Shown one piece after another: positions 1 through 48,502 of a DNA stretch of 48,502 bases (positions within the stretch are counted from its first letter, which is position 1; each line of letters starts with the position of its first letter). A program made the translations under genes and the position numbers. Source of the DNA: Clostridiales bacterium (lineage in GTDB: Bacteria; Bacillota; Clostridia; Lachnospirales; WQUN01). Location: contig JAITDJ010000092.1 of assembly GCA_031282635.1 (NCBI GenBank), positions 1 through 48,502 of the forward strand. Reading direction: 5' to 3'. Below the pieces are notes generated by a model, which was given only the letters and a program-made list of their open reading frames with translations, made no database searches and was not told the origin of the DNA.

Positions 1-94
1 AGACGCTGTCATAATAATCGCGCATTTCTTTGACTAACGGAAAGCCGGCGACGCTGCCAAACACAAGCCCAGTCGCGACAATACCAAAAGAGCC

Positions 95-793
95 CTAGCC
101 AAAGAAACAATCATTATAAAGCAGCGGTTCAATATTTCTAAGCAATTCAACATCCGTGTCAAGATATATGCCGCCTTCATTGAATATTATGTCAAGTCTT
201 GCGTAATCGGAAGCAAACGCGTACTTTTTCTCTTTGTAGGCTGCCGCCATATACGATTGCTTAACTGGATCATAGTTGCTTTCATCCCAACGGATAATCT
301 CAAAATCCGGGCAGTATTTGCGCCACGAATCTATACAGCGCTTATGCTTTTCCGACATTTCATTTCCGCCAAACCATATATAGTGTATTTTTTTTGGTAT
401 TTTAGGCTCATCGCCAACCAGCAGAGTATAGGCCGGCGGCGCTTTTCTGATATACTCCCATATATAGCACTCAACTTTATTTAATTCGGGCATAGCGTGC
501 AGTTGTTCGAACAGATCAGGATAATCAGCTGACGTTATTAAGAAAACAGAGTTGGTTATGAGCGAAGTGCGTTTCACATAGTCATCAGGGGTTTCGGCCA
601 TCTTTGTTCCGTATGGACAGGTGAACGTTTGTGAAAAATTATCCAAAACGACAGATATTTTTTCAAAAAAATTATACTCATATAATAATTTGCAGATATC
701 GCTCAGCTGCTTGCCGGCGCCAACGCAAACCAACCGTCTGCCATCGTCAATTCGCGCTAGGAATTCAGGCGCGTCCATGTTTTTTAATATCAT
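95..793 (-). CDS. Glycosyltransferase with DXD sugar-binding motif (GT32 / capsular-polysaccharide-synthesis-like), N-terminal Rossmann-like module; ends at an in-frame TAG
   Basis: 'IPKKIHYIWFGG' and 'GGIYLDTDVE' (DXD) motifs. N-terminal 'RLVCVGAGKQ' glycine-rich module. The same frame stays open past the TAG at 95-97 to the window edge and reads GSFGIVATGLVFGSVAGFPLVKEMRDYYDSV. Confidence 0.75.
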   Translation of the reverse strand: MILKNMDAPEFLARIDDGRRLVCVGAGKQLSDICKLLYEYNFFEKISVVLDNFSQTFTCPYGTKMAETPDDYVKRTSLITNSVFLITSADYPDLFEQLHAMPELNKVECYIWEYIRKAPPAYTLLVGDEPKIPKKIHYIWFGGNEMSEKHKRCIDSWRKYCPDFEIIRWDESNYDPVKQSYMAAAYKEKKYAFASDYARLDIIFNEGGIYLDTDVELLRNIEPLLYNDCFFG

Positions 794-959
794 ACTTAAC
801 CCTCCATTGTATTAAGTATTACTGATATGGCAATAATTTTACCATATACGGCGTTCCTATTATTCCCACTGCATAAATACTCTATACAGATGTTGTATAC
901 GCGGCGCGTGACACTTTGAATAATTCCGGCCGTGTAATTAATGATGTTAAGGTGATAAA

Positions 960-2357
960 ATGAAAAAAGTCAGTATGATAATGGCGTGCTATAATTCAGC
1001 GCCGTATTTGGATCACATGCTGGAGTCAATCTTAGCCCAGACATATGATAATATAGAATTAATTACTGTTAACGGCAGTTCCTCCGATAATACAAGCGAA
1101 AAACTGAGGAGTTGGGTTCAGGCGTTCAAAGATCGCGGATATGGTATGTTGAATATTGAAAAACCGGGCAGCAGCCTTAATGACGCCGTAAATGAAGGTT
1201 TCAGGCATTTTACGGGTGACTTTGTATGTATTATTGATTCCGACGACTATGTAAGCCCTGAATATACGTGGGCATTGGTTCGCTGCCTGGAAGACGCGCC
1301 CGCGTGCGGATGGGCCAAATGCGACGCCGCGGTATTAATAGACGATACTATGGGCCAGCTGATTTCAAAAAACGCTAATAGAGTCAGTAAGCCATATATT
1401 ACAGACGATATGATAAGATTTATCGCCCGATTGGATTATCTGGACGGCTGGACTATCATGATGCGGGCGGATTATTTGAAAAGATGCCTGCCGGACTTGC
1501 GCCTTCCCGACGCGGTTTCGCATGAAATAGCGCTTATAGCGCTGTTGTCCGCCAATGGGTCTTATGCGCATATTCCCAGGGTCTTATATTACAACCTGCG
1601 TCATAAAGGCAGTGGTCATGACAGATATTATTCCGCCATAGAAAGCGCAATCAGCTCTTTGGACAGCTGTATATACAGTTTTAATAAATCGCTGTCATAT
1701 GTTGATATGGAAAAAGATAAGCGAGAGCGATATGAAACGGCTTTTTCCTTTAGATTCCTGAAGAAAAAATTTTTCTTGGCGCATAGGCTCGGCCATTGCG
1801 ATATTTGCGATCCTTTTATCAAAGATTTATTGCTCAGCTTGATTAATAATATTAATATGTCAGCGCCCGAAAATACACTCGATAATAATTCAGCGTTTTA
1901 TTGCGCTCCCATCGCTTGTGCCGCGTTAATAAATATAATATTATCCATACCTTTATCATGTTCGGAAGACGATTTAGCGTCTATTAAAGAGAAGGGCTTT
2001 ATTATTTACGGCGCCGGCAGCTATTGCAAATTTATCCTTCCCGCGCTTAAAGCGCTCGACCTGGAACCTATAGAAATATGGGATAAATCTGCGGCGGCAG
2101 GGGACAGCTTAAATGGTTATCCGCTTATAAACCCTTCCGACGCGCGTCCGCATAGCCCCATACTCATTATGCTCTCTTATGATTTGACAGAGGATATACT
2201 GCGAAATCAACTCAGAACAATTCCACGTGACGCCGTATATACAACCGATGAAGCGGAGTCTATACTTATCGCCGCGTTTGTTAAAAAATATATGCCCGAT
2301 AAAGCTGCTGAATTAACCTACGTCGGAAAGGAGAGGCGTCAACCGGCTGTAAATTAA
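960..2357 (+). CDS. Family 2 glycosyltransferase with C-terminal Rossmann-like extension
   Basis: N-terminal 'MIMACYNSAPYLDHMLESILAQTYDNIELITVNGSSSDNT' and 'IIDSDDY' (GT2 signature). C-terminal 'GFIIYGAGSYCKF...IWDKS' module. RBS aaggtga lies upstream of the ATG. Confidence 0.85.
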   Translation: MKKVSMIMACYNSAPYLDHMLESILAQTYDNIELITVNGSSSDNTSEKLRSWVQAFKDRGYGMLNIEKPGSSLNDAVNEGFRHFTGDFVCIIDSDDYVSPEYTWALVRCLEDAPACGWAKCDAAVLIDDTMGQLISKNANRVSKPYITDDMIRFIARLDYLDGWTIMMRADYLKRCLPDLRLPDAVSHEIALIALLSANGSYAHIPRVLYYNLRHKGSGHDRYYSAIESAISSLDSCIYSFNKSLSYVDMEKDKRERYETAFSFRFLKKKFFLAHRLGHCDICDPFIKDLLLSLINNINMSAPENTLDNNSAFYCAPIACAALINIILSIPLSCSEDDLASIKEKGFIIYGAGSYCKFILPALKALDLEPIEIWDKSAAAGDSLNGYPLINPSDARPHSPILIMLSYDLTEDILRNQLRTIPRDAVYTTDEAESILIAAFVKKYMPDKAAELTYVGKERRQPAVN

Positions 2358-2443
2358 TGTCTGTATAATAGGGAATGATTTATGCGAAACGGAACGATTA
2401 ACGCGGCGGTGAATCCCTGCGGAGAAACAATTGAGGCGGCGGT

Positions 2444-3733
2444 ATGACTGAAAACATTACGTTAAAGTTCGCCATGGGCATGTCCGTTAACCGGCAAACC
2501 GGACTGGAAGAGCGCGGCAGCGCGCGGTACATGTCCAGCCCGCGTTTTTACAAAGCCAACGGCGGCGCCAGGCTGGACGCGCGAAACAGGGAATTCGAGT
2601 ATTTCATAGCCATATACAAGCCCATTATTGAAGAGCGCTATATCTATACGTTCGACTATCAGGAAAACGAGAGCTGGACTGTTTACGAACCGGAGGGCGA
2701 CTATGACTCCTTCTGGCGTGAGGATCATATGTTTCTCTCCGACGTATATTTTCGTATCTGTATAAGACGAATCGACGGGGCCGATTTTTCGGAAGGGGAT
2801 CTGGATGAGGCGAATAGAGCTTTTATCTTAAACAACCCTGTGTCTGTAACGCCCGTTAAAACCCGTATTATAGACGAAGCGGAGCGCGCGTCGGATCGCG
2901 CGCGCCATTTCCGCGCCGCTGACAGCCTTGTCATCGCCCTGCTGGCGGACACACATTATGTTGTAAACGGCACATGGCCGGATACCGCCGAATCACTCCG
3001 GCAAACACATAAACTTACAGGCTTTCGCGCCATAATACATCTGGGTGATTTAACGGACGGCATGGTTACCGCAGAGGTTACGGAGGAATACGCCCGGCTT
3101 CAAATAGAAGAACTGAATTCAATCGCGCCGCTGTATTTAACGCCGGGCAATCACGATGCCAATTATTTCAGAGGCAACTCCGACGTATTTTCTCCGGAAA
3201 AGCAATGCGAGGTTTATTCGCTGCCCGCGCCCAGTTATTATACGGATTTTGCTGATAACCGGCTGCGCTTCATTTTCCTGCATTCCTATGACCCAATGGA
3301 AACGGAAAGGTACGGTTTCCGCGAAGAAGACGTTGCCTGGCTGAAAAAAGCGCTGGATTCCGTACCTGCGGGCTGGAAAGTCATTGTATTCAGCCATATC
3401 CCGCCGCTCGCAGAGCTGCAATACTGGAGCAAGACCATACGCAGCGGAGAAAAGGTATCGGCCCTGCTGGACGGGTATAAAAATATTCTGGCGTATATCC
3501 ATGGTCATAATCATACCGATACCGTTTATACGGGCCTTTCATTCCCCGTTATCGGCGTCGGCTGCGCCAAGATCGAATATTTTGAGGCATATAAGCCTCC
3601 GGGCGCCAGAACGGCTAAACGCGCTTTGAACAGCCGCACGCAGGAATTGTGGGACATTCTTGTTATTACCGGCGATCGGCTGGACTTTATCCGATATGGC
3701 GCCGGTGAAGACAGGCATATCCAACAGCGCTAG
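2444..3733 (+). CDS. Calcineurin-like metallophosphoesterase with ~170-aa N-terminal domain of unknown family
   Basis: Ordered motifs 'LADTH', 'GDLTDG', 'GNHD', 'SHIPP', 'GHNH'. I recognise no motif in the N-terminal third. Confidence 0.8.
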   Translation: MTENITLKFAMGMSVNRQTGLEERGSARYMSSPRFYKANGGARLDARNREFEYFIAIYKPIIEERYIYTFDYQENESWTVYEPEGDYDSFWREDHMFLSDVYFRICIRRIDGADFSEGDLDEANRAFILNNPVSVTPVKTRIIDEAERASDRARHFRAADSLVIALLADTHYVVNGTWPDTAESLRQTHKLTGFRAIIHLGDLTDGMVTAEVTEEYARLQIEELNSIAPLYLTPGNHDANYFRGNSDVFSPEKQCEVYSLPAPSYYTDFADNRLRFIFLHSYDPMETERYGFREEDVAWLKKALDSVPAGWKVIVFSHIPPLAELQYWSKTIRSGEKVSALLDGYKNILAYIHGHNHTDTVYTGLSFPVIGVGCAKIEYFEAYKPPGARTAKRALNSRTQELWDILVITGDRLDFIRYGAGEDRHIQQR

Positions 3734-3807
3734 CTTTACCGCTTCGCGCAGTCTATTTCGGGTAAAATCGGAAAGCGGTCGCTCCGGCCGAACTTATAGG
3801 GGGTAAT

Positions 3808-4494
3808 ATGCAAACACAGATATGGGCGCATCGCGGCGCCTCCGGCCACGCGCCGGAAAATACGCTTGCCGCTTTCAAACTGGCGCTGGATATGGGCGCG
3901 GACGGCGTCGAACTGGATGTTCAGCTTTCAAAAGACGGCGTGCCCGTGGTTATTCACGACGAAACCATAGATCGCGTAAGCGCATATAAAGGTTTTGTAA
4001 AGGATTTTACGCTGGAGCAGCTGAAAAACCTGATGGATATTCCGGCGCTTTCAGAGGTTCTGCCCATGCTGTCCGGCGTATTCGCGGACATAGAATTTAA
4101 AACAGGCGTTTTTCCTTATACGGGTATCGAAGAAAGGGTCATTTCCATGGTTCACGAGTATAAAATGGCCGGCAGCGTTTTATATTCCTCTTTTAACTGG
4201 CTGTCACTCCTAAAGGTTAAAGAAATAGACCCTTCCGCGAAAATCGGGCTGCTGTTCGGCGAAAGTACCATCATACCCCCGAGGATCGCCGCGCTTATGA
4301 ACGCTTCCGCGTTCTGCCCGGATATCTCCTGCGCGCGTTTCCCCGGATACCGCGCGTTATGCGAGGGAATTGAATTCTGTGTATGGACAATAAACGCGGA
4401 AAAGGATTTGACATGGGCGTATAATAACGGTATAGACGCGGTAATCACCAATTATCCCGACAAAGCCCTGGCGTTGAGGAATAAATTATGCTGA
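3808..4494 (+). CDS. Glycerophosphodiester phosphodiesterase (GDPD family)
   Basis: 'IWAHRGASGHAPENTLAAF...ADGVELDVQLSKDGVPVVIHDETIDR' is the canonical GDPD N-terminal signature. Confidence 0.9.
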   Translation: MQTQIWAHRGASGHAPENTLAAFKLALDMGADGVELDVQLSKDGVPVVIHDETIDRVSAYKGFVKDFTLEQLKNLMDIPALSEVLPMLSGVFADIEFKTGVFPYTGIEERVISMVHEYKMAGSVLYSSFNWLSLLKVKEIDPSAKIGLLFGESTIIPPRIAALMNASAFCPDISCARFPGYRALCEGIEFCVWTINAEKDLTWAYNNGIDAVITNYPDKALALRNKLC

Positions 4495-6347
4495 CGGCCC
4501 CGGAAGATTTGGATATAGCCCGGTATATAGATGAAAACCCGGACGGACGTTTTGAGAGCGTGCTGACGCGCGATACGCGCCGGCGCGTTTTTTTTCACCT
4601 TTCGCCCATAAGGGAATCGCTGTTGAACTGGTATCCGTTTGTGAAAGGCGCGGACATTCTGGAGCTCAACGCCGGCTTCGGCGCGTTAACCGGCTTGTTG
4701 TGTACGCACGGGCGCGTAACGGCCGTTCAGCCGGACACGTTCCGGGCCCGCGCGATAAAAATGCGCGCCCCCGGCGCGAAAGTCGTTGAAACGGCGATGC
4801 CGCGCCAAAGGTTCGACTATATTATTGACATGGATCCCGCCGATTTTTCGGAAGCGGCGTTCAAAAACAAAGCGAACATGTTAAACCCGAACGGCCGCCT
4901 GCTTATGGCGTTTCAAAATCCATTAGGGGTAAACTACTGGCTGGGCGGGCGCGGCTTTCACAGCGGCAAACGATATGACGCCGCCGCGTTCAGCCGGGCT
5001 GAAACAGCCGCGCCGGGCTTTCGCGTTTTAAAGTGGTACTATCCGCTGCCCGATCATTGGTTCGCGCGGGAGATTTATTCTCAAAATTTCCTTCCCAATC
5101 AGGCGCTTAACTCAAGAGGCAGGTTTCATTCAATGAATAGGCCGTTCGTTTCCGCAGACGTAAGCGTCATATACGGAAATATAATCCGGGCCGGGCTGTT
5201 TGAACAGCTTACCGGCTCATTCCTGCTGGAAGCCGGTCTTTCAGGGGTATGCGACGTGGATTTTGCCGCGTTAACCACATACAGGAAACCTGCCGGGAGA
5301 TTCGCGACCACGGTGCACAGAGGAGGGTTCGCGAAAAAGACCGCGCTCTCCCCCGAAGGCGCCGCTAATATAAAGCGGATAAAACAGAACCACGACGATC
5401 TCGTGAAACACGGGGTAAATACCCTGGCTCTGTCATTTAACTGCGAGGCGTTGATCATGCCGCGGATTAACCGGGAAACGCTGGCCGACTATTGGAAACG
5501 CCTGCGCCTTGAAGGCAGGCTGGACGAGAATGAATTCATACGTATCTTTGACCGGGTTCGTGAAGCGATACTGAAATCATCCGGATATGACCCGCCCGGC
5601 TCGTCCGGATGGTCTGAAACTCTGGGCGCGGTACAGCATAGGGCGTATCCGGAACTGGTTCCGGCTAATTGCTTCTATAGCCCCGATACCGGCGAATTAC
5701 TGTTTTTTGATCAGGAATTCGCGTATGAGCGTTATCCCGTAAATTTTGTTATCGGACGCGCCATATTATCCATACGGTATTACGGGCTGCCGCAGGAACT
5801 GCTTCAAACGCTTATTAAACGCTATAATCTGACGGAATGCTGGGAGCAAATAGAAGCGGAAACGCTTCGGATATATAATGAAATATTCAATCCGGCTGAA
5901 AACGCCATATTCGAGTCCGCTTATGCAGAAAAACCATACGTTACATACGCGGATTCAGACGCCGGCGACGCTGCGTTCAGGCTGACGGAACTGGGGGTTA
6001 AACGCGCCGCCGTATATGGGTACGGCAAACGGGGCAGAATACTATATAAAGCTCTGGATGACGCCGGCATAGAAACGTTGACCGTCGACCGAAACGGTAC
6101 GGCGGATTATATTTCCGTGAGTGATATTAAGGAAAATATTGAACTGATTCTGGTATCAATATTGGATAACGCGGAAGGGATCGTATCGGAATTGAGGCTT
6201 CAAACGCCGTATCCGGTATATGCGTTAACGGAGTTCCTCGCGCCCGCGTCTGACGTCTATGGCGCGTCATCGAAAATCAATGACCATACAGGTGAACCGG
6301 CATGGATCCGAACCTCCGCAATCAGGAAACCCGTTTGGAAGGTTTAG
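4488..6347 (+). CDS. Multidomain protein: class I SAM-methyltransferase-like N-terminus, ChoK/APH-like kinase-fold centre, Rossmann-like tail
   Basis: SAM motif I-like 'ILELNAGFGALTG'. Kinase-like 'YPELVPANCFY...LLFFDQEFAYERYPVNFVIGRAI'. C-terminal 'RAAVYGYGKRGRILY...TVDRNG'. ATGC overlap with the upstream stop. Confidence 0.6.
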   Translation: MLTAPEDLDIARYIDENPDGRFESVLTRDTRRRVFFHLSPIRESLLNWYPFVKGADILELNAGFGALTGLLCTHGRVTAVQPDTFRARAIKMRAPGAKVVETAMPRQRFDYIIDMDPADFSEAAFKNKANMLNPNGRLLMAFQNPLGVNYWLGGRGFHSGKRYDAAAFSRAETAAPGFRVLKWYYPLPDHWFAREIYSQNFLPNQALNSRGRFHSMNRPFVSADVSVIYGNIIRAGLFEQLTGSFLLEAGLSGVCDVDFAALTTYRKPAGRFATTVHRGGFAKKTALSPEGAANIKRIKQNHDDLVKHGVNTLALSFNCEALIMPRINRETLADYWKRLRLEGRLDENEFIRIFDRVREAILKSSGYDPPGSSGWSETLGAVQHRAYPELVPANCFYSPDTGELLFFDQEFAYERYPVNFVIGRAILSIRYYGLPQELLQTLIKRYNLTECWEQIEAETLRIYNEIFNPAENAIFESAYAEKPYVTYADSDAGDAAFRLTELGVKRAAVYGYGKRGRILYKALDDAGIETLTVDRNGTADYISVSDIKENIELILVSILDNAEGIVSELRLQTPYPVYALTEFLAPASDVYGASSKINDHTGEPAWIRTSAIRKPVWKV

Positions 6348-7504
6348 CCGGGGGGCAGTTGAAACAGCTGCAAGCGGCTGAGCTTATTCTGCTCGAAGAG
6401 TTTATAAATGTCTGTGATGAAATGGGGCTTGTCTATTACGTTTTGTTCGGAACATTGCTGGGGGCTGTCCGGCATAGGGGTTTTATCCCCTGGGACGATG
6501 ACATAGACGTGGCTATGCCCCGAAAGGATTATGACATTCTGCGGGGATCGGGAGACAGGTTTGCGCCGCCCCTCTTTCTGCAAACCCCTGAAAATGATCG
6601 CGGCGCCTGCCCCCGTTTTATGAGCCTGCGAAACAGCGGAACCACTTACGTCAGAAATGGTATGATAAGCGGCCTGACCGGATACGGGCATATGGGCTGC
6701 GGCATTGATATCCTGCCGCTGGACGGCGCGCCGTCCGGGAGAGCCGCGGACATTACGCGCAATCTTGCCGATAAAATTCATAAACTGCGTGTTAAACGCG
6801 CCGCCGTGGAGCAGGGCCAATGGGGGAGATTTCCCATGTGGAAAAAATTGCTTAGTTTTCCCGGGCTCTTTTCCCCATTCAGTTATAAGGCGCTGACAGA
6901 TATGTATCACCGCGTCTGCTCCATTGAGAGTAAAAGAATTGAAAGTAAAAGCATTGAAGGCCAAAGATCGCGATATTACATTATTCCCGTAATGCGGGAT
7001 AGGATCCTTCTGGAAAAGATCTGGTTCAAGGATCGGGTCTCGCTGGATTTTGAACATTTGAGGATTGCCGCCCCCGCCGGTTACGCTGATATAATTCGGG
7101 CGTTATACGGCGGCGCCGTGACGCCGCCTGCGGAGGAGCAAACCCCCAAACATACGGCCGTTTTTTATCCAAACATACCCTATGCGACTTATATGCGCCG
7201 GTATACCGATATATTCGCGGATCTCTCGGATAATACGGTATTGCTGTTCGGGGCCGGCGGCGTTATGAAATCGTACATGAGGCAATTCAGGCGGCGCCGT
7301 AAGCCTGCGGCCGTATTTGACAATGATCCGGCAAAGTGGGGCAAAACCATTCATGGTATTTATGTGCGGCCGCCCGAGTGTCTGTATGAATACCCTGAAG
7401 CCCGCATAATCATTACCAGCCTTTATCACGCTGAAATAGGCCGGCAGCTGGAGAATATGGGTCTGAATAATTACTTTGTTTTTGTGGACGGTTGGGAATA
7501 CTGA
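6302..7504 (+). CDS. LicD-family phosphotransferase with C-terminal Rossmann-like extension
   Basis: 'LFGTLLGAVRHRGFIPWDDDIDVAMPRKDY' LicD signature. C-terminal 'VLLFGAGGVMKSY...VFDNDPAKWGKTIHG'. The true start may be the TTG near 6359 after a G-rich RBS; the 6302 ATG overlaps the upstream gene by 46 nt. Confidence 0.85.
   Translation: MDPNLRNQETRLEGLAGGQLKQLQAAELILLEEFINVCDEMGLVYYVLFGTLLGAVRHRGFIPWDDDIDVAMPRKDYDILRGSGDRFAPPLFLQTPENDRGACPRFMSLRNSGTTYVRNGMISGLTGYGHMGCGIDILPLDGAPSGRAADITRNLADKIHKLRVKRAAVEQGQWGRFPMWKKLLSFPGLFSPFSYKALTDMYHRVCSIESKRIESKSIEGQRSRYYIIPVMRDRILLEKIWFKDRVSLDFEHLRIAAPAGYADIIRALYGGAVTPPAEEQTPKHTAVFYPNIPYATYMRRYTDIFADLSDNTVLLFGAGGVMKSYMRQFRRRRKPAAVFDNDPAKWGKTIHGIYVRPPECLYEYPEARIIITSLYHAEIGRQLENMGLNNYFVFVDGWEY
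6923..6967 (+). repeat. 3 x 15-bp imperfect in-frame tandem repeat inside licD-like gene (IESKR IESKS IEGQR)
   Basis: attgagagtaaaaga / attgaaagtaaaagc / attgaaggccaaaga, read directly. Confidence 0.85.
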
Positions 7505-7520
7505 AGAAGGGGAGGCCCGA

Positions 7521-8789
7521 ATGGTAAGCATTGTTATGCCTTGTTACAACAAGGGCTTATATATCGGTGAAATGCTTGAATCCATCATAAACCAGGATTG
7601 GGATGACATAGAGCTTATTCTGGTAAACGACGGCTCGACCGATAATACGAGCGAGGTTATCGAATCATATATACCGCGGATAAAAGCCCGCGGTTACAAG
7701 CTGCGGATAACCGATCAGGCGAACGCGGGGTGCCGCGCGGCGGTAAAGACCGGTCTGGCTCAAGTGACGGGCGATTATTTATGCATAATAGATCCGGACG
7801 ACGTTCTTAGCCCTCAATATGTGTCTGCAATGGCCGGCTGGCTTTCCCGGCGGCCCGAATATGATTTCGTAAGCTGCGACTCCGCAACAATTGAAAATCT
7901 TGACGGAATAGACGTCATAAGGCCCTTTTATTCACATGGGCTGGACGGCGCCGGCACATTGACGCCCGAATATTATCTGACCCATTTATACTTTAAAGCC
8001 ACATGGAATTACATGATAAGAAAATTATACTTTGACAGATGCAGGATTCTGGATATGTTTGAGACTTCCGGAAGAGGCTCTTATGAACCGCCCGTAATGA
8101 TTCCTCTAAGCGTTAATAAGGGCCGAATGAAACACTTTTCAGCGCCGCTTTATTTCTACCGGATAAATGACGGCGGCTTAAGCCAAACGCGAAATCTGGC
8201 GCAGGCGGACGCTTATTGGACGGATTATCACCAAACGATAGAAGCCGCGCTCTCCCGCATAGATACGATAAGCGAAGCCGAACGCAGCCGTCTGTCTGAT
8301 ATTTCGGCCTTTTACCGGCTTAAAATATTAATCCAGTTGTCCATATATTACAATGAGCCTCAAAATACCGCCCGGTTTATAGAAGAATTATCCGCGCTGA
8401 CTAAAAATCAGATACCAAAACCGAACAAAGGCATGGAAATAGTGTTTGGTTACGCTGCGGAATTGTTTTTACTGCGGCGCGAACCCGAATACGAAACCCC
8501 CGAAGGCCGCGTTATTGGCTGCGGGTCAAAGGGGAAAGCCGCGAGCAAACTGCTGCCCTTATTAAAAGGCACGGCTTTTGAACCGGATATGTTGTGGGAC
8601 GCTCAATCAGGTTTCCAGGATTTTCAGCATTTGACGCCCACGGACACAATATTGATACTTCCGACGAAACAACAGGCGGTTGATGAAATCAAAACGGCTC
8701 TGAAAGGCGCCCGCGTCCAACAGGTATTAGGTAACGAGGATATTTACAAAATTCTGGCGCGCGAGTACCTGGCGGCGGGCGTCGTATAA
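7521..8789 (+). CDS. Family 2 glycosyltransferase with C-terminal Rossmann-like extension
   Basis: 'VSIVMPCYNKGLYIGEMLESIINQDWDDIELILVNDGSTDNT' and 'IIDPDD'. ATG 7521 is preceded by the RBS ggggagg. C-terminal 'RVIGCGSKGKAAS...'. Confidence 0.85.
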   Translation: MVSIVMPCYNKGLYIGEMLESIINQDWDDIELILVNDGSTDNTSEVIESYIPRIKARGYKLRITDQANAGCRAAVKTGLAQVTGDYLCIIDPDDVLSPQYVSAMAGWLSRRPEYDFVSCDSATIENLDGIDVIRPFYSHGLDGAGTLTPEYYLTHLYFKATWNYMIRKLYFDRCRILDMFETSGRGSYEPPVMIPLSVNKGRMKHFSAPLYFYRINDGGLSQTRNLAQADAYWTDYHQTIEAALSRIDTISEAERSRLSDISAFYRLKILIQLSIYYNEPQNTARFIEELSALTKNQIPKPNKGMEIVFGYAAELFLLRREPEYETPEGRVIGCGSKGKAASKLLPLLKGTAFEPDMLWDAQSGFQDFQHLTPTDTILILPTKQQAVDEIKTALKGARVQQVLGNEDIYKILAREYLAAGVV

Positions 8790-8806
8790 CAAACGGGAGG
8801 CGTGCC

Positions 8807-9247
8807 ATGCTCGCGGCCGAAACCGACAGACGTTATAAGAGGGGATATGTATCCGGATCCTTTGATATGTTTCACATAGGTCATTTGAACCTGCTGCGCC
8901 GCGCGCGGCAGCGCTGCGACTATTTGCTGGTGGGCGTGCTGACGGATGAACTGATAACGGCCGGCAAGAAACGCCGCCCCGTTATACCGCTGCCCGAACG
9001 CATGGAAATTATCCGCGAACTGCGCTGCGTGGACGAAACGGACGTAACCACGCCGGATGTAATCCCCAAGCTGGCCGCGTGGGAAAAATACCGGTTCGAC
9101 GCCATGTTCAGCGGCGACGACTGGCTGGGCAAGCCCGGCTGGGCCGAGGAAGAGCGGCAGTTGAACCGGGTGGGCGCGGATTTGGTATACTTTACGTATA
9201 CGCGATACAGAAGCACCACGGAGATTATAAAGAGATTACAAAGCTGA
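8807..9247 (+). CDS. Cytidylyltransferase-family nucleotidyltransferase (TagD / phospho-alcohol cytidylyltransferase-like)
   Basis: 'GYVSGSFDMFHIGHLNLLRRARQRCDYLLVGV' HxGH motif; size ~146 aa. Confidence 0.8.
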   Translation: MLAAETDRRYKRGYVSGSFDMFHIGHLNLLRRARQRCDYLLVGVLTDELITAGKKRRPVIPLPERMEIIRELRCVDETDVTTPDVIPKLAAWEKYRFDAMFSGDDWLGKPGWAEEERQLNRVGADLVYFTYTRYRSTTEIIKRLQS

Positions 9248-9340
9248 AGCGGCGGATAAGGCCAGGCCCTATCCGCTCTTTTACCCGGCAATTTGGGTTA
9301 AATTATAACGCGCCGCATAAAATAAGCAGGGGCGTAATTT

Positions 9341-10696
9341 ATGAAAAAAGTCATTACATACGGCTCGTTCGATCTGTTCCATGAGGGGCACCGCAGCATA
9401 CTGCGCCGAGCGCGGGAAATGGGCGATTCGCTGATTGTCGGGGTCACAACCGAACAGTACGACGTATACCGCGGTAAAATAAACCTCGTAGATTCGCTGA
9501 TGCGCCGGATAGATAACGTCCGCAAAACAGGCCTGGCCGACGAGATCATTGTGGAGGATCACGAAGGCCAAAAGGCCGAGGACATACAGAAATACGCCAT
9601 AGATCTGTTCGTTATCGGTTCTGACTGGCGCGGTCAGTTCGATTATTTAGATCAGTACTGCGAGGTTAAATACCTGGATCGCACACAAAACATATCCAGC
9701 ACGGATATACGGCGCGGCCGCCAGGGGTTTGTTCTGCTGGGCATCGCCGGCACGGGCCGCGCCGCCGGGAGACTGGCGCGTGAAATACGCTTTGTCAGCG
9801 GTGTGGAAGCGCGCGCGGCGTATAACCCGAGCCTTGAAAGCGCCAGGACTTTCGCGGGGCTGTACGGCATTGAATCCGCCTGTGATAATTATGAGGCGTT
9901 TCTTGAAAAGACGGACGCGGTTTACATAGCCACGCCTCACGCGACACATTACGATTACGCGCGTCACGCCATACTCGCGGGCAGGCATGTGCTCTGTGAA
10001 AAGCCCATGACACTTTCGGCGCAGGAAACCAGAGAATTATTCGAGTTGGCGAACGACTGCGGCGTCGTATTGATGGAGGCGGTGAAAACGGCCTACGCGC
10101 CGGCCTTTTTGAACCTGCTGGCTGTCGCGCGCTGCGGGCGCATCGGAACCGTATACGACGTGGAGTGCGCGTTTACCAAACTGATCCCCGAGGATAAAAA
10201 CGCGCGGGAGTATGAGCCGAAGACAGGCGGATCATTTACCGAACTGGCCAGTTATTCTCTGCTGCCCATAATTAAGATTTTGGGGCGCGATTACAGGGTG
10301 GAATTCAGGTATTTCCGCGGCCTTAACGGCTGCGACATATACGCGAAAGCGCTGTTCGCGTATGATAACGCGACGGCTTCCGCTAAAACCGGCATAGGGG
10401 TTAAGAGCGAAGGGCAGTTATTAATATCCGGCACGCGCGGGTATATTCTGGCGCGCTCACCCTGGTGGCTTACAAAAACTTTCGAGGTGTGCTACGAAAA
10501 CCCGGAAGATAACGAAACCTTCTCCGGCCCGTTCCCCGGCTGCGGCCTGCGCTTCGAAATAGCGGACTTCACGCGCAATATAACGGATCCCAACGCGCGC
10601 AATTATAAATTCTCGCGCGAGGATTCCGTGGCGGCCTCGGGGATTATTGAGCAATTCCTCCGGGAAAGAAACGGATTATGGCTTAAAGAGCCGTGA
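9341..10696 (+). CDS. Fusion protein: TagD-like glycerol-3-phosphate cytidylyltransferase (aa 1-~128) + Gfo/Idh/MocA-family oxidoreductase
   Basis: 'MKKVITYGSFDLFHEGHRSILRRAREMGDSLIVGV...IGSDWRGQFDYL...YLDRTQNISSTDIR' resembles Bacillus TagD over its whole length. It is followed by the Rossmann stretch 'FVLLGIAGTGRAAG' and the 'HVLCEKPM' (EKP) motif. Confidence 0.85.
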   Translation: MKKVITYGSFDLFHEGHRSILRRAREMGDSLIVGVTTEQYDVYRGKINLVDSLMRRIDNVRKTGLADEIIVEDHEGQKAEDIQKYAIDLFVIGSDWRGQFDYLDQYCEVKYLDRTQNISSTDIRRGRQGFVLLGIAGTGRAAGRLAREIRFVSGVEARAAYNPSLESARTFAGLYGIESACDNYEAFLEKTDAVYIATPHATHYDYARHAILAGRHVLCEKPMTLSAQETRELFELANDCGVVLMEAVKTAYAPAFLNLLAVARCGRIGTVYDVECAFTKLIPEDKNAREYEPKTGGSFTELASYSLLPIIKILGRDYRVEFRYFRGLNGCDIYAKALFAYDNATASAKTGIGVKSEGQLLISGTRGYILARSPWWLTKTFEVCYENPEDNETFSGPFPGCGLRFEIADFTRNITDPNARNYKFSREDSVAASGIIEQFLRERNGLWLKEP

Positions 10697-10737
10697 TGAG
10701 TATAAAATGAGTATAAAATCGGGAGGCGTATTTCCGG

Positions 10738-12909
10738 ATGCCCGCGAATGATAAAGTTGAAATTGCATTCTTCCCTTACAAAGCTTCCATGTGGGACTGC
10801 ATGGAGAGTATATGGCTGGCCGCTAAAGACGACCCCGCCTGCCATGTGTCCGTCGTTCCGATCCCGTATTTCGACCGGGCGCGCGACGGCGGCGCGGCGG
10901 CGATCCATTACGAGGCCGATCTGATGCCGGAATACGTTCAGATAACGAAATACGTAGATTACGATTTATCGGTTATTAAACCGGATGTCGCGTATATACA
11001 CAGCGTATATGACGATCATAACCGGGTTACCTCTGTTCATCCCCATTATTATACGCGCGAATTGAAGAAATATATCAAAACATTGGTATATGTGCCATAT
11101 TATGGAGGTGGCGCGCCCTCGGTACCCAAGAATTTCGCGGATATTACAGCCATGTCGGCCGTCGATATCGCCATTGCCGACAACGAGGCGCACAGGCTGG
11201 AATATCTGACAAGCTCGCCCCGCGCGGATATCGCGGCGTTAGGCGCGCCGAAGGCCGATAAAATACTGAGCCTTGAAAAAAGGCCGCCAAACCCGCGTAA
11301 GGTGTTTTTACTGAATACGTCCATTGCGTCTTTGATAAAATACGGCGTCAGTTATTTCCGTAAAATAAGCGATCTGTTTGCCTACGCCGAGCGACGCGGC
11401 GTTTCGATCCTCTGGCGCCCGCATCCGCTTACGGAAGCGACGGTTAACGCCATGCTGCCGGAACTCGCGCGCCTGTACGAACTGTTGAAACAGCGTATAC
11501 GGCAATTCGGCGTACTGGATGAGTCGCCCGACATGTACCCGGCTATCGCCGCGTCGGACGCATACGTCGGAGACGGGAATTCCTCGTTGGTGTATCTGTA
11601 CTCGATAACCGGCAAGCCGCTGTTTATAATGGACTTTTCACTGCCCTTCGAACCCTCTCCGGATATTGTCGGAGAGCTGAGAAACAGAGATTTGCTGTAT
11701 GTGGATTTTTCGACGGCCGAGAATAATATAGCCTGGGGGTTCTGCGCCTCCGTAAACGCGCTGTGCCGCCTGGATATATGCACAGGCCGCGCCGAGCCGG
11801 CGGGCGGGGTTCCGGGGGAAAGGGATATAGCCGGCTTGTACCTGGCGCCGGTAAAGGCTGGCAACAAACTGCTGCTTACGCCATATTTCGCGTCGGAATG
11901 GGCATTGTACGACCCCGACACTGCTATATGGGAAAAACTCCCCATATTACCTGAAATGAAACGTATCGCGGGTGTCGGCGGCATGTGCGTAAAAGCGGCG
12001 GACTACCGGCATTACGTAATTTTTGCCCCGACCGTTTCCGCAGCGTTCGTGCGTTTTAATATACTTACAGGTGAATTTGAAACCTTTTCCGAATGGTTTG
12101 CGAAAATGCCGCCGTATATTGAAAACATAAATTCAGGCCTGTTCACGGGCAGTTCTTTTGCTCTGGGCGATAAACTCTTCCTGCCGAGCCCTCAGCGCAA
12201 TATTATCGCGGAGCTGGATATGCGGACGATGGATATAAATCTGCGTTTCATCGGTTCGGACGATCTGCGTTTTTCAGGAATCGCGTACGACGGCGGTGAT
12301 TTTTGGCTGGGTGATTTCAGGGGCCGGGCGGTTCGCTGGAACCATTTATCCGGCGCGGTTAAAATATTTGAGACTCAATGTTCAATGATTATGCCCGAAG
12401 CGCCGCAGAGCGCGTTTTCGGACATAATATACAGCGGCGGGCATATCTGGCTGTGCCCGTACGGCTGTAAAGAAATGTTCCGGATAAACCCGGTTACGGA
12501 AGAAATGTCCAAAGTTGAATTAGGGCTGGATCTGAGCGCCAGAAAATCACCCTGCTATAATATTGGGGAGGGCGTCGCGCTTACGGGCATGAGGGAAACC
12601 CCCGATAAAAAACTTATGGCGGTTTCGCTGTATGACTACGGCATATTGGCGGTGGATCCGCAAACGGCCGAAGTTGAAACCCGTGAGATTTTTATAGATG
12701 GATTAAACCGGGCGTCAAACGCGGATTACGCTTTCCATTACCCTGAAAGCGTGTTTTTTACCATCCCGGACTTTATAAACGCCGATCTGCCGCCGTACAG
12801 CGAAGCGCAATCCCAATACGCGCTGAACAGCCTGGCTAATAGCGACGGTTCCGCCGGGCGGAAGATTCATGGGTATGTATGTCGTTTTAACAGGGATAGA
12901 AGGGATTAA
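10738..12909 (+). CDS. CDP-glycerol glycerophosphotransferase (TagB/TagF)-like protein with C-terminal six-repeat beta-propeller-like domain
   Basis: 'ILWRPHPL' and 'AYVGDGNSSLVYLYSITGKPLF' resemble the TagF C-terminal catalytic lobe. The C-terminal ~300 aa carry six ~50-aa repeats. Confidence 0.6.
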   Translation: MPANDKVEIAFFPYKASMWDCMESIWLAAKDDPACHVSVVPIPYFDRARDGGAAAIHYEADLMPEYVQITKYVDYDLSVIKPDVAYIHSVYDDHNRVTSVHPHYYTRELKKYIKTLVYVPYYGGGAPSVPKNFADITAMSAVDIAIADNEAHRLEYLTSSPRADIAALGAPKADKILSLEKRPPNPRKVFLLNTSIASLIKYGVSYFRKISDLFAYAERRGVSILWRPHPLTEATVNAMLPELARLYELLKQRIRQFGVLDESPDMYPAIAASDAYVGDGNSSLVYLYSITGKPLFIMDFSLPFEPSPDIVGELRNRDLLYVDFSTAENNIAWGFCASVNALCRLDICTGRAEPAGGVPGERDIAGLYLAPVKAGNKLLLTPYFASEWALYDPDTAIWEKLPILPEMKRIAGVGGMCVKAADYRHYVIFAPTVSAAFVRFNILTGEFETFSEWFAKMPPYIENINSGLFTGSSFALGDKLFLPSPQRNIIAELDMRTMDINLRFIGSDDLRFSGIAYDGGDFWLGDFRGRAVRWNHLSGAVKIFETQCSMIMPEAPQSAFSDIIYSGGHIWLCPYGCKEMFRINPVTEEMSKVELGLDLSARKSPCYNIGEGVALTGMRETPDKKLMAVSLYDYGILAVDPQTAEVETREIFIDGLNRASNADYAFHYPESVFFTIPDFINADLPPYSEAQSQYALNSLANSDGSAGRKIHGYVCRFNRDRRD

Positions 12910-13776
12910 GTGTATAACGAACATCATCTTACCCCCGAGGAACTGCGCGCTGTTCAACTGATCGAACTGGAACTGCTGGCAGAAGTAGACAGAATATGCG
13001 AAAAACGCGGCGTACGCTATAGTGTTGTCGGAGGCACCTTGCTGGGCGCCGTACGGCATAAGGGTTTTATACCCTGGGACGACGACGTGGACGTAGGCTT
13101 TTTGCGGCCGGAATATGAAAAATTTCGTGAGTGTCTGGAAGACGAACTGGATTACGAGCGCTTCTATTTTCAGGATCACAGAAACACGCCCGGGTACCGC
13201 TGGGGCTACGGTAAGCTGCGCCGCAGGGGTACGTCGTTCGTGCGGCTGGGGCAGGAGCATATGCCTTACGAGCAAGGCGTGTTTATAGACATTTTCCCGT
13301 ATGACAGCGTTCCGGAGAGGTATATACCCCGCTTGTTCTTTAGCGTGAAGTGTTTTTTATACCGTAAAGCTTTTTGGTCGCCGGTCGGGCGGGTATCCGG
13401 GCGAAATCCGGTGAAACGGTTTTTATACCGGCAATTATATCGTATTCCTGAGGCGCGGCTGTACAAAAAATTCGATAATTTTGCCGCCGGACGCGGTTGG
13501 CGGCAAACCGGCTGGGTGCGTATACTGACCTTCCCCACGCCCAACAGAGCGTTCGGATATAAACGCGAATGGCTGGAGCAAACGGCGCCGGTTGTATTTG
13601 AGGGGCGCGAATTCAGCGGAGTAAAAGATTATGACGAATATCTCACGTTTAAATACGGGCGGTATATGAAAATACCGCCGGTTGGACAGCGGCGTACTCA
13701 CCCGGTGTCGCTGCTGCGATTGCCTGAGCCGTATTATTGTTCCGCGAAGGCGGGTGAAATAACAAATAGTTTATGA
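12910..13776 (+). CDS. LicD-family phosphotransferase
   Basis: 'VVGGTLLGAVRHKGFIPWDDDVDVGFLRPEY'. The GTG start abuts the upstream TAA. Confidence 0.85.
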   Translation: MYNEHHLTPEELRAVQLIELELLAEVDRICEKRGVRYSVVGGTLLGAVRHKGFIPWDDDVDVGFLRPEYEKFRECLEDELDYERFYFQDHRNTPGYRWGYGKLRRRGTSFVRLGQEHMPYEQGVFIDIFPYDSVPERYIPRLFFSVKCFLYRKAFWSPVGRVSGRNPVKRFLYRQLYRIPEARLYKKFDNFAAGRGWRQTGWVRILTFPTPNRAFGYKREWLEQTAPVVFEGREFSGVKDYDEYLTFKYGRYMKIPPVGQRRTHPVSLLRLPEPYYCSAKAGEITNSL

Positions 13777-13821
13777 TTTACAGATTCAGTGAGATCGGGT
13801 AAAATATTTATATAGTTGTAA

Positions 13822-13860
13822 AATACGCGCGCCTTAACAATTCCGGTTAAGGCGCGTATT
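13822..13860. terminator. Stem-loop at end of glycopolymer locus (possible terminator)
   Basis: aatacgcgcgccttaac / gttaaggcgcgtatt form a ~15-bp stem with a 2-nt bulge. The tail is A/T-rich but there is no clean U-run. Confidence 0.45.
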
Positions 13861-13873
13861 ATATAGGTGAGCC

Positions 13874-14542
13874 ATGAAACCCGCCCATTTATCCAAACGG
13901 CTGGAAACAATATTAAAATATGTGGACTGCCGGGTACTTGCCGACATAGGCACAGACCACGGCTATATACCCGCCGCCGCCTGCGGGCTGGGAAGGGCGC
14001 GGTTCGTCATTGCCTGCGATCTCAGCCCGGGTTCGCTGAAAAAGGCCGGGGAATATATCCGGGAAAGGCGTCTGAGCGATCGTATAGAAACGCGGCTGGG
14101 ATACGGCTTTGACCCCATTGCGCCGGGGGAAGCCGATATGGCCGTTATTTCCGGCATGGGCGGCGCGCTGATCCGCGATATTATTCAAAAAAGCCCGGAT
14201 ACGGTCAAAAACCTTACGCGGCTGATCCTTGGACCGCAGCGGGATCTTCCCGCGCTGCGTCAGCGACTTAATGAAATGGGTATAATAATAAAAGACGAAG
14301 AAATGATTTTAGACAAGAAGCGGTTCTACAATATCCTGATCTGCGAACCCGGAACACCCGAGCCCATGACGCCTGAAGGCCGTATGTTCGGGCAGGCCCT
14401 TATCAATAAATCCGATCCTGTGTTAAGGTTGTTTTTACTGAAACTTCTGGAGAGAAACGCGCGTATATTGGAACATACTGAAACCCTGAAGGAAGAAACG
14501 CGCCTGGCCGCGATGGCGCTGGCACAGAAAGGATGGTTTTAA
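13874..14542 (+). CDS. trmK: tRNA (adenine22-N1)-methyltransferase TrmK
   Basis: 'LSKRLETILKYVDCRVLADIGTDHGYIPAAAC' is the characteristic TrmK/YqfN N-terminus. It sits immediately upstream of a Nif3 gene, as in other Firmicutes. Confidence 0.85.
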   Translation: MKPAHLSKRLETILKYVDCRVLADIGTDHGYIPAAACGLGRARFVIACDLSPGSLKKAGEYIRERRLSDRIETRLGYGFDPIAPGEADMAVISGMGGALIRDIIQKSPDTVKNLTRLILGPQRDLPALRQRLNEMGIIIKDEEMILDKKRFYNILICEPGTPEPMTPEGRMFGQALINKSDPVLRLFLLKLLERNARILEHTETLKEETRLAAMALAQKGWF

Positions 14543-15342
14543 TGGGTCAAACCGTAAATGATATAATGGAGTATTTAGAACGCCTGGCGCCTTTAAACGC
14601 TGCTCTGGAGTGGGATAATTCCGGCCTGCTGATCGGAGAACGCGACAAACCCGTCGAGCGTATACTGGTTGCGTTGGACTGTACGGATGAAGTCGCGAAC
14701 GAAGCCGAAGACGTTGATCTCATTATTACGCATCATCCGCTGATATTCCGCCCCATAAAGTCTATTACATCGGATACCGCGCTGGGCAGGCGGATTATTA
14801 CGCTGCTGCGCGGGGGCGCGTCGCTCTACAGCGCGCATACAAACCTGGATATCGCGGAGGGCGGCGTAAACGACGCATTATTCGACGCGCTGGGCCTGAT
14901 TAATAAGGAACCGCTTATGCCGCCCGATTCCGGCGAGGCGGGGCTGGGGCGCGCGGGGGCGCTGCCGGCGAAAGCGCGGCTGGATGAATTCGCGGATTTC
15001 GTCCGCAAGATATTAGGGCTTAGGCATATACGTTATTTCGGAAGCCCGTCGTTCCCCATATTCAAAGCGGGGCTGGTGGGCGGTTCCGGCAGCGCTTACA
15101 AATATTTCAAGGAAGCCGCGGCCAAAGGCTGCCAGGTTTACATTACAGGGGATATAAAATACCATGATGTTCAGGCCGCTCTGGATATGGATCTGTGCCT
15201 GATAGACGCCACGCATATCGGCAGCGAGACGCTGATGGTGAAAAAACTGGTTGAGTACCTGCGCGGGGGGTTCCCTGAAGCGGAAATCCGCGCGGCCGAA
15301 TTTGATAAACGTATGGAGGGTTGGTTTGGACATAACAATTAA
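14542..15342 (+). CDS. Nif3-family dinuclear metal-centre protein (YqfO-like)
   Basis: 'LAPLNAALEWDNSGLLIGE', 'ITHHPLIF', 'YSAHTNLD'. ATG 14542 overlaps the trmK stop (TAATG) and has better RBS spacing than ATG 14533. Confidence 0.85.
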   Translation: MGQTVNDIMEYLERLAPLNAALEWDNSGLLIGERDKPVERILVALDCTDEVANEAEDVDLIITHHPLIFRPIKSITSDTALGRRIITLLRGGASLYSAHTNLDIAEGGVNDALFDALGLINKEPLMPPDSGEAGLGRAGALPAKARLDEFADFVRKILGLRHIRYFGSPSFPIFKAGLVGGSGSAYKYFKEAAAKGCQVYITGDIKYHDVQAALDMDLCLIDATHIGSETLMVKKLVEYLRGGFPEAEIRAAEFDKRMEGWFGHNN

Positions 15343-16969
15343 TATAAAAGATTACGGGGAACTGACTGTCCGCCGGGGCGCCACGCTGCTGGAGATCAGC
15401 AGGCAGATAGGCGAACCCGAACGCCCGATCATTTTGGCCGCGGTTAATCATAAATTGCAGGATTTATGTATTCCCGTAACCGGCCCCTGCGACGTGGCCT
15501 TTCTGGATATTTCCGACCCCAACGGTTACCGGGCCTATCAGCGTTCCGCCTCATTCCTGATGATTTACGCTGCCAAAACTGTCTTCGGGAAAAAGGCGCG
15601 CATAGTGATAGAGCATTCCATCAACAAAAATTATTACTGTGAACTGCTGGAGGATATTGAGGTAACCGATGAATCGCTGGAGCGCGTAGAACAGATAATG
15701 AGCGATACGGCGGCCAAAGACGTACAGATAGAGAAACTGGCGCTGCCGGTTGAGAAAGCCATTGAAAAGGCCGAGGAATTCGGTATGCACGATAAGGTTT
15801 CACTGCTGAAATACCGCCGAACCAGCAATGTAAACCTCTATAAGCTGGATTGGTTCTATGACTATTTCTATGGGCAGATGCTGCCCTCTGCCGGCTATAT
15901 AAAGAGCTTCAAGCTGGAGAAACGCAATAAGGGATTTATACTGCGCTTCCCTTCCGCCAATAACGATTATCAGCTCACGGAGGTTACGCCTCACAATAAG
16001 ATATCCGAAGTGTTCGCGGAGTCCAACTGGTGGGCGCGCGTATTGAAGGTAGACACGGTCGGCGCGCTGAACGACCTGATCAGTATAGGCGGCGTCGGCG
16101 ACATTATGCGCGTCAGTGAGGCGCTGCATGAAAAAAAAATCGCCTACCTGGCCGACCGCATACATCAGGAAGGAAAGAGCATCGTGCTGATTGCCGGCCC
16201 GTCGTCTTCCGGCAAGACCACCTTCGCCCAGCGGCTGTGCGTGCAGCTGCGCGTAAACGGACTGAGACCGTCGGTGCTTAACCTGGACGACTACTTTGTG
16301 GATCGCGAGTTTTCGCCCAGAGACAGTGAGGGCAACTATGACTTTGAATCGCCGGACGCCATAGACATCAGGAAGATAAACGAGGATTTATCCGCTCTGC
16401 TGCGCGGCGCGACGGTAAGAATACCCGATTTTAATTTTATTCTGGGCAAACGGGAATACAAAGGGCGCGTACTGCGTCTGACGCCCGGCGACGTTTTGCT
16501 GATAGAAGGCATACATGGGCTGAACGAGCGCATTACCGAGCACATCCCGCATGAAAACAAGTTCAAGATCTTTGTGTCCGCGCTCACGCAGATCAATATA
16601 GACGATCACAACCGTATCCCCACAACAGACACGCGCCTGATCCGGCGAATAGTGCGCGATTACCGCGCGCGCGGCGCCGATCCCAAGCGGTCAATCGGCA
16701 TGTGGCCTTCGGTGCTTCGCGGCGAAAACCTCAACATCTTCCCGTTTCAGGAGGAAGCGGACGGTTTCTTTAACTCTGCGTTAGTATACGAAATGAGTGT
16801 GTTGAAGCAGTTCGCCGAACCGCTTCTGTTCAAGGTTTCCAAACTCGATCCCGAATACATGGAAGCGCAGCGGCTGATAAAATTTTTGGATTCATTCTTG
16901 GGCGTCAGCAGCGAGCCGGTTATTAACAATTCCATACTGCGCGAGTTTATCGGCGGGGGGTGCTTTTGA
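15326..16969 (+). CDS. Uridine/nucleoside kinase-family protein with N-terminal TGS-like domain
   Basis: P-loop 'IAGPSSSGKTTFAQRL'. The N-terminus 'ITINIKDYGELTVRRGATLLEI' is TGS-like. The probable TTG start at 15326 lies 5 nt after GGAGGG; the ORF is open from 15251. Confidence 0.75.
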   Translation: MDITINIKDYGELTVRRGATLLEISRQIGEPERPIILAAVNHKLQDLCIPVTGPCDVAFLDISDPNGYRAYQRSASFLMIYAAKTVFGKKARIVIEHSINKNYYCELLEDIEVTDESLERVEQIMSDTAAKDVQIEKLALPVEKAIEKAEEFGMHDKVSLLKYRRTSNVNLYKLDWFYDYFYGQMLPSAGYIKSFKLEKRNKGFILRFPSANNDYQLTEVTPHNKISEVFAESNWWARVLKVDTVGALNDLISIGGVGDIMRVSEALHEKKIAYLADRIHQEGKSIVLIAGPSSSGKTTFAQRLCVQLRVNGLRPSVLNLDDYFVDREFSPRDSEGNYDFESPDAIDIRKINEDLSALLRGATVRIPDFNFILGKREYKGRVLRLTPGDVLLIEGIHGLNERITEHIPHENKFKIFVSALTQINIDDHNRIPTTDTRLIRRIVRDYRARGADPKRSIGMWPSVLRGENLNIFPFQEEADGFFNSALVYEMSVLKQFAEPLLFKVSKLDPEYMEAQRLIKFLDSFLGVSSEPVINNSILREFIGGGCF

Positions 16970-17781
16970 TTTTAGCGGCCGCCGGCGTAACGTTAGCCGC
17001 TGTTTCCGCGGTTTCATATATAGCGAGCAAACGCTGGCTGGCGATCAGGCGGGAACGCGTCGCTTTCAATTGGCTGCCGGAACGATTAAACGGGCTTAAA
17101 ATACTGCATATTTCAGATCTCCACGGCAACAGCCCCGAAAAAATGAACCTGGATATATGGCCCGCCATAGATTCGCTGGATTTTGACCTGACTGTTATTA
17201 CAGGCGATCTGGTTGTGGGTGAAATGGAGCAGATAGCCCCGCATCTGCCCTCCATAAGCAGGCTGGCGCGCCGCTCGCCGGTGTTTTTTGTAGAGGGCAA
17301 CCATGAGATGATGTTCTTTGAGGAAATTGCGGCGCTGCTGCGAGACGCGGGGGTCACTGTGCTGGCGAATGAGCGGCAGACTTGGAAAATAGGCAAATAC
17401 GGGCCTGTCTCCATCATCGGCCTGCGCGACTACAGCGTGCTGCAGCTCAACCGCATGAGGGACTTAAAACTGCTGAACGCCTGCGACGGCAATTTTCACC
17501 TGATCCTAAGCCATGAACCGCAAATCTTCAAGCACCTGAAACGCCTGAAGCTGGGGCTGGCTCTGTCCGGCCACACGCACGGCGGGCAGGTGCGCATGCC
17601 CGCCTGTCCTACGCTCTACGCCCCCGGCCAGGGCATTCTGCCTAAATACGGCGACGGTTGGTACAGCGAGGGGTATAATAAGCTGTACGTGTCCCGCGGA
17701 GTCGGCGTTACGCTGTTTCCCGTACGGCTGTTCAACCGGCCGGAGATTGCGGTGATTGAATGTGTGAAGGGGGCGAAGTGA
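16960..17781 (+). CDS. Membrane-anchored metallophosphoesterase (YkuE-like)
   Basis: N-terminal TM helix, 'ILHISDLHG', 'TGDLV', 'EGNHE', 'SGHTHGGQ'. Confidence 0.85.
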   Translation: MLLILAAAGVTLAAVSAVSYIASKRWLAIRRERVAFNWLPERLNGLKILHISDLHGNSPEKMNLDIWPAIDSLDFDLTVITGDLVVGEMEQIAPHLPSISRLARRSPVFFVEGNHEMMFFEEIAALLRDAGVTVLANERQTWKIGKYGPVSIIGLRDYSVLQLNRMRDLKLLNACDGNFHLILSHEPQIFKHLKRLKLGLALSGHTHGGQVRMPACPTLYAPGQGILPKYGDGWYSEGYNKLYVSRGVGVTLFPVRLFNRPEIAVIECVKGAK

Positions 17782-17797
17782 ACCTCGCCCCATGTTT

Positions 17798-18574
17798 TTA
17801 CAGAAACGTATTCGCAAGCGACCCCACGCCCGAGATCCTGACCTCAAAAACATCGCCTTTTTTGAGGTAAACCGGCGGTTTGCGGGCATAACCCACGCCT
17901 TCCGGCGTACCGGTCATAATAATAGTGCCGGGCAGCAGAGTGAAATTCTTCGAACAGTAGCTTACTAATTCAGCAACGCTGAAAATCATATTCGCGGTCG
18001 AAGACGACTGCATCACAACGCCGTTCAACAGCCCTTCCACGCGCGTATCCGCGGGATCCATTTCCGTTTCAACCCACGGCCCCATGGGGCAGAAGCCGTC
18101 AAAACTCTTGCCGCGCGCCCATTGCTGGTCGAACTTAAGCTGACAGTCGCGCGCGCTTACATCATTGCCGCATGTGTACCCGAACACGTATTTCAGAGCG
18201 TCTCGTTCTTCCAGATCTTTTGCCGTTTTGCCGATAACGGCGCACAATTCCGCCTCATAATCAACCTCATCCGACTCGCGCGGTAAAATTATGCCGGCGT
18301 TATGCGATGTCACGGCGGTAGTCAGCTTTATGAAAACCACCGGGCGTTCGGGCAGTTTCATTTGGCTCTCCGCCGCGTGTGATCTATAGTTCAGCCCTAT
18401 GCAGATAATGTTGGGGGGCGCCACAGGCGCGAGTACCCGCAGCCTGTCAATAGAATGCGTTTTAGAGGATAATTGATAATCTCCGAATATATCGCCGGTT
18501 ATTTCCGTAACTTTGCAGCCGTCTATTCTGCCGTGGAACACGCGTCCATCATACTCAAATCGTCCTATCTTCAT
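17798..18574 (-). CDS. Fumarylacetoacetate hydrolase (FAH)-family protein
   Basis: 'DYEAELCAVIGK', 'GYTCGNDVSARD', 'PGTIIMTGTPEGVG'. The second ATG (18574) follows the GGAGG; the first ATG (18592) contains it. Confidence 0.85.
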   Translation of the reverse strand: MKIGRFEYDGRVFHGRIDGCKVTEITGDIFGDYQLSSKTHSIDRLRVLAPVAPPNIICIGLNYRSHAAESQMKLPERPVVFIKLTTAVTSHNAGIILPRESDEVDYEAELCAVIGKTAKDLEERDALKYVFGYTCGNDVSARDCQLKFDQQWARGKSFDGFCPMGPWVETEMDPADTRVEGLLNGVVMQSSSTANMIFSVAELVSYCSKNFTLLPGTIIMTGTPEGVGYARKPPVYLKKGDVFEVRISGVGSLANTFL

Positions 18575-18659
18575 AAAAATCGCTACCTCCATAATTTTTA
18601 TAACTGGGTTCTTATTATAGCAGGGTTTGCGGTTCTTTCAAGGCGGTGTTGGGCTCTGT

Positions 18660-18688
18660 TTGACAAACCGCATAATCTATGATACATT
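18660..18688 (+). promoter_or_regulatory. Sigma-A-type promoter of the rplU operon
   Basis: TTGACA (18660-18665), 17-nt spacer, extended -10 TGaTACATT (18680-18688). Confidence 0.55.
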
Positions 18689-18806
18689 ACGACGGAAAGA
18701 CGGGATTGTCCCGACCGCGCGGAGAGGTTCAATTCGGATAACATCTGAAACCATATTCCGGCGAGTATCTCCGCTATACCGTGTATGGCGATACAGGAGG
18801 TGTAAC
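18689..18806 (+). promoter_or_regulatory. Candidate L21 ribosomal-protein leader (5' UTR of rplU)
   Basis: ~118-nt untranslated leader between the promoter and the rplU RBS. A structured L21 leader is known in Firmicutes; I have not matched it to a covariance model. Confidence 0.35.
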
Positions 18807-19124
18807 ATGTACGCGATTATTTCTTCAGGCGGCAAGCAGTACAAAGTTCAGGAAGGCGACATCATCACGGTCGAAAAGCTGGGCGCTGCGGCTGGTTCCA
18901 TTTATGATTTTGAGCGGGTGCTGGCTCTGGGGGGCGGCGACGAAGGTTTAAATATCGGCGCTCCGTATGTTTCCGGAGCTAAGGTTTCGGCGTCTGTCAT
19001 CGGCGATGGCAAAGAGAAAAAGGTTATTATTTACAAGTTTAAATCCAAAAAGGGGTTTCACAAGAAGAAGGGCCACAGACAGCCTTTTACCAAACTGAAA
19101 ATCGACAAAATCATCACGGGATGA
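18807..19124 (+). CDS. rplU: 50S ribosomal protein L21
   Basis: 'MYAIISSGGKQYKVQEGDIITVEKL'. RBS aggagg 7 nt upstream. Confidence 0.97.
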   Translation: MYAIISSGGKQYKVQEGDIITVEKLGAAAGSIYDFERVLALGGGDEGLNIGAPYVSGAKVSASVIGDGKEKKVIIYKFKSKKGFHKKKGHRQPFTKLKIDKIITG

Positions 19125-19459
19125 TGATTCAGGTAAATATCAGCAGAAACAGCCGGGGCCGGATGTACGGGTTTACCGCGCGTAACCATGGCGAAGATAT
19201 CGTCTGCGCGGCGGTTTCCGCTTTGATTCTGAACGCGGTAAACTCTGTTGAGGCGTTTACCGATGAAGATATGACGGTGGACATAGATAAAAAAAACACC
19301 GGATATATAAAGCTTTATCTGCCCGATATTGAGGCGGGGAACGATAACAGCGACGCGGATTTGCTGCTGTCCTCTATGCTTCTGGGGCTTGAGCATATTC
19401 AAGAACAGTATCCCGGGCAAATTTGTATTGAGGATTACCAAATTGAGGATTACCAATAA
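19121..19459 (+). CDS. prp: Ribosomal-processing cysteine protease Prp
   Basis: '[28 protein letters not shown]'. Located between rplU and rpmA. ATGA overlap with the rplU stop. The C-terminus ends in the duplicated [10 protein letters not shown]. Confidence 0.9.
19427..19456 (+). repeat. Perfect 2 x 15-bp in-frame tandem duplication at the 3' end of prp ([10 protein letters not shown])
   Basis: attgaggattaccaa occurs twice, immediately before the TAA. Confidence 0.9.
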
Positions 19460-19475
19460 GAAAGGGGCGTTGAGA

Positions 19476-21043
<1,568 letters not shown>

Positions 21044-21044
21044 A

Positions 21045-21078
21045 AGCCGTCTGGATTGCTTAAGCCATTCAGACGGCT
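21045..21078. terminator. Bidirectional intrinsic terminator between obg and the convergent gene
   Basis: agccgtctg ... cagacggct form a 9-bp stem, followed by cttatttt. Confidence 0.6.
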
Positions 21079-21084
21079 CTTATT

Positions 21085-22038
21085 TTACTGAATTCCGCGC
21101 AGATCGATTTTTGCCGCGATGTCCACGCCAATCCGGCCGTCGGCCTGCAGCAGGTAAGAGTACGCTTTGCCGTCATTGCCGATGAACGTAAGGGCGGTGT
21201 GGGGAACGCCTTCCGGCAAAACCGTTGACAGAACCAGTATGCTGTTCGCCTTCAACGGGGCCGCGTATAATTGTTTACTGACAGTGAACGTAAAATTACC
21301 ATTATTATCTGTATAGCCTACTCTGTAAATCCGCACTTCCTTAACGCCGTCCCTGGCGTGAATCCAAACGTTTTCGCCATTCATATCGGGATCTTTTACT
21401 TTTATTAAATTATAGTTTTCGGATACGCACATATTAAGATCGTGTTCGCTATAAACATAGACCGGGCAAGCGCCCGCATACCCGCTGGGCGTTGGAAATT
21501 CTTTCATTCCAGGCTCAGTCTTTTTGATTTCCCCGATTACAACACTGGTGCGCGCGTTACCGGGATCATCGCTGAAACGTTTAATCTCGTAACCCATAGC
21601 GGCTAAAACATCGCGGATAGAACCCCAGTTATAGTTATAATCCGTCAGGAAAACCCACCCGGGTTCGCCGGGATAAATGAATTTGCCGGTCTTATCGCTT
21701 ATACGGGTAATATTGAACTGGACTTTAACCGTCGCGACGCCGGGAAAAGCGATGGGCGCGTACGGTATATTCCGTGGTTCGGTTACAATCTGATAACCAT
21801 ACTCGTCGCTTATGACAGATCCGCCGCAAGCTTGGACTAATGAACGTAATTGAGCTACGTTGTAGCCTCGGATACGGAAAGTGTCTATAGTTGTTTTGGC
21901 CGCTTTTCCATCTTCCCGTTCGACTGTCAATTTGTTCGGGGTAATAGTCGCTTCACTGTATGTTTGCGAGGCCAGAACCTCTTTGGCTGTCAGAGCGCCA
22001 AACAATACGACTGCAGCGAATAAAAATTTTTTTAACAT
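21085..22038 (-). CDS. Secreted protein of unknown function
   Basis: Signal peptide 'MLKKFLFAAVVLFGALTAKEVLA'. RBS ggagaa before ATG 22038. I recognise no family motif. Confidence 0.6.
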   Translation of the reverse strand: MLKKFLFAAVVLFGALTAKEVLASQTYSEATITPNKLTVEREDGKAAKTTIDTFRIRGYNVAQLRSLVQACGGSVISDEYGYQIVTEPRNIPYAPIAFPGVATVKVQFNITRISDKTGKFIYPGEPGWVFLTDYNYNWGSIRDVLAAMGYEIKRFSDDPGNARTSVVIGEIKKTEPGMKEFPTPSGYAGACPVYVYSEHDLNMCVSENYNLIKVKDPDMNGENVWIHARDGVKEVRIYRVGYTDNNGNFTFTVSKQLYAAPLKANSILVLSTVLPEGVPHTALTFIGNDGKAYSYLLQADGRIGVDIAAKIDLRGIQ

Positions 22039-22199
22039 AGTACTTCTCCTCGTAAGATATCTTAACATATACCGATATTACTTACAACATTTTCCTAATT
22101 AATTATATGCGACGCCCGGGCATTTTGGTATTCCGGACGCCGCCAGTTGCAAAAAAACGTGTTCGGAGCTATAATAAACGTATTAATTCAAAGGGGGCT

Positions 22200-23351
22200 G
22201 TGAAATTGCAGTGTAGGCCATATGGAAAGACCGGCTGGGCAGTGTCGCTTTTAGGCATGGGGTGTATGCGTCTGCCAAGGTTGGACAACGGCCGGGTGGA
22301 TCGTCAAAAGGCGTATGAACTTATTCGTTACGCCGCTGATCACGGCGTCAATTATTTTGATACGGCTTTTGGCTATCATGGGCGGACAAGCGAGGAAGTG
22401 CTGGGCGAGGCCCTTGAGGGCGGCCGGCGTGAACGCGTGATAATCGCCACAAAACAACCGTTTGGTGAAATGAAGACACAGGCCGATATTCGGCGCAATT
22501 TGGAAAACACGCTGAAAAAGCTCAGAACGGATTATCTTGATGTTTACCTGATTCACGGTATAAACGGAGGTATATGGGCGGATATTAAAAAGCGCGAGAT
22601 TTTAAAGGAATACGAGAAATTTCGTGACGAGGGCCTGATAAGGGCAATAGCTTTTTCATATCACGGCGGATATGACGCGTTCGAAGAAATTCTTGACGCA
22701 TACGATTGGGACATGTGTCAGGTTCAGCATAATTTTATGGACACAAATCGTGAGGTTACTGTGAAAGGTATTGAACTGGCGGGAAAAAAGGGCTGCGCGC
22801 TGGTTGTGATGGAACCGCTTAGGGGAGGTAATCTGAGCAAGGCGACCGAAAGCGTAGGCGCCATTTATGACAAGGCAAGCGTAAAGCGCTCGCCTGTGGA
22901 ATGGGCTTTTCGATATATTGCGAATTTCCCGCAGGTCAGTACTATTTTAAGCGGCATGACCACAATGGAGCAATTGAAGGAAAATTTGGAAATCTTTTCA
23001 CGAGAGGATGTTACGTCTGGTAAACTGCGGGACGAGGATTTAGTGATGCTCGCGAAAGTAAAGGCGGCGTATGAGTCCGCTGCAGCTACTCCGTGTACGG
23101 GCTGTGAATATTGCCTGCCATGTCCTCAGAATGTAAGCATTCCCACTGTATTTGACAGATATAATACTGCTAAAATGTTTGACGCGCTTGATCCGTCCCG
23201 CCGGACATACATGTTTTTAACGCGCGCGGGCGCCGACGCTTCCAATTGTGTTGAATGCGGGGCGTGTGAAGCAAAATGTCCGCAAGGCATTAAAATTATT
23301 GAAGAGCTGAAAACAGCACATGAACTGCTGAACGGCTGGTATGAAGAATAG
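22200..23351 (+). CDS. Aldo/keto reductase with C-terminal 4Fe-4S ferredoxin domain
   Basis: 'LLGMGCMRLP', 'NYFDTAFGYHGRTSEEVLGEAL', C-terminal 'CTGCEYCLPCP' and 'CVECGACEAKCP'. GTG 22200 follows the RBS aaggggg; the ORF is open from 22107. Confidence 0.85.
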   Translation: MKLQCRPYGKTGWAVSLLGMGCMRLPRLDNGRVDRQKAYELIRYAADHGVNYFDTAFGYHGRTSEEVLGEALEGGRRERVIIATKQPFGEMKTQADIRRNLENTLKKLRTDYLDVYLIHGINGGIWADIKKREILKEYEKFRDEGLIRAIAFSYHGGYDAFEEILDAYDWDMCQVQHNFMDTNREVTVKGIELAGKKGCALVVMEPLRGGNLSKATESVGAIYDKASVKRSPVEWAFRYIANFPQVSTILSGMTTMEQLKENLEIFSREDVTSGKLRDEDLVMLAKVKAAYESAAATPCTGCEYCLPCPQNVSIPTVFDRYNTAKMFDALDPSRRTYMFLTRAGADASNCVECGACEAKCPQGIKIIEELKTAHELLNGWYEE

Positions 23352-23360
23352 GGGTTATGT

Positions 23361-23396
23361 AAAAACAGTCCGGAACTATTGTTCCAGACTGTTTTT
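23361..23396. terminator. Bidirectional intrinsic terminator
   Basis: aaaaacagtccggaac tatt gttccagactgttttt form a 16-bp stem with one mismatch. A-run and T-run flanks allow function on both strands. Confidence 0.75.
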
Positions 23397-23428
23397 ATTA
23401 GCGGCGTTTTATTTTTCAGCCTCACCGG

Positions 23429-24430
23429 TTATCTAAAAAGCCCCAGCGCGCTGTCCAGTATATACCGGTCATCCTCCGTAAAATATTCCGCGGCGGCTTC
23501 GGCGGACAGGTTAAAAAATTTGTTTGTATCGCCGGTTACGCCATTATTGGTAGCATCCAGCGTAAACCATCGGCCATCCGCGTATACCCGGTTCCACGCA
23601 TGGGGGCCGGTTCCGTTTAAAACCCCTGTGACCACGATACTCGAAAGCCCCGCCCTGTTCGCGAGCACTTTAAACGCCTCGGCGTACGACTGGCACACGC
23701 CGCGATGATTTATCAAAACGCCGTAGGCGGTCTGGCTGTATTTATATGTATCGGAAATTATTTTACCGCTCGGCAGGTTCAACAAATCCGCTTTGGCGTC
23801 TATGTCGTATACGGAGGATTCGCAAAGATAATTATTGATGGCTTCGGCCTTTTGATAATCAGACATGCCAAGGGTTGTTATCCGGCTCAGAACAGATCCC
23901 GCTTCGATCGCAATATCTTCTTGCAGCAGACGCTGTTCGTCCGCCGATAAGGCGTAAGGGATCTGTAATGTCAGCGTGTTGAAATCGCACATAATCTGAT
24001 TCAGTTCTACGCCGCCGATATTAGCGTTATTTTGGTAGTAGGCCTCGGTAAGGGCGTCCAGCAGCGCGGGTATATCGGCGGCCTCCGGGAAATCTTTCAA
24101 TGAGAATTCTTCGGAGCGGTTAACCAATTGCAGAGCTATGTATTCTGACATCGGCGAGTTTGCATATATGTTCGTCATTACATAGTCGTGCGAACTTATG
24201 TATTCTGTTTCATCGGACGCGCCGGCGGCATCCAAAGACTCGGCGTATCTTTCATACACGGGAATCTCCAATATATCTGCGGTTTCGCTGTTTTCCGCGC
24301 TAATCGCGCCGGCGTACGCCTGAGACGCGCGGCGTAAACTGACTGCCCAATTCCGATTAGGTTCTGAAAAACCGGCAAACACCGAGATTAGGAGGAACAT
24401 CGCGAATGTGGCGGCGAGTATTCGTTTCAC
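23429..24430 (-). CDS. Secreted transglutaminase-like (Cys-His-Asp) domain protein
   Basis: Signal peptide 'MKRILAATFAMFLLISVFA'. Core 'GVCQSYAEAF...GPHAWNRVY...FTLDATNN'. Confidence 0.8.
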   Translation of the reverse strand: MKRILAATFAMFLLISVFAGFSEPNRNWAVSLRRASQAYAGAISAENSETADILEIPVYERYAESLDAAGASDETEYISSHDYVMTNIYANSPMSEYIALQLVNRSEEFSLKDFPEAADIPALLDALTEAYYQNNANIGGVELNQIMCDFNTLTLQIPYALSADEQRLLQEDIAIEAGSVLSRITTLGMSDYQKAEAINNYLCESSVYDIDAKADLLNLPSGKIISDTYKYSQTAYGVLINHRGVCQSYAEAFKVLANRAGLSSIVVTGVLNGTGPHAWNRVYADGRWFTLDATNNGVTGDTNKFFNLSAEAAAEYFTEDDRYILDSALGLFR

Positions 24431-24630
24431 AATATAATCATCCTCCGCTGCTAATATTAGTATAAGTATTCGTCAGACATCCGGCTGCGCACAGCGCGAG
24501 ATATATGGGAAGCTGAACAGTCGAAAACGCCGTATACGACATTTTTCGATTTTATTCGTTTTAAATGTAAAATTTTTATAAATAAATTATATAATTTTGT
24601 ATTAAGTTCTGTCAATGAAAACTTATATCT

Positions 24631-24658
24631 TTTACACTCGAGGGCCATATGGTATACT
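24631..24658 (+). promoter_or_regulatory. Sigma-A-type promoter upstream of ppk2
   Basis: TTTACA (24631-24636), 16-nt spacer, TGgTATACT (-10 at 24653-24658). Confidence 0.5.
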
Positions 24659-24688
24659 CTTAAAAGATAAACACGGAAGGGGAAAATT

Positions 24689-26173
24689 ATGCTGGACAAA
24701 ATTGATTTAAGCCAGTCCATGGACAGGGCGGCGTACCGGCGTGAGATAAAAACTCTTGAAAAACGCATGTCTGAGCTGCAGCAGCCTATAAAAGATTTCG
24801 GCATTCCGGTAATGATTGTGTTTGAGGGATGGAGCGCGTCCGGGAAGGGTACGTTGATAAGCAGGATTTTATATCCGCTGGATCCCAGGCAGTTTAATGT
24901 TCACACAATGGGCAAAACCCCGGAAGAATGGGTCATGAGGCCATTTCTTTGGCCGTATTGGACGCGTATTCCCGCCAAAGGACGCATCTCTATTTTTGAC
25001 AAAAGCTGGCATCGCGTCATTATGCCGGAATATGCACAGAGGCTGCGATTGAGCGCCAGGGCCAAATCGGAATTCTACTATGACGTAAACGCGTTCGAAC
25101 AGCAGCTGCGCGACGACGACGTTGTTATAATCAAATTATTTCTGCATATAAGCAAAGAGACACAGCGTCAGCGTTTCAAAGAACTTGAAAAAAATCCGGG
25201 CTCGGCTTGGCGCGTAGACGAGCACGACTGGGAACAGAATAAGAATTACAGCGGTTATTTAAAGCGCTTTGACGAGATGATAAACCATTCCAACTACAGT
25301 GGCAGCAGATGGTCAGTCATTGAGGCGGATGACAGCAAATACGCCGCGGTAAAGTGTTTGAACATTATCAGCGAGCGTATTGAGCGGGAGATCAAGCGTT
25401 TATCGGAAACAGCAGACAGGGAGTCACGGCCCGAGCTGCCGGCGGCCATATATCCTCAGGCGGACATTCTGGGCGCGGTGGATCTCAGCAAAGGTTTCGA
25501 AGAAAAGGAATACAGGGAACGCGTTGAAAAACTTCAGGCCAGAATTTCCGAACTGGGGTTCAGGCTTTATAAGGTTCGCAAATCGGTTATCATCGTATAC
25601 GAGGGCTGGGACGCCGCCGGTAAAGGCGGTAATATCAAGCGCCTGACCGAGCGCATGGATCCCCGCGCGTACGAGGTGATACCGATCGGAGCGCCCAGCG
25701 CCGAGGAACTGGCGCATCATTATATGTGGCGGTTCATGAACAAAATGCCTAAAGATGGGCATGTGGCGATATTCGACCGCTCGTGGTACGGACGTGTAAT
25801 GGTTGAGCGGATAGAGAGGTTAACGCCGCCCGAACGCTGGCAGAACGCTTATCAGGAAATAAACGATACAGAGCGCCATTTGGCCAACCATGGATCAATT
25901 ATATTCAAGTTCTGGCTGCATATTGATAAGGACGAACAGCTGGCGCGGTTTGAGGCCAGGCGGAAAGACCCTGTAAAACAATACAAAATAACGGATGAAG
26001 ACTGGCGCAACCGCGAAAAGTGGGATTATTATGAAAATGCCATAAATGAGATGCTGCTGAAGACAGATACGGAATACGCGCCATGGACTATTGTGGAGTC
26101 CAATGATAAGAGATACGCCAGGGTAAAGACACTGGAGATTGTTGTAAATGAGTTGGAAAAACAACTGGACTGA
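24689..26173 (+). CDS. ppk2: Two-domain polyphosphate kinase 2 (polyphosphate:AMP/NMP phosphotransferase type)
   Basis: Two PPK2 repeats with P-loops 'VFEGWSASGKGT' and 'VYEGWDAAGKGG', each followed by 'FDRSWY/FDKSWH'. Confidence 0.9.
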   Translation: MLDKIDLSQSMDRAAYRREIKTLEKRMSELQQPIKDFGIPVMIVFEGWSASGKGTLISRILYPLDPRQFNVHTMGKTPEEWVMRPFLWPYWTRIPAKGRISIFDKSWHRVIMPEYAQRLRLSARAKSEFYYDVNAFEQQLRDDDVVIIKLFLHISKETQRQRFKELEKNPGSAWRVDEHDWEQNKNYSGYLKRFDEMINHSNYSGSRWSVIEADDSKYAAVKCLNIISERIEREIKRLSETADRESRPELPAAIYPQADILGAVDLSKGFEEKEYRERVEKLQARISELGFRLYKVRKSVIIVYEGWDAAGKGGNIKRLTERMDPRAYEVIPIGAPSAEELAHHYMWRFMNKMPKDGHVAIFDRSWYGRVMVERIERLTPPERWQNAYQEINDTERHLANHGSIIFKFWLHIDKDEQLARFEARRKDPVKQYKITDEDWRNREKWDYYENAINEMLLKTDTEYAPWTIVESNDKRYARVKTLEIVVNELEKQLD

Positions 26174-26185
26174 CCGGGGGACTGT

Positions 26186-26656
26186 ATGCAAAAGCTTAAG
26201 TTGTACCGCAAGCGTTTTATTCCGGATGAAACGATAGAACTGAAAGACGATCGGATTGTGCGTGCGGATGAAGGTATAATCGTTACAAAGTGGAAGACTA
26301 TAAATCCAAGAACGGATTTCAGTCACGGCGTTTCATGCTATTTTCCGGCGCTCGGTTGGAAAATAAGCAGATTTTTGGATGACTCCGGCCGATGCGCGTA
26401 CACTTACTGCGATATTATAGATTATGTGTTCACAGAAGAGGATAACAGCATACTGATAAGCGATTTACTCGTAGATATAATTGTATATAACAACGGTCTG
26501 GTTAAGGTGCTGGACATGGAAGAGCTGGCCGAGGCGATGGAAACGGGCTTGATTGACGCGCGGCTGGTCGCCAGGGCGTTAAGACGGGCAGGCCGCCTGC
26601 TGGATGTAATTTATAGCGGCCGCCTGCCGGAGTATACGGGTTATCTGCCTGTATGA
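26186..26656 (+). CDS. DUF402-family protein (nucleoside tri/diphosphatase-like)
   Basis: 'YTYCDIIDY...ISDLLVDIIVYNNGLVKVLDMEELAEA' resembles the DUF402 core (D-L-x-L-D ... LD-x-D/E-E-L). Confidence 0.6.
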   Translation: MQKLKLYRKRFIPDETIELKDDRIVRADEGIIVTKWKTINPRTDFSHGVSCYFPALGWKISRFLDDSGRCAYTYCDIIDYVFTEEDNSILISDLLVDIIVYNNGLVKVLDMEELAEAMETGLIDARLVARALRRAGRLLDVIYSGRLPEYTGYLPV

Positions 26657-27348
26657 GCGCCGGGACGCATGAGGGTCACCGCGCGCGTATGCGTGAGCGT
26701 TTCCTGAACGGCAGCGGGCTGGATTCGTTCGCCGAACATGAGGCGCTGGAACTGTTGCTGTTCTACTGTATATCACGTAAAGACACAAATGAGTTGGCGC
26801 ACAGGATGCTGCGGGAATACGGCAGCCTGGCGAACCTGTTTGACGCCCATCCGAGGGATGTTGCCAGACGCTGCGAGATCAATGAGAATACGGCGGTGCT
26901 GCTCAGTCTGATACCACAGCTCAGCAAGCGCTATCTTCAGAGCAAGTGGAATAAAAGCGTACGCCTGGTTTCACCTCAGTCTGCGGGACGCTACCTGATA
27001 GATCTGTTTGCCGCCAGAAGCACCGAGGCGTTTTATATCCTCTGCCTTGACGCGCGGCGCGGGCTTAACGGCGCCGTGTTAGTTAATGAGGGCACTGTGG
27101 ACGAAGCGCCGGTATATATCCGCAACATAGTCGAAACGGCGCTGCTGTACAACGCGGTTAACGTGGTGCTGTCACATAACCATCCCGGCGGTTCGGTCTC
27201 GGCCTCCGGCGCCGATATTGAGGCGACGCGGCAGATTATACGCGCGTTTGAAATGTTAAGTATATGTGTGCTGGATCATATTGTGGTGGCTTGCGGCAGG
27301 TATTTCAGTTTTGCCGAAAACGGAGGCCTGCTGGGTTTGAGGTATTAA
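26653..27348 (+). CDS. radC: RadC-family JAB/MPN domain protein
   Basis: 'GHRARMRERF', 'EALELLLFY', JAMM motif 'LSHNHPGGSVSASGADIEAT'. ATGA overlap with the upstream stop. Confidence 0.9.
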   Translation: MSAGTHEGHRARMRERFLNGSGLDSFAEHEALELLLFYCISRKDTNELAHRMLREYGSLANLFDAHPRDVARRCEINENTAVLLSLIPQLSKRYLQSKWNKSVRLVSPQSAGRYLIDLFAARSTEAFYILCLDARRGLNGAVLVNEGTVDEAPVYIRNIVETALLYNAVNVVLSHNHPGGSVSASGADIEATRQIIRAFEMLSICVLDHIVVACGRYFSFAENGGLLGLRY

Positions 27349-27371
27349 TAATATATTGCAGGAGGTTTATA

Positions 27372-27605
27372 ATGGAAGCTAGGAAGCTCTATAAATCAAG
27401 GAAAGATATAAAGATCGACGGCGTGTGCGCGGGCGTCGCGAAATATTTCAATATCGACGTCACTCTTGTGCGGCTTATATGGCTGTTAGTCGCGATCTTC
27501 GGGGGCGCCGGGGCGCTGGTTTATATTGTATGCATGATTGTTATGCCCAGGGAGCCGGACGTGGCGGATTATACGGGCGGCGGATATAATAATCAGCATA
27601 ATTAA
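27372..27605 (+). CDS. PspC-domain membrane protein
   Basis: 'LYKSRKDIKIDGVCAGVAKYFNIDVTLVRLIWLL' followed by a TM helix. RBS ggagg. Confidence 0.85.
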   Translation: MEARKLYKSRKDIKIDGVCAGVAKYFNIDVTLVRLIWLLVAIFGGAGALVYIVCMIVMPREPDVADYTGGGYNNQHN

Positions 27606-27624
27606 CGGTAAAGATAAAATAGTA

Positions 27625-27652
27625 AAGCTAAAATAAAAAAGCTAAAATAAAA
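27625..27652. repeat. Perfect 2 x 14-bp tandem repeat (aagctaaaataaaa)
   Basis: Read directly; intergenic, downstream of the PspC gene. Confidence 0.9.
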
Positions 27653-27822
27653 GGCGCCGGGAGGATTATTTCCCGACGCTTTCGCGCGTCATTAACGGGG
27701 CGTTTATTTCACCGCCCGAAAATAGCTTTAGTGAAAAAGCAAAAAAACAAATGTTTTGTTTGGTATATTTGATATATATTTTTCCTTAATATATAACAAA
27801 ATAAAAAAATTATATAACAATA

Positions 27823-27851
27823 TTGACATACGTCAGGTGAATAATATATAC
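27823..27851 (+). promoter_or_regulatory. Sigma-A-type promoter of first ABC importer operon
   Basis: TTGACA (27823-27828), 16-17 nt spacer, TATATA/ATATAC. Confidence 0.5.
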
Positions 27852-27884
27852 TAATAATAAATAGTGAATAAAGGGGTGATTGTT

Positions 27885-28829
27885 TTGAAGAGAGCTGATA
27901 CAATCCGCTCTCCTGTTCAGCGTTTGCTGCGTAATATTCGGGCTTATCGGGCGTTGCTGCTTATGTTGCTGCCGGGCGTCGTCGTTTTTTTTCTATTCAA
28001 TTATCTGCCAATGTTCGGCGTGATAATCGCTTTTAAAAAAATCGATTATTCTCTGGGCATTTTACGCAGCCCTTTCGTATGGCTTGACAACTTCCGTTTT
28101 CTCTTTGCGACCTCCGACGCATGGCGTATAACCCGCAACACACTTATATATAATTTGGTTTTTATTGCCTGTGATGTTTTTTTAGCTGTTGGAATAGCTG
28201 TTTTAATGCGGGAAATATGGCGTCCGGCAGCGTCTAAACTATATCAAACCATAATAATTATGCCCTATTTCCTATCAATGGTAGTGGTGGCGTATCTGGC
28301 CTACGGCTTTCTGAACCCCGATTACGGATACTTCAACAAGCTGCTGGAATCGTTGGGGTTAAACAAAATACAGTGGTATTATGAGCCGAAATATTGGCCG
28401 TTCATTCTGCCGTTTATCCATTTTTGGAAATCGCTGGGGTATCGATCGGTGGTGTATCTTGCGGCCATAGCCGGGCTCGACAAGGAATTATACGAAGCCG
28501 CCGTGATAGACGGCGCCGGTAAATGGGCCCAAATGACCCGGATTACCCTGCCGCAGCTCATCCCTACAATGGTAGTCATGTTCCTTTTGGCGCTGGGTAA
28601 TATATTCCGCGCCGATTTCGGCCTGTTTTATCAAGTAACTATGAATTCGGCCATGCTTTATAATGTTACCGATGTAATTGACACATATGTGTACCGCGCG
28701 TTAATCCAGATGAACAACATCGGGATGTCGTCCGCGGCAAGCGTGTATCAGTCTGTTGTCGGCGCCATTACCGTAATATGCGCGAATCTGATTGTCCGCA
28801 AGCTGGATTCGTCACAGGCCTTGTTTTAG
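27885..28829 (+). CDS. Carbohydrate ABC transporter permease (LplB-like)
   Basis: 'FNYLPMFGVIIAFK', EAA-like 'LYEAAVIDGAGKWAQMTRITLP'. TTG 27885 lies 8 nt after AAGGGG; the ORF is open from GTG 27864. Confidence 0.85.
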   Translation: MKRADTIRSPVQRLLRNIRAYRALLLMLLPGVVVFFLFNYLPMFGVIIAFKKIDYSLGILRSPFVWLDNFRFLFATSDAWRITRNTLIYNLVFIACDVFLAVGIAVLMREIWRPAASKLYQTIIIMPYFLSMVVVAYLAYGFLNPDYGYFNKLLESLGLNKIQWYYEPKYWPFILPFIHFWKSLGYRSVVYLAAIAGLDKELYEAAVIDGAGKWAQMTRITLPQLIPTMVVMFLLALGNIFRADFGLFYQVTMNSAMLYNVTDVIDTYVYRALIQMNNIGMSSAASVYQSVVGAITVICANLIVRKLDSSQALF

Positions 28830-28839
28830 GGGGGTACGT

Positions 28840-29787
28840 ATGAGTCGAAACAGTGAAGCCGCTGTACAAGCGGCGTCTAAGGATTTGCGGAACCGTGCGC
28901 CTTGGTACGTGAATGTTATTCTTCATATTGTGTTCTCTATATTCGCGTTCCTGTGCCTTGCGCCTCTGTTACTGCTGGTTATGGTTTCCTTAACGCCCGA
29001 GACGGTTTTATTACGGAACGGATACAGTTTTTTTCCGGAAACGTTCACACTGGAGGCTTATCGGTTTTTATTCCAGAAAGCCGGCATGGTTTTTAACGCG
29101 TACGGAGTCACGATTTTCATCGTTATACTGGGCACGGCGTCCTCTTTATTGATCACCGCGCTTTACGCGTACCCTATCTCAAGGCTGGACTTTCCGTTCG
29201 CCAGGTTTTTTTCGCTGTTCATCGTTATAACGCTGCTGTTCAGCGGCGGTCTGACCGCCAGCTATCTGATCAACGTCAGAGCGCTGGGGCTGCGCAACTC
29301 AATATGGGCTCTTATTTTACCCGGTCTGGCAAACGCGTTTCATATTATTATCGCGCGTACGTTTTTCCGGCTCAGTATTCCGACTTCTCTGATGGAATCC
29401 GCCCGCATTGACGGCGCCGGAGAGTGGCGTATCCTATTTCGTATTGTGCTTCCGCTGTCTCTGCCGCTGCTGGCCACGTTAGGGCTGTTCTGTACCTTCA
29501 GTTTTTGGAACGATTGGTTCAGGGCGCTTCTTTATATTGAAAACAGACAGCTTTATCCTTTGCAGTACGTTATGATGCGCGCGCTTATGAATTTGCAGGA
29601 ACTCCAGAAGAATATCGCCTCCGGCGCTATGAATTCCGAAGAAGCCATGAAAATACTGGCTGAAATGCCTTCGGAAACGCTGCGCATGGCAATGGCGATT
29701 GTGGCTATAGGGCCGATTATTGCGGTTTATCCGTTCTTCCAGCGTTACTTTATCAGCGGATTGACGGTCGGCGCTGTAAAAGGCTGA
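28840..29787 (+). CDS. Carbohydrate ABC transporter permease (LplC-like)
   Basis: 'ESARIDGAGEWRILFRIVLPLS' EAA loop, six TM segments. ATG 28840 follows a G-rich RBS. Confidence 0.85.
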   Translation: MSRNSEAAVQAASKDLRNRAPWYVNVILHIVFSIFAFLCLAPLLLLVMVSLTPETVLLRNGYSFFPETFTLEAYRFLFQKAGMVFNAYGVTIFIVILGTASSLLITALYAYPISRLDFPFARFFSLFIVITLLFSGGLTASYLINVRALGLRNSIWALILPGLANAFHIIIARTFFRLSIPTSLMESARIDGAGEWRILFRIVLPLSLPLLATLGLFCTFSFWNDWFRALLYIENRQLYPLQYVMMRALMNLQELQKNIASGAMNSEEAMKILAEMPSETLRMAMAIVAIGPIIAVYPFFQRYFISGLTVGAVKG

Positions 29788-29839
29788 TTTCAACTTTATT
29801 TGGTATTTATTTAACTTTAATTTAAGGGAGACATTATTT

Positions 29840-31414
29840 ATGAAAAGATGGTTAGCTCTTGGTTTAGCGGTTTTATTGTCGGCCGGCTGTACGTCGTCCG
29901 CCAACTCCGGAGGCTCGTCCGCGAGCGCGCCCGCGGCGACGGGCGGCGCCGATATTCAGACGGATGAAATTCAGACGGATGAAACCGGACTTAAACCCGT
30001 GGACTTAGTGTATTATATACGCGCCGCTGAACAGGATAATGCCGCTCCGGTGCAAGCCGCCATGGACGTTTATTTTAAAGAAAAGCTCAACTGCACCGTT
30101 AAAATCATTCCCATTAACGAATGGGCCACTAAGATGCCGCTGGTTTTATCTTCCGGCGAGCAAGTGGATTTAACCTTCGATCAGGCCAATACCGGATATT
30201 ATACGAATGTGTCCAACAATATGTATCTGCCGCTGGACGACCTGTTGAATCAATACGGCCAGGGTATCTTGGAACAGATAAACGTGAACTGTCCCGGCCT
30301 TATTGACGCGCCTAAGGTAAACGGGGTTCTTTATGGAATACCCTGTGAAAAGCAGACCGCGCAGTGTGAGGCGTGGTATTTCAGAAAAGATATTGCCGAC
30401 GAGATTGGCCTGGATGCGGACAAGCTGGTCAGCTTGCAGGATCTTGAGCCTTTCCTGGCTAAAATTAAAGAGACGCGCCCTGAAATGACGCCCTATTATG
30501 TGTCGGCAGGCACGGGCGTCAATCAGGAATGGATTACGGACGCCATTCGGGATAACCCGGAAAAATACGAGGAGCTTAATGGCGCCGTAAACTTGCTGAT
30601 AGTGGATTTGGAATCTGATACAGTGCTGAATCACTATGAGACCGAGTGGGATGTTGACCGATACCAGACGCTGAAATCCTGGCAGGATAAGGGTTATATC
30701 AATACAGACGCCGCGACAACCACCACAGCCGCCGCCGATATATTCCGCGCGGGCAAAACATGGTTTGTAGGCGGCGGCGGCGCTCCTACCACTATGAGTT
30801 CATACGAAACCGGTTATGGCACAATGTTCTATCGCTGGCGCTCGACAGGTCCTATTGTAAACACATATCAGAATACGACGGCTTTAACATGCGTCACGCG
30901 CACCACCGCAGACGCCGAACGCGCGATGATGGTTTTGAACCTGTTCCATACGGATCCTGTTATCGTCAATCTTTTTAATTCCGGGATAGAAGGCGTGAAT
31001 TACGTTATTGACGAGAACGGTCGTTTCGCGCTTCCTGAAGGCGCGGCGTCACGCGCCGATACAGGGTATAACTATGGTTTTGATACGTTCTTTGGCAATA
31101 TGTTCTTAAACTCGCTTTGGAATACCGACAAAGAGGACAGGTATGACGAGCTGCGCGGTTATAACCAGTCCGCCAGGCAGAGCAAAATAATGGGTTTTTA
31201 TGTGGATATGTCCGCTATAGTAAATGAATACGCCGCCGTCGAGGCCGTGCGCACGCAGTATGCCCCATTGCTGAAGGCCGGCGTTGTATCTGATGTTCAA
31301 GCCGCCTTAAAGGAAATGAATGATAAGATGTACGCCAACGGGCTGCAGAAGATTATAGACGAAGCACAGAGGCAATACGACGCTTTCGTTGCGGCCGGGG
31401 GTAAGAAATCATAG
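29840..31414 (+). CDS. Extracellular solute-binding lipoprotein (LplA-like, ~520 aa)
   Basis: Lipobox 'LLSAGC'. Size and position downstream of the LplB/C-like permeases. Confidence 0.8.
   Translation: MKRWLALGLAVLLSAGCTSSANSGGSSASAPAATGGADIQTDEIQTDETGLKPVDLVYYIRAAEQDNAAPVQAAMDVYFKEKLNCTVKIIPINEWATKMPLVLSSGEQVDLTFDQANTGYYTNVSNNMYLPLDDLLNQYGQGILEQINVNCPGLIDAPKVNGVLYGIPCEKQTAQCEAWYFRKDIADEIGLDADKLVSLQDLEPFLAKIKETRPEMTPYYVSAGTGVNQEWITDAIRDNPEKYEELNGAVNLLIVDLESDTVLNHYETEWDVDRYQTLKSWQDKGYINTDAATTTTAAADIFRAGKTWFVGGGGAPTTMSSYETGYGTMFYRWRSTGPIVNTYQNTTALTCVTRTTADAERAMMVLNLFHTDPVIVNLFNSGIEGVNYVIDENGRFALPEGAASRADTGYNYGFDTFFGNMFLNSLWNTDKEDRYDELRGYNQSARQSKIMGFYVDMSAIVNEYAAVEAVRTQYAPLLKAGVVSDVQAALKEMNDKMYANGLQKIIDEAQRQYDAFVAAGGKKS
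29954..29983 (+). repeat. Perfect 2 x 15-bp in-frame tandem duplication (attcagacggatgaa; IQTDE IQTDE)
   Basis: Read directly; lies in the linker after the lipobox of the binding protein. Confidence 0.9.
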
Positions 31415-31439
31415 ATTTTCTATATCATAGATTTTCTAT
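31408..31439. repeat. Perfect 2 x 16-bp tandem repeat (atcatagattttctat), with a third partial copy at 31455-31464
   Basis: Read directly. The first copy contains the stop codon of the binding-protein gene. Confidence 0.9.
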
Positions 31440-31505
31440 TGATAAAAGAATCGTATTTTCTATTGACAAAATAACCGCTATAGGTTACTGTATTTATATG
31501 CAACG

Positions 31506-31539
31506 GCGCTGTCCACATTTGTGGCGGCGCTTATTTTTT
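31506..31539 (+). terminator. Probable intrinsic terminator of first ABC operon
   Basis: Imperfect GC-rich stem gcgctgtccac/gtggcggcgc followed by ttatttttt. Confidence 0.5.
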
Positions 31540-31968
31540 GCCCATTTGCCCCCATAAGGGGGAATTATGGGGCTTTCCGTCCGGACGCGCAAGCAGGCCG
31601 CGCCGACGGAGAGATTCCGCGCCGGTTAAACGAGTGAGAGCGATAAGGTCAAGGGGGCTGAACTGTGGACGGAGACAATTTTTTGTAAAAGTCTTCTGAA
31701 GATAAAATAATTTAATAAATATTTCTTGACATGAGGGGTTTATGATGATAGCATTGTATAAAACAACTATGGTTTATGCTCGGCAGCGTTTAAATTTCTA
31801 TATTTTTATAGCTATATGAGTCATTAATATCAAAGATAGAAAAATTGTAAACAGCCCCGATAAAAATCCCGAACAGAATATAGGACATTGTGGCTTATGC
31901 TGCGCCGCGCCTCTATTGTTCGTAAAACCTGTATTGAACGAATAATTATATGGTAGTATTCGTATAAT

Positions 31969-32010
31969 AATATTCGTTTATTAATATTTGTTTGTTAATA
32001 TTTGTTTGTT
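31969..32010. repeat. 3 x 14-bp tandem repeat (aatattcgtttatt / aatatttgtttgtt / aatatttgtttgtt)
   Basis: Read directly; lies in the AT-rich region upstream of the second ABC operon. Confidence 0.85.
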
Positions 32011-32087
32011 ATTTTATTATTAAATTAAGATATTAAAATATATGAAATTAAAAAAAACCTTACTAAGAAGGTTTGGGGGGGGCGTTT

Positions 32088-33044
32088 ATGGATGGGTTGT
32101 TGAGTAACGTGTCCAGCCGGAAGAAATGGCGTTTCGGATCGGACAATACAGAGCTGGCCTTGCTTGGCTTGCCGGTTGTAGCGTGGTTTGCGCTATTTTC
32201 ATATTTGCCTATGTTTGGCGTAATCATCGCGTTTAAACGCTATCGCCCGCTGGGCGCTAACTTTTTAGACAGCCTGCTTAAGAGCGAGTGGATGGGTTTT
32301 GATAACTTCAAATTCCTTTTCAAAACGCCGGACGCATTTTTGATCATCCGTAACACAATCATGTATAATCTGGCGTTTATTGTCACAAGCATTCTGATAT
32401 CCGTCACGCTTGCCGTAATGATCTCTCAGCTTCATTCCGCTAAATTTGCCAAAACCTGCCAAACCATGATGTTCCTGCCTCATTTTCTCTCCTGGGTGGT
32501 TGTGGGCTATTTTGTGTTCGCTTTCCTCAGCGCCGATAAGGGGCTTGTGAACCAGATCCTTAAGAGCGCAGGAAAAAAGCCTGTTCAATGGTATACGCAA
32601 GCGCAGTATTGGCCGGGGTTGCTTATACTTGTCAATACTTGGAAAAAGATGGGTTACTCAATGGTGGTTTACCTCGCCAGTATCGCGGGTATTGACGCAA
32701 GCCTTTATGAGGCGGCGGCTATTGACGGCGGAACCAAGTGGCAGCAGATTCGTCATATCACGCTTCCTCTGCTGACGCCTATCATAACGATTATGTTTAT
32801 TATGGCGGTGGGGCAGATATTCACTTCGGATTTTGGTTTGTTTTACAACGTGCCCAGGCGCTCCGGGACGCTCTATAATTTAACCCAAACAATAGACCTC
32901 TACGTTTACAATGCGCTGACGCAGCGCAATAACATCGGCTTCGCCTCCGCCGCCAGCGTTACCCAGTCTGTGGTGGGTTTGATCACGATTGTCAGCGCCA
33001 ACCAGTTGGTACGAAAATTGGCGCCTGAAAATTCTCTGTTCTAG
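32088..33044 (+). CDS. Carbohydrate ABC transporter permease (LplB-like, paralogue 2)
   Basis: 'FSYLPMFGVIIAFK', 'LYEAAAIDGGTKWQQIRHITLP'. ATG 32088 lies 5 nt after a G8 tract; the ORF is open from TTG 32073. Confidence 0.85.
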   Translation: MDGLLSNVSSRKKWRFGSDNTELALLGLPVVAWFALFSYLPMFGVIIAFKRYRPLGANFLDSLLKSEWMGFDNFKFLFKTPDAFLIIRNTIMYNLAFIVTSILISVTLAVMISQLHSAKFAKTCQTMMFLPHFLSWVVVGYFVFAFLSADKGLVNQILKSAGKKPVQWYTQAQYWPGLLILVNTWKKMGYSMVVYLASIAGIDASLYEAAAIDGGTKWQQIRHITLPLLTPIITIMFIMAVGQIFTSDFGLFYNVPRRSGTLYNLTQTIDLYVYNALTQRNNIGFASAASVTQSVVGLITIVSANQLVRKLAPENSLF

Positions 33045-33063
33045 ACAAGAAGGGAGTAACCAT

Positions 33064-34017
33064 ATGGACAATCAAGGAACTGTCCGGGTATTTAAAGACG
33101 ACGGAGATTCATGCGGTATGAATCGTTTCAACAGGATCTCCGTCCCCGCGAACACGGCCTTCTCAATTTTATTCATCCTGCTTGCCCTGATTTGCGTTAT
33201 CCCCTTGGTGTTTGTCGTTATAATCTCTTTATCTTCTGACGCGTCAATCCAGAAGGCAGGGTATACTTTTATGCCTATTGAGTGGACGACGGGGGCTTAT
33301 TTATATCTCATTCATACGGGGAATACGGTAAGCCAGGCTTTTTTAGTTTCCATCGGCGTTACGCTGACAGGCACCGTTATAGGTCTGCTGCTTAACTCCT
33401 CCATGGGGTATGTGCTGTCACGTCCCTCGTTTAAGCTTAAAAAGCTCTATACTATGATTATTTTTATTCCTATGTTGTTTTCAGGCGGCATGGTGGCGTC
33501 GTATATGGTAAACTCTCAACTGCTGGGGCTGTTAAACAGTTATGGCGCGCTGATTCTTCCCATTGCGGTCACACCGTTTTACATCATAATTCTGCGTACT
33601 TTTTTTCAAACCACCGTGCCTGATTCCGTCGTTGAATCTGCTAAGATAGACGGCGCCTCCCAGCTGCTGACGTTTTTTCGCATTGTGATGCCCATCTCAA
33701 AGCCGGCGCTGGCCACTATCGGGCTGTTTCTCTCTTTTGCCTATTGGAATGATTGGTTCCAGGCCCTGCTCTACATCAAGTCGGATCACAGCTATATGTA
33801 TCCGTTGCAGTATGTGTTGATCGGCATTGAACGCAACATTGATTTTCTTGTGCGCAATACACAGTATTTCAGCGCATCCATGTCGGGCGGGCGCATACCC
33901 ACCGAATCGGCGCGCATGGCTCTGGTTGTAATCGCCGTCCTGCCTATTGCCTGCTCCTATCCGTTTTTCCAGAAATATTTTATTTCTGGCCTGACGATAG
34001 GCGCGGTAAAGGGATGA
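33064..34017 (+). CDS. Carbohydrate ABC transporter permease (LplC-like, paralogue 2)
   Basis: 'ESAKIDGASQLLTFFRIVMPIS'. ATG 33064 follows the RBS aagggag. Confidence 0.85.
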   Translation: MDNQGTVRVFKDDGDSCGMNRFNRISVPANTAFSILFILLALICVIPLVFVVIISLSSDASIQKAGYTFMPIEWTTGAYLYLIHTGNTVSQAFLVSIGVTLTGTVIGLLLNSSMGYVLSRPSFKLKKLYTMIIFIPMLFSGGMVASYMVNSQLLGLLNSYGALILPIAVTPFYIIILRTFFQTTVPDSVVESAKIDGASQLLTFFRIVMPISKPALATIGLFLSFAYWNDWFQALLYIKSDHSYMYPLQYVLIGIERNIDFLVRNTQYFSASMSGGRIPTESARMALVVIAVLPIACSYPFFQKYFISGLTIGAVKG

Positions 34018-34136
34018 AGCCTCGGCGTTACGATATAAGCGTCAATAATGTCTCTCTTGTGACGCGCTCCGCGGCGTAAACGGAACGAAAATTCGTTCGC
34101 GCCGTCAGATTTATAAAAAGATGGAGGTACAAACCA

Positions 34137-35720
34137 GTGGTAAAAGGAACAAGTAACAAGGGCGCCATTTTGCTCGCGGCGCTGTTGAGTTTGGCCATGC
34201 TTCTCTCGGCGTGTTCCGGAGGCGGTACGCAGACGTCCGCTACCCAGCCGGCAGACAGCGCCGCGACTCAGGCTCAAACAAGCGAAAGCGCGGCGCCGGC
34301 TCAAACAGATGAGGGCGCGGCGGGTGACGTAACAGAATTGATTTGGCTTATGGGCGACCCCGGCACAATCCCGGCCGATCAGGCCAGAGTGGAAGAAGAG
34401 CTGAATAAAATCAGCGAGGAGAAGCTGGGCGTCAGAATGAAAACTATTTACTACAAGGACGAATCTGTCAAGCTGGCCCTTTCGGCGGGGGAAGAATGGG
34501 ATATAGCTTTCACCTGCGAATGGTACAACAATTACGCTGTCCAGGCGGCGGCCGGTTACTTCGCTGATCTGACAGAGAAGATCAAGACTGTAACCCCGGA
34601 TCTCTATGCTACCATGCCCGATGTTGTGTGGGAAGGGGCCAAAGTGAGCGGTAAGATCTTCGCGATACCCGTAAAGAAAGACTACGCCGCTGAGATGTTC
34701 GCCATTTTTGATAAGGCTCTTTACGAGGATTTGGGTATGGAGATTACCCCTACAATGGATTGGTACGATCTGGATAAGTATCTGAAAGCGGCCAAGGAAG
34801 CGTTCGAAGCGGGCAATCCCCTCGCTAAGGGGGAATATCCGGCGGGCAGCACCTACAAAGCCGGTTTCGAGGGCCCTTTCAGGGATTATGACATGATAAA
34901 CCGCGATATTATGATTGGCATACCTTACTCGGCCGTGGGCACGCCCGATGAAAACAAAGTAATATTCGTTCCCACTGATCCAGTGGCTTTTGATATGTTG
35001 AAAGTGGTGCACAGATGGTTTGAGGAGGGCTATATACCTCCGGACGCCATGACTTTGGAAAGCGTTCCGCCCACTACATGGTACGCCGTATCATGCGGAC
35101 AGGGATTCTATGGCGCGGACGCAATCTGGAGCGGCGGCGTGGGGTATCCGGTCGAAATATCCCGCTTCAGCGGTCCGTATCTGTCTACAGCCAGTATACG
35201 CGGAGCTATGAACGCTATAAACGCCAAGTCTAAAAACATTGATCTGGCGCTGAAGTATCAGGAATTGGTCAATACGGATCAAACATACCGGGATATTCTC
35301 CGTTACGGCATTGAAGGCACGCATTGGAACAAAACTGCCGAAGGATTGGCTCAACGCACCGATGAGGGCCGCTCCGGTTATCAGCCGTGGCCGTTCTCCC
35401 AGGGTTCTTACTCTTTGTCAACGGTCGAAGCGGCGGAAGGGGTTAGTGTGGATCCCGATATGTGGAACGTCATATTCGACGGATATAAAGATGCGGTAGC
35501 CACTAATTCGATAGGATTCTCTTTTGACCCAGTCAACGTGGAGACAGAGCTTGCCGCCTGTGCGGCCACCTATAAGAAATATCTGGATGGGCTGGTGACG
35601 GGCACAACGGATCCCGAAACGGAAGTGCCCAGACTGTTAGATGAAATGAACGCTTCCGGCCTGGAAAAGGTTATTGCCGAATGCCAGGCGCAGTTGGACG
35701 CCTTCGTGGCGAATAAATAA
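34137..35720 (+). CDS. Extracellular solute-binding lipoprotein (LplA-like, paralogue 2)
   Basis: Lipobox 'LLSAC'. GTG start after GGAGG. ~527 aa. Confidence 0.8.
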   Translation: MVKGTSNKGAILLAALLSLAMLLSACSGGGTQTSATQPADSAATQAQTSESAAPAQTDEGAAGDVTELIWLMGDPGTIPADQARVEEELNKISEEKLGVRMKTIYYKDESVKLALSAGEEWDIAFTCEWYNNYAVQAAAGYFADLTEKIKTVTPDLYATMPDVVWEGAKVSGKIFAIPVKKDYAAEMFAIFDKALYEDLGMEITPTMDWYDLDKYLKAAKEAFEAGNPLAKGEYPAGSTYKAGFEGPFRDYDMINRDIMIGIPYSAVGTPDENKVIFVPTDPVAFDMLKVVHRWFEEGYIPPDAMTLESVPPTTWYAVSCGQGFYGADAIWSGGVGYPVEISRFSGPYLSTASIRGAMNAINAKSKNIDLALKYQELVNTDQTYRDILRYGIEGTHWNKTAEGLAQRTDEGRSGYQPWPFSQGSYSLSTVEAAEGVSVDPDMWNVIFDGYKDAVATNSIGFSFDPVNVETELAACAATYKKYLDGLVTGTTDPETEVPRLLDEMNASGLEKVIAECQAQLDAFVANK

Positions 35721-35747
35721 TATATATTCTTTGAAATATAGTCTTTG

Positions 35748-35781
35748 AAGGGGAGAAAACAGTCGCGTGTTTTCTCCCCTT
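35748..35781 (+). other. Perfect 13-bp stem-loop without U-tract between the binding-protein gene and the downstream operon
   Basis: aaggggagaaaac (35748-35760) pairs with gttttctcccctt (35769-35781) around an 8-nt loop. Neither strand has a T-run after the stem. Confidence 0.7.
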
Positions 35782-35787
35782 GAGTGA

Positions 35788-35821
35788 GAGTCCATAATCA
35801 TAAAGAGTCCATAACCATAAA
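35788..35821. repeat. 2 x 17-bp tandem repeat (gagtccataaTcataaa / gagtccataaCcataaa) abutting the RBS
   Basis: Read directly. It ends 1 nt before the ggaggg RBS region of the amidohydrolase gene. Confidence 0.9.
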
Positions 35822-35833
35822 TGGAGGGCAAAA

Positions 35834-37090
35834 ATGGCGGAGCAACAGAAGAAATACGATCTTCTGATCGCGAACGGTCAGGTAATAGATCCGGCCAACG
35901 GGTTGAACGCCCGGCTGGATGTGGCGGTAAATGAAGGCGTTATCGTGACAGTGGCGCGCGGGATACCAAAAGAGGACGCGAAAATCGTTATCGACGTGAA
36001 GGGCAGTTATGTAACCCCCGGGCTTATTGACATTCACACGCATGTATATCCTTTGCTTCCATCGCCGAGCAGGCTTTACGCCATAGAACCCGACTCCCAC
36101 ATGCTGAGATCCGGCGTTACGACGGCAGTTGACGTGGGAACCGCGGGCTGGCGGGATTTTTTGGATTTCAAAGAATCAATCATCGACACGTCCCAGGTCA
36201 GGGTGTTAGCCATGCTCAACGTGGCTGCGGGCGGCATGGTGAGGATGATTTCGGAGCAGACGCCCTCCGATATGCACCCTGAGATTACCGCAGCGGTCGC
36301 GAAACAATACCCTGATATTATCGTAGGCGTTAAAGCCGCGCATTATTGGGCAGGCAAACCCTTTGACGACATACACGTCCCCTGGGCCTCGGTGGACAGC
36401 GGGCTTAAAGCGGCGGGGCTGGCCGATCTGCCTTTTATGATAGATTTTTGCCCTAACTACGAGTCTCCGGGGCGTTCTTATGAAGAGCTGGTTCTGGAGA
36501 AGCTGAGGCCCGGCGATATACATACGCATGTATTCGCCAAGCAATTCCCCATTGTGGATGATAACGGAAAAGTATTGCCGCACATGCGGAAAGCGCGCGA
36601 GCGCGGCGTATATTTTGACGTGGGGCACGGTGCGGGCAGTTTCTGGTTCCGCAACGGCAAGCGCGCGTTGGACGACGGTTTCGCGCCGGACACGCTCTCC
36701 ACGGATATGCACTATGCCAGCGTGAAGCCCGCGGGGCTGGATCAACTTCTGCTGATGTCGAAGTTCATGAATATGGGCATGTCTTTGGAAGACGTTATTA
36801 AGCGCTCTACCAGCGAGCCTGCCAAATTGATCCGCAGGCCCGATCTGGGTACGCTTTCTGTGGGCGCGTGCGCGGATATTGCGGTGCTGCGCGCGCTTTC
36901 GGGCGATTTTGGTTATGTGGACTGCGGAGGGGCGAGGCTTCAGGGCGACAGCCGTCTCGATTGTCAGCTTACAATCCGTGAGGGTAATGTGGCGTACGAC
37001 ACGAATGGTCTTTCTATGCCGGATTGGCGGGAAGCGCCGGAGGAGTACTGGAAAATGCCCTTCCTGCCCGGACCCGGGCAAAAAGCGTGA
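35834..37090 (+). CDS. Amidohydrolase-superfamily metallohydrolase (deacylase/dihydroorotase-like)
   Basis: 'GLIDIHTHVY' HxH metal motif, later 'GDIHTHVF' and 'YFDVGHG', C-terminal 'GACADIAVL'. Confidence 0.8.
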   Translation: MAEQQKKYDLLIANGQVIDPANGLNARLDVAVNEGVIVTVARGIPKEDAKIVIDVKGSYVTPGLIDIHTHVYPLLPSPSRLYAIEPDSHMLRSGVTTAVDVGTAGWRDFLDFKESIIDTSQVRVLAMLNVAAGGMVRMISEQTPSDMHPEITAAVAKQYPDIIVGVKAAHYWAGKPFDDIHVPWASVDSGLKAAGLADLPFMIDFCPNYESPGRSYEELVLEKLRPGDIHTHVFAKQFPIVDDNGKVLPHMRKARERGVYFDVGHGAGSFWFRNGKRALDDGFAPDTLSTDMHYASVKPAGLDQLLLMSKFMNMGMSLEDVIKRSTSEPAKLIRRPDLGTLSVGACADIAVLRALSGDFGYVDCGGARLQGDSRLDCQLTIREGNVAYDTNGLSMPDWREAPEEYWKMPFLPGPGQKA

Positions 37091-37108
37091 TATGGAGGTT
37101 GCACGACT

Positions 37109-38227
37109 ATGAGTATTTATGATAAACTTGGGGTGAAGCGGTATATAAACGCGGCTGCGACGCTTACACGTTACGGGGGTTCCATAATGCCGGAGGAAGT
37201 GCTGCGCGCTATGAGCGAAGCCGCCGGCAGCTATGTGGATATCCTGGAACTGCATAAGAAAGCCGGGGACTATATAGCGAAGCTGACGCGCAACGAAGCC
37301 GCTTTTGTGCCGAACGGCGCGGCGACGGGCATTATGCTGGCCACGGCGGCGTGCGTGGCGGGCGATGATATGGAGAAACGGCAGAAGCTTCCGTTTTCCG
37401 ACGGTATGAAAAATGAGATTATTCTGTCGCAGGCTGGGAGGGTCGCGTATGATTACGCTATTAAGATGGGCGGCGGCAGATATGTGCCATACGGCGACGA
37501 AAACAGCGGTACAATCGAGCAGATTGAAGCCGCGATCACTCCGAATACCGCGGCGATTTTTGTGTTCTATTTCGAGCACCGCATGGGGAATCAGCCTGAT
37601 CTTGAAGCCCAGATAAAAATCGCGAAGAAACACGGTATATATCTATTCGTGGACGCGGCGGCGCAGCTTCCGAGGCGTGAGAACCTCTGGCGATTCACGC
37701 AAGCCGGCGCGGATTTGGCGATATTCAGCGGAGGCAAGGGGCTTCGGGGCCCGCAGGCCAGCGGGCTGATAGTGGGCCGCAAGGATCTGATGGATCGGAT
37801 TTTGACGATTGCCAGCCCGAACGGGGGGATCGGCCGCCCCATGAAAGTGGGCAAGGAAGAGATTGTCGGGCTTATGACGGCGGTAAAACTCTATATGGAG
37901 CATGATGAGGAAGCTGAGCTGGCAGATTATGAGCGGCAGGTTAAACAGGTTATAGAGGCTTTTGCCGGAGACGGCGGCGTGGAGGTTACGCGTTCATTCC
38001 CCAGCGAGGCGGGGCAGCCAATGCCGCGCGCGCAAATAAAGCTGTCGCGTGACGCCTTTAAAATTGAAGCGCAAAAGTTGGCTGAACAGCTGAGAGACGG
38101 AGAGCCCGGTGTACTTGTCTCAGGGCATGGGGATATTATGGAAATCAACCCGCAGACACTGCTGGACGGTGAAATGGGCATTGTGATCGACAGGCTTAAA
38201 CAGGTTTTAAACGCGAACCGCGTATAA
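37109..38227 (+). CDS. SelA-like PLP-dependent enzyme (DgaE / amino-sugar-acid ammonia-lyase-like)
   Basis: 'GVKRYINAAATLTRYGGS' and 'DLAIFSGGKGLRGPQASGLIVGRKDL', with the Lys in the SelA-type PLP context. Confidence 0.7.
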   Translation: MSIYDKLGVKRYINAAATLTRYGGSIMPEEVLRAMSEAAGSYVDILELHKKAGDYIAKLTRNEAAFVPNGAATGIMLATAACVAGDDMEKRQKLPFSDGMKNEIILSQAGRVAYDYAIKMGGGRYVPYGDENSGTIEQIEAAITPNTAAIFVFYFEHRMGNQPDLEAQIKIAKKHGIYLFVDAAAQLPRRENLWRFTQAGADLAIFSGGKGLRGPQASGLIVGRKDLMDRILTIASPNGGIGRPMKVGKEEIVGLMTAVKLYMEHDEEAELADYERQVKQVIEAFAGDGGVEVTRSFPSEAGQPMPRAQIKLSRDAFKIEAQKLAEQLRDGEPGVLVSGHGDIMEINPQTLLDGEMGIVIDRLKQVLNANRV

Positions 38228-38257
38228 GCGATACTTGTTAAAGAAGCGGAGGTAATT

Positions 38258-38722
38258 ATGTATACGGAAAAATTGCTGGAGGAGATAGGGATCGACCTGG
38301 CGCCTGTATGCCGTCATGGTAAGTCTGTGGTACCTATCAGGCGCTATAAGGATCTCTTATTTATATCCGGGCATGGGCCGGTAGACGCCGATGGCAGGCC
38401 GCTTACGCAGGGCATTGTCGGGGTGGATCTGACGCAGGAGCAGGGCTTTGAGGCCGCGCGGCTCTGCGCGGTCAGTATGCTGCGCACGCTGAAGGACTAT
38501 TTAGGCGATTTAGACCGCATCGTGGAATGGGTAAAAGTTTTGGGGCTTGTTAATTCCGGCGGCGATTTCTGGGGAATGCCGGCGACTGTTAACGGCTTTT
38601 CTAATGTTATAGTTACGGTTTTCGGTGAGCGCGGCCGCCACGCGCGAGCGGCCATGGGATCGGCAAACCATGAGTCGGGATATCCGGTCGTCATTGACGC
38701 GATTGTGCGGATCCGCGACTAG
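38258..38722 (+). CDS. RidA/YjgF/UK114-family protein, paralogue 1
   Basis: 'LLFISGHGP...GIVGVDLTQEQGFEAARL...FGERGRHARAAMG...IDAIVRI'. Confidence 0.8.
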   Translation: MYTEKLLEEIGIDLAPVCRHGKSVVPIRRYKDLLFISGHGPVDADGRPLTQGIVGVDLTQEQGFEAARLCAVSMLRTLKDYLGDLDRIVEWVKVLGLVNSGGDFWGMPATVNGFSNVIVTVFGERGRHARAAMGSANHESGYPVVIDAIVRIRD

Positions 38723-38735
38723 AAGGATGGCGATT

Positions 38736-39488
38736 ATGCGCTATAGCAAGCTGTTAGAGGGAAAATCCGCATGGATAACCGGGGGGAGCGCGCCGCCGTT
38801 CGACGCTTACGCGCTTCTCTTCACAAAGCACGGCGCGAGGGTTACGGTTTTGGATTGTGAAAAAGGCTGCGATCTTACAGAGCCGGACGCCGCGGGAGCG
38901 GCTTGCGAGGCGCTGCTGAGCGAATCCGGCCCTCCGGACATCTGGCTTCATATAGCGGATGTGTATGATACGGCCTATATTGACGAACTAAGTATGGAAA
39001 CACTGGAAAAAATGTTAGCGGTCAGCGTTCTTACGCCGTTTCGGATTATGAAGTCGATAGCTGTTCCAATGCGAGAGAACGGCGGTGGATCCGTGGTATT
39101 TGTCAGCGGCGAGTACGGCGTGCAGGCCATGAACCGCGTATCGGCGTACGGCGCGGCTAAGGGCGGCGAAATCGCTATGGCCAACGCGTTTGCCGTGGAA
39201 TACGCGGCGGATGGCATACGCGTGAATACGCTTGTGCCAGGCGTGAGTTTTTCACCGGTGGGCGACGATATACTGCTGCAGTCGGGCGAAAGCGATACGC
39301 CGGATTTTTGGGGTTGTGTACAACCGTTCCGAAGGCGGGGCGATATGTCCGAACTGGCGAACGCGGCGCTGTTCCTGGCTTCGGATATGTCAGACTATAT
39401 TACCGGCGAGGCGCTGTATATAAATGGGGCTGAACATTTGATCGCGCATAACCACGGTTTTCCGCGAAAGGACAAGGTGATGCCGTGA
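38736..39488 (+). CDS. SDR-family protein A (S-Y-K present, glycine-rich cofactor motif degenerate)
   Basis: 'AWITGGSAPPFDAYA' replaces TGxxxGxG. 'VFVSGEYG...SAYGAAKGG...GIRVNTLVPG' is retained. ATG 38736 follows the RBS gaagga. Confidence 0.75.
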   Translation: MRYSKLLEGKSAWITGGSAPPFDAYALLFTKHGARVTVLDCEKGCDLTEPDAAGAACEALLSESGPPDIWLHIADVYDTAYIDELSMETLEKMLAVSVLTPFRIMKSIAVPMRENGGGSVVFVSGEYGVQAMNRVSAYGAAKGGEIAMANAFAVEYAADGIRVNTLVPGVSFSPVGDDILLQSGESDTPDFWGCVQPFRRRGDMSELANAALFLASDMSDYITGEALYINGAEHLIAHNHGFPRKDKVMP

Positions 39489-40243
39489 GCGGGGAAAAAT
39501 GGCTGGAGGGTAAAACCGCGGTCATTACCGACGCGAACCAGGCTGTGGGCCGGGCTGTCGCCAGGCTGTTCGCGGCGCACGGCGCGGCGCTGGCTTTAGG
39601 CGCGGGCGATTTGACCCAAGGCGAAGAACTGCTCGCCGAACTCGATGTTTCGAATAGTTTTGTTTATTATTGTGATCTTTCGGATGCGGGGTCGGTTGAA
39701 GGATTCTGTACGGAAGTAAACCGCCGCTGGCAGTTGGTAAACATATTGGTGAACAACCCATGGACAGAAGAGAGCGGCGCGTTTGAAACCGCAGAGGATA
39801 GGGATGACAGCCGGATCCTGCAGATCTATCAGCACAGTCTTGTGCAAACGATGAGGGCGTTTTGGCCGAGGATGATTAAAGCGGGGTCCTGTTCTGTAAT
39901 ACAGATCTCGTCCTGTCTGGTCGTCAAGCCAACGCCCGGTTCGCTCGCCCGCGCGATAGGCTATGGGGCGCATGGGGGGTTGACTCGGGTTCCCGCCGTG
40001 GAAGGCGGTATCCATGAGGTGCGCGTGAACGAAATTTACGCCGCTTATGGCGTGAATACGGAAAAGCGGGCGTACGCGCCGCTAAAGGTTTCGGGCGTGG
40101 AACGTGACGGACGGGCGGATGTTGCCGGCGCGGCGAAAGCCGCCTTGTTTTTGGCCAGCGATATGGCGTCGTATATTTCCGGCGCGTCCATTTCCGTAAC
40201 CGGAGGCGTGCGCGCTGAGCGTCTTGCGGCCGTTGTGACGTGA
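39485..40243 (+). CDS. SDR-like protein B (catalytic Lys absent)
   Basis: 'AVITDANQAVGRAVARLFAAHGA'. 'YGAHG' replaces YxxxK. C-terminal 'ALFLASDMASYISGASISVTGG'. GTGA overlap with the upstream stop. Confidence 0.7.
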   Translation: MSGEKWLEGKTAVITDANQAVGRAVARLFAAHGAALALGAGDLTQGEELLAELDVSNSFVYYCDLSDAGSVEGFCTEVNRRWQLVNILVNNPWTEESGAFETAEDRDDSRILQIYQHSLVQTMRAFWPRMIKAGSCSVIQISSCLVVKPTPGSLARAIGYGAHGGLTRVPAVEGGIHEVRVNEIYAAYGVNTEKRAYAPLKVSGVERDGRADVAGAAKAALFLASDMASYISGASISVTGGVRAERLAAVVT

Positions 40244-40276
40244 GACGTTAATATGATGAAAGGATTGTGAGCGCGG

Positions 40277-40756
40277 ATGGGTGGTAGCCTATTAGAATTG
40301 TTAAACTCCGAGATCTGTGAGTTTAAAATACCTTTTGTTGACTATAGAAACCGATCGTTGGTCGGCATACGCGAAGCGGACGGGCTGGTGTTTGTTTCCG
40401 GCACGGCCTGCGAGGATCACCTGAAGGGCGGCCCGATTTGGACGGGCGCCGTAGGTAAGGATCTGTCTCTTGAGGAAGGTTATAAGGCGGCGCGTTGGTG
40501 CGGCCTGATTCAACTTAACATGCTCAACAATACGTACGGCCTTGACAGGATCGAGCAGATTGTGCGTTCATTCGGATTAATACAGGCGGCGGATGATTTT
40601 TACGATTTGGACGCCATATACGACGGCTATTCGGATGTGATGTACGCCGCTCTGCGCGATCGCGGCAGACATGTACGTACCGTTATGGGCACGCGAAACC
40701 TGCCCAATCATCATGTTACTATCGAGGTGGAGACAATCGCGAAACTTCGCGGCTGA
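40277..40756 (+). CDS. RidA/YjgF/UK114-family protein, paralogue 2
   Basis: 'LVFVSGTA...GAVGKDLSLEEGYKAARW...LRDRGRHVRTVMG...VETIAKL'. Confidence 0.8.
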   Translation: MGGSLLELLNSEICEFKIPFVDYRNRSLVGIREADGLVFVSGTACEDHLKGGPIWTGAVGKDLSLEEGYKAARWCGLIQLNMLNNTYGLDRIEQIVRSFGLIQAADDFYDLDAIYDGYSDVMYAALRDRGRHVRTVMGTRNLPNHHVTIEVETIAKLRG

Positions 40757-40771
40757 GGAGGCGGCAGGGCC

Positions 40772-41494
40772 TTGAAATACGCACGAATGTTAGAAGGCCG
40801 GCACGCCTTGGTTCTTGGCGGCGCGTCGCGGATAGGGCGCGCTGTCGCGCTTCTCTTCGCGGAGCATGGCGCGGAAGTAACCGCGGCGGACGAAGTCAGC
40901 GGCGAAACAGAACGAATATTCAACGAGATGGCCGGGGCATCGCCCGATATTAAGCTGTTTACCTTGGACTTTACGTCGGAGTGTATAAAAAGGATTCGAG
41001 ATTCAGCCCTGACGGAGTTCCCGCGCGCCGATATATTGGTAAGCGCCGCAGATTTGTACAAGACAGGCGAAACCCATAATTTCTGTCTGAAGGATTTTCG
41101 ACGGATGTTGGATGTTAATTTTATTCGCGCTGTCCGGTGTTTTCAGGCGTTATTGCCCGGCATGCTGGAAAACCGCCGCGGCGAACTGATATTGATCGCG
41201 CCCGATCTTACTGATTCCGCCCTGCCGGGAACCGCCGCGGCGGCGGCCTGCGCCGGGGCGATGGCGGCGTTCGCGAGGAATGTCACAATGGATTACATCC
41301 GCTATCATGTGCGCGCGAATACAATCTTGTACCCGTTCATACCCGGACGCGAACCGCTTACGGGCGCGCCTGAGCCGTTGGACGCCGCGAACGCGGCGTT
41401 GTGGTACGCCTGTGACCTTTCACGTTTTGTCATCGGGGAATCACTCAGCGTAAACGGTGGCGTGAGCTATTTTGAGGAGGCGCCTTCATCATGA
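40772..41494 (+). CDS. SDR-like protein C (cofactor motif intact, Ser/Tyr/Lys all absent)
   Basis: 'ALVLGGASRIGRAVALLFAEHGAEV'. The catalytic segment reads 'IAPDLTDSALPGTAAAAACAGAMAAFARNVTMDY'. The TTG start gives MKYARMLEGR, parallel to the other three SDR N-termini. Confidence 0.7.
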   Translation: MKYARMLEGRHALVLGGASRIGRAVALLFAEHGAEVTAADEVSGETERIFNEMAGASPDIKLFTLDFTSECIKRIRDSALTEFPRADILVSAADLYKTGETHNFCLKDFRRMLDVNFIRAVRCFQALLPGMLENRRGELILIAPDLTDSALPGTAAAAACAGAMAAFARNVTMDYIRYHVRANTILYPFIPGREPLTGAPEPLDAANAALWYACDLSRFVIGESLSVNGGVSYFEEAPSS

Positions 41495-42363
41495 ATTACG
41501 ACAGATTACTGGAAGGCAAATTCGCGGTCGTGACCTCCGGCGCGCACGGGATGGGAAAATATATAGCTAAAGTGATGATACGTCACGGCGCGGCGTGCGC
41601 GATCAATGGCATGAATCCCGAAGGTGAAAAGACTGCCGAGGAATTTCGGAAAAACGCTCCGGCCTCGTTTTTCATACAATGCGACATGTCGCTGAGTGAA
41701 GACCGTCGGAGGTTTATACAAGAAGTATCGAAGCGCGTCGATCATGTGGACATCCTGGTTAATACCGTAGGGATCAACCGCAGCGATTTCAGCGGGGAAG
41801 TGGACGACGAACGTTTTGAATATACACAACAGGTGAACCTTCACGGGGCTATCTGGATGACGCGCGGGTTTCTGCCGCTTATGAAAAAGACGGGCGGAGT
41901 GGTGACGCATATATCAACCATACATTCGGTACTTGGAATGCCGCCTAATACGGCATACGCCTCGTCGAAATCCGCGATAAACGCTTTTTCCCGCGCGTTG
42001 GCCGTTGAATATGCCTCATATGGCATACGTTCCAATGTTATAAACCCAGGCGGGATATTTACGGGTAAAACGGATGAGATACTGGCCGGAATCGCGAATA
42101 GCAGAGAAGAACTGGCCGCATGGGGGCGGCGGGGCGATTTAGGCCAGCCGGATTACGGCTCAGGCAGCGCCTATGACATCGCGAATACAGCGCTGTTTCT
42201 TTCGTCCGATATGGCGCGTCATATAACAGGCGCGGTTATAAACGTGGACGGCGGCGTGGTCAATCAGGCGCATAGATTCTATGAGCGGAAGCTCCCGCCC
42301 GATCACGATGAAATGTTCTATCAGGTGATAAAAAATCGTTTCACCCCTGTGGAGGATCTATAA
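41491..42363 (+). CDS. SDR-family oxidoreductase D (both motifs intact) with ~40-aa C-terminal extension
   Basis: 'AVVTSGAHGMGKYI', 'ISTIHS...TAYASSKSAINAFSRALAVEY...GIRSNVINPG'. ATGA overlap with the upstream stop. Confidence 0.8.
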   Translation: MNYDRLLEGKFAVVTSGAHGMGKYIAKVMIRHGAACAINGMNPEGEKTAEEFRKNAPASFFIQCDMSLSEDRRRFIQEVSKRVDHVDILVNTVGINRSDFSGEVDDERFEYTQQVNLHGAIWMTRGFLPLMKKTGGVVTHISTIHSVLGMPPNTAYASSKSAINAFSRALAVEYASYGIRSNVINPGGIFTGKTDEILAGIANSREELAAWGRRGDLGQPDYGSGSAYDIANTALFLSSDMARHITGAVINVDGGVVNQAHRFYERKLPPDHDEMFYQVIKNRFTPVEDL

Positions 42364-42391
42364 GCATTGTTTGCCGAAAGGAATGATATAA

Positions 42392-42862
42392 ATGAGTGTG
42401 GAACTGAATAGGCTGAAAGAACAGGAATTGTCGCTGCCGCCGATCAGGCTGACAAATAACGGAGTCGCAGAGTACAAGAAGGTAGGGGATCTAGTTTTTA
42501 TCAGCGGGTTAGGGCCGCTGAACGACGAAGGCAAACTCGCCTATACCGGCCGCGTCGGCGCGGAATATACAGTGGAAGAGGGTTACAAGGCGGCGCGGCT
42601 TGCGGGTCTGAACGTGCTGCAGCGCATCAAAGACGCGGCGGGCGGTCTTGACCGCGTGGATTTTGTTGTGAAATCTGTTGTCTGCGTGAGCGCGCCTCAG
42701 GGCTTCGGAGATATTTACAAAGTGGCGGACGGGTTTTCGGATGTACTGACAGAGGTTTTAGGCGAACGCGGGCTGCATGCGCGCAACGCGGTGGGGGCTT
42801 CAACGCTGAATGGCAACGCCCCGGTAATCTGCGACGCGATTGTTAAACTCCGCGATATTTAG
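42392..42862 (+). CDS. RidA/YjgF/UK114-family protein, paralogue 3
   Basis: 'LVFISGLGP...GRVGAEYTVEEGYKAARL...LGERGLHARNAVG...CDAIVKL'. Confidence 0.8.
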   Translation: MSVELNRLKEQELSLPPIRLTNNGVAEYKKVGDLVFISGLGPLNDEGKLAYTGRVGAEYTVEEGYKAARLAGLNVLQRIKDAAGGLDRVDFVVKSVVCVSAPQGFGDIYKVADGFSDVLTEVLGERGLHARNAVGASTLNGNAPVICDAIVKLRDI

Positions 42863-42880
42863 AAAAAAAACTACCTTAGG

Positions 42881-42923
42881 GGCGCTAAACGCTAAATTTT
42901 AGCGTCCTTACGCGCCCGTAAGG
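42881..42923. terminator. Two adjacent hairpins in a convergent intergenic region
   Basis: Palindrome cgctaaaTtttagcg (42890-42904). Stem-loop ccttacg cgcc cgtaagg (42906-42923) followed by tattt. Confidence 0.5.
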
Positions 42924-42932
42924 TATTTGCGC

Positions 42933-43646
42933 TTACAACGGAAAACGGTCTTTCCATTGCTCCAAAGCCTGAATATAGCGGCGGGTAATCTCCATTGGGC
43001 GAGTAATCGCGCTGCCTACGACAGCGGCCCATACGCCCGCTTCGAAAACATTAACCAGTTGTTCCGGCGTCCAGATGCCTCCTTCCGCTATCACAGGCAA
43101 ATCAAGACGAGAAACTAACGTCCGGATAAAATCTAAATCCGGCAATTTTATTCCTTGCGTTTCTTCGGTGTACCCACGTAAAGTAGAGCCTATGCAATCG
43201 AACCCCAATTCCCTTGCGCGCAGCGCGTCCTCAAGAGTGGCGCAATCCGCCATAAAAACAATGCGCGGATATTTTTTCCGGAGCGGCGCAAAAAAACGCT
43301 CCAGCGTAACGCCGCCTGGACGCGCGCGATTCGTCGCGTCGGCAGCGATTATATCAGCCCCTATTTCCACAAGGGCGTCCGCTTCTTTCATTGTGGGGGT
43401 AATGTATACGGCGCTGTCGGAGGAAACACTTTTGATAATTCCAATTACAGGCAGGGCCACTTCCCGCTGAATGGCGCGGATGTCATCGACAGTATTGGCG
43501 CGAATACCCACAGCGCCCCCATGCATGGCAGCACTTGCCATTTTCGCCATAATACTGGAACTGTATAACGGTTCTTCCGGCAAGGCCTGGCAGGATACAA
43601 CGAGCCCTCCCCTGATCTTATTTAACGGATTATTATGCCCTATCAT
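42933..43646 (-). CDS. nanE: N-acetylmannosamine-6-phosphate 2-epimerase
   Basis: 'GGLVVSCQALPEEPLYSS', 'GAVGIRAN', 'VIAEGGIWTPEQ'. ATG 43646 lies 9 nt after GAGGTG; the ORF is open from GTG 43658. Confidence 0.85.
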   Translation of the reverse strand: MIGHNNPLNKIRGGLVVSCQALPEEPLYSSSIMAKMASAAMHGGAVGIRANTVDDIRAIQREVALPVIGIIKSVSSDSAVYITPTMKEADALVEIGADIIAADATNRARPGGVTLERFFAPLRKKYPRIVFMADCATLEDALRARELGFDCIGSTLRGYTEETQGIKLPDLDFIRTLVSRLDLPVIAEGGIWTPEQLVNVFEAGVWAAVVGSAITRPMEITRRYIQALEQWKDRFPL

Positions 43647-43679
43647 ATACAGTATCACCTCGGCTCAACGATTATGCCG

Positions 43680-44492
43680 CTAGCAAACCACGCCGCTCCG
43701 TTCCTTCATATCCAGCATCCGCAGCCGGATTGTTTGCATAATCAGATCCACATCCGCGAGTTCGTTGACATTAACATCCATGATGCCGTAGCTGACCGAA
43801 TAATCGCAATCCAAATTATTATCTATATTTATTATATCCAGCTTCTTCACCGCTGCGGCCATAATATTCTCTACTATCGCATATGAACACTTCGGGAATA
43901 TGAGCAGGAAATCGTCGCCGCCGATATGGATGAAGATATCGCTTTTCCTGATTGACGATTTTACCACTTTAATAACTGTATGGATATACGCGTCGCCCTC
44001 CGCCTCCCCCAGGGCGTCGTTAACCGACTTTACGCCGTTCACGTCCAGGTAGCAGACCGAAAACGCGTCTGCGGCGCCGTCTTTAAATTGCTTAACCTGA
44101 TTCTCCAGTCTGTCCAGCGCATTAATCGGGCCCTTCAAAGTCTCGGTGAAAGCCATTTCACCGGAAGGACCGCTAAAATTCTTCAACTTGCCGTAATCCA
44201 CCCCGATAAAGATTTCCGCCTTCACATACTCTGTCCATGTCACTGAATAGTGGCTGATCCAGTACCACCGTCCCCCAATATTGGAGTTGTATTCGAAATG
44301 TCCGTTCACCTTGTCGCCGGCGGAGATTAATAGGGTATTCCCTTCGCCCGCCTCGCCGATGGTTTCTATATTGCCGAACAAATTCGCGGCGGCCTGGTTA
44401 AGCATTAGTATCCGGCCGTTATCAACTTGGACCGCGCAAAAAAACATCGGCAGATTCTCGGTTATCTCCCGCAGCAGATCGGAATTTTCCAT
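43680..44492 (-). CDS. PAS-like sensor + GGDEF-family domain with variant signature GGDDF
   Basis: 'FSVCYLDVNGVKSVNDALGEAEGDAYI...IRKSDIFIHIGGDDFLLIF'. An RxxD motif sits 5 residues before the signature. Confidence 0.7.
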   Translation of the reverse strand: MENSDLLREITENLPMFFCAVQVDNGRILMLNQAAANLFGNIETIGEAGEGNTLLISAGDKVNGHFEYNSNIGGRWYWISHYSVTWTEYVKAEIFIGVDYGKLKNFSGPSGEMAFTETLKGPINALDRLENQVKQFKDGAADAFSVCYLDVNGVKSVNDALGEAEGDAYIHTVIKVVKSSIRKSDIFIHIGGDDFLLIFPKCSYAIVENIMAAAVKKLDIINIDNNLDCDYSVSYGIMDVNVNELADVDLIMQTIRLRMLDMKERSGVVC

Positions 44493-44501
44493 GCTATCGC
44501 C

Positions 44502-45512
44502 TCACATCCCGTTAAAGTCGCCAATGTCCGGATTGGCATTGAGATCTAATGACGATATTTTCCCCTGTTTCCATCTAAAATATCCGCAGGAAGCGATCAT
44601 AGCCGCGTTATCCGTACAAAATACCGGAGGCGGCGCAAACAGAGCTATATTGTTTTTTTCGCACGCCAGCCGCATGGATTCCCTGAGCGCGCTGTTGGAC
44701 GAGACCCCGCCGGCCAGCGCCAGAGTATTTATATTCAGAGCCAAACACGCTGACAGGGCCTTATCCGTAAGCACATCCACCACAGCCTTTTGAAACGAAG
44801 CGGCCACATCCGCCTTTGAAAAGGCGGCGCCCGCCATCCTCTGTTTATTCAGGTAATTCAGCACAGCCGACTTAAGGCCGCTGAAACTGAAACCGCGGTC
44901 ATCCGAAAGCGCGCGCGGAAACATTATGGCGCAAGGGTTTCCCTCTTTAGCCAGCAGTTCGATAGACGGCCCGCCGGGGTACGGCAGACCCAAGGCGCGC
45001 GCGGTTTTGTCGTAAGCCTCCCCCGCCGCGTCGTCCCTGGTTCGCCCCAGCACTTCCATCTTCCAATTATCCAAAACACACAGCAGATGGGTATGGCCTC
45101 CGGAAACCACCAGACATATAAATGGCGGAGAAATTGGGCTGTTACCCAACAAATTAGCGCAAATATGCCCCTCAATATGATTGACTCCAATCAATGGCTT
45201 ATTAAGGGCAAAACTGAACGCCTTCGCGTACGACAAACCGACCAGCAGCGCGCCTACCAGCCCCGGCCCGTTTGTTACCGCTATGGCGTCTATCTGATGT
45301 TTACGCGTATCGGCTTCCCTGAGCGCCGCGTCAACTGCGCGCCCGATATTTTCTATATGCTTGCGCGACGCGATTTCCGGTACCACGCCGCCGTATTCCA
45401 TGTGAACGTTTATCTGCGAGGCAATGACGTTGGACAAAACGAACTGCCCGTCGCGCACCACAGCCGCAGCGGTTTCGTCACAGGATGTTTCTATACCCAG
45501 AATCAGCATCAA
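44502..45512 (-). CDS. tsaD: tRNA N6-adenosine threonylcarbamoyltransferase TsaD
   Basis: '[16 protein letters not shown]', 'INHIEGHI', 'VSGGHT', '[12 protein letters not shown]'. Confidence 0.95.
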
Positions 45513-46231
45513 TGATCAATATCCTTCAGTATTATTTCGCGGGCATTCGCGCGTTTCTGGGCGAAATTATCCGTCCAGAACGGCAGTTCCCAGTAATTCT
45601 TTTTCAAATACCCTTCGTAAACCAATGTTATAACCACGCCTATACAGATAACAGGCATTAAAAACATACCGACTGCGTATCCCAGTACGGGCAGGCAGCG
45701 CAGCAGTTCTATCAGCAGCGCCCCGGCGGACATATATGTAAAGGTATTCGATTTTTGCCCCGCGCTGTCCACAAGCAGATATCCCGCGGCCAGCGCCAGC
45801 GCCGTTTCACCCAAGAGCGTCATAAACCATACGATGGCCAAAAGTGCAAACGCCAATGGAATGCCGAATATGGAAACGATGAACGCCAAAATAAGCGACA
45901 TAAACGCACAGTAGCCCAGTAAGCCGTTTCCTATCAATTCCAGAGGTTTATACAGTACAAACCCCCCGCCTTGTTTTATTATTCCCGGTTTCAGCCTCAA
46001 GGCCAGCAAACATACAGCCAGCCTGAATAAAATAGCCGCCGCTGTCGTAATCCATCCGGGGATACGGTGGTAGGAAACTAACGCGGACACAAAAAAGGAT
46101 CCCTCCGCGTGTTGTTCCGCCGCTTCCGCGGCAATAACACGCGCGATATTATTGACGGCGCCCGCGTTGGCTTCCGCGTACACGCCTAAAAACACCGCCA
46201 ATAATAAAATGAGGAATCCTCTCGTTTTCAT
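45509..46231 (-). CDS. Multi-pass membrane protein of unknown function, coupled to the anti-sigma gene
   Basis: Signal/TM '[15 protein letters not shown]' plus at least four further hydrophobic helices. 4-nt overlaps with both neighbours. Confidence 0.65.
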
Positions 46232-46782
46232 TTATGAGCCACGGACCTTTCCCTTTTGTAAATCACCAATTGAGCGGCAGACAGCGCGACGAACAGCAGC
46301 AAAGGCACAAAATTAAGGCCAGGGCCCGCTTGCTGCAAGTATAGGCTTATCTGCGACAATGCCGACGACACTTGCAACGAAATATTATCCACGGCGGCGG
46401 AAATCGAAACAAAAATGTTAATCAAAGGCTCCAGTTGAGGATACGGATACATCCAGCTTAACATAGTCTCTTTATTCATAATGAGGATAAACCCCAGACT
46501 TAAAAGCAGGGAAAATACACCTAAAATGCCGTATACCGGACCGGGTTTTACCTCCATTTCCGGAAGCCGCGATATTATGGCCATAACGCGGTGTTCAAAG
46601 CCTTCCGGCGCTTCCGAAAGCGTCATTTCCGAGAAGTTGTCCATTATCCCGTCGTATGCCAAAAAATCCTCTTTGCAATGAGCGCAAACGTGTATATGGC
46701 GGTTGAGCGAAACCGCTTCGGCGTCAGTAAGGGCGCTGTCCATATACTTCATCATCAAGCCGCCCGCTTTTTCACAGTCCAT
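46228..46782 (-). CDS. ZAS-type (zf-HC2) anti-sigma factor, membrane-anchored
   Basis: 'HIHVCAHC' HxxxCxxC motif near the N-terminus and two TM helices. Overlaps the sigma gene by 11 nt. Confidence 0.8.
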   Translation of the reverse strand: MDCEKAGGLMMKYMDSALTDAEAVSLNRHIHVCAHCKEDFLAYDGIMDNFSEMTLSEAPEGFEHRVMAIISRLPEMEVKPGPVYGILGVFSLLLSLGFILIMNKETMLSWMYPYPQLEPLINIFVSISAAVDNISLQVSSALSQISLYLQQAGPGLNFVPLLLFVALSAAQLVIYKRERSVAHK

Positions 46783-47341
46783 AACTCACACTCCCTTTTT
46801 CGCTCAAGTTCAGCAAACTCTCTTTCAGCATACGCCTGCCTCGGAAGATACGATTTTTGACCTTAGACAGCGGCTCGTTTATTATCTCCGATATCTCCTG
46901 ATAGCTGAGCCCTTGCTCATGATACAGCACTATGGGTATTTTATACATATCGGGCAGATCCTCCACTATCTTTTTCAGTTCCGCTTTCCGCTCGCGGCGT
47001 ATGTAAGCGCCTTCCGGCGATTCTTCCGAGCTGAGGCTGAATTCCAAATCCTCTATCGGCGCTGTCTCCGGTTTCTTTTTGCGCCGATAATCGATAACGT
47101 GGTTCGTAGCAATCCGTATAACCCATGTGCTGAATTTATATTCCGGATAATACTTATCCAGATTTTTGTACATCTTGATGAATACGTCCTGCGCCAGATC
47201 ATTCGCTTCTTCGCGATCGTTCACCATACGCAGGATCACCGAATAAACCAGGTTTTTATAACGCTTGACTAATTCGGCAAATATGTCGCGGTCTCCCGCG
47301 AGACACGCCTGAATTACTTCATAATCAGTGTAAGCGGACAT
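46772..47341 (-). CDS. ECF-type RNA polymerase sigma-70 family factor
   Basis: Region 2 'DLAQDVFIKMYKNLDKY...FSTWVIRIATNHVIDYRR'. Region 4 'LSYQEISEIINEPLSKVKNRIFRGRRML'. Confidence 0.9.
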   Translation of the reverse strand: MSAYTDYEVIQACLAGDRDIFAELVKRYKNLVYSVILRMVNDREEANDLAQDVFIKMYKNLDKYYPEYKFSTWVIRIATNHVIDYRRKKKPETAPIEDLEFSLSSEESPEGAYIRRERKAELKKIVEDLPDMYKIPIVLYHEQGLSYQEISEIINEPLSKVKNRIFRGRRMLKESLLNLSEKGSVSYGL

Positions 47342-47356
47342 GCCCCAACTCCCACA

Positions 47357-47386
47357 GTTATCTGATATTCTGTTATCTGATATTCT
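47357..47386. repeat. Perfect 2 x 15-bp tandem repeat (gttatctgatattct) in the sigma-factor 5' leader
   Basis: Read directly; lies 16 nt upstream (minus-strand sense) of the sigma start codon. Confidence 0.9.
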
Positions 47387-47432
47387 GTTTGATCCTCTTA
47401 TAAAACATACGCTTCTTTATTTATGTTGTCTG

Positions 47433-48356
47433 TTATTCTTTCCGGTAATTTATTGTTGCGGTCATCCTGTCTTTTCCGACGCGCGAATTGGGGAATACAG
47501 CCTTGGCGGCGTCTATATAGTTTTCGGGATTTGTCATCGCGGGGCTGAAATGCGTCAGCCACAACTCGTTAACGCCGCCGGCCTTGGCAATAGCCGCGGC
47601 CTCCTGAAAAATCATGTGTTTGTGGGCCGCCGTTTTAGCCAGCGCGTCCGCGTCCCCGTGCAAGCCCTCGCATATAAACAGATCACTGCCTTTCACGAAA
47701 TTCGCTAATCCCTTTACTGGCCGCGTGTCCGTACAATACGCCGCCTTAATAGGCGTTCGAGGGGGCCCTAAAACCATTTCAGGCGTATATGCGAAGCCGT
47801 CCAGAACAACCGTTTCATATTTTTGCAGCCGGTTCCAAGCTTTCATCGGCACCTTATTGAGATGGGCCTTCTCGGTGTCGAAACGCCCGGCGCGTTTAAA
47901 CTCAAACGCGTACGCGAAGCATGGAATACGGTGATCCACCGGCAGCGCCGCTATATGAAAATCGCCCAGTGTTAAACATCGCGGCGGTGATCCGCGTTCA
48001 AACGGCAGTTCAACAATATTTACCTCAAATGGCAATTCCTGAGCGATAACGCATAAGCTGCGCGCCACGACGCCCATGCCAGGCGGGCCGACTAACGTCA
48101 GCGGCTCTTCGCGTCCCGAATTGCCCACAGTTAAAAGCAGGCCCGGCAGGCCCGCGATGTGATCCGCGTGAAAATGCGTAAAACAAATGGCGTCCAGATT
48201 CTTATATCCCCAGCCTAACAGCTTCAGGGTGATTTGCGTGCCTTCCCCGCAATCCACCATAACCAATCTGCCGTCAAACCTCAGCAGCAAAGAAGTAAGA
48301 AAACGCCAAGGCAGCGGCATCATGCCGCCTGTACCCAGAAGCGCGGCGTCCAGCAT
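47433..48356 (-). CDS. rnz: Ribonuclease Z (MBL-fold tRNA 3' endonuclease)
   Basis: 'LLGTGGMMP', 'VDCGEGTQ', 'FTHFHADHIAGLPGLLL'. Met-18 of the open frame (48356) matches the usual RNase Z N-terminus. Confidence 0.85.
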   Translation of the reverse strand: MLDAALLGTGGMMPLPWRFLTSLLLRFDGRLVMVDCGEGTQITLKLLGWGYKNLDAICFTHFHADHIAGLPGLLLTVGNSGREEPLTLVGPPGMGVVARSLCVIAQELPFEVNIVELPFERGSPPRCLTLGDFHIAALPVDHRIPCFAYAFEFKRAGRFDTEKAHLNKVPMKAWNRLQKYETVVLDGFAYTPEMVLGPPRTPIKAAYCTDTRPVKGLANFVKGSDLFICEGLHGDADALAKTAAHKHMIFQEAAAIAKAGGVNELWLTHFSPAMTNPENYIDAAKAVFPNSRVGKDRMTATINYRKE

Positions 48357-48414
48357 TAAAATCGCCCCCGTATGGAAGAAAAGTAACAAAAAATGGATAG
48401 ACGGCATAAAGAAC

Positions 48415-48502
48415 TATTGAATAACCTGACCGCCCCATTCAATAACAGAAAAACCTTGTCTGATGAAAGGCGTCAAAGACTGCGGGCTGATATCCATAGG
48501 CT
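48415..48502 (-). CDS. 3' end of an unidentified CDS running off the window
   Basis: Open frame ...PMDISPQSLTPFIRQGFSVIEWGGQVIQ* ends at TAG 48415-48417. It is too short to assign. Confidence 0.3.

Follow-up and report, generated by a model that had tools for sequence, protein, structure and literature searches.

An old, conserved array of three Rid1 and four short-chain dehydrogenase paralogues in uncultured Clostridia

The array and its genes

A 48,502-nucleotide stretch of Clostridiales DNA (contig JAITDJ010000092.1; the window) carries, on its plus strand at 38258-42862, seven genes in the order Rid1-SDR-SDR-Rid1-SDR-SDR-Rid1, immediately 3' of genes for a cog3964 amidohydrolase (AH) and a DgaE-like pyridoxal-phosphate (PLP) ammonia-lyase. 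Why should one operon hold three members of one small fold and four of another, and do their products, as a first-pass annotation proposed from the copy numbers, assemble into a Rid heterotrimer and a short-chain dehydrogenase (SDR) heterotetramer? The annotation was right about the genes themselves: all seven ORFs are present, with Pfam matches to PF14588 (YjgF_endoribonc) or to adh_short / adh_short_C2 (E 1e-24 to 6e-49). In array order, R1, R2 and R3 denote the Rid1 proteins and S1-S4 the SDR paralogues.

32073-35720, plus strand: ABC importer, directly upstream of AH and probably in the same operon as the array
32073-33044 and 32989-34017, plus strand: two ABC permeases (Pfam BPD_transp_1 twice)
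34137-35720, plus strand: DUF3502 solute-binding lipoprotein (Pfam DUF3502)
35834-37090, plus strand: AH, cog3964 / PRK09237 amidohydrolase-deacetylase family metallohydrolase (NCBIfam NF006689)
37109-38227, plus strand: PLP enzyme, DgaE-family (SelA-related) ammonia-lyase (TIGR01437 and 7lc0 matches)
38258-38722, plus strand: R1, Rid1 subfamily, 154 aa (PF14588, E 4e-12)
38736-39488, plus strand: S1, SDR paralogue, 250 aa (Pfam, motif tables)
39485-40243, plus strand: S2, pseudo-SDR, 252 aa (Pfam, motif tables)
40277-40756, plus strand: R2, Rid1 subfamily, 159 aa (PF14588, E 1e-8; AlphaFold2 model and Foldseek)
40772-41494, plus strand: S3, pseudo-SDR, 240 aa from TTG (Pfam, motif tables)
41491-42363, plus strand: S4, SDR, 290 aa (Pfam, E 6e-49)
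42392-42862, plus strand: R3, Rid1 subfamily, 156 aa (PF14588, E 2e-19)

The junctions, in gene order, measure 13, -4 (GTGA), 33, 15, -4 (ATGA) and 28 nt, within the range of 13-33 nt gaps or 4-nt overlaps first reported. The R2-S3 gap is 15 nt to the S3 TTG at 40772, which lies 10 nt downstream of a GGAGG and whose orthologues begin MKYAxMLEG; counted to a downstream ATG, it is 30 nt. Identity between R1 and R3 is 39%, in keeping with the earlier estimate by eye of roughly 35-40%; it is 36% for R1/R2, 34% for R2/R3, 25-32% among the SDRs and 21-41% among the paralogues overall. The LEGK start noticed in all four SDRs forms part of a common N-terminus, xYxxLLEGK/R.

Conservation and gene order

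The array is genuine and of long standing, and uncultured Clostridia of gut and digesters have kept it. For each of the seven proteins, 1:1 orthologues occur at about 20 separate loci, all from uncultured Clostridia of termite gut or digesters, and in many independent MAGs the block of nine genes is found again, its members matching one to one without ambiguity. The pattern is no chance feature; nor is it strain-specific, and with paralogues so diverged, the earlier view of an old, maintained architecture stands.

The same parts also occur in other orders. One clade has the blocked order R1-R2-R3-S1-S2-S3-S4, and a distant lineage (57% identical in R1, 51% in R3 and 42% in R2) again arranges three Rid1 and four SDR domains in yet another way, one of the SDRs being joined to the PLP enzyme. 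The strict 1-2-1-2-1 period that was first described is thus present in the window and conserved, and the interleaved order looks ancestral, yet it is not essential. The 3+4 copy number fares similarly: it recurs in three orders, but the trio alone, two SDRs, or an R1/R2 pair are also found. The R1/R2/R3 trio accompanies the PLP gene in every gene-order class; four loci keep the trio with no quartet nearby, and the quartet is therefore separable from Rid function. Wider relatives have only an R1-like plus R2-like pair, which in Limiplasma-type and Breznakiella loci adjoins a gene of the AH family. Among individual loci, L002 has no PLP gene in the usual place, L006 has no AH, PLP or R1 gene beside the rest of the array, and L040 has two Rid genes only.

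The Rid1 trio

R1 is the most conserved member of the block (orthologues 71-88% identical; at least 90% conservation at 60% of positions), and it keeps the equivalent of Arg105 (HARAAMG). R3, which keeps the catalytic Arg in HARNAVG, matches the solved structures 3d01 and 2otm (E about 4e-19) and PA0814 (E 1e-16). R2 is barely above the PF14588 threshold (35.2 bits against a cut-off of 35 bits) and has the signature motifs SGTACED and HVRTVMGTRNLPNH; its AlphaFold2 model (pLDDT 91, pTM 0.86) matches the solved Rid1 structures ACIAD3089, PA0814, 3d01 and 2otm in Foldseek with TM 0.75-0.93. All three small proteins belong to the Rid family, as had been supposed. The catalytic arginine is retained in R1, R2 and R3, and no complementary active-site residue losses, which would force heteromerisation, were seen among them.

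The Rid1 proteins PA0814 and ACIAD3089, which deaminate 2-aminoacrylate and other imines in vitro (PMC5619798), share fold, subfamily and catalytic Arg with the array proteins. However, characterised Rid1 proteins are single-gene products with no known physiological substrate, whereas the array has three diverged, co-inherited genes beside a PLP lyase. Fused 3x-RidA proteins are on record (PMC4433059), and the 555-aa protein P0209 carries three Rid1 domains in one chain; these examples suggest that three non-identical Rid domains can plausibly form one trimer.

The SDR quartet

Within the window, only S4 looks catalytically competent; judged by their motifs, S1, S2 and S3 are degenerate. S4 carries TSGAHGMG, VNLxG, ISTIHS (with Thr at the catalytic Ser position) and YASSK, near-invariant and canonical in all 18 of 18 orthologues, together with at least 90% conservation at 33% of positions and a conserved C-terminal tail of about 30 aa. 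It is apparently the one conserved SDR that is active with intact motifs. S1, in the clade of the window, has lost the Gly-rich cofactor motif and the catalytic Asn and Ser while keeping Tyr and Lys; Tyr is present in all of its orthologues, Lys in most, and S1 may still be active in the several lineages where it is fully canonical. S2 has neither catalytic Tyr nor Lys, a conserved Gln in place of Asn, and a degenerate Gly motif; one of its 22 orthologues has both Tyr and Lys, and only about 20 orthologue clusters are found among 5.8 billion proteins. S3 (about 27 orthologue clusters) is without Tyr and Lys in 19 of 19 orthologues (AAACAGA). The pseudo-SDRs are nevertheless intact and conserved, especially in helices alphaE and alphaF, where SDR dimer interfaces form, and in C-terminal blocks.

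Overlaps of the 4-nt type couple S1 to S2 in six of the seven called loci and S3 to S4 in four of the seven; a Rid/SDR junction overlaps in a single case, S2/R2 in L008. The co-translation proposed for all seven genes thus applies to these two SDR pairs and not to the whole array. A two-SDR version in L013 has a Tyr-to-Phe partner that overlaps an S4-like enzyme by 4 nt, and in L041 the PLP enzyme and an S4-like SDR form a single chain. Contig L021 has S3 fused in frame to S4; this is one metagenome contig, in which a frameshift error is possible.

Tetrameric SDRs that include inactive subunits are known: BbsCD (Thauera aromatica, PDB 7pcs), petunia benzaldehyde synthase and human HSD17B8/CBR4 are heterotetramers in which both assembly and the substrate pocket depend on a pseudo-subunit (PMC13418739 and its references). 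As in the BbsCD type, the array has adjacent paralogous SDR genes, one catalytically intact and one conserved but devoid of catalytic residues. In contrast to the two paralogues of that type, the array has four, of which, from sequence alone, at most one or two appear active; the long conserved C-terminal tail lies on the active S4 and on S1, whereas in the known heteromers it is on the dead subunit; and although BbsC and BbsD are among the solved-structure matches of S3, the similarity is at the generic SDR level only. That three of the four SDRs are degenerate, like the BbsCD and benzaldehyde-synthase pseudo-subunits, is the strongest reason to suppose a heteromer, and one that the first-pass annotation did not draw on; it speaks for S3/S4 (and S1/S2) pairs no less than for a tetramer of four different subunits.

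A proposed pathway

AH scores 385 bits against NF006689 (cut-off 371 bits), has 8je0 'Amidase', 2ogj and 2ics as its nearest solved structures, and has orthologues in related loci that are 56-77% identical; we propose that it is a deacylase. The PLP enzyme is below both curated DgaE cut-offs (249 vs 385 bits for TIGR01437, and 221 vs 600 bits), but its best solved structure is 7lc0, D-glucosaminate-6-phosphate ammonia-lyase (E 7e-49, full length), with which its Schiff-base Lys aligns (SGGKGL against SGAKAF). DgaE-family chemistry yields an enamine/imine of the kind that Rid proteins hydrolyse, which agrees with the suggestion that the upstream SelA-like enzyme is the proposed imine source.

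The neighbours are consistent with sugar catabolism. The block is flanked by sugar-type ABC or MFS transporters; a second, similar ABC importer set lies at 27864-31414 of the window, L002, L008 and L009 likewise have DUF3502 binding proteins beside the array, and NanE adjoins the array in the window. Elsewhere, a lactonase and an SDR adjoin the core in L004, L018, L041 and L043, a KDPG aldolase is present in L004, an RraA-like aldolase in L043, and a GH89 alpha-N-acetylglucosaminidase in L040 and L043. Lactonase, kinase and aldolase genes are all absent from the operon of the window.

The first-pass annotation knew of no characterised pathway with this gene order, and none was found with this gene order or content. 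One of the closest systems is the ong cluster of Pseudoalteromonas, for catabolism of the oxidised chitin product GlcNAc1A, which encodes the deacetylase OngB, the PLP deaminase OngC, the RidA-family protein OngD, and KdgK; in vivo OngD proved essential, and the study assigned it no definite role (PMC9537276). Both systems, the array on our proposed reading, pair an amidohydrolase-superfamily deacylase with a PLP-dependent deaminase leading to a 2-keto-3-deoxy acid, with a Rid-family gene in the cluster; the ong pathway applies this logic to N-acetylglucosaminate. However, the components are not orthologues of one another: OngB resembles D-aminoacylases and is not of the cog3964 / PRK09237 type, OngC is annotated as a D-amino-acid deaminase rather than being SelA/DgaE-type, OngD is a single 127-aa RidA-domain protein rather than three Rid1 paralogues, and the ong cluster lacks the SDR set while the window lacks a KDG kinase. 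The Salmonella dga operon (DgaE, 7lc0, with the aldolase DgaF) supplies the closest solved relative of the array PLP enzyme and similar chemistry, beta-elimination plus deamination of an amino-aldonate, but the window imports through ABC or MFS-type systems and lacks a PTS. To our knowledge the dga operon has no amidohydrolase, Rid or SDR genes. The DgaE substrate is a 6-phosphate, and the absence of a kinase from the window speaks against the DgaE analogy.

The array probably completes an uncharacterised amino-sugar-acid breakdown pathway. The account that we prefer, in which it forms the 3' half of a conserved operon for catabolism and its products form heteromers, has in our judgement an even chance of being right as a whole. 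Gene content, orthology, motif loss or retention, gene-order variants, fusions and neighbours are observed; what the substrate is, how the steps follow one another and all contacts between proteins we infer from them. The substrate would be a 2-amino-2-deoxy sugar acid with an N-acyl group (an N-acetylhexosaminate, for example) or else a beta-hydroxy-alpha-amino acid closely related to it. AH would remove the acyl group, the PLP lyase would eliminate the beta-hydroxyl to give an enamine/imine, and the Rid1 paralogues would hydrolyse the imine to a 2-keto-3-deoxy acid and ammonia, most likely as one R1:R2:R3 heterotrimer descended from an earlier complex that combined R1-type with R2-type subunits. 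S4 would contribute one NAD(P)-dependent redox step, either oxidation at sugar C1 upstream or of the keto-deoxy acid downstream. S3 would be its non-catalytic partner, as in BbsCD-type alpha2beta2 enzymes, and S1/S2 would be a second pair, largely or wholly non-catalytic, in the same assembly or a parallel one.

Heteromers or separate enzymes

From their sequences, a Rid heterotrimer and an SDR heteromer are both plausible. The strongest competitor, which we nonetheless think unlikely, is that the three Rid1 proteins form separate homotrimers and the four SDRs separate homo-oligomers, with different intermediates or substrate variants for each protein (for example, different hexosaminate epimers); the degenerate SDRs would then have tasks other than redox chemistry, for instance binding, isomerisation or regulation. 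With Arg in all three Rid1 proteins each could act alone, the solved Rid1 structures found are all single-sequence entries, S1 is canonical in several lineages, and the two PLP paralogues of L041 hint at more than one imine in that lineage. In the main family, however, there is a single PLP lyase, so that three Arg-bearing Rid1 proteins would be redundant as separate homotrimeric imine deaminases. In addition, R1-type and R2-type proteins always occur together, even in two-gene versions; S3 is conserved and tightly coupled to S4 despite lacking Tyr/Lys everywhere, the BbsCD and benzaldehyde-synthase pattern; and the conserved S2 and S3 blocks fall in the interface helices.

Less probable still is one larger assembly, in which a Rid1 heterotrimer, and perhaps the PLP lyase as well, docks on an S1-S2-S3-S4 heterotetramer that has only one active site. 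Such a complex would channel the reactive imine and keto intermediates, and its assembly would be mirrored in the interleaved gene order. That order is kept across both halves of the Rid tree, the recurrent 3+4 count and the L041 fusion fit such a complex, and the very strong conservation of R1, near-invariant at 60% of positions, exceeds expectation for a free-standing small hydrolase. Yet trios without quartets, the two-SDR version, the separation of Rid from SDR genes in the blocked order, and the lone Rid/SDR overlap all argue against it, and regular coupling within S1/S2 and S3/S4 only is better explained by two alpha/beta pairs than by an ABCD tetramer, as the preferred account of paired SDRs would have it.

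There is only a slim chance that the periodic order is a relic of an [R-S-S] or [S-S-R] module that was duplicated in tandem, with no present function beyond co-regulation: the common SDR N-terminus and the hhalign scores, higher across pairs (S1-S3 299, S2-S4 300) than within them (S1-S2 266, S3-S4 227), would fit this, but the closest pairs are R1-R3 (251 vs 166 and 170 for the other Rid pairs), which fits neither simple module duplication, and S1-S4 (317), each of the diverged paralogue lineages has its own strongly conserved signature, and the order has been kept across deep divergence, rearranged only once with no part lost.

Organization of the operon

Nine tightly packed genes on the + strand span 35.8-42.9 kb of the window. 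They encode an amidohydrolase (AH), a PLP ammonia-lyase (PLP), three RidA/YjgF-type paralogues (R1 to R3), and four short-chain dehydrogenase/reductase (SDR) paralogues (S1 to S4):

35834-37090, + strand: AH, a cog3964 / PRK09237 amidohydrolase-deacetylase (Pfam and NCBIfam)
37109-38227, + strand: PLP, a SelA-related, DgaE family PLP ammonia-lyase, scoring under the curated cut-offs
within 38258-42862, + strand: R1, R2 and R3 (154, 159 and 156 aa), PF14588 (YjgF_endoribonc) proteins
within 38258-42862, + strand: S1, S2, S3 and S4 (250, 252, 240 and 290 aa), classical SDRs (Pfam)

The seven-gene Rid/SDR array reported in the first-pass annotation is borne out, as the open reading frames exist and their families are assigned by Pfam and NCBIfam. 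The junctions also agree with that description: there are 4-nt overlaps at S1/S2 (GTGA) and S3/S4 (ATGA), while the remaining genes are separated by gaps of 13-33 nt, with a Shine-Dalgarno-like sequence at each. A promoter and terminator scan of 27-44 kb yields counts close to the shuffled expectation, with no clear terminator inside the operon, and an Rfam search of the window gives no match.

Two ABC importer sets, each with a DUF3502 binding protein, lie ahead of the operon, and a convergent nanE lies behind it; the remainder of the window is housekeeping in character (L21, Obg, LicD-type wall genes, PPK2). The two importer sets are similar and consecutive (permease, permease, DUF3502 binding protein; 27864-31414 and 32073-35720), and promoter-like sites lie upstream at 27823-27852 (scores 11/12) and 31726-31754 (with a TG extension). 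The nanE gene (N-acetylmannosamine-6-phosphate 2-epimerase; 42933-43658, - strand) converges on the end of R3, the two stop codons being ~70 nt apart, and is followed by genes for a GGDEF protein and tsaD. Farther away, ~12 kb upstream of the block, is an aldo/keto reductase fused to a 4Fe-4S ferredoxin domain (22107-23351); a similar reductase-ferredoxin protein is encoded at 17213-18358 of the related locus L002, ~4 kb downstream of the block. (It should be noted that a 475-aa antisense ORF at 36206-37633, - strand, overlaps AH and PLP; because its translation is low-complexity and rich in Arg and His, it most likely arises as a side effect of GC richness in the coding strand and does not represent a gene.)

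Distribution and age of the block

Loci related to the block were gathered in three ways: from the genome context of S2 matches, by a pattern scan of genomes, and by a metagenome scan. A search of 5.8 billion proteins returns only ~20 clusters of S2 orthologues, with a sharp drop to generic SDRs beneath, and ~27 clusters for S3; the window's own proteins are singletons in 90% identity clusters, and the window itself spans an entire contig of 48.5 kb. The array does recur in other genomes. The pattern scan of 185,579 species-representative genomes yields 11 loci, all in metagenome-assembled genomes of Clostridia (Oscillospiraceae, Caldicoprobacterales, Defluviitaleaceae, and unclassified), and the metagenome scan yields 17 loci, whose contig names suggest that most originate in termite guts and digesters. 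Overall, the block is rare and restricted to uncultured anaerobes.

All seven Rid and SDR proteins have clean 1:1 orthologues on every contig of sufficient length. Orthologue identity is highest for the Rid trio (R1, 71-88%; R2, 59-86%; R3, 61-73%) and S4 (50-77%), and lower for S1 (38-62%), S2 (39-60%), and S3 (44-62%). Within the window, paralogues are 34-39% identical for Rid and 25-32% for SDR. The earlier view that the paralogues are old holds, and a recent duplication or an assembly artefact is ruled out, given that cross-paralogue identity is 21-41% in every comparison versus 38-88% between orthologues in different genomes.

Variation in gene order

The interleaved order, AH-PLP-R1-S1-S2-R2-S3-S4-R3, is present in most loci, either whole or as consistent fragments. 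A blocked order, AH-PLP-R1-R2-R3-S1-S2-S3-S4, characterizes one clade of four loci (L009, L015, L016, and L017); L013 has only two SDRs after the trio, and in L018, L023, and L024 the PLP gene and trio occur with no quartet nearby. When concatenated R1+R2+R3 sequences are placed in a neighbour-joining tree rooted at its midpoint, loci with the interleaved order fall on either side of the root, those with the blocked order form one monophyletic group, and those lacking the quartet are dispersed. Because of this placement, the interleaved order is probably ancestral, with one rearrangement without loss and several instances in which the quartet was lost or moved. The first-pass annotation had proposed a strict periodicity, with copy numbers of three and four that mirror a Rid trimer and an SDR tetramer. 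This idea fails in its literal form, since the order is dispensable and the trio can occur without the quartet.

The periodicity could have arisen by tandem duplication of a Rid-SDR-SDR unit. However, profile-profile scores place R1 closest to R3 among the Rid proteins and S1 closest to S4 among the SDRs, a pattern that fits no simple module model. In still wider relatives (a Limiplasma-type gut contig, the cultured termite spirochaete Breznakiella homolactica, and contig L040) there is just an R1-like plus R2-like pair beside an amidohydrolase of the same family as AH. Since the R1-like member of the pair scores between R1 and R3, and R1-R3 is the closest Rid pair, the data fit a two-gene Rid ancestor in which one gene was later duplicated into R1 and R3.

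A third gene order is seen in the distant lineage L041 (GCA_023398815.1), which again totals three Rid1 proteins and four SDR domains. This locus starts with a ROK gene, a lactonase, an S4-like SDR fused to a SelA-like PLP enzyme, and an R1-type gene, continues with a different amidohydrolase, two SDRs, and an S4-like SDR, and ends with a second PLP gene followed by R3-type and R2-type genes. The fusion gene, directly after the lactonase and ROK-family gene and in the same locus as the second PLP paralogue, encodes a 676-aa protein with a canonical S4-like SDR and a SelA/DgaE-like PLP domain (L041:1749-3779; L041 is the same as L038 and L039).

Several other loci depart from the usual content. 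L002 is an otherwise complete interleaved locus with a 372-aa protein (5963-7081) in the PLP lyase position; neither Pfam nor NCBIfam gives a match for this protein, and it does not resemble the PLP enzyme of the window. L006 (1-6291) contains S1-S2-R2-S3-S4-R3 followed by a GFO/IDH/MocA oxidoreductase, with a response-regulator-GGDEF gene in the AH/PLP/R1 position; AH, PLP, and R1 are elsewhere or absent. In L013, genes for a BadF-type ATPase, two SIS-domain proteins, and a DUF4838 protein are upstream of the block, and three genes come after it, for a TIM-barrel protein of xylose-isomerase type and for a PFL-like glycyl-radical enzyme with its radical-SAM activase (12830-16798).

The Rid proteins

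R1, R2, and R3 are all assigned, by profile and motif, to the Rid1 subfamily (YjgF_YER057c_UK114_like_1 in CDD). With the Pfam profile PF14588 and its 35-bit cut-off, R1 scores 46.6 bits and R3 70.4 bits; R2, at 35.2 bits, is barely above the cut-off. The closest solved structures of the trio are the Rid1 proteins 3d01, 2otm, PA0814, and ACIAD3089. For R2, the weakest Pfam call, an AlphaFold2 model (pLDDT 91) matches Rid1 crystal structures in Foldseek with TM 0.75-0.93, so that a YjgF / chorismate-mutase-like fold is predicted for this protein.

The equivalent of RidA Arg105 is an accepted predictor of imine deaminase activity (PMC4433059, PMC5619798). It is kept in all three proteins (HARAAMG in R1, HVRTVMG in R2, and HARNAVG in R3) and is conserved across each orthologue alignment. 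In addition, each Rid orthogroup has a near-invariant signature of its own, and no protein of the block is as conserved as R1, in which 60% of positions are at least 90% conserved versus 33% in S4. In vitro, PA0814 and ACIAD3089 act as deaminases on 2-aminoacrylate and on imines derived from amino acids; both also complement a ridA mutant (PMC5619798). For the Rid1-3 subfamilies, no in vivo substrates are known (PMC4433059). That Rid1 proteins occur in many genomes together with one specific PLP lyase and one family of amidohydrolases offers a concrete, testable substrate hypothesis.

The SDR quartet

Motif tables built from ~20 distinct aligned orthologues for each of S1 to S4 rule out four active SDRs, as the quartet as a whole does not carry the catalytic Asn-Ser-Tyr-Lys tetrad. 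S4 has the sole near-complete set, N-T-Y-K in all 18 orthologues; some extended SDRs normally carry Thr in place of the catalytic Ser. The S4 motifs TSGAHGMG, VNLxG, ISTIHS, and YASSKSA are near-invariant, and the first of these is acceptable as a Gly-rich cofactor motif (TGxxxGxG). In S3 the Tyr and Lys are absent from all 19 orthologues and the Gly motif, LGGASRIG, is partial. S2 has a degenerate Gly motif (TDANQAVG) and a conserved Gln in place of Asn, and retains both Tyr and Lys in just 1 of 22 orthologues. S1 varies by lineage: Tyr is kept in all orthologues and Lys in most, and the protein is fully canonical in several lineages, while in the window's clade the Gly motif (TGGSAPPF), Asn, and Ser are lost. 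The degenerate SDRs are nevertheless intact and conserved, and their best-conserved blocks are the alphaE/alphaF region and a segment near the C-terminus. The alphaE/alphaF helices form the main SDR dimer interface.

The genes also appear to be paired. S1/S2 overlap by 1-4 nt in six of the seven loci with gene calls and S3/S4 overlap in four of the seven; a single Rid/SDR junction, S2/R2 in L008, overlaps. In L013, an SDR with a Tyr-to-Phe change overlaps an S4-like canonical SDR by 4 nt. In L021, the window's closest relative, S3 and S4 form one open reading frame, joined in frame with no stop between them (737-2129 of metagenome contig Ga0123357_10217548). On this single contig the two genes may be naturally fused, or a 1-nt assembly error may have occurred at the ATGA where they normally overlap; screening the S3 homologues by length turned up no further fusions.

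SDR heterotetramers with inactive subunits are known, and include BbsCD, petunia benzaldehyde synthase, and HSD17B8/CBR4 (PMC13418739 and references in it). The quartet has the same pattern: as in BbsCD, a degenerate and an intact SDR gene, S3 and S4, are adjacent and both conserved. S3 and S4 usually overlap by 4 nt. Given this match, S3 and S4 very likely form a heteromer, with S4 as the predicted catalytic subunit. S1 and S2 would constitute a second pair, which in the window's clade would be decaying towards a purely structural role. The four proteins could assemble either as one tetramer or as two alpha2beta2 tetramers. The quartet is an unusually rich case of pseudo-enzyme evolution among SDRs, having one live subunit, up to three dead ones, and stages of decay that differ by lineage.

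AH, PLP, and a proposed pathway

AH scores 385.1 bits on NF006689 (cut-off 371) over residues 7-389, placing it within cog3964 / PRK09237. The PLP enzyme scores under the curated DgaE cut-offs (TIGR01437, 249 versus 385 bits; NF047797, 221 versus 600 bits), and is accordingly classed on these profiles as a DgaE homologue, not an equivalog. Its closest solved relative is DgaE, D-glucosaminate-6-phosphate ammonia-lyase (7lc0; full-length match over residues 2-367, E 7e-49), with which the PLP-binding Lys aligns (SGGKGL in PLP, SGAKAF in 7lc0). Beta-elimination of the DgaE type goes via an enamine/imine, which is then hydrolysed to a 2-keto-3-deoxy acid.

Beside the core, other genomes carry a 7-bladed lactonase together with a canonical SDR (L004, L018, L041, and L043), aldolases (KDPG-type in L004, RraA-like class II in L043), and a GH89 alpha-N-acetylglucosaminidase (L040 and L043), as well as ROK or BadF-type kinase-like genes, SIS-domain proteins, GFO/IDH/MocA oxidoreductases, and sugar-type ABC/MFS importers. 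The Limiplasma-type locus reads as a complete route: GlcNAc release, C1 oxidation, lactone hydrolysis, deacetylation, PLP deamination with Rid, and aldol cleavage.

A comparable logic of deacetylase, PLP deaminase, and Rid protein is found in the ong pathway, which acts on N-acetylglucosaminate from oxidised chitin; here the PLP deaminase makes KDG, and a RidA-family protein is essential in vivo, its role unassigned (PMC9537276). However, the ong parts belong, by their published descriptions, to other protein families (a D-aminoacylase-like protein, a D-amino-acid deaminase, and a 127-aa RidA; PMC9537276), and ong has KdgK whereas the window contains no kinase gene. The ong pathway is treated as an analogue of the block and not as the family to which it belongs. 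From the DgaE relationship, the core neighbours, and the ong logic, it is proposed that AH, PLP, and the Rid trio would convert an N-acyl amino-aldonate, phosphorylated or not, to a 2-keto-3-deoxy acid. S4 may either dehydrogenate the sugar at C1 or oxidize the keto-deoxy acid; the former is hinted at by the S4-like SDR beside the lactonase in L043 and by the fusion in L041.

The search found no characterised system with the same gene content, and nothing relevant on a Rid heterotrimer, on glucosaminate with Rid, or on PDB 8JE0 / 8T7J in the literature covered, which includes few subscription journals. The block joins two known kinds of arrangement, Rid paired with a PLP lyase and SDR with pseudo-subunits, and suggests that Clostridia of termite guts and digesters possess an uncharacterised route for the breakdown of amino sugars or amino-sugar acids.

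Possible hetero-oligomers

Comparative evidence and the decay of catalytic residues lend support to the first-pass proposal of hetero-oligomers that would act on products of the upstream PLP enzyme. For the Rid proteins, an R1:R2:R3 heterotrimer is plausible on several indirect grounds. Three Arg-bearing putative deaminases accompany a single imine-producing lyase; the three are co-inherited 1:1:1 in every trio locus and lie side by side where the order is blocked; an R1-type gene is accompanied by an R2-type gene even in the two-gene versions; and fused multi-Rid proteins exist, including the covalently fused 3x-RidA proteins (PMC4433059) and related proteins of 555 aa (three domains) and 343 aa (two domains). 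Complementary loss of active-site residues among R1, R2, and R3, which would prove obligate heteromerisation, is not seen.

A far stronger version, which we consider unlikely, is that R1+R2+R3 is the first obligate heterotrimeric Rid enzyme, with three non-equivalent sites, derived from an A2B pair and fixed together with a four-paralogue SDR tetramer in which one subunit is catalytic, and channelling the imine of the DgaE-like lyase. If true, it would provide the first physiological substrate for the Rid1 subfamily and a new oxidative route for N-acetylhexosamine among anaerobic Clostridia of the gut. The block is in any case a natural system for asking if Rid trimers can be hetero-oligomeric.

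In the 343-aa protein, P0235, the first of the two Rid domains is apparently without the Arg. In the 555-aa protein, P0209, the three Rid1 domains are in tandem, all with the Arg, and follow the apparent C-terminal end of a PLP dehydratase.
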